A DNA stretch of 45,648 nt, counting the filler, from Jimgerdemannia flammicorona (lineage: Eukaryota): the NCBI GenBank assembly GCA_003990765.1. It is 2 parts of 2 records of this genome, joined end to end, with 100 filler letters (N's around TTAATTAATTAA, not from the genome) between each part and the next. Parts side by side here need not be neighbours in the genome. Positions count along the whole stretch, not along the records: positions 22,881 to 45,648 come from RBNJ01001207.1; 1 more part is not named here. One strand, written 5' to 3'. Both the position numbers and the translations under genes were made by a program. The notes below the pieces were generated by a model. It saw nothing but the letters and a program-made list of their open reading frames with translations. It had not been told where the DNA came from and did not search any database. Of the stretch, positions 1 to 45,648 are shown piece by piece. How positions within the stretch are numbered: the first letter of the stretch is position 1; every line of letters starts with the position of its first letter.

Positions 1-109
1 AAAAAAAAAAAAAAAAGAGAAATCAACATCTATTTAAGAGGCATGGATGGATGAACTCTGAGGATACCAGTATACATCAATTACCTCAAGATATACCTTT
101 CCCCACATT

Positions 110-625
110 ATGAATTAGAGAGTTGACAACTGCCTTCAGACTCTTGTCCTTAGCTCATTTCAATCACTACTGGTTCCCCTACCCCAATTCTGAGAAGTCA
201 ATGGGAATACTCTCCAGAGAATTCAGATTCATTAAGAGAATCTTGTTCTGGTCAGAAGATTGTTACAGATCTATCAACTTCAGACCCACTATGTGATTGA
301 AGAACAATTGCAGAACCTCCCAGCCCCAGAACAAACATACATCAGAAACACCACTGGACTATTAAGAAGAGATGTCACTGCTGCAGATAGGCTCTACACC
401 CTTTATAAATATAACCCTGCAGCCTTGTTACAAGCACAATTCCCCTGGTTTGATATATGAAGAATAAACCTGACCACCTATCTGAGCATCATCAATGCTG
501 TCAAAATCCTGTTCCCAGAAGAAGAAGAAGAGCCCTTAGAATGGAGCAACTATAGTACAGATAATGAAGATGATGAAACAGATATTGATGCAGAAGATGC
601 TTATTCACACTAAGATGATGACTAA
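110..625 (+). pseudogene. Retroelement accessory ORF3, copy 1 (decayed)
   Basis: Translation (..LQTLVLSSFQSL..LLQIYQLQ..LYTLY..acidic tail) is homologous to 12665-13171 and contains several stops. Confidence 0.8.
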
Positions 626-829
626 AGGACAGTCTGAGGACAGACCATCCTTTAGTGGAGGCTGATGTGATAAACCAAAATGAATTATAACTTAGCCAGA
701 TGATGTGAACAATTAGTAACTTAGTCAGATGATATGAATATAAAGCATAGTAACCAGACATAGCAACCATTGCTACAAATAACTGTATAAATAGTCAGAC
801 TACCAGATAAGATATATCTGTACAAGACC

Positions 830-915
830 TGTACACCTGTGCTAGATCTGCACACCTATGCTAGATTTGCACACCTGTGCTAGACTTGCACACTTATACC
901 AAACCAGTACACTTG
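830..915 (+). repeat. 19-bp tandem repeat (CACACCTGTGCTAGATCTG-like, about 4 copies) in the U3 region of the LTR
   Basis: Seen directly in the sequence. Confidence 0.85.
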
Positions 916-2249
916 TCATAAGTAGTAAATCTAGATAGCAACCACAATGTATAAAATACCCCAGAGACAAGAGTGAATAAACCTCAGTCTGAAAAGTCCA
1001 AATTCAAAGCAAAAGACAAGTCTGCCTATTACACTTTGAGCAGATATGCCTGCCAAAAGCCACTTGATTCAGGAAGGATTGCAATACTTAGGAGAAACAC
1101 CTGCTCTACAGCTACTGCTAGGAGATTGTGAGCATTGGTTCCCTTTTCCACTCTGGTCCACTTTCTGATACAAAGCCTTAGTTCGCTTGCCAGATAAGCC
1201 TGAAGATTTGCCACCAAGTTTAAGGAAGAACTTTGCTGCTATTTGAGTAATATGCTGCTTAAGGAATAAGCCGCCCTTTTTCAAGAAGAAGTCTGCCATG
1301 TTTTTGGTTCACTTGCCAGATAAGCCTGAAGAATCCAAGTTACCCGCATTCCCAGAGAATCTGCCATTCTTGCCACAAGCCAGTCTATCTGATGCAACTT
1401 CGCAGTGGAGCCAGTCTATGATATAACTCCACACAAACAAAGCCAGTCTTTGACATAACTTGCCAAGAATCCGAGTATTATTCCCAGAAGAGCCCACTGA
1501 TTCAAGAAGAATCCGCAACATCTGAGTTATATGCAACATCCAAGTTATCCGATATTCCCAGAAGAACCCTGCCGTTTCAGGAAGAATCTGCATCATCCGA
1601 GTTATCTGAGCTATCTGCGCCATCCGAGTTATTAGTTTGCTCCCAGTGAGCCCAATTCAGAAGAATCCGCGTCATCCGCTATTCCCAGAAGCATCTGCTG
1701 CCAGTACAATTCCCAGTGAGCTGATTCAGAAGAATCCGCACCAAATCGAGTCATCCGCCAAATTGCCAGAACGGAACCCATCGCACTACACAAGATTGTC
1801 ACACAGAAATCGCATAAGGAACCCGCGCTACACAAGATCGTCACACAGAAATTGCATACTTTTGGAGATCGCCGCTCCAGTAAATTACCAGACCGTCACG
1901 CATACCGCGCCACAGACATACAAATCGCCACTACACTCAAAGAACCATCCCAATTAGGAAATCGACACACAAATTGCTTGCAGATATCCAGCTTTGACTA
2001 TTATACCACTAAACACCAAGAACATTTTGTTGCTTTTAACAAAGTAACTGGGGGCTTAAGTTAAACTACATCAACCCCCAACCTTGTAATTTGCCTCCAT
2101 TGAGCCAGGCACATTACAGTAGGTTTACCATATGAATGTTGTTTCAGAGAGTTCAGTGGATATCATTCTACGGGTGGGAAATGACTCAGTTTTACATGGC
2201 ACATCAGGTTTGTTGATGTTATGGGCCCACGTTCATGTATATCAAATGA

Positions 2250-4618
2250 ACTCTTAATAAGATTAAGAGTTAGATTAATCAGATGTTTCCAGATATCTTT
2301 TTTTACTTGATAAAACATATTAGGTATAATTATTAAATAAATGTTTATAAGAGGTAGTTCCCATAGTATATTCTGGAGTTTGGTTGACAGATAATGTAAT
2401 TGTTAGTAAAAAATATTTATTTAAGAATAAGCAAAATGAATATATACAGTTAGTCCCTATAATTCATGCTCTTGAAAATTCTTCTCAGCTATTTTATATT
2501 TATCTTTTGAATAGTAAATCTGTATATTTACAACTACTCTCTATATCTCAAGAACTGTTTATAGAGAATATATCTTATCAAGATATGAAGATTGCAAGTA
2601 AGGAACTATATATTTTGAGCAGACTTAATTTATACAGATCAGATAGATCAAATATATCTCTGGATAATTAACTATAAAGGATATAACTACTAGATAGCAA
2701 TCACAAAGTTTGCTATCAAGTCTGTATATAATAATACTACTATAAAATATATTTGTGATTAGCTATCAAATAAAATTTTTATCTAAACAATTTTGTAATC
2801 ATAAATATTACTTTTTCTCTACTACAGATAGTCTACAAAGTATCCATAACATACATTTATGATATAGAACTACTTTTACATTATAAAAGAAGTCTTTTTT
2901 TGATCTTCTTAGAAGTCTCTTCAATAATTAGAAAATATGCAATTACTGGGAATATATTTCATAAATATACTTACTGAATATGTTTAGAGAGATATCAATA
3001 GAAATATATAGCAGATATATTTTGGTACATCTAAGTAAATTATAATATATTTGATCAATCCCAAGTAATACCAGGATTATTGTTTTACTAAGTGAGAGTT
3101 TTTTCTATAGTTTAAAAAAGGAATTATAGTCTACAAATAGTGAGTATACTGACTAATTACCTATAAACTTAAAATTAATTATTTTTTTACCTATGTTTGC
3201 TACCAAAAATCACTCTAATATATCTTAGAGTACTTTTATATATCATCTGCAGTATATTGTTTCTCTACTTTAAATTTCATATTATTTTTGAACAAAGCAT
3301 TTAACATCAGTTTGTACAGAATAGTAAGTAGATCTCAATAGAATAGTATATATTCACTAGTCCAAGTTTTAGATATATAAGTAATGTTAAAAACTTTGTA
3401 ATTGAAGGGCTAATTTGAAAAAGAGAATTACTGAATATTCATTTATTTAATAGGAACATTAACTGTTTAATTATATATTACTCTATTTTTGACTACTATA
3501 TTTAAAGGTTTTATTATCTCTTTTGAGTTTATGAACTAGAGAGACCTATTTGTAATTAAAATTCTTCTATCTACAAATATATTAAGAAGTTCATCTGCAA
3601 CCTTTCAGAATATATTTCCACTTCAAAACAATAGATTTGTGAGCCAAATTTCTCTATCATTCTTTCAAGAATATAAAGAATTATTTATATCAGTTATATA
3701 TAGATATCTATTCAAGTTTAGAAGTAAATTTATTATACTGTATAAATGCTTCCTTGCTATTGATAATCTGATCACTAGTTGGTTTATAGATAATATGATC
3801 CTTGCTGAACTCTAATATAGTAGATGGGCTTCTCTGATCTTAAATTAAGTTGTCATTCTCTCTGAATGATTGTCTTTTCTCTTGATTTGAATTGTTATTT
3901 TTGCTGAATAATGAGCTTTCTTGTTCTTAAATTGAAGATAGGTTATTACTGCTGATATTATCTTTAATTATATATATATGTTTAGTATAATTATCTAAAA
4001 TCTTCTAAGTTTATTTATGTGGATTGCTTGAACTTGAAATATATATGAAATTTAAGATTGACTCATAAACTGTAGATGAATTTGTAGATAATAGTAGTAT
4101 AATATTAAAGTTACTAAAATCTTATTAAACTGAAAATTCAAGAATAGACTTGTTATTTAGATATTATATAAGTATATCATATATCTTGTAAATATATCTA
4201 GTTAATCCTAAGATAGATTTGTACTTTAGATTGTAGTATGAGTAAGAAAGCTTTATATTTATATTAAATTTGAAAAGTAGAGAAGGATTTGAAGTGTAAT
4301 ATTTTGAGTTTAGGAATTTTAACAGTAAGTTCATTAGTAAGTTTGTAATTAAAAAATATATTGGTCTAAAATAGAATTCTTTATCTGATTGGCTTTGTAC
4401 TTTTGTACTTATATAATATACTTATACTTACTTAATATACTTGTACTTGCTTAATGCTCTTGTACTTACTTAATATACTTACACTTGCTTAATGTGCTTA
4501 TACTTGCTTAATATACTTACTCTTATATATATCATCATATTAACTAAACTCATTATATTGTTATATTAACTAAATATAAGTAAGTTCTCACTTATTAGAC
4601 TTTCTGATATCTATATAT
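2250..4618. mobile_element. Extremely AT-rich, CpG-free decayed repeat (older element) into which the Gypsy inserted; continues at 14278-15926
   Basis: Strong TA enrichment and no intact ORFs. The ATAT target-site duplication shows the two blocks were contiguous before the insertion. Family not identifiable. Confidence 0.5.
4405..4520 (+). repeat. 19-bp tandem repeat (TACTTGCTTAATATACTTG-like, about 6 copies)
   Basis: Seen directly in the sequence. Confidence 0.8.
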
Positions 4619-5685
4619 TATGACAATCCATAAAACCACAGCACCTAAAAAACTTAGCCAGATGATGCAAACATTAGCACAGCATAGTAACTAGTAACCA
4701 CTGCTATAGAAAATGTATAAATAACCCAGATAGCTAAAGAAAGAAAAACCCTAACAGTAGCTGTCACCCTGACAGTAGCTGTCACTCTGACAGCAAATAT
4801 CACCCCATAAATAGCATTCTATAGTTAGTCAGATAGTGACCAAGATAGCAACCATAATGTATAAAATACCTTAGAGATAAGAGTGAATAAACCTCAGTTC
4901 TGAAATAGAAAGCAAAATACAAGTCTGCCTACTACACTTTAAGAGATATGCCTGCCAAAAGCCACTTGATCCAGGAAGGATTGCAATACTTAGGAGAAAT
5001 GCCTGCTCTATAGCCACTACTAGGAGATTGCAAGCTTTGTCCCTTTCCCACTTCAGTCTACTTTCTATTATAAAGAACAAGTCTGTTTTGATTCATTTGC
5101 CAGATAAGCCCAAAGAATCTGAGGTTGCCTCCCAAATTCAAGAAAGAACTTCACAGCCTTTTGAGTAATCTGCTGCTTGAGGAATAAGCCACTGTTTTCA
5201 ACTACCATTTAAGAAAATCTGCCATATTTTGTCTGCTGATCTGCATCATTCTATATCCTATCCACCAATCCACTGCATTCTGCTGCACTACAACCCACAC
5301 TGTTCTAGTGAACTGCACTTAAGAAACCTGCCATATTTAGTCTGCCATCAGAAAAGGAACCTGATTGCCATCACACCAGTAACCTGATTTCCAGAGAACC
5401 TGCACTTTTAAGGAAATCAGCTAAATTCACTATACATAAGATAGCCATGTCATATGAATTAGTTTGCTGCCTAAGAAGGAAACCCATTCACATACAAAAG
5501 ACCAACAACCCAAGAATGCCACCAAATTAGGAAGTTGTATACAAGAATTCTCCAGTTTGAATATTGTACCACTAGACACAATACCTGAACATTTTGTTGC
5601 TTTTGACAAAGTAACTGGGGGCTCAAGCCAATCTATACAGCCACCCAACCTTGTAATTTGCCTCTATTGAGCCAGGCATATTATA
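4619..5685 (+). repeat. 5' LTR
   Basis: Co-linear with 13211-14277. Termini TA..TA are mutated from TG..CA. Confidence 0.95.
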
Positions 5686-5687
5686 TT

Positions 5688-5704
5688 TGGGGGCCCAACT
5701 GAGA
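5688..5704 (+). promoter_or_regulatory. Primer-binding site, probably for tRNA-Pro
   Basis: TGGGGGCCCAACTGAGA lies 2 nt after the 5' LTR. A TGGGGGC start is complementary to the 3' end (..GCCCCCA) typical of tRNA-Pro. Confidence 0.7.
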
Positions 5705-5789
5705 AGATTTCAAAATTGACATAACTTTTCAGCTCATAAGAACCCACAGTCAAACTGAATACATTTGACACAATACCAACCTCTGCCAC

Positions 5790-7200
5790 TATAGAAGAAC
5801 CAGTCATCACCAGCATTTAGACAGGAAGAGAAGTAATCACATCAAGACTTACCAACTATCTAGCATCAGAAGGATCCCAACCAGAACCAGAAGGCAGTGC
5901 AGCCTGAAATCCCCAACCAGATCAATCAGACAATATAGGCAGTCCTGCTAGAGATTTCAAAGAACTTGCACAAGAACTAGAAGATTTTATTATACAAACC
6001 TGAGACCTTACAGCCAGACACCCCATACCCATCCCACTAATTTCACCAATAAAACCTTTACCACAATCCCTTGCAGAGTTAGAAGTAGCTCCTACAAGAA
6101 TACCTAGACTTATTCCACTTTGTCCAAGGTCCAGAACACCATCCTCAAGATACCCAAGCACTCCCATCTCTAGTGACAGCTCAGAAAGCAAATCAGAATC
6201 AGAATCTGAACCCAAACCAGAGTCAGAAAAAAGTAACAAAGAAATGGCCACCTCATTGCCAACCTTTGCAGGATATCTGGAAGAAGATCTCAGAGAATTT
6301 CTTGATGGAATTGAAGGAATCACAGTCTTGAGAAATCTCTCAAATGAAAGAAAAATCACAATCTACAAGACTCAGCTCAGAGAACTAGCCAGTGGAATTT
6401 TCCATTGAACAGCAAATAACCCAAATTCAGAACTGGTGAGACAGATACAAGTAGCAATGTCTTATGAGCTAGAATATGAGGCTATGATCCACTGGCTTAT
6501 TGAAAAGTATACAGGAAATGAAACCTGTCACAAGGCTTAGGAATTCATCATAGAGATGAAGATGAATCTTGGAGAATTACCCAGAGCCTTCTTCACAAGA
6601 ATCTAGAAGAGAATGCATGCTGCCAGGTTCAATGCCACCAACCAGGATATCATCAGTCCATGACCTTCATGAATGGAATTCTCCCAAACATTACCCAGCA
6701 TGTTCATACCCTAGGCATCAGAAGGTCTGAAGAGCAAGTAGATGCAGCCCAAGGATTCTTTGATATCAGACAAGGAACTACCTGGAGTGATCATGATAGG
6801 AAAGAAGAGAAAGAAGACATCCTGGTCAAAGCCCTATAAGGACTCCTTCAAGGACAAGAAAGATCTGAAGAAAGAAGACCAGCCAAGGAAGAAAGAAAGG
6901 ACAGAAGTGAAATCCAAGACCTTAGCTCCAACTTGAACTGATTGGTTGGACAGATTGAAAAACTCACTACACATGAAAATTGGAGCTACCAAGACAACAA
7001 AGGATATCCACCACAGAGGAGCCAAGGCTATACACCAAGAGATAACAGGAATTACCAGCATGAAGAAAGAAGGTACCCTGTCCAAGACAGAACCTAAGTC
7101 CAATGCTTCCACTATAGACAATTTGGACACTATGCCACTAAATGTAACAACAAAAGAAGTGACTGAAGGGACTCAGAACTACTAAACTGAAGGAATGACA
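5790..7200 (+). pseudogene. gag: gag (capsid region plus CCHC zinc knuckle), with stops and frameshifts
   Basis: LPTFAGYLEEDLREFLDGIE at ~6255 is capsid-like. CFH(Y)RQFGHYATKC at ~7103-7145 is a decayed CX2CX4HX4C knuckle. The start coordinate is approximate. Confidence 0.8.
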
Positions 7201-7749
7201 CTCAGTACAAGAAGACTGAAGTCCATTCTGTAGAAGATTTCGAGGAAGCAAGCAACAGTGAAGACTATAGTGACCTAGACTTATACCCTATTCAGGACAC
7301 CTCCCAAAAAACAGTTTACCCAGCAGAGAAAAGGAAGAGACCTGTGGGAAGGCCATCCAGGAACATCAGCAGAATAATCATCCAAGAAGAAGATGAAGAA
7401 CATGAGGAAGAACAAGTAGAAACACCTCCCCAAACCCCCTCACCTTTTGTCTCTGAGATAAACAAGTTGCCACCAGAAGATGAAAAAATGGAATAAGAGG
7501 AATGGGAACCTGTTACTCCAAAGCCCAAGAAAAGGTACACCCCAAAGACCATGCCTAGAGACATCTACAATAAAGCCTGGCAGAAGATCCAAGAGGTCAA
7601 GATGGAAGTCCCTCTCCTGCAGTTCCTGCAACTGACACCAGCTGGAGTCCGAAACAAATTTCTGAGAACCACCAGGTCTAGCACTGGCCAAGTCCCAATC
7701 CCACAGCAAGAACCAGTTCCCATCCCTGTCCAGATAGCTGAAAGACATG

Positions 7750-8120
7750 TCAGCACCTACCTACATGGAGATATTAGAGGACAAAAGGCAAAGATCCTCA
7801 TAGACACAGGAGCAGCTATCTGTGTCATTGCCAAATGGTTCCTGGATACCCTCCAATGGCCCATTGATGGACCATCCAACCTCAGCATCATAGTAGCAGA
7901 TGGAGCCCAAACTCAACCCCTTGGAGAAGTATGAAACATCACCATCTCTCTTAGATACATTCAGTTCTCAATCCCCAAAGCTGTTGTCACCAAATCTGTC
8001 ACCTATAACATTATTCTTGGCACCAACTGGATGAAGGAAATGAATGCAGTTGTTGATATTGGCCAATAAGTACTCAAGTTTGATTACCGAGACAAGAAGT
8101 ACAGAGTTAAGGTGACCAGC
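7750..8120 (+). pseudogene. Retropepsin aspartic protease domain of pol
   Basis: AKILIDTGAAICVI (DTGA at 7803-7814) with downstream IILGTNW. Confidence 0.92.
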
Positions 8121-9429
8121 TATGAGCAATTAAAGAAGAAGAAGAAGGTCACTATTCAGGAAGAATATGCCAGTAATGAAGAATCTACCACAGAAGAAGA
8201 AGAAGAATCTGAAGATGGAAATGATCCCAGACTTAATCCCTGAATTAATCTGGTGGATGACAGACCAGAAGACAATGTGTGGGCAAAAAACACTATCCCC
8301 ATTACCATTGAAGCTATTGCAGGAGAAATTAAAGGATGTCTTATCTGTCTCAAAAGACACAAGTGTCCTGAGCATTCCTCCAAGATCATGGGAATAAGGA
8401 AATCGCCTGGCACAGCCTGCCCAGAGTACAGAAAGAAGAAGAAGAAATGCAGACATATTCCAGAGACACCTGCAACCAAAGCTGCAGACGTACAAGCCAT
8501 CTGGGGTCAAGAATTATCCGAGGAAGAAGAAACTCTGACCAAGAAGTTCCTGAACAGAAAGCACCTGAAGAAGAAGAGGTCCCCAAACTCATCCCCTGGG
8601 ACAACCCTTACTGGACACCACCTGAAGACAATGATCCTTAGAATACAGAAGAAGGACTCAGTATAATCACCATTATCTCCAAGAAAGAAACTCACCAAGA
8701 TAGGGCTTTTTGGCTAGGAAGATGTCTACACCAAATGGTCTTCCACTCTCCTCAAGACTACTGCTATCAGTGCCATTTACTAGACCAACAGGAGAGACAG
8801 AAACCCCAGAGACCAGAACCCCTGAACACACTTACACAGTCAACTACCTTCCAAGAAGTTACCACCAAGTTGCAAAGCTGATTCAGGGGACAAGGCTTCT
8901 TCACTTGAACAGAAATATATCCCTTGTCTACTCTTTCACCTATCTACAACCAAGATGGGCACTGATTCTCAAGACAATAAGAGATCAATAACCAGAAACA
9001 TCATTTTCAAGCAATGGGATATTGTAACCATAAAAAACACCTGGACTACTGAGACTGCAGGCATCAGAAGACATCTCAGTCATGATGTTACAGTTCACAC
9101 CTTGAAGAGAGGAGATAACCAAAGCCAGATCCAAAAAAGCCAGACCCGAAAAAGCCAGATCAAAAAGCCAGGAAAAAGAATCCTCAAGATTTATGATTTA
9201 GGAGAAGACATCCTAGCTCTTATCAGACATGCAACCTGCCAAGGATGGGCAGAAGATGCCACCAACTTCATGGAAGCCCTTGACCCTATAGGAAGAAGGG
9301 AAATCAACTATCTCTGAGACCCCTCTACTGAAGCCAGATGGCCACACCTCAACCTTAGAGCTTGGAGGCTCTTCACTAGTGGAGCTTCAGCCTTAGGAAA
9401 ACCTGAACTCAGCAAGGATATTGCCCAGA

Positions 9430-9835
9430 ATGCCCTGCTGCACCCCAAGGCCAAACCCCCAACCAAAGCCCACCCAGAGGATGTAGGATATGATCTTCAC
9501 AGCCTGGAGGACAAATCTATCAAGCCTGGAAAAACCTTCATGATCAGAACTGGATTAGCAATGCAGCTACCCCAAGGAGCTTACATCTAACTGACCTCAA
9601 GGTCTGGACTTGCCAGACAAGGAATAACCATAGAAGGAGGAACCATTGATCCAGGATATACAGGCAAAATCAAGGTTATCTTACACAATAGTAGTGCAGA
9701 ATGACACCAACTCATTAGAGGACAGAAGATTGCCCAAGCAGTCTTCATGAAAGTCAAGACTCCACAGTTACAAGAAGTCTCTAAACTAACTGAAGAAACA
9801 AGACAAGTCAAGAGATTTGGAAGTTCAGACAGGAA
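9430..9835 (+). pseudogene. dut: dUTPase domain embedded in pol between protease and RT
   Basis: All five trimeric dUTPase motifs in one frame, with two stops: DVGYDL, TSRSGLA, GGTIDPGYTG, GQKIAQAV, RQVKRFGSS. Confidence 0.93.
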
Positions 9836-10239
9836 GAAAGTACACCTCTTTCAAGTCAACTACCTCAAAAGGAATGTTCCCCAGCAAGTGTACCAGCAAC
9901 CTGTCAGACTGCATAAGAATCTTATCCTGGAGCCTGGAGAACAAACAACCTTCGAAATCTTTGCACCACCTGACCCCAGAAATCTTTTCTTTGAACCCAA
10001 GGAAGATATTCCCCATCTGGATATAGAGGGACACACATTCACCAACAAGATGAACCCAGTACACTCCTGAGCAACCAACCAAAGTTGGGAAACCATCATC
10101 TTGCTAAAAGGAACCATCATAGGACACCTGGTACCTTTTCTCAACCGAACTCATAGAGAAGTTTATGAACTAAACCTATCAGGAAATGGCAAAGGGTCCC
10201 AGAAAAAAGGAAAGGCCCCTCTGCGACCCAGGAGACAGT

Positions 10240-11200
10240 GAAGCATTGGAGAAGAATTGACACCTCAACAATAACAACAACTAGTAGAACTTCTCAATAA
10301 ATATCAAGATATCTTCACCACTGATTATGGCAACCTGCCATACAATCCATCATATCACTATAGCATAAATACAGGAAATGCAATACCCATCTATAGAATA
10401 CCCCATCACTTGAAAATATTTAAAAAGGAGTACATCCAAGAACTCTTAGACAATGGAGCCATCTGACCCTCTACCAGCCCCTGGGCTAGCCCTATACTTA
10501 TTGTACCAAAGAAAGGAGGATGGAGACTCTGTGTAGATTATAGGAAACTCAATTCAGTCACCAAAAAGAATGCCTATTCTTTGCCCAGAATCAATGATCT
10601 TTTGGATCAGTTATAAGATACCAGATACTTCAGTAGTATGGACCTCTTTACAGGATTCCATGAAATCCCCATGGACCCAAAAGACATTCAAAGACAGCCT
10701 TTCTTGCTCTAGGAAAACTGTTTGAATACCTCTGAATGCCCTTTGGACTTTGCAATGTACCCCTCACCTTTCAGAGGATGATGAATTCAGTCTATGCTCC
10801 CTTGATCCACTACTGCCTGATTGTATACATGGATGATTCTAACATCTATTCAGCAAATTTCGAAAAACACCTACACTACCTAAAGGAATACTTCAAGCTC
10901 ACCCACAAGAACCACTTGAGTCTGAATGCAAAAAAATGCTACTTTGGGAAACAGAAACTCAAATTCCTTAGATTTATAGTTTCAAAAGAAGGAACCCATA
11001 CAGACCCAAAGAAAACAGAAAAAATTAACAATTGGCTAGCACCCAAGACCCTGAAGGAAACATTATCATTCCTGATGCTAGTATCTTACTACAGAAGGTT
11101 CATCAAGGATTTTGCCCAAATTGCTGCTCCAATCCGAATTCTTCTCAAGAAAGGAGTGCCATTTAAGTAGACAGAATCACAAGAAACAGCCTTCAAAGAA
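10240..11200 (+). pseudogene. Reverse transcriptase domain (Ty3/Gypsy type)
   Basis: [37 protein letters not shown] (10826-10837), YYRRFIKDFA. Contains stops and a frameshift. Confidence 0.97.
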
Positions 11201-11212
11201 CTCAAGAACTGT

Positions 11213-11600
11213 ATGACTACAGCACCAATCCTTGTCCACCTCAATCTACAGAAGCCATTCATCTTGTATACAGATGCTTCTAAAGATGGCCTAGAAGCAG
11301 TTCTAGCCCAAGAAGAACCTGATCAACAACACCATGTAATAGCTTATATAAGTAGAACTACCAATCAGCAACAGATGAACTATGGTAGCACCAAACTAGA
11401 ATACCTTGCAGTCATATAGATGGTCACATTGTTCAAGCATTACCTTATCAGAAAAAAGTTCACCCTGATCACAGACTATACAGCCCTCAAATGGCTATTC
11501 AACTACAAGAAACCTACCTTATCCTTCAGAATTACAAAATCACCATCATCCACAAAGCAGGGAAAGCCCACAACAATGTTGATGTACTTTCCTGCCAACC
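11213..11600 (+). pseudogene. RNase H domain
   Basis: PFILYTDAS, NYGSTKLEYLAV, FTLITDYTALKWL. Confidence 0.93.
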
Positions 11601-11689
11601 CCAATGAACTAGAAGATGGGTGTCCCAAGGAACTACACCCTAAAGGAAGCTCCTCAGACCATCAAGGCACAAGAAGATCTCATCTGAAA

Positions 11690-12668
11690 AGAACATCAGA
11701 AAGCCCACCAAGGATAGACAAGTACAGAAGACAAGATTCAAAAACTGTATCAATACTGGCCCCACCTCAGGACCCAAGTCCAAGACATTATCCAGAAATG
11801 TGATACTTGCCAGAAGTACCAAGGAAAGAAGAACTATCAAGCCCCTTTACAACTGATTTCCCCACCAACTCACATCTTTCAGAGATGGAGAGTAGACATA
11901 ATAGGACCCCTGCCAATAACACTAAAACAAAACAGATATATTTTAGTATTTGTTGAACACTTGACCAAATAGCCTGAAGCATATCCCATGGAGATTGCAG
12001 ATGTCCTTTCCATCATTGGACATTTTCATGACCTTGCTCTCTGATATGAACCCTCTGAAGAACTCATCTCTGATAGAGGAACTGAATTTGTGAATAACAT
12101 AATCTCAAGTTATGCACAAATTCATAGGATCCACCTGAAATAAACCACCTCTTATCACCCTCAGACCAATGGAATGACCAAAAGAATGAACCAGACCATC
12201 AAGAAAGAACTTGTCTGAGTCAACCCTACTAATTGGGACCTCTGCTTACCTGAGATCTTATGGGAAATCCAAAATACCCCTGCTGCATCAATCAAACAAA
12301 AGTCCTTTGAAATGATGTTTGCTAAGAAGACTAGAACTGCTGACTATGAGAACCTCAGAAAGCTTCTTGAAAAAGGAGATCAGCTGTGAAATGAAGCTCA
12401 AACTCAGATTATCAAGACCTAGGAAAGACAAAAGAAGTATTATGACCAGAAATAGAGGGATCAGAAGATCAAGATTAGTAATCAAGTTCTAGTTTGGAGA
12501 AGCATGATAGAAGCAAACTTTGTCACTAAACTGGAACTAAAATAGGAAGGACTATATCTTGTATACAACATCAGAGGAACCAGCATCTATATAAGAAGCA
12601 TGAATAGACATGTCTTGAGAACTCCAGTTTATATCAATTACCTCAAGATATATCTGTACAAACCATGA
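11690..12668 (+). pseudogene. Integrase (HHCC, DDE core, GPY/F and SH3-like tail; no chromodomain)
   Basis: EHQKAHQG..YWPHLRTQVQDIIQKCDTC, VDIIGP, LISDRGTEF, TTSYHPQTNG, EGLY. Stop TGA at 12666-12668. Confidence 0.93.
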
Positions 12669-13171
12669 CTCAGAGGATAGATCAATATCTCCAGACCCTC
12701 ATTCTCAGCTCTTTCCAAGCCCTGTCAATTCCCCTGCCCCAGTTTCATCAACTTGAAGGAACCCCCATACAATTGATCCAGAAGCATCAAGAAAACCTTG
12801 CCATTGCCCAGAGGTTGCTTCAGATCTACCATCTACAAGCCTTCTATAACATTGGACAGCTATTGACAGAACAATCTTATATAAGGAGCCCAGCCGGAAT
12901 TACTCTCAGAGAAGCAAGAACTGCCAAATGAATCTACACCCTATACAATCGAAATATTGGAGTCCTGGTGCAGTCTCACTTCTACCTCAGTGATATCTAC
13001 CTGATAAATGAGACCACCTTTCAGAGTATCCTCTAACAACTAAACATCCTATTTCCTGAAGAACAAGAAGAAGATCCAGAGCTAGAATGGAGTGACCCTA
13101 GTATAGACAATGAAGTTGATGGAATAGATATAGATGTAGAAGATGCCTATGTTTATTGAAATGATGACTAA
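12665..13171 (+). pseudogene. Accessory ORF3 (~168 aa, unknown function) between integrase and 3' LTR
   Basis: A single frame from ATG 12665 to TAA 13171 with a few point-mutation stops. Homologues in the two other element copies (110-625 and 36752-37240). Confidence 0.85.
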
Positions 13172-13210
13172 AGGATAGCCTAGGACAGACTACTCTTTAG
13201 TGAGAGCTGA

Positions 13211-14277
13211 TGTGACAATCTATAAAAATGCAGCACCTAAAAAACTTAGCCAGATGACACAAACATTAGCACAGCATAGTAATCAGCAATCACTGCTGTG
13301 GAAAATGTATAAATAACCCAGATAGCTAAAGAAAGGAAACCCCTAATGGTAGCTGTCACACTAACAGTAGCTGTCACTCTGACAGTGAATGTCACCCCAT
13401 AAATAGCATTCTATAGTTAGTTAGATAGTGACCAAAATAGCAACCACAATGTATAAAATACCCCAGAGACAAGAGTGAATAAACCTCAGTTCCGAAATAT
13501 AAAGCAAAAGACAAGTCTACCTACTACACTTCAAGAGATATGCCTGCTAAAAGCCACTTGATCCTGGAAGGATTACAACACTTAGGAGAAACACCTGCTC
13601 TATAGCTACTACTAAGAGATTATGAGCTTTGCCCCTTTCCCACTCTGGTCCACTTTCCGTTACAAAGAATGAGTCCATTTTGATTCATTTGCCAGATAAG
13701 TCTGAAGAATCTGAGTTTACCATCCAAGTTTAAGAAAGAACTTTGCAGCCTTTTGAGTAATCTGCTGCTTGAGAAATAAGCCACCATTTTCAACTGCCAT
13801 TTAAGAAAGTCCACTATATTTTGTCTGCTAATCCACATCATTCTATATCCTGTCCACTGATCTGCCATATTCTGCCACACTGCAACCTATACCATTCAAG
13901 TAAACCATACTTAAGAAATTTATTGCATTTAGTCCACTATCAGAAAAGGAACCTGATTGCTATCACACTAGTAATCTGATTCCCAGAGAACCCATGCTTT
14001 TAAGAAAATCAGCTAAATTCACTGCACACAAGATCACTATATCACACAAATTAGTTTTCTGCCTAAGAAGGAAACCCATTTACACACAAAAGACCAATAA
14101 CCTAAGAATGCTACCAAATTAAAAAGTCATATACAAGAATTCTCCAGTTTGAATATTGTACTACTAGACATAATACCTGAACATTTTGTTGCTTTTGACA
14201 AAGTAGCTGAGGGCTCAAGCCAATCTATACAGCTGCCCAATCTTATAATTTGTCTCTATTGAGTCAGGTACATTACA
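13211..14277 (+). repeat. 3' LTR
   Basis: TGTGACAATC...CATTACA, preceded by a weak purine tract (TAGTGAGAGCTGA) and followed by ATAT. Confidence 0.95.
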
Positions 14278-14789
14278 ATATATATTTATATCTATTATAA
14301 ATATTGTGTGTATAAAAAGAGATCTTCATCTAGAAGAATTATATCTTTTCTTATTCCTCTTCTCTACTACAATCTCTTCATGCCTAAAGACAACAGATCA
14401 CATTCTAAGATGAATAAAATGTACTCCAGTATAAATAATTAGTACTAAGTTATGAATAATATATACCAAGCTACAAATAAATCATATCAGTTCTATGAAA
14501 CCAAGAAGTAGCAGACTATGGACAGGCTACACCAGACCATAAAGATATACAAAACCAAGGAGCAAACTATAAAGGTATACAAAACTAAGAAGTAGACCAC
14601 AGACAGGCCACATCAGATTATGAAGATATGTAAAACCAAAATGCAGACCATATGGTACCCAGATGAGAAGGCAGCCAAATAACAAAAGCCTGTACAAGAT
14701 CAAAGTGAACAGAATAAGGATGAATAAGACAAAGATAGAGAAGAGAATAATGAATGACTCAAGCTTATAATTCAGAATGACAAGGCATT

Positions 14790-14895
14790 TCCATATAGTG
14801 AGATACTTTTGGATGATGAGATGCTTCTAGATAATAAGATACTTCTGGACAATAAGGTGCTTCCAGATGATAAAGTGCTTTAGAACAATGATATT
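14790..14895 (+). repeat. 18-bp coding-like repeat (DDEMLL/DNKILL/DNKVLP/DDKVL) inside the decayed AT-rich element
   Basis: About 5 periodic 18-nt units, seen directly. Confidence 0.6.
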
Positions 14896-15926
14896 GAGGC
14901 TTATTTGGTCAGATATGCAGGACAGATGATTAAGTGAGATAGAAAAAGAAATAGATAAGTTGATTATATATTTATAATCAAAGATATATGCCCAAAACTC
15001 CAATTTATATATAAGGTTATATTTAAGTTAAATAGAATAGTCTTTATTATCTCAAATAGAGTGATAGATAAAGAAAAAAACTTTATATAAAATACAGAAT
15101 AGTGGGTAGAATCTAGTTTTCTTTAATAAGATTAGTAGAGAACTTATATGTGAGATAGAAGGAAATCTCTAATACTCCACTACTCAAGTTTGTGAGTTTC
15201 AATTATATTACTAAGTTAGCTCTCAGTTTCAGTTGAGTGTAGTCAAGACATCTGATCTGGATAGCCTTGGGTCTTTCAATAACTCCAAATAACTAGAGCC
15301 CAATCCTACATATTACTGAGAGCTATTGAGAGTAATATCTACTATCTAACTACTCTGCACCAATCAGAAGGCCCCACTGATATAGTACTCACTCCAGCCC
15401 CAATGACTATCACTAGTCTAACATTCTACTGATTTACTATAATCACTCTTTTACTTATTTGTAATAGCCATCTCTCCTCTCATCTTGACTCCACCCAAAA
15501 AACAGTTACTTATACCAGAACTGTGCTTACTGAGAAGCTCACTAAAGCTCAGAGAGCTCCATTACAGATATCAATAACCTGCAGATAATCTACACTGGTA
15601 CTTGATACCCAAGGTCAGCCAACTCTTTATATAGCTCATAATATACTACAATGATACCTTATTGATGATGGCAAAAGGAAAAAGGTACTGCACCAAAACA
15701 GGTATACTCCAGATGTAGCCAGAGGTATCAGAAATTGTGAAAAAGTAGAGAAAACACCAATCTGATACCAATAAAGAGATAACTCATCACCATTGCCTCT
15801 CTCTCACTATTCTACAATAGGTACAGCAAACCAACCCAAGATATAGGGGGTATAAGTTGGACTCCAAAGGTTGTCTACCAAATCTTATAATCAGTAAGAT
15901 AGCAGAGAAAGAGACCTATTTTGTTT

Positions 15927-16778
15927 AAGGACTGTCCTACTGTACCAACTTGTATAAATAACCCAGATAGCCAAATAAGGATACAAAGTATTCCTAGCTG
16001 ATATGCTATACCAGAATTTGAGATTAGTATTCCTAGCTGGTATACTATATCAGAATTTAAGATTTATGCTCCCAATAGGAATAGCTAAACATTACCAGAA
16101 ATAACAATCTATAGTTAGCCATATAGTAATCAAATAGCAATCACAACTGTATAAAATGCCCCAGAGACAAGAGTGAATAAACCTCAGTCTGAAATTGAAA
16201 CCAAAAAGCAAAAGACAAGTCTGCCTACTACACTTTGAGGGATACACCTACCAAGAGTCACTTGATCCAAGAAGGATTGCAACACTTAGGAGAAATGCCT
16301 GCTCTAAAGCCACTTTTAGGAGATTGTGAGCTTGACACCCATTTTCCACTCCGGTCCACTTTCTGATACAAAGAAGAGAAGTCCGCCATCTTGCCACAAA
16401 GCAGTCTACCTGACGCACCTTCGCAGTGAATACCTATTCGCGCAAACGAAGCAGTCTTAGACGTAACTTTGCTCAAGAATCCGCGCCGTTCCAGTTATTT
16501 TCAAGAAGTCCACCGATTCAGGAAGAATCCGCGTCACCCTCCATCCAAGAAAGAATCCGTGTTACCCGCTACCTAAGGGAGAATCCGCGTCATCTGAGTT
16601 ATTTGCCAAGAAATCCGCCATCCAAGAAAATCCCGCGCTATGTAGGAATTCGCCGCCTAATTAGGAAATATCGCCGAAATCGTCCGCGTTACGCGAAACA
16701 GAGAACCTGCACCTATTTCTGAAAGAAACCATCGAACATTTTGTTGCTTTTTGACAAAGTAACTGGGGGCTCAAGCCA
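15927..16778 (+). mobile_element. Truncated LTR of the same family (both termini missing)
   Basis: Shares AAGGACTG.CCTACTGT.CCAACTTGTATAAATAAC with the solo LTR, plus the core LTR motifs. Stops abruptly after GGGGGCTCAAGCCA. Confidence 0.9.
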
Positions 16779-18172
16779 GTAGCGGGTCCCAGATACGACG
16801 CCTCGTGCGCCGACTCCGCGCCGCCATGCGAGATAAGAGCCGAGTCGACGTGTGGTTCAGGATTGCTTACTATGGCGCCCATGACGTGAAATGGAACGCC
16901 GGATGCCCGTTCGCCAGCAGGTCCGCTGTCTTCAGCTCGATCGTCCCGTTCACGTTTCCGCCCACTTCGGGCACAGTGATCGCCAATGGAAAATCGGCCG
17001 ACCGCGTCTGCACAATCGCCTAGATCATTCCGTCTACCGTTATGAGCACGTCCAAAGTTCGTGAGGACGGAGGGCGTTTTGGCCGAAGGCAACGTAGATT
17101 ACGCGCTGTGTTTCATGAGGCGCTTAGTAGGGAGGTGAGGGCCGGGTATGCATCACCCACTACAGAGCCAATGAGATGCACAAGGGGACCAATTGGGCGG
17201 GGAACCTGGAGGATGTAGGAGGTTTGCACATCAGGAGAAAGGTTAGCAGCGTAAGGTGAAGAGGTCAAACACTAATTCAATCTGTTTCGAACCAAAAAGA
17301 TGGGAACAAATCTGTTACCTCGAAACCAAAGAACGTATTAACTAGCTCCACGCTATTCTCCCGCTTCCCAGTCAACACGCCCCACACAGGCGGACGCCCA
17401 TCTTGATAGGTTGCTTGTTCATCTCCACTATGTTAGGATAGAAATAATACAACGTTTGGTCGGGCATAATAATCTGGGAGTACAATCGTTGCAGGAGGTT
17501 CTGGCTCTTGGCCGTCCGCTCGATTGATAAAATATTGTTGGTGTAGGGCGCGCTGGCGTCTGTAAAACGAACAAGATCGAGACGGACGGATCAATAAAGA
17601 CATATCGCATGAGCGAACCGTATTGGTAAATATTAAAGGGGCGGAGGAATGGAAAATCCTGTCCACTACGTACCTGGAGACATGATCACAGATGTCAAGA
17701 TCACGTACGGAATCCTTGCCATAGGCGCTGCAACAAAAAAAACCTCAAGCATGCTCTCACACAACACGACGTCCGGCTTAATCTCATCAAATATTTTTCT
17801 ATACCCCAAATAGAGCCATTCATACTCCGCATTCATATCTCTCATCATCGCGCTCAATAGCCGCACATCGATATTTCTCCCCTCGTCAAACATTAATTTC
17901 CGAATTTTTTCCTTCTCCATGAGCGACAGCCCGATTGACACAGTCGGGAGACCTCACGGACGAGCGAGATTCAGCTGCCCGTCGTTAGTCACGTACGTGA
18001 CCTGATACCAGCGCTCGCGCAGGATCACTCCGATATCGAAGGCCGCCTTGATGTGCGAGATTCCACCCGTTTGGGGCGGTATTGTCGCATGCATGCTTGG
18101 AAGTGCGGTAGGAGTCGGGGCTCAGGAGCAGGAGGGGTAGGATACGCAGGTGGCGCGGCCAGGTTGACCAAT
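16779..18172 (-). pseudogene. UDP-glycosyltransferase (GT1/UGT) pseudogene, 3'-truncated at the LTR
   Basis: GGISHIKAAFDIGVILRERWYQVTYV, IKPDVVLCE, RVIYVAFGQ, and the signature WAP**AILNHTSTRL-ISHGGAESAHEASYLG. Contains stops and frameshifts. Confidence 0.9.
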
Positions 18173-18693
18173 GTTGGATGGGTATTGTGAAAATGCTGTT
18201 AGGAGAAAGATATTAGTGTTTATTTTATTTGAAAGCATGGATAATTTTGCGACACAATGGGATCAGATAATTTTGCGACACCCAATGTAAGGCATCTCCG
18301 GTACGGAAAGAAATATGACTCACTTGAAACATAGTTGATAAGTAAAATTATCGGAGGCAATCTGATAAGCACAATTATCAGATGCAACCTTTGAAGGTTT
18401 TCGGACAGTAAACTTACGTCTTAAAGGTCGCGCCACTCAGCAAAATGACTACAACCAATCATTTGCCATCGATCGGTCCCCTGACCCTGACTCACGATAT
18501 AGCTATACCCACGAGATAGAAAGGGCAATATGAACAAACGTCGACTTGGCCAGCCAGAAATATCCAACCGCACCGGTAACGACGACAGCGCATGTCCATC
18601 ATACAACGCGGTGGCTCGGCTAAGTAGCCGTCTCCTAAATATGACTCATTAGGAATACGCGAACTTCAATTTCTGTGAAGTATATATACATAT

Positions 18694-19793
18694 TGTAACG
18701 TGCCGGCTCAATAGAGGCAAATTACAAGATCGGGGGTTGGTGTAGTTTGGCTTGAGCCCCCAGTTACTTTGTCAAAAGCAACAAAATGTTCAATGGTTTG
18801 TGGTATCCTTGTTGGTGTTTAGCGGTATAATAGTCAAATCTGGATACAGCGGCCGATTTCTAAGTCGATTTCCTTATTGGGACGGTTCTTGGGTGTGTAG
18901 GCGATTTGTGTAGCGCAAGTGGGTTTTCCTTATGCGATTTCTGCGTGACGATCTCTGTGTAGCGCGACGATCTTCAAAAGTATGCGTGACGATTCTTGGG
19001 GGTCTGGCGAATTTGGCGGTTTTCCTTAATAGGCGGGTTGGCGGATGACTCGGTTTGGCGGATAACTCGGGTAACTCGGATAGCGCGGATTCTCCTGAAT
19101 CGGCGGGCTTCTGGCTTTGTCTGGCAAGCGTACCAAAATATAGCGGATAACTTGGATTCTCTTCTTGACTGACAAAGTTACGTCAAAGACTGGCTTCGTT
19201 TGCGCGAACTAAGTTGTTTTCTGCGAAGTTGCGTCAAATAGACTGGCTTTGTAAGGCGGATTTCTTGAAAATGGCGGCTCTTCCTTAAGCGGCGGGTTTC
19301 TCAAATGGCGGCAGGCTTTGTATCCGAAATTGGACCAGAGTGGAAAATAGCTCACAACTTCTTGGCTGGCAGGTTTCTCCTCCTAAGTGTACCAGACAAT
19401 TGGCTTTTACTTTTGATTTTCGGACTCTTCTCTTTGTATCGGAAAGTGGACTGGAGTGGAAAAGGAAGCTTTCTGACTTGTCTCTGGGGTATTTTATACA
19501 GTTGTGGTTGCTATCTGGTTGCTATGTGGCTAACTATAGATTACTATTTATGGGAGAGGAGGGGTGGACATTCACTGTCAGGGTGACCTTCGCAGTCAGG
19601 GTGACCTTCGTGGTCAGGGTGACCTTCACGGTCAGGGTGACCTTTGCTGTCATAATGTTTCCCTGTTTAGCTATCTAAGTTATTTATACAAGTTGGCACA
19701 GTAGGGCAGTCCTTGTTGCCTGGTGCACTTGATATGGTATATGATTAAATTATAGGATGGTGACTTGGTACGTTTTTCTGCTGGCTCATCACA
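18694..19793 (-). mobile_element. Solo LTR (1100 bp), relatively unmutated, with ATAT TSD
   Basis: Reverse complement reads TGTGATGAGCC...GGCACGTTACA. ATAT flanks it at 18690-18693 and 19794-19797. CpGs are retained. Confidence 0.95.
19572..19652 (+). repeat. 18-bp tandem repeat (GTCAGGGTGACCTTCRCR-like, about 4.5 copies) in the solo LTR U3
   Basis: Seen directly in the sequence. Confidence 0.9.
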
Positions 19794-20977
19794 ATATATA
19801 TAGCACCTTGCGATCACCGCGCTGAGCCCCTAGTTACGTTATGCCGTGTTCTTTATCAAGGGACCTCCCCATGCGTTATAGGAATGAATACGCGTCAAAT
19901 TTACTCGAAGCTTCACAATTTCCCATTCGCTATAATTTGTCGGTCGCAGTTGCTCATTGTAGCTTTTTGACTGGGTTTAGCAAATTATGAATCCCAAACC
20001 CCACAAACAATAATTGTGACATGAATACACCCTCCGAATCTAATCGGGAATCGCGAAACTGGACTATCCGCGACTTCCTTGACTGCGATCTTACATACAG
20101 TGCCCTTTTCAGCATTAATCGGTTTACCGTGAGTCATTTCAATATATACTTGGCGGAGCCAAAAAAAAAAAATAAAAATAAAAAAAAAAAAAAATCCTCC
20201 GACTATATATTACAGAATTTAACCTTCATTCTTACTGCGGAAGGAATCAAGTTTAAAGGATCCAAATTTAAGGATAAAAAAAGTTCAGTTATTAGTTACC
20301 TTCGGTTTCTAACAACTGGCGCACCTTACCACTTTATTGATTCAGATTTCTGTCAGTTGCTTTGGCTCTCCAGAGGACATGGTGTTTTCCTCGCGATCGT
20401 AATTTTGCACGTCAAGAAGCAATACCTCGACGTGCTGCAGTGCGCAAAAATGCCAAGCAACCGCTCCACGCCAATGAGACCGTGCTGCAGGAGAAGCCTG
20501 ATGTCCAGGTAAACAACCTGCTACCGTTGTCCGCGTGGCAGCACTATAGCACGGGCTGCGGATCGCCTCGCACTTACCCCCGCTGCCAGACCGAAATAAA
20601 CCGTTCCTCGAGGACGCCGACGCGTATCACCGTGTGCTGTGCAGGCGTAATAGACACGTTCGGCGTCTCGTAGAATGGGTCCAGGGCGGAACATCATTGC
20701 TCAAGCTGCCGGGAATAAGGAGGTTGCATTCTGTGATTACCAGAGTCAGGGAATAATATATACAACAACAAATATGTCGACAGAGGTCACGCCCACTCCA
20801 TATGAAATCCATCGAAGGTATGCTCAATAATTAATCCATGTGGTGCCGAAATGGCTTTTGTAATTGACCAACCTTATAAACGCTGCACCACAATTTTCAT
20901 ATGAAAACAAAGGACTACTTTCAAACAGACTCCTTTATTTCTCTCATTATTGTAAACATGGTCGGGCTTTTGTAAAC

Positions 20978-22500
20978 ATGGTCAAGCAATCTGACAGCGG
21001 TCTTAGTCTCAAGGATGATATTGCCTCCATCTGGAAGGACCCAACTTACCACTATGTGACTATTGTCTGCGCTGATGGCATTGAGATAGGTGCATGCTGT
21101 GCCATACTGGCTTCAAGGTTTGTCTGACTTCGATTCTCTTATACAGTTGTGTTGATCATTTTTCATAACATTTCATTTTGCTTGATCTCTTAAAAGATGC
21201 CCAGCCTTCAAGGCAATGCTGTACGGAAATATGCGAGAAGGTTCCTCTCATCGTGTTGTCCTCATCAATATCCCCTCCACAGTGCTCAACATTGTCTTCA
21301 GCTTTATTCATACCGAAACCATCAACAATACTGCCAAAATTTCATGAGTGGGCTCGCTCGAGACCACAGGTCAATGAATGCAGGAATGTCTTGAGTGCCT
21401 AGCACCTAAAATGTTTCAACGCCGATGTTTCGTCTAAGGCGTATGTAAATCGGGGGTAGGTTTCCTTTTATGGTATTAGCGCAGTGTGCGCCTATTTCCA
21501 CATGTAATCTATCATTCCACCCATTCAACATTCCGCACGCGCTTTACACTTACGCTCTGCGCTTTCGTACATTCGTACGCATTTTCCATTACCACCCACC
21601 CCCCCTTCATATATATATATACACTTAGTGGCTGGGCCGGTTTTTTATACCGTGTGTTTCACCCAAATACAGAACAATGATCATTCATTCGAAGTTCTCG
21701 GGTTCCAGGGTTGCTATATATATGGTCATTTATTGGTTGGCAAGAGGTTATTGGTGTATTCTTGTCATAACATAGTTTGACATCACATGGGCGTAGCGTA
21801 GTTGACATTATGCAAGCATAGCGTAGTTGTTACTACGCCGTTGTAGCGTAGATTGACATTACGGCAAAACATTGACGTCACGTTAGGGATATACCATGCA
21901 GTAAGCTTTCTTCTCCTTTTGAAGCTCATGAATATGGTGCTGGAATGTGCGCATGACCTCGCTGATTTTGGTGTTGCCTCATCTCTTCTCAACAAAGCCG
22001 TCACTGCCATCCCATGTAGTGAAGCCAACAAGGACCTCTATGATGTGCTCCTCAATCCTTTCCGTGCTTGCAAGTTTGCCATTAGTGAGCTGACTGATCT
22101 CTCCAAAGAGGCCCTTGAGCTGCTCCTCATTGAGGTATCAACCCTTTTCATGCCCAAGCACAATTTGTTGCTGTGAGTTGTCAACTGGGTCTGGGGATGC
22201 AATGACAACACACCATCAGCTTTGGAGCACTGTGCTGTTCTGTATGATATCAACAACATAGTAGCAGGATGCACTGGTATGGTCTGGCTCGGAGATGGTG
22301 TATTGCATATCTTGCTGCTCAAAATGATGATTCACTTTGATCTTATACTCATTTGTCTGTATTGACTCAAGACTCTTATGAAGGCAGTTGATATGTTTGC
22401 AGAGACCTCTCTACTCTACATGGCTTTTTGCCATCATGCTTGCAAGAATACTGTATGTCCTACAGGTCATCCATCTGCAAGTCACAGAGAGGTATGTTAC
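20978..22500 (+). pseudogene. BTB/POZ-BACK domain gene, interrupted by a ~500-bp insertion and containing stops
   Basis: YVTIVCADGIEIGACCAILASR, then intron 21118-21196, then CPAFKAMLYGNMRE..FSFIHT. The frame resumes at ~21860 with a BACK-like LSKEALELLL..LL*VVNW. The 3' limit is approximate. Confidence 0.8.
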
Positions 22501-22616
22501 AACTTCAGTCTCTAGTAGAATTGATCAGAAATCAGTACCCAAGTGATTATTTCTGAAGATAGCTAGGTTGTGGAGCTTTCATCAGAAGTTTTATCAGAAA
22601 CAGTATAGCCTTCTGT

Positions 22617-22671
<55 letters not shown>

Positions 22672-22780
22672 GTCTCTTGGACTGCCCTTTATTACCGAAT
22701 CTATAGTGTTTACAATATAAGTTACCCACCCATTCAACCAATGCCCCGGGGGCCCAACCCCCCTCCCTTTTTTTTCTCCT

Positions 22781-22880
22781 NNNNNNNNNNNNNNNNNNNN
22801 NNNNNNNNNNNNNNNNNNNNNNNNTTAATTAATTAANNNNNNNNNNNNNNNNNNNNNNNNNNNNNNNNNNNNNNNNNNNN
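22781..22880. other. Assembly gap / artificial contig linker (N44-TTAATTAATTAA-N44)
   Basis: A six-frame-stop 12-mer is centred in symmetrical Ns, with homopolymer runs nearby. Confidence 0.95.
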
Positions 22881-23077
22881 AAAAAAAAAAATTATACCTT
22901 TTTTTATTTTCTGCTTTTAATTATTCGACAAATATATCTTATTCTTTTTATATTAGAAATTAATATTTTATGATCAATTAAGATATAGATATTAGCTTAA
23001 GTTATATATAAATAAAAGCCATATACATAATTATATTAAGTAACTACTACATTATGTTTGGAAATATATATATATAT

Positions 23078-23240
23078 TGTAATGGTGTGGAGGCGGAACT
23101 TGGTAAGTTGGACAGATTTTTTGTGGGGAAAAGGGTATGTAAAGAAGACTTTTGAATTAAACTGACTCAATCTGACTGAGGTTTATTCACTCTAAAATAC
23201 TGGGTTATTTATACAGATTTGTGCACTAATTCTACTACTA
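23078..23240 (-). mobile_element. Fragment of a related LTR
   Basis: CTGAGGTTTATTCACTCT...GGGTTATTTATACA is the reverse complement of the conserved LTR motif. It begins TGTAAT after a TA run. The far boundary is unclear. Confidence 0.5.
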
Positions 23241-24695
23241 AATATGTGGCTAAGTATTAAGTCTTTTCATGTGAAATTCTCAGGTAGAATCTCATATGAA
23301 ATCCTATCTGAAATTCGTGAAAGTAACAAGAGTTTCACTGATAATGTTTTAGATGCAGTGTCTGCAGTAAAGGATTATACTAAATTGGAAATTGGATTCA
23401 GGTACCACGATCAAATGTCTATTTCCTGTTTCTATATATAAAGAGACAAAAATTGTAAAATTTACTCAATATTCTCTTTCAGAACTTCGGGGTTCAATTT
23501 CTCAAGCTGAATACCTAACTTCTGATCCTTACGAGTTCCAGTTCTAGACTCAGCCGTTTTCTTTTGTGTTTATAATGTCATTAACTCCTTTTGACGTTAA
23601 CTTATTTGACCGAAACGCTGAACTTACAGTGCGATGACAGATTTTGCAGCGTTGACTCGACTTAGGGTTGTCCCCCTCCTGTGTAGTACGAATCCCCTTC
23701 ACTTACTGTCCGCTTTTGTTCGATTGGTCGCCTCAAACAAACCATGTTGGCATATCCACATCTTATTTCAGAGAAGAACTGAAGTCACACATAACTAGCA
23801 AAGACGGTGGAAAGTGATTCCACCGTCAGTTTTGTCTATCAGGTAACCACTTAGATTTCGAGCGGGATTATTAAAAAGTCAGCAAATGGCTGGTGCATCT
23901 AGTGGCCACCAGATTGGGTTTCTCATCTCAGATCGCTTTTGAGAACGGCGAGGCAAGCTACCGTATTCATAACGTAGTGATACGACACAGTCATCCACTA
24001 TCATGTTCTGGGTACTGCCGCGGAGGTGGCGACCATGATGATAGCTGTCAAAGCAAAACTGTTAAACTTTCATGTCTCTATCGTTAATTCAAAAACCTTC
24101 GTCTAGTATTGATCTGTAAGCCAATTGTGTCGTGCTGAAGCCACGGCGATAGCGGGAAGCCTTCGCTCACAAAATAAAGAGGAAGTGGCAAGACGTGGAG
24201 TTTCCAAGAGTTTCAGCGAATTGTCGTGCAACAGTACCAAAATACAGCGCTTGATAAAGTCTAGTTCCTTTCGCTCTACGATTCCCTGTCGCACGCGTGC
24301 GCCCGTATGGTACACTCCACACGAGGATTATATACCATATTTGCATGCCGATCCGGCTGGAATTGTGTCTGGCTCAATGTCAAGTATTAACGGGCTCACC
24401 CCATGTACACGGTGCCGTCGTCATTCGCTATCGAGCTTTGAAAAGCTAGAGTTTACTTCATATATGGATGGATGCAGGCCCGGGGCACTCCGAAAACTTT
24501 AGTACTTACTAAAACGCCCAAATAACCGAATACACGCAACCAGAATGGATTTGCTTTGAGAAACTCTCTAGTCCACACTCCGCTCAACATACAATTTGAT
24601 CGTGGGACAAGGAAATTTTGGCTCTCCAAAATCATATATAAGACAAGGCCAGAATACCATTCCCTCATATCCGTACACCTGCCATCTCTGATCTA

Positions 24696-25930
24696 ATGTC
24701 GAATTCCTTGCTCTCCCAGTTCTCTTTGACCGGCAAGAACGCCGTAGGTAAGCAGTCTGGATCTAATATCTACTAAAACAATCTCCAACAAAACTTCTCT
24801 CTGAATACGCGCTCACATGAAGAACCCACGCGCCTTTTTATCAGTTACTGGAGGCGCCCGCGGCCTTGGTCTTGAAATGATGCGCGCCCTTGCCGAAGCG
24901 GGCGCCTCAGTCGCGTGCGTCGACATGCTGTTGGACGAAGGGCAGACGTCTACCGAAGCCATCCATAAGGAGTTTGGCGTGAAGGTCACAAATTGGAAGT
25001 GCGATGTCAGGATACCTGCGGAGGTGGGTATCACGCGTACGTGCAACATAGCATCCCATTTATTCCGTCGTTCACCGTGTCCCCTTGTCCGTCGAAATAC
25101 AGGTTACCGAAGTTTTTGGAAAAATCGCCAAGGAACATGGAAGCATTGACATCTGTGTGACATCTGCGGGGATTGCCCACATCGCCCCCGCGGAAGATTA
25201 CAAAGCCGAGGACTGGAAGAACGTGTTGGACATTAACCTCCATGGCACTTTCTTCTGTGCGCAGGCAGCGGGCAAGTGAGTATTCGCCCACTTCAGCCAT
25301 CAGCGATATGCTCTACCTCTTTCTCACAATTATTTATTGTTCTCCATCCATCATCTTCAAGGCACATGCTCGCCCAAGGCAAAGGTGGCAACATTATCCT
25401 TATCGCCTCCATCTGCGGCCAAATTGTGGCCCAACCACAGCCGCAGGCCGCCTACCAGGCGTCCAAAGGAGCCGTTATTATGCTCGCCAAACAACTGGCT
25501 GGCGAGTGGGCGCAGCATGGGATTCGTGTCAACAGTATGTCTCCGGGTAAGTAAAAGATAGGGATAGGTGACCGGAGGAAGTCCCAGTTTCACTGACATA
25601 TGTCATTCTATGGACTCTGACAAATAGGCTACATCGAGACAGCCCTCACACACGGCTTCCTTAATAGTGTAGAGAACGGAGCGGAGATCAAAGAGACGTG
25701 GGAACGCCTCACTCCTCTCAAGCGGATGGGGCAGCCTTCAGAAATTAAAGCGGCAGTTGTGTACCTGGCAAGTGGCGCGAGCTCGTATGTGACTGGTAAG
25801 TTGAATTTTGGGCTGAATTTTGACAAGGTCGGGGTTTCAACTGTTTCGTAACTTTGTTTCTATTTATATATACCCATCACGCGCTCTAGGATCTAACCTC
25901 GTTCTCGACGGTGGGTATACCGTGTGGTAA
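24696..25930 (+). CDS. Short-chain dehydrogenase/reductase (sorbose reductase / polyol dehydrogenase-like); exons 24696-24747, 24845-25023, 25103-25275, 25362-25546, 25628-25795, 25890-25930
   Basis: TGGARGLG cofactor motif, catalytic YQASK, VNSMSPGY, SYVTGSNLVLDGGYTVW. All introns are GT-AG and phase-compatible. Confidence 0.95.
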
Positions 25931-26983
25931 AGCGAGAATTTACGTGGTCGACTTTGCCACATGTACACCTATAGGAAGCATCAAATTTTATCTCAGAATT
26001 GTATCCTCAATAAATTAACGAGAAAAGATTTAACCATGCAATGGTTCTTGTTCAAATTCGCGGGGGGGTTTTTTTTTTTTGAACGGCTAGTTTCCATAGA
26101 TAAAGCGGACAATCCAAACAAACAATTTGCACTACACAGCACGACTAGAGGATAAACCTGTAACCGACGATTGGAAGACCAATTCCTTCTTGTGTTCCAA
26201 AGGAGAGCTGACAAGACGTCATTTTCACATTACGGGTTGTAACATCGTGGAGATGTGTCATGGTCACGTGCATTGTGGGGGGGGATTTCGGATCGGATTA
26301 TTCGATGAACAAATATCTCCCAAACTCTGAGTTGATTGTAGGAAACGTATATAAATGGCGGAATAACGAAATCAATGTTATCCAAGTTCAGCGTATATAT
26401 ATACCTATTTTCTGAACCCACATTAACAAATATCTGTCTAAAACTACTTACGTGCTATTAATGTTCTGATATTATTAGTTCATTCGAATATATGTTATTA
26501 AAATAGGATTTTATTAATTTTGGTTAACTTAAAAAAATATAATAATTATAAATGATCATTTTTACAGACATAGGTTTCTTTGTCAGCCATGTATATATAT
26601 TTATCGTGTCACAGGCGAATTAGTCATCCCGACCATGCGACCAAAACATGTCATTGATTTCCCTACCGCCAAATCGGTCTATTCCATTCGCTCCATCGTT
26701 TAAAAAGGACATTTCCGCGACAAGGTTTGAGATATAGGCCGTTGGCGCCGCATTTCATTATCGTTTTGCGAGATTAATTGGATGAATATATGAAATAAAA
26801 AATTTTCTTGGATATAAAAATGTAAAAAAATGTACAACTATATACACGGGCATACACTGCATCTATCAAAACATGGATGCAACCATTATTCGTATATTGC
26901 CAACTCCTAAGTGTCTTGTCGTAATGCGATCAATCCAGATCACAAGCCATGTGTAAATGCCGGCTGCATTGGCATCGGATATA

Positions 26984-28044
26984 TCAGGGACTCGGAATCG
27001 GAATGTATGAAGGCGGTCCCTTTTCAACATTCTCGGGCCTCTGGATAGTCATCTCTATTAACTCGTTGTCGGTCATTTTCCCGTAATTCTCGTGCGTCCG
27101 AAACGTGGTGGTGGCTTCAGTGCGTTGCACGTGGACGTGGATACTGGCCTGCTGCTGCGGCATGCATACACCGCCGTTAGTTTCGCTAAAACCACCGTTG
27201 TGGCTGGCGATTTCGGAGATTGCCTGCCGTGTGGCGATGACGACGAGGCACATGTTGATGCCGAGGTCGCCATAGTACAACATCAGCGTGTACGGCCCAG
27301 CGATGCCGGAAAGGATCAGCGCGCTGAAGGTGCCGCTGGTTATGCAGGCTAAGATGGCACGCGTATAGGAAGACACCATAACGATACGTAGGACCGCGGG
27401 CGGGTCGCCCGACTCGTTGGAGACGATGGATAAGGCCTCGCGAAGCTTTAAGACAAAGACGGACGATATGCAAATGCAAGATCCGATTGTGCTAGCGTAG
27501 AACCCTGCCTGGGAAGATGAATGTAGGGTTTATTTAAACAAACACGTACGGACGATGTGAGAAATGACAGGAAGCCGTAGAAGGGTTGCCAACTACCTAC
27601 CACCGTAATTGGATTATGAATCGGATTACAAGTGCCATCGCTACCCCGCGCGGCACCAGCGAGGATGTCTGCAGCGATCCCGAACCCCAACTGCGTAAGC
27701 ACCAAAGCTCCGCCCACAATGGTCATTCTCCTCCTGCCCGGAGCTGTAACCAGGACGGTTCTCGCCAGGACGACGAGAAGTGTGGTAGAGCTCGCGAAAG
27801 AGAACTCGAAGCACACGCTGGCGGCGGTCAGCCAGTCACAGGTGCCGATTTGGACGATGGTGAAGAAAACGGCCACCAAGGTTGAGCCAAAGCCAAAGAG
27901 GGCCACGGCAAGATTTAAAAACTGGATTATTGCGCGCCTTCTGATGAGCATTCCGAGGCTTACAATGAGGCAGTAGATGGACATTGCCAACACCATGCCA
28001 AGGACGACGAGTGTGAGCGCTTCGAGACTGACGGTAACTGCCAT
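26984..28044 (-). CDS. Seven-transmembrane GPCR-like protein, 322 aa; exons 28044-27601 and 27508-26984
   Basis: A GTAGGT..CCCAG intron joins the two ORFs in frame. Seven hydrophobic segments, Cys before TM3 and in loop 4-5, and a polar C-terminal tail. Confidence 0.8.
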
Positions 28045-30052
28045 GGCTAGCGGAAAGTTCGAGAGCTGCCAGTGTCCGTAAAGGCTCTACATATATGTAT
28101 ATTTCACTGAAGTAACCGTCTCGGGGGAATGTCCCGTGATCGGAAATGGAGTTTCCACTTGGTGATCGGAGTTGTGTTGGATGAAGGCAAGCAAATCGTG
28201 CTATAAACTTGACAAAAACGAACCGCGTGAACACCACATTCTTAAACCCATGATTGATAGATGGTCACACAAACCGGGTTGCTCAAATTTTGACGAAGGC
28301 CGAATAGAAAATTTACTGTTTACATCCTGAACATGTTTGCAATTGCTGGTTCGCTAAACCTCCGATCGATATTACAGTCTAGTGTGCCTGCTAAGCTGAC
28401 TCTGGCAAGGCTTCGTTGTTAGACAAACGTTGCTAAGTCGCGAGATGGATTTCGCAAATTGCTCGTCTATCTCTGTATCTCGGACCTGGCACAAATCAGG
28501 TGGAAAAGTGCCGATATCCTGATCCTGGGGTTTCCAGCAGTGTTGGGGTTATTATGTGGGTGGTCACAAGTATTTTATGTTTGTTGGAAAATGACACACA
28601 AGTGTGCGACAGAAGACGCCCCAATCCATTTTAGGCGAGGATTACGCCCGCCCACTCCAAAAGCGTCAGACTTCAACTTCAGTGAAAATCATTAATAATC
28701 ACCACCGTACGTACGAATCCGTGAATCGTGAAGAACAAGCGGTACGATATGTGAATCCTCAAGGGCAACATACGTCTCCTGCGTGTATTAATTGTCCCTG
28801 TCCAATATAACTACAAAAACCTTCCCTCCTATAGTTTTGGCAGATGTGTCATTTTCAGGAATTCAAAGTCCGACAAGTGTCACAAGTCACAATATTAACT
28901 TGGCGGTCGATTTCTATTGATACCGAATATATGTATATAAACTCATAATTATAAAATATCGGTTATGAAGTTCGATGAATAGATTTGTAGCCTCTGTATA
29001 TTCAACAGTTTTCAAAGCTGTTCACAGACGTGTGTGTCAGTTATGAACGCAGGGTATGTCGCCCGAAGCTAAATATATTCTCAGTTTTAGTTTAGACGCA
29101 GTTTAAGGTTCATTCTTAGATTATACACCCGAGTCATGCAATTAGTGCCATAGCTAGACCATACTCATATTCCAATAGAGATTTTTTCTGCATTACGATT
29201 CTTTTCTCGCTCTACGTTCATGTGGTACACTACGTTCAAAGGCAACTTAGTAACCTAGCAACCTAGCAACTTTTGCGCACCCTCCCATCCATCCCCGTTC
29301 TCGCAAAAGGGTAATATGTATGGTAATAAACGACTCCTTTTGCGGTTTCAACGTGAATGAGCTTACCATATTTAATTCCCTTACAATCGATCGTTTTCTC
29401 GGCTCAAGCAAGGGATATTTTGTTCCCAGAAATAATTATTGCCAAAGTCACAACATAAGTAGATAATGAATATATATGTTAAGAATGCTCTTTATTAATT
29501 TGGGATTTACCGTCTTTATTTTATCGAACATTGAACACAACCAATGTTCACCAATCCTATACATTGAGGCCGTTTTTTTTTTTTTTTTTTGTTTTTTATT
29601 CGCTTGTGGTGACTAAATATTGCGTGAGATTCTCCTTATATCAACTCCACATCATGTGTTGGCCGGAAGAAGCTTGGTTGGCTTTTAGACCTATCTGAAA
29701 ATCTAGATGCTAAACTTTGGGAGCATTGCTGAACCAGTGTTTCGATTCCCCGAACTGGTTACTATCACATACACGCGGCTACAAGATGAGTAAGACGAAA
29801 TGGAAGGGAATCCATCTGATAGTCAATCGCAACCACCGTCGCCGCTGCAACAGCAATAGTAGCCTTCACTCTCATTCCTCTACGCGCCGACGGCGTCATA
29901 CCTGCGCCGCTTTGCGCTGTGGTCGCTTTGCGAGGGTTTGGAAGTCCCTGTCACTTGTGATGGGAGACTTTGGGATCCGGCGCTCGTCGGCAGATCCGAG
30001 AGCGTCGCGCTGACGCTTGGCGCCGCGAGGCTGGAACACGGGGGATGGCATC

Positions 30053-30676
30053 TTATCGGAGTGTTGAAGACAAACATAGACTGCGCCATCTTTTCGAGGT
30101 GGAGATGGGTGGAATGGCGGCAGCTGCTTGGATTCTTGATGGCGGACCTGGGTTTTTGCGATCAATCTCGGGTTTGGAAGGGGTAGTATCGTCTTCTTGG
30201 TAATCCGCCTCGTTGTAGGCCTTACCCTCCTTCCGTCTCTTTTCCCTGGTTTCATCCCTCTCCGATTCCCCGATCGGGTCAACATCGTCCCGCTTCCTCT
30301 TCGCCGGCACGGACGGCTCAGCCTCGACGTCAATCTCCCAAATTCGCTTCTCGATTCTCCGACCTGTTCGCGCTCGACGCGGCCGCGGTATTCTGTGCAG
30401 CTGCACGTCACGCAAGTCATCGCCTGCCTTGCTGAGCCATTTGAGTTCGCACCTCTGCGTGTGCGCATGGTGTTCCAGAACTGCCGTACGATATCGATGT
30501 TGATTCACCCAGATAGGCAGATGGTGCTGGATACGAGCCCGGGGGAAGGTCGACATCGTTGCCATAGATCTCACAGAAGGCGACCAGCCACTGGAGTTAT
30601 GTCCGACAGGCGCTCGTTTAGAGGGTTACCGCACAGCGTGGGTGGTGGTGGCAGCGGCTGGGCGGGGTTGAGTCAT
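30053..30676 (-). CDS. Hypothetical charged protein or gene remnant
   Basis: GC-rich 173-codon ORF with an NLS-like PAKRKR. A possible upstream ATG at 30676 needs a 39-nt intron or a read-through stop. No recognisable domain. Confidence 0.3.
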
Positions 30677-31577
30677 GGGACTTAGTGGGGTCGAATATCG
30701 GGGACCCGCCACAGTGTTCTCGTGAGCGAGGAAAAGGTAAGGAGGCATTGTATAAGTATCCAGTATATATTGCTGCGTCGCGGGCTGACTGGTGGTCGTC
30801 ATAATATGTCATATCCATCGGTCTTTCATGACTGTAAAATGGAATTATGAAAATGATATCTCTTTTGTATATCCCGACCTCATGGTTGTGGTTGTTCAAG
30901 TCGAATTACGACGCCGGTCCCGCCGCATGCTAGAAACCCTCCGGTTGAACGGAGGAAAAACTGGGCATTGCAAATATTTTAATTTACTTCGGTGGTTCCA
31001 GTTTACCTAGAGCGCTTGATCTTTACAGTGGAAAACGTTCCGAGCGGAAAAGTGAAAAATTACATGTCTAGGGGGCGTGAAATGTCGGTCCCGGGTTTCG
31101 AAATCTCTATTCTTCACTTTTGGTGTTGTTTCTCAACATGTATATACAAACAATTCGAAATCAAGTTCTTCCATGATGTATTGGGACATGCCGGAATGGA
31201 ATAATGGACAGTGGACGTGCCGATAAGGCGGTTTCCTAAGGCAAATTTAGTAGTAAGTTTGTGATTGTCTACACTGAACGGCAAAAGCACATGCAAATCT
31301 ATTACATCTTCCACTACTTTTTGTTTATTTTCTTTATAATATCTTTATCGGTCTTTGTCTCTTTAAATTTGTTTATTTTATTTTATTTATTATTTGTTTC
31401 ATTGGACTCACGCGAAAACACAAGTCATTGAATGGCGTGCAGACCCCCGTTCGGTACCGGGTGTGTCAACATGTAGGTTGGTGTTGTCAATGCTACTGGG
31501 AGAATTGCTGTGAGCAGCTATACACTCTACGCAGAGATAGATCTCGTCGAGTACCTTTAGCGCGTGCGGAAAATCCA

Positions 31578-34500
31578 TTAGGTTACTGTGGTATGTTTTG
31601 AGTCCGATGTGGCCTGTTGATCCTCGGTTCAGACACCGTCAACTCGCCTCCACCAACGCCTTTTCATAAATGCTTCCCAAGGTTCTGACATACCGGGATA
31701 TAAAGCTCCGTCAAGGTGGTGTTTTGCTTCAGAAACTCGCCTAGGGCATGTGCCCCATCGTCGCCAATCCTATTATTATCTTTAAAATAAACAGGGGAAG
31801 AGCGAACACGCAAAGATCGTGGGCTTCATTCCATCACACAGCTGCACACAATGCTTCACATGTTCTGACATACCTCCGAGATTAAGAATGGTCAAGGTCG
31901 TGTTCTACTTCAGAGGCTCGGCTAAGAAGCGTGCCCCCTTGTCGCCAATGCCATTATCTAGAATGAACAGGGGATGAGCGAACACACACAAATCATGAGC
32001 CTAATTCCATTACATAGCTGAACATAATGCTTCACACAGTTCTGATATACATTCGAGATTCAGAACGGCCAAGGTCGTGTTCCGCTTCAGAGACTTAGCT
32101 AGGGCGCGTGCCCCCTTGTCGCCAATGTCATTATCTAGAATGAACAGAGGATGAACGAACACGCATAGATCGTGAGCTCCACTCCATCACGCAGTTGCAC
32201 ACAATGCTTCACACAATTCTGACATACGTTTGAGATTCAACTCGGTCAAGGTCGTGTTCTGTTTCAGAGACTCGGCTAGGGCGCGTCCCCCCTCGCCGCC
32301 AATTTTATTTACTTTAAAATAAAGAGGGGATGAGTGAACATGCACAGATCGTGAGTTTCATCCATTACGCAGCCGCATACAATGCTTCACATAGTTCTGA
32401 CATACTTCCGATATTCAGCTTGGTCAAGGTCATGCTCTGCTTTAGAAACTCGGCTAAGGCGTGTGCTCCCTCGTCGCCAATGTTATTATCTTTAAAATAA
32501 ACAGGGAATGAGCGAACACGCACAGATCGTGAGCTTCATTCAATCATGCAGCTGCACACAATGTTCACAGAGTTCTGACATACCTGTGAGATTTAGCTTG
32601 GCCATGGTCGTGTTCTGCTTCAGAGACTCGGCTAGGGCGCGTGTCCCCTTGCCGAGAATTCTATTACCTTTGAAATGAACAGGAGATGAACGGACATATA
32701 CAGATCGTGAGCTTCATTAGCTGCACACAATGTTTCACATAGTTCTGACATACTTCCGAGATTCAGTTTGGTCAAAGTTGTGTTCTGCTCCAGAGACTCG
32801 GCAAGGGAGCGTGCCCCCTCGTCGCCAATGCTGTTTACTTCAAAATAAACAGGGAATGAGCGAACACGCACAGATCGTGAACTCCATTCCATCACGTAGC
32901 TGCACACAATGCTTCACACAGTTCTGACATACATTCGAGACTCAGCCCGGCCAAGGGCGTGTTCTGCTTCAGAAACTCGGCTAGGGCGCGTGCCCCTTCT
33001 CCGCCAATTCTATTATCTTTAAAATGAACAGAGGATGAGCGGAAACCTAGAGATCATGAGCTTCAATCCATCACGTAGCTGCAAATGCTTCAAGATACTG
33101 CGGAAATTAGGCTCGGTCAAGATCGTATTCTGCTTCAGAAACTCGGCTAGGGTGCGTGCCCCCTCGTCGCTGATGTGGTTGTCTGAAGAATTGGAACTGT
33201 GTAGATTGGAATCTTGATTCCATCACATAGGTACACAATGCTTCCTACAGTTCTGACATACCTCTAAGATTCAGCAAGGTCAACGTTGTGTTCTGCTTTA
33301 GAGACGCAGCTAGGGCGCCTGCCCCCTCCATGCCGATGCTGTTCCCTGAGGATAAACAAGTGATATATAGTGAGCCTGATTCCATCACGCAGCTGCACAC
33401 GCCTTACAATTCTGTCAAACCTTGGAGATTCAGCTCGGTCAACATCGTATGCTGCTTCAGAAATATGGCTACGACGAGCGCCCCTTTGTAGTCGATGCGC
33501 TTATCTGATGATGAGCAAGGAATTGATCGAACACCCACGAATTGTGAGCTTTATTTCTTCACACAATGCGTCACATGATTATGACATACTTTCGAGATTC
33601 AGCTTCGTCAAGGTCGTGTTCTGCTTCAGAACCAAAATAGGGCGCGTGCCCCACCGTCACCAATGCTATTATCTTTAAAATGAACAGGGAATGAGCGAAC
33701 ACGCACATGTCGTGAGGTTACAACTGCATGCAAGTTTCACACAGTTAGGACAGACTATTGAGATTCAGCTCAGCCAAGGTCGTGTTCTTTTTCAGAGACT
33801 CGGCAAGGGCGCGTGCCGCTTCGTCCCCAATGCTATTCACTTTAAAATCAACAGGGAATGAGCGAACACGCACAGATCGTGAGCGCCATTCCATCACGCA
33901 GCTGCACACAATTCTTCACACATTTCGGACATACTGTAAAGATTCAGGTCGGTCAAGGTCGTGTTCTGCTCCAGAGACTCGGTTAGGGCGCGTGCCACCT
34001 TGTCGCCAATGTCATTCTCTTTAAAATGAACAGGATATGAGCGACAACGCACAGATCGTGAGTTTCATTCCATAAGGCAGCTGAACACAATGCTTCACAT
34101 AGCTTTGACATACGTTAGAGATTCAGTTTGGCCAAGGTCGTGTTCTGCCTCAAAGGCTCGGCTAGGGCGCGTGCCCCCTCGTCGCCAATGCTATTACCGT
34201 TAAAATTAACAGGAGATGAGCGAACACGCACAGATGGTGAGCTTCATTCCATCACGAAGCTGCACACAATGCTTCACGCAGTTCTGACATACAATTGAGA
34301 TTCAGCACGGTCAAGGTTGTGTTCTGCTTCAGAGATTTCGCTAGAGTGCGTGCCCCCTTGTCGCCAATGTCATTCTCTTTAAAATGAACAGGGGATGAAG
34401 GAAAACGCACAGGTCGTGAGTTTCATTACATCAGGCTGAACACAATGCTTTACACACTTTTGACATACTTTCGAGATTCAGCTCGGTCAAGGTCGTGCTC

Positions 34501-36481
34501 TGCTTCAGAGACTCAGCTATGGCGTGCTCCCTCGTCGCCGATTCTATTGACTGAAGGACAGGATACGAGAACTTGATCTAATCACGTATCTGCGCACAAT
34601 GCTTCGCATAGTTCTGACATACTTGCCAGGTTCATCTCGGTCAAGGTTATGTTCTGCCTTAGATACTCGGCTAAGGTGTGCACCCCTCTGTCGCCAATGC
34701 TGTTCACTGAAGACGAATAGAAGCTTAATTCCATCATGCAACTGCACGCAATCCTTCACACAGTTCTGCGATTCAACTTAGTAAAAGTCGTGTTCTGCTG
34801 CAGAAACTCGGCTAGGATGCATTCCCCTTCGTGGCTGATGCTGTTCCCTGAAAATGAACAGATTTTCAATCCGTGAGCTTGATTCCATCGTGCAGCTGCA
34901 CACAATGCTTCATACAGTTCTGACATACCTTCAAGATTCAGCTCGGTAAAAATGGTGTATTGCTTCAGAGACCTGGCTAGGGCATGCGCCCCCTTGTAGC
35001 GGATGTGTTTGCCTGAGGATGAACAGAGAATTGAATAAACACCCTCAAATTGTGAGCTCGATTTCTTCATGCAAATGCACACAACGCTTCAGATAGTTAT
35101 GAGATACTTTTGAGATTAAGCTTGGTCAAGCTCGTGCTCTGCTTCAGAGATTCGGCTAGGGCGCGTGCCCCCTCGTCGCCAATGATTTTCCCTGAATATT
35201 AATAGAAGATGTGTAGATAGTGAGCTAGATTCTATTACACTGCTGCACACAACATTTCACACAGTAATAATATACCGCAGAAATCCAGTCCGATTAAGGG
35301 GGTGTTCTGCTTGAAAGACGCGGCTAGGTCGCGCGCCTCCCGGTGGCTGATGTTGTTGTCTGAAGAACAACAACGGAATGAGTGAACACGAAAAATCGTG
35401 ATTTCATTTCTTCATTCTGCTTCAGAGACTCGGCTAGAGCGCCAGCCCCCTCGTCGCCGATGCTGTTCCCTGAAGACGAACAGGAGATGTATATATTGTG
35501 AGGTTGATTCATCACAGAGCTGCACAAAGCCGCACACAGTTCTGATATACCACCGAGATTAAGCTTGGTCAAGGTCGTGTTCTGTTTCAAAGACTCGGCT
35601 AGGACTCGGGCTCCCACATCACCGATACTGTTACCTGAAGTTGAAGAGGAGGTGGTATGAGTAAACGCAAGCATTTCCATCACGCAGCAGCAAACAATCG
35701 TTCACAGTTTTGACATACAGGAGATTCAGCTTGGTCAAAGTTGTGTTTTGCTTCAGAGATTCGGCTAAAGTGCGGGCCAACAGAATACCGATGCTATTTG
35801 CTGGATATGAACAGGTAATTTGAGTATGCTCAGATCACAAACTTGCTACTACCCACTTCGCAAACAAAATTAACATACAGCTGAGATTGATCTTGGTCAG
35901 CGTTATGCTTCAGAAATTCGACGAGAACACGCGCTGCTCGATCGTCGATGCTCTTTCCTGAAGATGTACAGTCCGGAATGAGTAAGTTCAATTTCCTACA
36001 AATAATAGTTCGCATATTTCTGGCATACTAGAGAGCTTCAACTCATGCGAGATCGTGTTCTGCTTCAGAAATTCGGCTAGGATCCTGGCCTTCTCGTCGC
36101 CGATCTCACTTTCTGAATGGAGCACGAACAAACCATGAGATATGTAACCTGTATATAATGATTCAAACGAAGCTGACATACCGGTCGTGTTCTGCTTCAG
36201 AGGCTAATCGAGAGCGCAGGGCTCTTCAGTGCCGAAAAGTTTCTCTAAAATAGAAGAATGATTAATAAGCATACACTGACAATTAACTCTAAGCCAAATG
36301 TAGTACGCCAACTCCGTCACCCGCTATCATTACCTTCAATTCTACCATGGGTCGAACAACACGGACAATGAGAAAGAACGCAAAAACCCGGTGTTTAGCA
36401 AATGTGAATATGATTAGCCGGCTACGTGCCTCATGTCGCTACATACCTCGATTCGGCTACTGTCCGAGAGTGACCCGCCAT
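31578..36481 (-). CDS. RI-like (LRR_6/NLRC3-type) leucine-rich-repeat gene with one LRR per exon, ~28 cassette exons; partly defective or alternatively spliced
   Basis: Each exon encodes xNxIGDEGARALAESLKQNTTLTxLNLx and is mostly bounded by AG and GTATGT-like sites. Putative exon 1 at 36481-36447, microexon at 36341-36334, and an end at 31664 (read-through) or 31578 (last exon). Confidence 0.85.
31694..36244 (-). repeat. Tandem array of ~28 exon+intron units, period mostly ~150-180 bp
   Basis: The introns are homologous as well as the exons (GTATGTCAGAACTGTGTGAAGCATTGTGTGCAGCTG...CTCACGATCTGTGCGTGTTCGCTCAT...TTTTAAAG). Confidence 0.97.
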
Positions 36482-36564
36482 ATGTGAATGCTGTTCTGTG
36501 ACTTTCTTGAGTGTTCCTGCGTGTAGAATTTGAACTCCAGCCGAGGAAGTGGTGAATACGGAAA

Positions 36565-37816
36565 TATCAGTACTAGTTTGAAGAAGCATAATTGAAATAA
36601 ACTTTGCTGCCAAACTAGAGTCCAAATGGGAAGGACCTTATCTTGTATATAATATCAGAGGAACAAGTGTCTATATAAGAAATATGGATGGATGCACTCT
36701 GAGGACTCCAGTATATATCAATTACCTCAAGATATATCTACCTTCTATACAATGATCCAGAGGATTGACCAGCACCTCCAGACCCTTATCCTCAGTTCTC
36801 TTCAAGCTCTGTCAATTCTTCTATCTCAGTTTAGAGCAACTGTTGGCAACTGCTCCCAATTGATCCAGGTTCATCAAGAGAACCTCGCCATAGCCCAGTG
36901 ACTTCTAGAAATCTATTAGCTACAGGTATACTATACTATTGGAGAACAACTATAAGACCTCTCAACCTCTAAGTATATCTATATCAGATATATCACAGAC
37001 CTCATCCAAAGGTACTATTGTAGCAAACAGACTCTATACCATCTATAAGTAAAATACAGGAGCATTAATCTATGCTCAATTTTACCTTAGAGATATCTGA
37101 GAGATGACTCCTACTACTTATCAGAGTATCATCCATCATATTGAGATACTATTTCCTAAAGAAAAAAAAGTATCCTTAGAATAGAGTAGCTCAAAACTAA
37201 AGAAGATAATAGAATGAGATCAGATGCTGAAAATGCCTACCTATATAGTAATCAGATAGCAACTATAACTGTATAAAATATTCCAGTAATTTGAATAAAT
37301 AAATCTCAGTCTGAAATTTGAAATCAAAAAGCAAAAAAATAAGTCTACCTATTATACTTTGAGAGATATATCTATCAAAAGCTACTTGATTCAGAAAGAA
37401 TTACAATACTTAGAAGAAATATCTACTCTAAAGTTACTTTTAGGAGATTGTGAGCTTGATATCTAATTTACACTTCAGTCTACTTTCCAATACAAAGAAA
37501 AGAAGATCTGATTTAGTATACTTATCAGACTAAGCCTGAAGATCTACAATTTGAAGAACTAGAAGTCTACTGCCATCTGCCATTCAAAAAGTCTGTCATT
37601 TTTGGAAGAATGTGAGAAATCTACTGAATTCACCATGTTATACTGATCTCACCTAATTAGGAAACTTACTAAAATCATCTATATTATGTAAATAAGAACT
37701 TGTACTAAAAACCATTGAATATTTTGTTACTTTTTAACAAAGTAACTGAGGGCTCAAGCCAATCTACATAGTAGCCCCAATCTTGTAATTTGCCTCTATT
37801 GAGCTGGTATGTTACA
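36565..37816 (+). mobile_element. Third Gypsy fragment: integrase tail, ORF3 (36752-~37240) and internally deleted 3' LTR ending GTTACA
   Basis: KWEGPYLVYNIRG..YLKIY and MIQRIDQHLQTLILSS. LTR motifs at 37245-37816 are heavily C>T/G>A mutated. Confidence 0.92.
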
Positions 37817-39416
37817 CTATCTTAATATATATTTACTAAATAAATTTATATAGTAATTATACTTATAGAATATATTCAAACTCTCAACCACATGATATAA
37901 TTAGGAGATGACTTCATTAAAATTAACATTAAGGATATCTACCTTTACATTTCTCTTTACTTTAATAACTAGCAGTTTCTAGCCTTTCAATAGCAATAGA
38001 TCAACTGAAAGTTCTGGATAATATTATGGTCTATCTTTGATATCTTAAATATAGATAAAGATGATGATAGCAGTTGTCCCCACTCCAAGAGCTCACCGCC
38101 AAATCAATACACTGGGAAACAGGTCGAACGACACCGATTCTTTTTTAAAGGTGAATGAAGGAAGTAGCAACGGAAAATCGTTAGGTATCGTCCTGCGATG
38201 CAATCAATGCCAAAAATTAAATTAAATTAAATTAAAATTAAATAAAATAAATGCACGCGGCATATGCACTTATGCTTTCCATCCTTTTGGTGTGGCTAAC
38301 TCACAAGCATGCAACTATATGGTCAATCATCCATGCACTCTAGATTTCTAGTATTTAATGTCAAAATATTATTTCTGCTTTTTCGAAGGCGTGCTATTAC
38401 AATCAACATTGAAACTAACATTTATATGTTGCTCGAGGTGGTGCGGGTATATACATGGCTTGTGGGACGTACGGTGGTGCGTGTGCCATGTTAATATACA
38501 TCGACAGCCGACGCGGAGCTGTCGCAGGCTGTCGTTGCGGGAATCCTCAAGCAAATCAATCACAGAGCAAGCGTTCGGGAATCAAGAACAAAGATTGTCA
38601 AGGGAAACAACTGGGATGTGCTCTATCACTCGGTGTCTTGGACATTGGATTCAATTACCTATTATCACGTTAATGATCCTACCACGGGATAGCTATCACT
38701 CCGTTTCCTCAACCCTCAAGGCGTCCTGCCACCTGAAGACCTCGATTCTGGAATGATTAAGCAGAATGCTAATATATAGCTACATCGTATTCATAAGAGA
38801 TTAAAAAATGGATGATTATGAGCCAGGAAATATCAACCCTCCTATTCTGCGTGAACATTTCCATCCAATATTTTGGAGCGTAGCTTTGTGGCTTTGTGTT
38901 GTCATCCCAATGTTGAATGTCCGAACGGCATATTTCTATAATCACCTGATTTGGTCCTGATATTATGTTCAAGATCGACTTCGGCAGTAGTGACAGTCTA
39001 AAAATAAATGAGTAACATTGCGAGTTCGTGTGGTCTCTCGCCATGACAGTGCCTCGATTACTGGAAAACATGTCTGGCAAAACTTCAAGCTAATGCAGCG
39101 CACGTTGAATAAATGAAGTCGGCTGTTTTGCCGACCATAACAATATATATGGTCCTTTCTTATAGACGTCGAAGCCGTGTACATATGGGCACATATAGGA
39201 ATCCATCTCCCATTCCCTGGTTTACCTCGACGGAAAAACCAAGATGCCAATACGGTAGTCGTCAGAGAGGCTATTGGTTGAGTAGCAGAGGCATCTGAGA
39301 ATCCGAGAATTGTCATGTGTTCAGGCAGTCACCCCTTGCACAAAGAAAACGAATGTCAACTTTATCCCCCACCACCACTGCCACCTCCTCCACGACCGTA
39401 CCTCTCCATTTTCCGA

Positions 39417-40115
39417 ATGGCAACTATCGAAAAAAGTTACTACTTCAGGATTCGCATGGATGGCGAAGAGCTCTCTCACTTTTTTGAAATATCCAGCCAT
39501 GAAAACGAACTCACTTTCGAGAAACTTACCATGGCCATCATTGAACAATTCGAGGTTCGTACACACCCTGTTCCCTATGTGTTCCCTATGAGCACCCCCT
39601 CCCCCCCCCTTGCCTACTCGACTCCTCCTTTCCTCTTTTACTTCCTTTCGGTCTTCTATATGAAGTTTAATATACTCCTCTGATGATTAAATTTCCTCGA
39701 TATCCAGGACGGCTTCACCTTGAACGATTACATTATCACCTGCAGAAACCTCGCCGAGGACGCAAAGAGGGAAGTGCTCAAGAGCGACGTGGTCCTGAAA
39801 CGCGCGCTCAAGCATATGACAGGGGATGAGGCATTGGAGATGATGCTGATCAAGAAACCTACAAAGAAGTCCGATAAGGTTATCAAGATTGGTACGCGAT
39901 CCTCTCATTCGATTCTCGCTCCAAGTTCACCTATTGTTTACCAGGATTCTTTTTTTTTTTTTTTGGTCCCACAGAAAATCCCTCAACCCCCAAACCTGTT
40001 TCAACACCGTCCGCCCGGTCAACCCACCCTTTGCATGCCGCCCTAGGTGCGCAAATCATCGCCTCGCCATCAACGATACAGACGCCCAAAAGGAGACCGC
40101 AACGGGCGATATCGG

Positions 40116-40159
<44 letters not shown>

Positions 40160-41722
40160 GAGGGACTACTACGTACCCCCACGAGACAGACCACAACAAT
40201 GGAGTGGACACCAAAGGACGACGAGGACGAGGGGCCGGCTCACCTCCCGACAACCCAAACACCGATAAGGGCGACACAGACACCCACGGCCCAGTCACTG
40301 CCGGTGTCGCGGAACTCTACAAAGCCGAACACCGCAAGGAGGCAGCTGTTTTCGGCGGATTCGAGAGGCAAAGACAGCAAAGGGTCGAAGCCAACCGGGC
40401 ATATGCCGACAAATCCCGCACTTCCAAAGCTGCTCTTATCAGCAAGGCAGGCCTCAAAGACGCTCACTTCTGCAAGACACCCATCCCCCGCAACATTAAT
40501 ATCGGATGACGAGGAAGAAGATGGATCACGCCCAGTCAAGTCGTTCATGACGTCACCAACCGAGCCGTCACGCGTTATCGGCGAGGGCGCCCAGGCCGTC
40601 TTGGGTATGGGGCTGCCATTATCGCTGCTCGAATCTCAAATATCCTCTCATCAGAACCTCCTCTCCGCGGAGTCTCCAAGCCTTGTACGACGCAGCTCCC
40701 GGTTTGCAATGCGTGACCCGGTTCCGCCGAATCACGAGACGGATGAGGAGGCGGAGTATGTGGTGGCCACGGTGGAGCATCGGTCCATGGAATTGAGACA
40801 GCCACCCTTATCCTCGGTCGAGGAGAACTTGGATCAGCCCCACATCACAGAATCTCCGCGCACTCCTCTTCGGCGCAGCAAACGGCCTCAAACTATGATG
40901 TCGCCCAATTATGACGTCGTGGCAATGATGAAGCGCGTGGCAGGTGATGAGGAAGGGGTGGATGTCCGCAGTACGAAGCGAAGCCGTACGCGGAGCCATG
41001 CCGGCGGTAAGAGTAATGGTGGCAGTAACGGACTCGACCGGAACGCGCCTAGCTCAAAGCACAAAATCCCGCTCCTAACGAAGCTCGGATTCAGGTTCAC
41101 CCCCGGCGATCACTACTACGCTTACAAGTGTAGCCACGTCCTAAAAGCCCTCCGCGGGGACAAGCGCCAGATTTGGAAGAATTTCAATAAGAATGCTGCA
41201 CTCGAGGGAAGGATACCATACATGCTCAGTAGTCACGAGTGGCATCCGTTCCTCCCGTACAAGCTCACACTCTCCTACAGCCAGTACCTCCACTGGGCCA
41301 AAGAAGTTCGCAAATTTGGCCGGCTTGTGAATCCTACCGCCAACCTTACCTTTGTCCCAGGTACAAAAGCCATCCGCATGTTCATTAATGTCACCGCCAG
41401 GGGCAGCACATGGTGGATCGACCTTGGGTGGGTTGCGCTGGGAAAACCTATTGCGAAGAAGTGGGACGACGTTCCCGAGTATTGCATTGAGAAGCGTGTG
41501 AAGAGCGAGTTGATGGAGTTTCGAATTTGCGTACCTGAACTGCTGATGGATGTGCCGTTGGTAAGGGTAGAGGTTGGTACGAAGGCAGGAGGAAGAGAGC
41601 CGATCGTGTGTGAGGGGCAGTGCCGGCGGGACGGGGGGGGAATGGAGGTTTCGGAGGCGGAGGCGGAGGCGGAGGCGGAGTCGGATATTTTGAGGTGGTT
41701 CACATTTTGCGATTGTTTGTAG
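39417..41722 (+). CDS. Hypothetical ~665-aa protein with N-terminal PB1/ubiquitin-like domain, disordered acidic S/T/P-rich middle and aromatic C-terminal domain; exons 39417-39554, 39708-39891, 40047-41722
   Basis: Two GT-AG introns join the ORFs in frame with a long 563-codon ORF. Domain calls are from pattern only. Confidence 0.75.
40118..40156 (+). repeat. (GAC)13 microsatellite encoding poly-Asp
   Basis: Seen directly in the sequence. Confidence 0.98.
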
Positions 41723-44325
41723 GGGAACGGCGATGAAGAGGCGGGAGGATGAGGAGATAGGAAAGCAAGGGGTACTAGCGCTAAAGTTTGGAAGTGGTGG
41801 AGTGTGGGACTATGGTGAGAGGAGAATAGGGAGAAATCAGGAGATGGGGTGAAGTACAGGACTTGTGATGGAATGTAATTCTGTAGGTTTTTGTCGTAAG
41901 TGAACCGTTGGGCCGTGCATCTGCATGAACGTTTGATGGTTGGCAGATTCGATTGTATTACATTTTTATTTCTGAGATTAAAATACAAATTGAGAGAAGG
42001 AAGTATAAGTAAGCACTACAATTTCAATGGCGAGTGATTGGGAATATCACAGCACTACAAATGGGTGCCCTCGCCTAAAGTGAGGCAAATTCAAAAAGGA
42101 TCGCCTTCTCGTTGAGCAAAGCGGGCATAGCCAAACATGGTTATCTCAACACGTTCCAAGATTTGCAAATAAAAAATAATAACTACAAGGAGGAAGCCTT
42201 ACAAGAATTTTCCAGGGACTCTTGGATCTGTTACGTTTGGAGAGATTATTTTGTCCGTCCTTATTCCCTTCCTCAATGGCGTCTGCACTATTCTCGTCGT
42301 TGAGCCGTTTCGAGCCCTGGTTTTTTCACTCGCATTCAGGCGTCCCATGATGTCTTGGTGTGTCGCTTCCGTGGCTCGGTTGGGCAATTCCCACCCGCCA
42401 ACCATGTCAGACAGATGGAATCCAGCCCACAAATAAATTTTCTGTCCTCGGGCACTCAGGAAACTCGAATGCATAGACCAAAAGGGACCTGTATAATAAT
42501 ATATTACAGGATTTAGGTAAATCTAATATCCAATAACTGAAGTGACAACAAATCCATTGTGCACGAGGAAACGTCCGAGCAGCGTACTAATACCTCCTTA
42601 CCTCCTTGCTAAAGAACTGAAATAAATAATCCAGTGTGTACGCCTAGGTGTCAATCCGCCAGATTTTAGTCACAAAATATATCGCACCCGAAATACCTGA
42701 GTCTACGTGAGCTCTTCATTGTGTTCATTGTAGCTCTGCCATCCTAGCTTTTGGTTGGCTTTCCAAGAGCATCCATCCACCGGTGCACTGCACGCTGTCG
42801 GCGAATTTCTTTACCTACTCAAGGTCATTATATTGACTAAAAACGTTTCTTATCCGCGGTGCATCTCTGATTTTTTTTTTTTTTTTTTTGGCATCACGAT
42901 CAGTTCCGGTTCCACATATATCCTGCATAGAATTTGTGACCGTAATATTGGATGTAAAATCGCCTCTGACGTGTGATCGGATATCATACATCAATGGAAC
43001 CACTTAAATAAATTTTGCATTGATGTGATGGCATGCAGCATTGGCACTTGTAGTGATAGACTGATACTTTCATTGAGGTATCGGCCAAGTGTCGAAACAA
43101 GTATATCAATCTCATGACCAAGTGTTCAATGCGCAAGCATACTACAACCTCTATAAGAGCGTGATGACCTCACAGGGTGATTGAAGTTTAGAAGAAGCTT
43201 AGTCCGGTGGTAACTGACGATGGAAGCCGTCAACAAAACGTCCGGGGAGAGAGCATCGGCCATTTTGCGAATTATATAAAGATGTATAAACAATCCGCGT
43301 AAAAATAAATGGTGCCCTATGGCGTCGACGTCGGCCTATTGGCCGTAACTCCAGAGCAAACAGACGAAAATCAACGACAAAGTCTGTAGCTGATTTCAAT
43401 TTACCTGCTTTAATGTCATCAGGAGCGGTAATCGCTTCGTCCACGACGCGAGTCGTGACAATGATGCGTGTCAAGCCTTTCGCATTCGCGTGCTCCGATT
43501 GAACAGTCATATTTATGTGCTATTCATGTCATGTATGTCGTTGCAATTCAATTAACCAAACAAGTGCCATGAATTCGTGAAGAGGTATAGCTCCCTATAA
43601 CAATTTTCATAAAGTGTCCCTTCGCAGATTAAAAGGTTGTGGGGAATGTGATGTTGAATTATGAATAAGGTAGGCGGGTGTTAGTCATTTGGAACCATAA
43701 ATACTCCCAAGGACCCTAATTTACATGCAAAGAGGCCATTTATTGAAAAGGAAAAGAGAGATCCGTTAAATAACATAAATGTGGATACGAGCTTGTCCGA
43801 CAACGCACATACATCTTGCATCTTTCATTGGGTGGAAAGCAAATGTACTGGAGCCAAGAAAACGATATTGATTAACAAATTTTTTGCACTTATTGCATAT
43901 ATATACAAAAAACAAAATAAAATAAAATAAAACAATGACTGATGCCAACGTCTGCCGGTACTTGCTAGTGATTACTGCCAGAAGAATATCACATTTCATT
44001 GGTGGCTTTTGCAGACACCTCTTAACTATTTGCATTGAAAGCGTAACTCAACCTCCTCCCAGTCAGGGAGTACCGAGAAGCAAATATCTGGGACACCGGC
44101 TTGATAGCGCGCCCTGTGGCAAACATAGAATGAAAACCGGTTTGCGATAGATTTAACACAAATATGTAATTTCTCGTACGAAAGTAGATTGGACACGGTC
44201 AGAGCATCGGTACTCTTGATAATTAATTATGTGTACTACGGCTGTGACTGCATCCCCTGCTGAAGCCACAGTTGAAGTTCACGTGGTTTGGAGGATACGC
44301 CAAGCACTCTATACCCTTTACCATT

Positions 44326-45597
44326 ATGCACCTCAGCAAACTCCCCACCGGGCCACACAGGCGCCTGCTAGCCACCTTACTCGCCTTCGTCCTCTTTGCC
44401 AACATAGTCTTCATCCTCTACCCAACGTCGCCAACCTCATCCGCAGCACCTGCTGTCAAACCCGAAGCACCTGCCGTCAAACCCGAAGCACCTGCCGTCA
44501 AACTAATTGGCAACAACCCCTTCCAAGCCGAGTATGACAACAACGACCCCCAGTCCTGCAATGGTCTCCATCCTATTTTGCGCGCAGACCTCAACGAGAC
44601 TATCCCACGACACTACGCGCTTAAAGGACCGAAAACCCGTGTCGTGACGATTTTCTTGTGGCGCCAGCAGACCTACGCAATGAGTAATATTTCGTGGCCC
44701 GAACTCGCAAAGGATCTATGCCCATATCCGCCAGAGCTGGTCGCCTACTTCAAAGCGTATTGGGACCGGCATGTGAACGATGACTACCCGAGATGGCCCA
44801 ATGGGTGGGCGCCTTGCTGGCTATGGAAGATCAACTCCGAATCAGACAATCTGGTAAGGACTTGTGATGGCACTGGGACGCGCTTCAAACTGACAACAAA
44901 CTATACCGAGTTTCGGGATGCCGATATTATACACATGGACTATGTGTTTTACCTTGGAGCGTACGAGCACGTGTTATTTTGGAACGTCGCTTTGTTACCC
45001 CCGAAGCTAGGGGGCCACATATGGTGGGTGAGTAATGAGCGTCCAGTTTCACTCATCATCGTTAAATGCAATTCCTCACTGTTGTCCTGCCGCCAAGTCT
45101 AACTAACCATTTATCCAAATCACAACCAGCTCAACTACGGACGGGAATCCGTTGCATATTACCCATACGTCCGCATGGAATCCTTCCTCCGCAACTTTGA
45201 CTTCACCATCGGCGCCCCTGCTAGTCTTTACGACCTCTCGCACCCGCTCGAACCCATAACTTCAAAACGCCTTAAATTGATGATCGCCGCGCCTCCGCCG
45301 ACCATTCGCTCGGACGGCATCCAGCTCGCGTGGATGGTATCCAACTGTTCGCCTAGGAACCAGAGGAACGAGGTAATGAAAGGATTGATGGAGGAGATGG
45401 AAGTCCACTCGTTTGGCCGGTGCATGCATAATATGGACTTCCCGGAGGAAATTAAGTTGAAGTTTAAGCTGACCGAGGAGGTGTCGAATAACCAATATTG
45501 GGGGCCGTGGCAGGATATCAAGCGGGAAATATTTGCCGGTTATCCGTTTGTCTTCGTGCCAGAGAATTCGAATTGCGAGGGTTATGTCACCGAAAAG
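44326..45597 (+). CDS. GT10 alpha-1,3/4-fucosyltransferase, type II membrane protein, 3'-partial; exons 44326-45027 and 45130-45597
   Basis: N-terminal TM anchor, LAWMVSNC, VHSFGRC, and the GT10 motif YPFVFVPENSNCEGYVTEK followed by a GT donor at the contig end. Confidence 0.92.
44444..44503 (+). repeat. 21-bp in-frame repeat, ~3 copies (APAVKPE), in the fucosyltransferase stem
   Basis: Seen directly in the sequence. Confidence 0.95.
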
Positions 45598-45613
45598 GTA
45601 TGTTGTCAGTGTG

Positions 45614-45648
<35 letters not shown>

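Follow-up and report, generated by a model that had tools for sequence, protein, structure and literature searches.

The closest described systems to the locus analysed here are the LRR-ROCO genes of the brown algae Ectocarpus and Saccharina, which, according to the available portions of the published accounts, carry exon-shuffled single-LRR exons (PMC3341825, PMC11378527). Our locus is a tandem array of LRR exons in a 45,648-nt stretch of DNA (filler included; hereafter the window). As far as those portions describe the algal genes, it shares with them one LRR per exon, a symmetric phase and a repetitive exon-intron structure, as well as positive selection on a few concave-face positions (predicted in our case) and frequent inactivated exons and pseudogenised loci, with birth-and-death dynamics. 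Set against the same accounts, the array differs in having 84-nt exons (28-residue RI-type) in phase 1 as opposed to 72-nt exons in phase 2, lacks a ROC-COR GTPase or other signalling domain, resides in a fungal host and carries LRRs that appear to be C-terminal, because it ends in a stop. Moreover, splice variants are documented there for the algal genes, whereas the array is known here from DNA alone.

A second parallel is offered by the vertebrate NOD/NLRC-type NLRs, which, in the available part of their description (PMC2747839), have in common with the array RI-type 28-residue repeats encoded by one exon each and the LRR_6 signature; NLRC3-like proteins are among the best HMMER matches to the array. 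Unlike the NLRs as described there, the window contains no NACHT domain, and while the NOD exon begins with xLxxNxL, the array boundary falls in the codon just before the N, so that the register is off by a few residues. Also unlike the introns between vertebrate NLR LRR exons, those of the array are about 95 nt long and mutually homologous, which shows recent tandem duplication. Third, the same repeat type, with a consensus very similar to that of the array (…IGDEGA..LAE.LK.NTTLT.L.L), occurs in the host's own phylum, the Mucoromycota, and in one case in the same species, namely in RNI-like proteins of Lobosporangium transversale (P0009, P0023) and MYND-LRR proteins of J. flammicorona (P0011, P0092). 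Their best local identity to the read-through query is 39-47%, as compared between proteins rather than gene structures, and they are intact proteins with N-terminal domains that the window array does not have. None of the annotated J. flammicorona proteins searched (68-2000 aa) is closer than 47% identity to the array.

Many start-less tandem LRR cassettes with variable binding positions are also found in the germline VLR cassettes of lampreys and in other silent donor arrays. In contrast to lamprey VLRs, the locus analysed here shows neither an incomplete expressed gene nor a deaminase, nor any sign of somatic assembly, and the likeness is one of analogy only. Characterised fungal NLR-type sensors, as covered in the available portions of the literature, use WD40, TPR, ankyrin or HEAT repeats and not LRRs (PMC10197012, PMC12258605), and our literature search found no description of LRR exon arrays in Endogonales or Mucoromycota.

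Anatomy of the array

The array comprises 28 exon+intron units, all on the minus strand, from 36244 down to 31669. A core-motif scan recovered 28 sites inside 31600-36300 (28/28 on the minus strand), and an nhmmer unit profile returned 29 rows on the minus strand from 36232 to 31669, one for each unit except unit 6, which is spread over two rows; the same profile (E<=1) had no match in the rest of the window. Tandem Repeats Finder reported one array at 31669-34552, with a period of 179, 16.6 copies, 73% matches and a score of 2342. The two N runs in the window lie at 22781-22880, and none is near the array. The units are as follows.

31669..36244, minus strand: whole array of 28 units, unit 1 at the high coordinate and unit 28 at the low
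36182..36244, minus strand: unit 1 exon remnant, 63 nt, stop codons in 3/3 frames
36029..36112, minus strand: unit 2 exon, 84 nt, intact
35879..35957, minus strand: unit 3 exon, 79 nt, frameshift
35719..35800, minus strand: unit 4 exon, 82 nt, frameshift
35551..35634, minus strand: unit 5 exon, 84 nt, intact
35373..35469, minus strand: unit 6, internal deletion across the donor that takes with it the exon's 3' part and the intron's 5' part; profile matches 3-55 and 123-166 only
35276..35359, minus strand: unit 7 exon, 84 nt, intact
35108..35191, minus strand: unit 8 exon, 84 nt, intact
34929..35012, minus strand: unit 9 exon, 84 nt, intact
34768..34847, minus strand: unit 10 exon, 11-nt deletion removing the exon end and GT donor
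34623..34706, minus strand: unit 11 exon, 84 nt, intact
34469..34550, minus strand: unit 12 exon, 82 nt, frameshift
34293..34376, minus strand: unit 13 exon, 84 nt, intact; its final T gives TAG if joined directly to unit 15
34114..34197, minus strand: unit 14 exon, acceptor AG changed to CG, in-frame TAA
33935..34018, minus strand: unit 15 exon, 84 nt, intact
33756..33839, minus strand: unit 16 exon, 84 nt, intact, donor GTCTGT
33590..33672, minus strand: unit 17 exon, 83 nt, frameshift
32051..33504, minus strand: units 18-26 with introns, nine consecutive intact 84-nt exons, the longest intact run
33504-33421, 33345-33262, 33182-33099, 33016-32933, 32837-32754, minus strand: exons of units 18-22, 84 nt, intact
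32667-32584, 32489-32406, 32311-32228, 32134-32051, minus strand: exons of units 23-26, 84 nt, intact
31874..31957, minus strand: unit 27 exon, 84 nt, in-frame TAG at codon 17 (consensus CAG)
31664..31779, minus strand: unit 28, terminal, 3 nt longer at its start and 1 nt shorter at its end

The canonical unit consists of an 84-nt phase 1-1 exon encoding one RI-type LRR, followed by a GTATGT..AG intron of about 95 nt; two bases of the exon finish a split codon, 27 whole codons follow (consensus NxIGDEGARALAESLKQNTTLTxLNLx) and one base is left over. Exons of exactly 84 nt are present in 20/28 units, and 18/28 (units 2, 5, 7, 8, 9, 11, 13, 15, 16 and 18-26) also have an AG acceptor and a GT donor and are free of stops. 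These 18 intact exons align as a 28-29-residue RI-type repeat of the LxxLxLxxNxIGDxGAxxLAxxLxxN type with a mean column identity of 72%. Searched as read-through ORFs rather than as a spliced protein, one of three matched Pfam LRR_6 at 27.1 bits (cut-off 23.4), whereas a second fell short of it with 19.9 bits and the third went unmatched. Unit spacing ranges from 110-181 nt overall and from 166-181 nt in units 12-28, and units differ from each other by 15-30%. The introns are homologous among units (89% mean column identity over 11 introns), with their 5' halves differing by 3-8%, and in 12 young units they are more alike than the exons (83.4% vs 78.4% identity). At the end of the array, the GTATGT of unit 28, if left unspliced, is read through for nine further codons to a TGA at 31666-31664.

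An earlier sequence-only reading of this DNA had proposed about 28 tandem LRR-exon units, with one LRR per exon in symmetric phase and homologous introns, in a fungus. All of this is borne out, as is an origin by tandem duplication of exon+intron units: its six example exons coincide exactly with units 26, 25, 24, 23, 22 and 21, and a neighbouring ORF is 98% identical to a J. flammicorona protein, which makes the host this member of the Endogonales or a species very close to it. The minus-strand orientation of the gene, the disabling of nine units and the limit that a TAG places on exon subsets went unmentioned in it.

Diversification of the repeat units

Variation among the units is concentrated in four codons, namely codons 2, 23 and 27 and the split junction codon, which the LRR consensus predicts to be at or beside the concave beta-strand face (x positions). 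In the 12 young units, these four codons account for 59 differences from the consensus (0.41 per site), as opposed to 74 in the other 24 codons (0.086 per site) and an intron rate of about 0.09. Nei-Gojobori dN/dS in nine young intact units is 2.43 in codons 2/23/27 vs 0.46 in the framework, and in nine older units 1.03 vs 0.42; these are pairwise counts from small samples in which unit pairs are not independent, and the codons were picked from the same data in which they were later tested. Across estimates the ratio ranges from about 2.2-2.4 in these codons vs 0.46-0.49 in the framework. CpG decay is insufficient as a cause of the rapid divergence of exons: CpG sites are indeed the more changeable ones (0.168 in exons, 0.143 in introns), but non-CpG sites also change faster in exons (0.124) than in introns (0.089). 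Across units 2-27, indel events number 8 in exons vs 40 in introns (binomial P=1e-5), a count that depends on the alignment and in which shared events recur. Stops occur in 3/28 units vs 8.0 expected under neutral change (P=0.024), and the young units carry 2 vs a neutral expectation of 2.5, i.e. equal numbers.

The same four codons stand out in L001, a metagenome contig bearing a related but independent array in which all seven full units (7/7) have 84-nt phase-1 exons with AG/GT sites. Its pairwise difference is 0.663 at these codons, 0.253 in the framework and 0.274 in the introns, and only 3/20475 four-codon sets are as variable (P = 3/20475). Of the diversifying recognition module suggested by the sequence-only reading, the diversification signature is upheld, with a dN/dS above 2 at predicted binding-face codons vs about 0.46 in the framework, and is replicated in this second locus. 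Such diversification in four codons is what a binding surface shows when it adapts to variable ligands. By the PHI permutation test, mosaic structure reaches significance in L001 (P=0.0005) and not in the units of the window (P=0.095).

Although one exon of the L001 array carries a stop, its start codon and N-terminal exon are present; by analogy with the Ectocarpus ROCO loci, as far as the available account of them goes (PMC3341825), dead exons may be tolerated in the working genes of this family. The N-terminal exon of L001 has no counterpart in the window, and no Roc/COR match to Pfam was found in the 11 ORFs of L001. A search of 1.84 billion representatives for its N-terminal module yielded only three relatives, of which two are J. 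flammicorona sequences; LRRs are present in 0/3, and these gave no clue to what the window array lost.

Decay of this copy and competing explanations

Nine of the 28 units are disabled by stops, frameshifts or lost splice sites. Units 3, 4, 12 and 17 have good splice sites with a shifted frame, units 6 and 10 have acceptors without donors, and the skipping of unit 14 joins 13 to 15 through a TAG junction codon; a message spliced at all usable sites would be 2416 nt long, with 291 codons as its longest run free of stops. A six-frame reading of 36100-39900 revealed no phase-1-compatible start codon or 5' exon and no N-terminal domain. A candidate first exon, with an ATG near 36480 and a GTATGT donor, was rejected as it is out of phase and meets a stop when joined to unit 1 or 2. 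The 5' flank contains two features.

36245..36568, minus strand: stretch of 324 nt between unit 1 and the retrotransposon fragment, with no compatible start exon
36569..37842, plus strand: Ty3/gypsy fragment truncated at its 5' end (integrase C-terminus and 3' region remain), 325 nt upstream of the array as read on the array's coding strand

The 324-nt stretch has no match elsewhere in the window or in L001, and the gypsy fragment has its homologue at 12485-14303, within the window's larger degraded element. In the 43 window ORFs of >=90 aa, Pfam detected only transposon domains, SDR, GT10 and a weak Mcl1 match. No NACHT/NB-ARC domain was found in these ORFs or in the six-frame reading of 36100-39900, a search that short exons could escape, and no Roc/COR match to Pfam was found in the window. 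The missing start, the nine disabled units and the junction TAG together imply that this copy cannot encode one long protein, and the sequence combines premature stops, frameshifts, lost splice sites, a missing start and coding ancestry, as a pseudogene does. The candidate receptor of the sequence-only reading is not supported as an intact gene at this locus, given the disabled units and the missing start, N-terminal domain and NACHT/NB-ARC, and nothing ties the array to the NLRs. The reading's statement that any subset of exons splices in frame holds for the frame; it fails for readability at the join of units 13 and 15.

Accordingly, we favor, with reasonable though not full confidence, the explanation that the array is a remnant of a fast-evolving receptor-like gene family, in which real duplication and diversification of exon units was followed by probable pseudogenisation. 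Under this explanation, the array would be the C-terminal repeat region of a ribonuclease-inhibitor-type (RNI/LRR_6) LRR gene of a Jimgerdemannia flammicorona-like fungus, and would have grown by repeated tandem duplication and unequal exchange of the exon+intron unit of about 179 nt. It would have evolved as coding DNA over most of its history, retaining the scaffold residues while four codons per repeat were probably driven or kept apart by diversifying selection. The 5' end of this copy would later have been lost, with its start codon and any N-terminal domain, possibly through a deletion associated with a transposon. Nine or more disabling lesions have also accumulated, leaving a presumably non-functional relic of a birth-and-death gene family. 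Running counter to a relic are the intact state of units 18-26, with a TAG in unit 27 that could act as a normal stop, the possible tolerance of dead exons in working genes of this family, as in L001, and the possibility that misassembly has placed the 5' part elsewhere.

We regard it as unlikely that the locus is, as the sequence-only reading proposed, a working variable LRR receptor gene. Its transcripts would leave out the broken units and link varying sets of the symmetric exons into many isoforms. The canonical exons, all in phase 1-1 with good splice sites, the diversification at predicted binding positions and the automatic skipping of unit 14 upon loss of its acceptor would fit such a gene, as would the splice variants and inactivated exons of the brown-algal single-LRR-exon ROCO genes in the available portions of their accounts (PMC11378527, PMC3341825). 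However, it is opposed by the want of a phase-1-compatible start or 5' exon, the candidate ATG at 36480 having failed, by the spliceable but frame-shifting units, the acceptors without donors and the TAG created by skipping unit 14, and by the neutral stop count of the young units. Nor did the introns yield a stable or covarying RNA structure to steer exon choice (RNAalifold covariation term +0.19; single-intron fold z=+0.87). The only Rfam match to an RNA element in the intron was rejected at 19.9 bits vs a gathering score of 100 (E=0.72).

Doubtful, too, is a short LRR-only protein from units 18-27, translated between an internal ATG of unit 18 or 19 and the TAG of unit 27, with the 5' units dead. 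The run of nine intact exons could yield a product of about 250 residues, its reading frame after splicing stays open over 268 codons, the first ATG falls at codon 20 of unit 18, and the framework dN/dS in units 18-26 is below 1; but there is no evidence of a promoter or 5' exon, no similar protein among the annotated J. flammicorona proteins searched, and the run is the youngest part of the array, with less time to decay.

Two further explanations give start-less arrays a role. In the first, which we hold to be a long shot, an Endogonales family of LRR cassette arrays would use its conserved introns as handles for homology and splicing on either side of hypervariable exons of one repeat each, with start-less arrays as diversification substrates whose exons would be exchanged with expressed genes, or variably chosen among the nuclei of the coenocytic mycelium. 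If true, such arrays would not be junk, and a fungus would possess LRR-based variable recognition analogous to the brown-algal ROCO and lamprey VLR systems. In the second, which we consider slightly more improbable still, the array is a silent donor library whose start-less cassettes serve as templates, by gene conversion or unequal exchange, for expressed LRR genes at other sites in the genome. The greater likeness of introns than exons would provide homology blocks around the variable exons, and the mosaic structure of L001 and the joining of its LRR array to an N-terminal module with three LRR-free relatives are in keeping with this. Conversely, the window's own units give no significant PHI result, no recipient gene is known, there is no sign of transfer between loci, and unequal crossing-over with selection explains the pattern equally. 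Least probable of all is a non-coding satellite derived from an exon-intron fragment without protein-level selection, or an assembly artefact, for despite the regular 179-nt period, the many broken units and the transposon-rich region, a satellite is disfavoured by the codon-specific variation, the framework dN/dS of 0.46, the depletion of exon indels, the stops below neutral expectation and the same variable codons in L001, and differences of 15-30% between units make a collapse or chimera of identical repeats unlikely.

The gene family beyond this locus

Relatives of the array were sought in metagenome contigs by a reference-based search, which matched at least 594 stretches, with at least four loci confirmed; among the loci of this search, L003 and L004 had no match to the unit profile. 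Several environmental read-through ORFs are also of this RI-type LRR kind. Eight ATG-started read-through ORFs of the array itself had no exact match in the sequence collection, which says nothing either way. Taken with L001 and the environmental ORFs, the locus shows that a Mucoromycotina lineage has RI-type LRR genes of one-repeat exons. These genes expand by duplication of units, and it is at the predicted binding face that they diversify, their introns remaining more similar to each other than their exons. The value of the finding lies in the gene family, the copy in the window itself being probably dead. As the same architecture underlies the variation of LRR receptors in brown algae and vertebrates, the finding points to a candidate family for recognition that evolves fast in early-diverging mycorrhizal fungi.

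Architecture and condition of the exon array

The sequence-only reading had claimed a tandem array of exons, each coding for a single leucine-rich repeat (LRR), and this is borne out. The array occupies 31669-36244. A motif scan confirmed by a unit profile (nhmmer) recovered 28 units, 28 of 28 on the minus strand, with no further units in the rest of the window by either approach. For 31669-34552, Tandem Repeats Finder counted 16.6 copies of a 179-nt repeat. The six exons offered as examples match units 21-26 exactly; to that description must be added the minus orientation, much damage to the units, and a 5' stretch, units 1-11, that is older and more diverged than the younger units 12-28.

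In minus-strand orientation, a canonical unit consists of an AG, an 84-nt exon and an intron of about 95 nt that opens with GTATGT and closes with a further AG. The exon comprises 2 bases ending a split codon, 27 whole codons and 1 base, and is hence of phase 1-1. Judged by the consensus of the 18 intact exons, NxIGDEGARALAESLKQNTTLTxLNLx, the repeat is an LRR of the ribonuclease-inhibitor (RI) type; of three read-through ORFs of the array, one exceeds the cut-off of Pfam LRR_6. Taking as intact those units with 84 nt, AG and GT splice sites and no stop, 18 of the 28 qualify (2, 5, 7, 8, 9, 11, 13, 15, 16 and 18-26), and nine are disabled.

Disabled and terminal units of the array (minus strand)
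Unit 1: 63 nt, with stops in all three frames
Unit 3: exon of 79 nt
Unit 4: exon of 82 nt
Unit 6: 3' part of the exon, donor and 5' part of the intron deleted
Unit 10: donor removed by an 11-nt deletion
Unit 12: exon of 82 nt
Unit 14: acceptor is CG; in-frame TAA
Unit 17: exon of 83 nt
Unit 27 (31874-31957): TAG at codon 17, which is CAG (Gln) in the consensus
Unit 28: terminal unit; its unspliced frame leads to a TGA at 31666-31664

The TGA beyond unit 28 is plausibly the original stop of the array gene. The symmetric phase was correctly recognized from the sequence, but the corollary that any subset splices in frame holds for the frame only: unit 13 (34293-34376) ends in T and unit 15 (33935-34018) starts with AG, so that their direct join creates a TAG codon and the loss of unit 14 breaks the frame, skipped or not. 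Symmetric phase alone is thus no guarantee of open exon subsets. If all usable splice sites are taken, a 2416-nt message results in which stop-free stretches reach 291 codons at most, and a reading of the sequence upstream of the array revealed no phase-1-compatible start exon. With the symmetric exons on one side and the 13/15 junction on the other, we consider it improbable that the array is a working gene relying on exon skipping. Units 18-27 form a contiguous block that is open for 268 codons, its first ATG falling at codon 20 of unit 18; that this block yields a short product made of LRRs only appears less probable still.

Variation at the predicted binding face

Among the 12 young units, exons are less alike than introns (78.4% vs 83.4% identity over 66 pairs, which are not independent of each other). 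Differences from the consensus are concentrated in the junction codon and codons 2, 23 and 27, which hold 59 (0.41 per site), as against 74 in the other 24 'framework' codons (0.086 per site, approximately the intron rate), the four hypervariable codons having been chosen from the same data in which they were later tested. In the LRR consensus LxxLxLxxNxL, the beta-strand forms the inner concave surface. By this consensus we take codons 23 and 27 and the junction codon to be beta-strand x positions, and codon 2 to lie just after the strand. The concave placement of the strand is likewise described in PMC2747839.

By the Nei-Gojobori method, nine young intact units show a dN/dS of 2.43 at codons 2, 23 and 27 vs 0.46 in the framework, with an intron divergence of K = 0.18; in nine older units the values are 1.03 (saturated) and 0.42. 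Three reciprocal nearest-intron pairs differ at 34/239 intron, 49/215 framework and 14/32 hypervariable sites (hypervariable vs introns, Fisher P = 0.0002). Exons of units 2-27 are depleted in indels, with 8 exonic vs 40 intronic events (P = 1e-5), counts that depend on alignment choices. Stops number 3 across all 28 units vs 8.0 under simulated neutral change (P = 0.024), while the 12 young units display no deficit (2 vs 2.5). We read these sequence patterns as a long period of coding constraint during which selection favoured diversity at the predicted binding face, followed by an apparent recent relaxation.

When nearest units are compared, the 5' halves of the introns of units 12-27 (31780-34468) differ by 3-8%, below the value for every exon part. 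CpG decay was rejected as the cause of the faster exons, being insufficient to explain them. Neither an RNA structure nor a known RNA family was found in a search of the array intron, and both were rejected as the reason for intron conservation, including that of the 5' halves.

Relatives of the array and comparable systems

A metagenome contig with a related LRR array (L001) is among the matches listed and confirmed in a reference-based metagenome contig scan, as is L002, an identical 1.7-kb piece. The L001 array has seven full 84-nt phase-1 exons with AG/GT sites, a 16-nt exon coding for a beta-strand, and degenerate 3' units. Its unit m3 (9710-9793) has a TAG at codon 17, matching the position of the TAG in unit 27 of the window; a coincidental C-to-T change at that site may account for this. 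In L001, the four codons singled out in the window are again the variable ones, differing at 0.663, vs 0.253 for the framework and 0.274 for introns; they rank 1, 2, 4 and 5 of 28 in variability, and of 20475 sets of four codons only 3 match them. The closest L001 intron pair differs at 4/63 intron, 9/72 framework and 11/12 hypervariable sites. In L001, a PHI-type permutation test supports a mosaic history (P = 0.0005); in the window it is not significant (P = 0.095). Set between these two results, the idea that the array is a silent store of donor exons for exchange strikes us as very unlikely.

The L001 array is preceded by an ATG-containing first exon of 128 codons (8821-9204, +), whose product of 128 residues is a helical-looking module. 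It has three relatives among 1.84 billion representatives, including two J. flammicorona proteins (BC938DRAFT_477507, BC936DRAFT_137556) with repeats and IQ-like motifs and no LRR, and has no counterpart in the window. This implies either different 5' modules per locus or mere adjacency.

Database queries for the array were single exons or read-through ORFs. A 125-residue read-through ORF retrieved generic RI-type LRR proteins: coral and vertebrate NLRC3-like, Capsaspora kinase-LRR, rotifer F-box-LRR and Mortierellomycota RNI-like proteins. The sole J. flammicorona family matched comprises MYND-LRR proteins (P0011, P0092) at 47% identity, with none higher among 77 matches from 2064 candidates of 220-2000 aa and 10 from 109 of 68-219 aa. 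Six short unnamed ORFs (P0083-P0087, P0090) are exon-intron-exon read-throughs whose alignment to the window spans an exon, the intron and the following exon at about 50-60% identity; thus, the unit exists elsewhere, intron included. Beside the regular tandem period of the array stand the depletion of exonic indels and the recurrence of the variable codons in L001, and a non-coding satellite or assembly artefact is the least credible alternative.

The nearest described system is the brown-algal LRR-ROCO family (PMC3341825, PMC11378527). There, each LRR occupies a 72-nt phase-2 exon, as opposed to the 84-nt phase-1 exon here; exons are shuffled, a few concave-face sites are under positive selection, and loci contain inactivated exons, with at least half disrupted and several splice variants. 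In human NOD-type NLRs, too, each 28-residue LRR sits in a single exon (PMC2747839), in a register that by our comparison with its motif is offset by a few residues. For fungal NLRs, reviews and surveys describe WD40, TPR, ankyrin or HEAT repeats rather than LRRs (PMC10197012, PMC12258605). No account of LRR exon arrays in Endogonales or Mucoromycota turned up in our literature search.

Genomic setting and origin of the array

Jimgerdemannia flammicorona belongs to the Endogonales (Mucoromycotina), and the window is rich in transposons.

Features around the array
~6000-14300 (+): degraded Ty3/gypsy element with protease (aspartyl), dUTPase, RT and RNase H pieces, split into many short ORFs
923-1175, 4833-5077, 13422-13669, 16121-16381, 37243-37505: related LTR-like pieces
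22620-22668: 49-nt poly-T tract, near N runs 22781-22824 and 22837-22880 (filler between two records)
24805-25146 (+): N-terminal fragment of a short-chain dehydrogenase (adh_short, E=3e-9), which introns or decay seem to have split
36569-37842: gypsy fragment; taking the coding strand of the array, it lies 325 nt upstream of unit 1
39878-41719 (+): ORF with 98% identity over 582 residues to the J. flammicorona hypothetical protein BC936DRAFT_137549, differing from it in the lengths of a poly-Asp tract and of a Glu-Ala repeat
44248-45648 (+): GT10 fucosyltransferase-like ORF (Pfam Glyco_transf_10, E=2.9e-12) running off the window end; a 284-aa ORF precedes it in the same frame, and the one stop between may be intronic

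The match to BC936DRAFT_137549 assigns the window to J. flammicorona or a very near relation, and the length differences show that its isolate, haplotype or assembly is not the one behind that record. The gypsy fragment at 36569-37842 matches only the 3' part (12485-14303) of the larger gypsy element and is therefore truncated at its 5' side. In Pfam searches of 43 ORFs of at least 90 aa in the window, no candidate for a partner domain came up, whether NACHT, NB-ARC, kinase, MYND or any other, nor did a six-frame reading of 36100-39900 find a partner domain. Nothing ties the array to an NLR.

We conclude that the array did arise by duplication of exon units, in a family of RI-type LRR genes whose predicted binding face has diversified. 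With no start or N-terminal part, a truncated retrotransposon next to it and nine dead units, the copy in the window is probably a pseudogenised relic of a birth-and-death family.

What the first reader, a model, noticed from the sequence alone, without database searches (positions are those of the whole stretch)
31874..36112. A variable LRR residue is encoded by a codon split across each splice junction
Seen: the intron falls in LxxLxLx^xN. Exon ends vary (GGA-G, GAA-T, AAA-C, GGA-A, ACA-G) and exon starts vary (AT, TA, GT, AC, GG, AG, TG, TC), while the helix part (ARALAESLKQNTT) is comparatively constant. Known: the x positions around the LRR beta-strand form the concave ligand-binding face. 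Inference: each new exon pairing creates a new junction amino acid, adding junctional diversity, and these positions may be under diversifying selection.
Basis: partly seen in the sequence, partly recalled or inferred. Interest (0 to 1): 0.78.

Follow-up and report, generated by a model that had tools for sequence, protein, structure and literature searches.

The report
Decaying fungal LRR exon array
A fungal genome carries 28 tandem copies of a small exon-plus-intron module for a leucine-rich repeat, whose surface residues, including one split by the intron, changed much faster than the introns, yet about a third of the copies are now broken.

Summary
On the minus strand, 36244-31592, lie 28 tandem modules, each an 84-nt RI-type LRR exon plus a 70-100-nt GT..AG intron. 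The intron is phase 1 and splits the codon for position 8 of LxxLxLxxNxL. In the 13 youngest modules this codon has pairwise difference 0.69, against 0.19 for introns and 0.15 for framework exon sites. Positions 3, 7 and 10 are also raised (0.48-0.55). The finding's own refutation test therefore fails, and past diversity-favouring selection is supported.

The "junctional diversity" mechanism is not supported. Position 8 is equally hypervariable in relatives, including an intron-less bacterial protein. One 28-aa LRR per frame-preserving exon, with the border at a fixed place in the beta-strand, is already described for human NOD/NLRC genes. Re-pairing all exons would add only 0.4 bit at that residue and give 3% stops.

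Ten of 28 modules carry stops, frameshifts or lost splice sites, and no N-terminal domain lies in the window. A neighbouring gene is 99% identical to Jimgerdemannia flammicorona (Endogonales, Mucoromycota).

Best reading: a recently expanded, formerly selected LRR gene segment that is now decaying. No RNA data could be obtained. Interest is moderate to low.

The parts
31592..36244 (-). Whole array: 28 tandem modules (U01-U28), each an RI-type LRR exon piece plus an intron
   Evidence: Anchor motif scan and alignment. The nhmmer profile finds only these modules in the window. Pfam LRR_6 hits on read-through ORFs.
31669..34552 (-). Young, most homogeneous part of the array (period 179; class-A modules U12-U17 and U21-U28, interrupted by older U18-U20)
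   Evidence: TRF: 16.6 copies, 73% matches. Introns are 76-93% identical between 12 class-A modules (51-70% for U17) and exons 71-87%.
32051..33504 (-). Longest run of intact modules: nine 84-nt exons U18-U26 with GT..AG introns and open frame
32754..32837 (-). Example exon (U22): TA|AAC AGC ... CTC GGA|A. It encodes N-S-I-G-D-E-G-A-R-S-L-A-E-S-L-E-Q-N-T-T-L-T-K-L-N-L-G plus two thirds and one third of the split codons.
32668..32753 (-). Example intron (after U22), GTATGT...AAAG, 86 nt, phase 1
   Evidence: A neighbouring intron shows no special RNA fold (z=+0.87), and Rfam gives no match.
36182..36244 (-). U01: truncated exon piece (63 nt) with an in-frame TAG
35879..35957 (-). U03: 79-nt exon piece (5 nt missing, frameshift)
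35719..35800 (-). U04: 82-nt exon piece (frameshift)
35360..35469 (-). U06: a deletion of about 67 nt removed the exon's 3' end, the donor site and the 5' part of the intron
   Evidence: nhmmer matches model positions 3-55 and 123-175 only.
34707..34847 (-). U10: a deletion of about 11 nt removed position 7, the split base and the GTATGT donor
34469..34550 (-). U12: 82-nt exon piece (2-nt deletion), which runs into TGA
34114..34199 (-). U14: acceptor AG changed to CG (34199-34198) and TAA at LRR position 7 (34117-34115)
33590..33672 (-). U17: 83-nt exon piece (1-nt deletion within a cluster of substitutions, frameshift)
31874..31957 (-). U27: 84-nt exon with CAG changed to TAG in frame (31907-31905)
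31694..31779 (-). U28: last module, 86 nt (3-nt insertion, 1 nt short at the end). It leaves phase 1; read through its donor it meets TGA after 10 codons.
   Evidence: by direct reading of the sequence.

Best explanation
This is a tandemly amplified segment of a ribonuclease-inhibitor-type (Pfam LRR_6) leucine-rich-repeat gene in an Endogonales fungus, Jimgerdemannia flammicorona or a very close relative.

The amplified unit is a whole exon-plus-intron module of about 179 bp. Each exon encodes one 28-residue repeat. Each intron is phase 1 and sits at the C-terminal end of the beta-strand, so the codon for LRR position 8 is split. Unequal crossing-over or slippage between modules expanded the array (inferred).

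While the modules were spliced and translated, selection favoured amino-acid differences at positions 3, 7, 8 and 10. These form the strand and the strand-to-helix loop of the concave face. The framework and the introns stayed alike (shown as a pattern; selection is the inference from it).

The split codon is the most variable because it is position 8, not because it is split. The array has since lost integrity: 10 of 28 modules are disabled and no N-terminal domain is nearby. As it stands it is most likely a pseudogene or an orphaned remnant (inferred, with no expression data).
For: Anatomy:
- There are 28 modules, 20 of them with gapless 84-nt exons, with GT..AG borders and phase 1-1.
- Pfam LRR_6 scores 27.1 bits against a cut-off of 23.4 on ORF 35327-35701.

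Organism:
- The GT10 ORF at 44248-45099 is 99% identical to J. flammicorona BC938DRAFT_471693.
- Paralogues with MYND plus LRR_6 exist in that species (P0053 and P0153).

Recent amplification:
- Introns are 76-93% identical between 12 class-A modules (51-70% for U17), more alike than the exons at 71-87%.

Excess change at surface codons:
- Pairwise difference is 0.69 for the split codon, 0.52 for c27, 0.55 for c23 and 0.48 for c02. Introns give 0.187 and framework sites 0.153.
- Parsimony steps per column are 6.0 for the split codon against 1.21 for introns.
- Monte Carlo and Mann-Whitney tests are significant.
- Hypervariable dN is 0.79 against an intron distance of 0.19.

Evidence that the modules were once a working, spliced gene:
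- Framework dN/dS is 0.51.
- In the older modules, third positions (0.378) exceed first and second positions (0.24-0.26).
- GTATGT is kept in 11 of 13 class-A introns and AG in 12 of 13, although the intron interior differs from consensus at 0.143 per site. My binomial arithmetic gives P about 0.004 for the four splice bases.

Position 8 is intrinsically variable:
- It is among the six most variable repeat positions in 11 of 12 relatives, including an intron-less bacterial one.

Decay:
- Ten of 28 modules are broken.
- No NACHT, kinase or MYND match occurs anywhere in the window.
- No catalogued protein holds U18's distinctive exon (3 candidates, 0 hits).
Against: - No expression data could be obtained, so the pseudogene status is an inference.
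- Small indels in U04, U12 and U17 could be assembly errors.
- All exons are phase 1-1, so defective ones could in principle be skipped. Nine consecutive modules (U18-U26) are intact.
- Within the young modules the framework shows no clear codon-position signature (positions 1, 2, 3 give 0.173, 0.122, 0.163). Purifying selection on them is therefore weak or the numbers are too small.
- Depletion of stop codons at the hypervariable codons is not significant (expected 4.24, observed 1 of 85, P=0.076).
- The intron tree used for the step counts favours low intron counts by construction.
Confidence: 0.55

Rival explanations
1. The locus is still a working gene. Defective modules are skipped by the spliceosome, or the small indels are assembly errors. 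The product would be an LRR-only protein, or the C-terminal part of a protein whose 5' exons were not recognised.
For: - Eighteen of 28 modules are intact, with a run of nine.
- All exons are frame-preserving, the precondition for exon skipping stressed for human NLRs (PMC6642158, passages).
- U14, which carries TAA, has also lost its acceptor AG and so would be skipped anyway.
- Splice signals are better kept than the intron interior.
Against: - Several lesions are not the kind made by sequencing error: substitution stops in U01, U14 and U27, deletions of 5 to about 67 nt in U03, U06 and U10, and AG to CG.
- Skipping U14 would join U13's final T to U15's initial AG and make TAG (read).
- U06 and U10 have lost their donors, so their exon pieces would run on into intron.
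- No start exon or N-terminal domain was found within 3.5 kb upstream.
- No catalogued protein matches U18's exon.
Confidence: 0.25
2. The split codon is an adaptation: new exon pairings, by alternative splicing or by recombination in the introns, create new residues at the junction, and this junctional diversity is what selection acts on.
For: - It is arithmetically true that each tandem duplication or intronic crossover makes one new codon from an old last base and an old first dinucleotide.
- Modules with the same exon start carry different junction residues: A|AG gives K and C|AG gives Q; C|AT gives H and T|AT gives Y.
- The split codon is the most variable codon of all.
Against: - Position 8 is just as variable in relatives, including an intron-less bacterial protein.
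- The neighbouring unsplit codons c27, c23 and c02 are also hypervariable.
- The gain from free re-pairing is 0.4 bit, with 20 of 625 pairings giving stops.
- The same intron layout is a general feature of NOD/NLRC-type LRR exons (PMC6642158).
- There is no evidence for alternative pairing.
Confidence: 0.05
3. No positive selection took place. The modules are old and saturated at unconstrained surface codons. The framework and introns look young only because gene conversion keeps homogenising them, or because the hypervariable columns are mutational hot spots.
For: - Concerted evolution of repeats is well documented in fungal repeat genes (PMC1805685, passages).
- The class-A modules give a star-like tree.
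- G:C to A:T transitions dominate the changes, 94 of 202.
Against: - The hypervariable codons flank the 95-nt conserved intron on both sides and are interleaved with conserved codons on a scale of 3 to 15 nt. Conversion tracts could not spare them without selection against homogenisation.
- Intron bases next to the same splice sites are the most conserved, so there is no local hot spot.
- A CpA/TpG bias of the RIP kind is not clear (6 and 19 events).
Confidence: 0.1

Closest known systems
NOD/NLRC-type RI-class LRR exon modules of animal NLR genes (Hoss et al. 2019, PMC6642158; passages read)
   Same: One 28-residue RI-class LRR per exon. Exons are strictly frame-preserving. The exon border always falls at the same place in the beta-strand. 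The consensus is LxxLxLxx(N/C)xL...
   Different: Here the host is an early-diverging fungus. No NACHT domain is nearby. The introns are short (70-100 nt) and more alike than the exons. A third of the modules are broken. Whether the intron sits at exactly the same residue as in human genes could not be tested.
Highly internally conserved WD40/ANK/TPR repeats of fungal NLRs (Podospora NWD/het-d/het-e family; Paoletti et al. 2007, PMC1805685; Dyrka et al. 2014, PMC4986451; passages read)
   Same: These are tandem repeats kept alike, with a few codons per repeat on the binding surface under positive diversifying selection. They show repeat shuffling and repeat-number change, and the family includes pseudogene members.
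   Different: Those repeats are WD, ANK or TPR, lie within one exon, and are attached to a NOD domain. Dyrka et al. found no LRR motifs in fungal NLRs. Here the repeat is an LRR, each repeat carries its own intron, and mean amino-acid identity between the 11 gapless class-A exons (a pairwise figure over exons within the class-A subset, not their per-gene measure) is 67%, below the 85% they used.
Tetrahymena arrays of exactly 90-bp LRR exons with phase-2 introns (Xiong et al. 2019, PMC6564038; abstract and passages read)
   Same: Tandem arrays of equal-length LRR exons with one uniform intron phase, read as clonal amplification of exon-plus-intron units in fast-evolving, lineage-specific genes.
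   Different: Exons are 90 bp with phase 2 in a ciliate, with tens of thousands of exons genome-wide. Here they are 84 bp with phase 1, and only a single locus was seen.
LRR_6 proteins of Mucoromycota and other early fungi: J. flammicorona MYND-LRR (P0053/P0153), Mortierella alpina P0004, Gonapodya kinase-Sel1-LRR P0090. Kinase-LRR genes of Glomeromycotina and Mortierellaceae are noted in PMC10507103 (passages read).
   Same: The same repeat type and near-consensus (NxIGDxGAxALAExLKxNTTLxxLxL). Up to 64% identity to the window's read-through ORF.
   Different: Those proteins have N-terminal MYND or kinase domains and open frames. The window's array has neither.

Membership tests
RI-type (ribonuclease-inhibitor-like) LRR, Pfam LRR_6 | 28-29-residue repeat matching LxxLxLxx(N/C)xLxxxgoxxLxxoLxzxxxx | tested here: met
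   Over 20 gapless exons: L17 T13 x L18 N17 L17 x [split] N16 x I20 G15 D13 E10 G16 A17 R15 A11 L19 A19 E14 S12 L19 K16 Q17 N16 T18 T13. The consensus string is quoted from PMC6642158.
RI-type (ribonuclease-inhibitor-like) LRR, Pfam LRR_6 | Pfam LRR_6 profile hit above the gathering score | tested here: met
   ORF 35327-35701(-) scores 27.1 bits against a cut-off of 23.4, E=3.4e-6. ORF 32635-32913(-) scores 19.9 bits, below the cut-off. The paralogue P0053 matches ribonuclease inhibitor, NOD2 and NLRP chains in the PDB.
Modular NOD/NLRC-type LRR exon architecture | One LRR per exon of 84 nt, frame-preserving, with the border at a fixed place in the beta-strand | tested here: met
   Twenty of 28 exon pieces are gapless 84 nt, all phase 1-1. 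The border lies between LRR positions 7 and 8, at the end of the strand in the P0053 model. Identity of the intron site with the human genes was not tested, as no animal genome is at hand.
NLR (NACHT/NB-ARC plus repeats) | A nucleotide-binding NACHT or NB-ARC domain encoded upstream of the repeats | tested here: not met
   No such Pfam hit in 148 stop-to-stop ORFs of 75 aa or more across the window. tblastn with a NACHT-LRR relative (P0005) hits only its LRR part. A domain beyond the window, or in short exons, is not excluded.
Fungal 'highly internally conserved' repeat arrays under diversifying selection (Paoletti 2007; Dyrka 2014) | Repeats more than 85% alike internally | tested here: not met
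   The 11 gapless class-A exons average 67% amino-acid identity (maximum 85%) and 78% nucleotide identity. This is a pairwise figure within the class-A subset, not the per-gene measure those authors used. Introns reach 93%.
Fungal 'highly internally conserved' repeat arrays under diversifying selection (Paoletti 2007; Dyrka 2014) | A few codons per repeat, on the interaction surface, evolving faster than neutral | tested here: met
   Hypervariable codons give dN 0.79 against an intron distance of 0.19 and a framework dS of 0.26. The comparison is between paralogous repeats only, not between alleles or orthologues.
J. flammicorona MYND-LRR gene family (P0053/P0153) | MYND zinc finger N-terminal to the LRRs | tested here: not met
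   tblastn of P0153 against the window aligns only its residues 450-695, the LRR part, inside 31691-36197.
Intact protein-coding gene | An open frame through consecutive exons with usable splice sites | tested here: not met
   Ten of 28 modules are broken: U01, U03, U04, U06, U10, U12, U14, U17, U27 and U28. The longest intact run is U18-U26.

The most novel reading that the evidence does not exclude
The array, defective modules included, may be a standing store of LRR cassettes that exchanges modules with expressed LRR_6 paralogues (MYND-LRR, kinase-LRR) by recombination in the near-identical introns. [quoted passage not shown] Because the introns are phase 1, every such exchange would also mint a new residue at the most exposed position.
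Probability: 0.06. Interest if true: 0.75.

Novelty: new variant of a known kind. Interest (0 to 1): 0.36.

Why it matters
Surveys of fungal NLR-like receptors report WD, ANK and TPR repeats with hypervariable surface positions, and no LRRs (PMC4986451, passages read). This locus shows the same evolutionary signature in a fungus on an RI-type LRR built from animal-style one-repeat exons: framework and even introns stay alike while a few surface codons race ahead.

If intact, expressed relatives exist in Endogonales, they would be candidates for rapidly diversifying recognition proteins in a mycorrhizal lineage that also hosts endobacteria. The shared exon layout would also bear on how old the modular LRR exon is.

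The specific idea of junction-coded diversity adds little. The locus itself is probably dead, which limits its direct importance.

Tried and rejected
- **Whole genome:** none is held for this window, so no census of paralogous arrays was possible.
- **Sequencing runs:** none was listed for 30800-37200 and no RNA holder was listed.
- **Protein word searches:**
  - U18's ORF with 'longer' gave 3 candidates and 0 hits.
  - U22's ORF with 'near' gave no candidate.
- **Protein atlas:** only generic LRR_6 clusters.
- **Earlier notes of this scan:** nothing by place, sequence or words.
- **N-terminal domain:** a three-frame reading of 39800-36100 on the minus strand, Pfam on 148 ORFs, and tblastn with four relatives found no domain other than the LRRs.
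- **RIP-like mutation bias:** transitions 136 against transversions 66. C to T in CpA occurred 6 times and G to A in TpG 19 times. This is not clear either way.
- **Stop-codon depletion at hypervariable codons:** expected 4.24, observed 1 of 85, P=0.076, not significant.
- **Function for the conserved introns:** the only Rfam match at E up to 1 was a chance-level one (19.9 bits against a gathering score of 100, on the other strand). One intron folds no better than shuffles (z=+0.87).
- **Reading the array with all broken exons skipped:** rejected, because joining U13 to U15 makes TAG.
- **Structure of the window's own product:** not predicted, because a spliced sequence would have had to be joined by hand. 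A natural paralogue (P0053) was folded instead, without an alignment. Its N-terminal 221 residues are unreliable (pLDDT below 50), and only the LRR part was used.
- **Literature searches:** Jimgerdemannia with leucine-rich repeat (1 irrelevant paper), fungal NLR with LRR and Mucoromycota (3 papers), and Endogonaceae/Jimgerdemannia/LRR/MYND found no description of such an array. Subscription journals are not covered. The Endogonaceae genome paper (Chang et al. 2019) was seen only as a reference entry.


Full report
**What is there**

The finding lies on the minus strand. Read that way, 36244-31592 is a head-to-tail array of 28 modules, U01-U28. Each module is an exon-like piece followed by an intron-like piece of 69-102 nt with a GTATGT-type donor and a YAG or AAAG acceptor.
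- TRF finds period 179 and 16.6 copies for the most homogeneous part, 31669-34552.
- A profile built from the modules finds these 28 and nothing else in the 45.6-kb window.
- Twenty exon pieces are gapless 84 nt.
- Each exon starts with two bases and ends with one base of a split codon, so every intron is phase 1 and every exon is symmetric and frame-preserving.
- Translated, each exon reads x-N-x-I-G-D-E-G-A-R-A-L-A-E-S-L-K-Q-N-T-T-L-T-x-L-N-L-x-x. This is the ribonuclease-inhibitor (RI) class consensus LxxLxLxxNxL followed by a helix.
- Pfam LRR_6 is hit above its cut-off on a read-through ORF.
- The intron falls between LRR positions 7 and 8, after the first base of codon 8.

Its coordinates run from the first base of U02 to the last base of U27.

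**Whose genome**

No genome is held for the window. An ORF at 44248-45099 (+), a GT10 fucosyltransferase, is 99% identical to a Jimgerdemannia flammicorona protein and 63% identical to one from an Endogone species. The window is therefore from that species or a very close relative (Endogonales, Mucoromycota).

The surroundings are:
- a degraded Ty3/gypsy element with a dUTPase at 7.5-12 kb;
- a short-chain dehydrogenase gene at 24.8-25.9 kb;
- a 614-codon ORF without Pfam match at 39.9-41.7 kb.

**Is the variation more than chance?**

I aligned the 13 youngest modules (class A: U12-U17 and U21-U27), exon and intron together.

| Sites | Mean pairwise difference |
|---|---|
| 94 intron columns | 0.187 |
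| 69 framework exon columns | 0.153 |
| Split codon (three bases 0.74, 0.64, 0.68) | 0.688 |
| Position 7 (c27) | 0.52 |
| Position 3 (c23) | 0.55 |
| Position 10 (c02) | 0.48 |
| E/K of GDEG (c06) | 0.36 |

Further tests agree:
- The highest mean of any three adjacent intron columns is 0.49.
- In 200000 draws of three random intron columns, none reached 0.688. For c27, c23 and c02 the fractions were 0.0013, 0.0004 and 0.004.
- Twelve hypervariable columns against 94 intron columns give Mann-Whitney P=1.4e-7.
- On a tree built from the introns alone, the split codon needs 6.0 steps per column, against 1.21 for introns and 1.04 for the framework. That tree favours the introns by construction.
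- By Nei-Gojobori the framework has dN 0.134 and dS 0.262. The four unsplit hypervariable codons have dN 0.79, and the intron interior has a Jukes-Cantor distance of 0.19.
- Between 12 class-A modules the introns (76-93% identical; 51-70% for U17) are more alike than the exons (71-87%).

It is clearly not met.

**Where these residues sit**

I could not fold the window's own product without joining exons by hand. I therefore folded a natural paralogue from the same species, P0053 (MYND finger plus LRR_6, 457 aa). Its LRR part has pLDDT 62-91, and the rest is unreliable.

In five repeats of the model the strand covers LRR positions 3 to 7 or 8. The loop covers 8 to 12, and the helix runs from 12 or 13 to about 24. 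The hypervariable positions 3 and 7 therefore lie in the strand, 8 at its end and 10 in the following loop. The constant ARALAESLKQN part is the helix. The intron sits at the C-terminal end of the strand.

**Why the split codon is not special**

I extracted the repeats of 13 related proteins returned by the library search. Twelve had five or more regular repeats.
- Position 8 is among the six most variable positions in 11 of these 12, and among the top three in 10. The exception is P0005.
- One of the eleven, P0023, comes from a Legionellaceae genome and so has no spliceosomal introns. Its two most variable positions are 7 and 8.

The variability therefore belongs to the position in the fold.

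The layout is also not new. For human NLRs, Hoss et al. report three things (PMC6642158, passages read):
- most NOD and NLRC genes encode one 28-residue LRR per exon;
- the LRR exons are strictly frame-preserving;
- the exon border is always at the same place in the beta-sheet.

Tetrahymena has arrays of 90-bp LRR exons with uniform phase-2 introns (PMC6564038).

It is true that a duplication or an intronic crossover creates one new codon from an old last base and an old first dinucleotide. Modules with the same exon start do carry different junction residues (K and Q; H and Y). However, pairing every tail with every head (625 pairings) raises the entropy of that residue only from 3.59 to 3.98 bits, and gives 20 stops. 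I found no way to test for alternative pairing, because no sequencing run could be listed.

**Is it a working gene?**

Ten of the 28 modules are disabled:

| Module | Defect |
|---|---|
| U01 | 63 nt, with TAG |
| U03 | 79 nt |
| U04 | 82 nt |
| U06 | about 67 nt deleted, including the donor |
| U10 | about 11 nt deleted, including the donor |
| U12 | 82 nt, running into TGA |
| U14 | acceptor CG and TAA |
| U17 | 83 nt |
| U27 | CAG changed to TAG |
| U28 | 86 nt, leaving phase 1 |

- U23 keeps its length but has lost the IGDEGA motif (ILGKGT).
- The longest intact run is U18-U26.
- Skipping every broken exon does not rescue the frame, because joining U13 to U15 makes TAG.
- Upstream on the minus strand, 36.3-39.8 kb is partly AT-rich. 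It has no recognisable coding exon of a NACHT, kinase or MYND domain. tblastn with four relatives hits only their LRR parts, all inside the array.
- No catalogued protein contains U18's distinctive exon. That search is a weak test.

**Signs that it was a working gene until recently**

- Framework dN/dS is 0.51 in the young modules.
- Between the nine older class-B modules compared (U02, U05, U07, U08, U09, U11, U18-U20), framework third positions (0.378) are more different than first (0.238) and second (0.261) positions.
- GTATGT is exact in 11 of 13 class-A introns, and the acceptor AG is kept in 12 of 13. The intron interior differs from its consensus at 0.143 per site. Two apparent acceptor misses in that call are artefacts of my unit boundaries.
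- With that rate, all four splice bases should survive in about 54% of introns. Twelve of 13 gives a binomial P of about 0.004 (my arithmetic).
- Depletion of stops at the hypervariable codons points the same way but is not significant (expected 4.24, observed 1 of 85, P=0.076).

**Best explanation and rivals**

The best explanation (0.55) is a recently amplified exon-plus-intron LRR array. It was spliced and translated, and was under diversity-favouring selection at four or five surface codons. It is now decaying, or is an orphaned remnant.

The rivals are:
- **Still functional (0.25).** Defective exons would be skipped, or some lesions would be assembly errors.
- **No selection (0.10).** The modules would be old, with surface codons saturated and everything else homogenised by gene conversion or shaped by hot spots. 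This fits poorly. Hypervariable and conserved codons are interleaved on a scale of 3-15 nt, on both sides of a conserved intron.

**Comparison with known systems**

In function and evolution the closest fungal analogue is the highly internally conserved WD, ANK or TPR repeats of NLR-like genes. There, four positions per repeat on the binding surface are under positive selection, and repeats are shuffled between expressed and pseudogene loci (PMC1805685, PMC4986451; passages read). Those surveys found no LRR motifs in fungal NLRs.

This locus is not shown to be an NLR, since no NOD domain was found. It also does not reach their 85% internal conservation: pairwise amino-acid identity among the 11 gapless class-A exons averages 67%, and that figure is not their per-gene measure.

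In gene architecture it matches the animal NOD/NLRC exon module.

By sequence it belongs with the LRR_6 proteins of early fungi: MYND-LRR in the same species, a 1279-aa Mortierella protein, and kinase-Sel1-LRR in Gonapodya. Kinase-LRR genes of Mucoromycota are mentioned in PMC10507103.

I rate it a new variant of a known kind and of moderate to low interest.

Noticed in passing
window 7497-11969 (+): Degraded Ty3/gypsy-type retroelement. The aspartyl protease, dUTPase (in two pieces), reverse transcriptase, RNase H and integrase zinc-finger hits are spread over several frames and interrupted by stops.
   Followed up: partly
window 24805-25848 (+): Short-chain dehydrogenase/reductase gene in at least four ORF pieces (adh_short, adh_short_C2), apparently intact with short introns.
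   Followed up: no
window 44248-45648 (+): GT10 fucosyltransferase gene, 99% identical to J. flammicorona BC938DRAFT_471693. It contains a 21-nt tandem repeat (3 copies, 44441-44503) encoding APAVKPE repeats. The window ends in a run of T.
   Followed up: partly
window 39878-41719 (+): A 614-codon open frame with no Pfam match. It contains a perfect (CGA)14 run at 40117-40158, which reads as poly-Asp in this frame.
   Followed up: no
window 36441-36497 (-): By eye, one more very degenerate half-module: it resembles the start of an LRR exon and ends in GTATGT, upstream of U01. It is not significant with the module profile.
   Followed up: partly
window 31669-36244 (-): There are two kinds of module. 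Older ones have a pyrimidine-rich ...CTTCAG acceptor and AAC for the conserved Asn (U02-U12, U18-U20). Younger ones have a weak ...TTTTAAAG acceptor and AAT (U13-U17, U21-U28). The introns before U26 and U27 share a derived ...TTCTAG acceptor. Exons U13, U15, U26 and U27 share an NDIGDKGAR-type start, which hints at two-module duplications.
   Followed up: partly
window 32584-32667 (-): U23 keeps 84 nt and an open frame but reads ILGKGT instead of IGDEGA. It looks like a compensated pair of small indels, so it may be structurally damaged although it was counted as intact.
   Followed up: no
window 22620-22668: A run of 49 T. The region 2-6 kb is also very AT-rich (GC 0.26-0.34) and holds short tandem repeats at 4403-4524.
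   Followed up: no
LRR position 5 (codon c25) in the array: Position 5 is a conserved Asn here (17 of 20 exons). In most relatives it is one of the most variable positions. This is unexplained.
   Followed up: no
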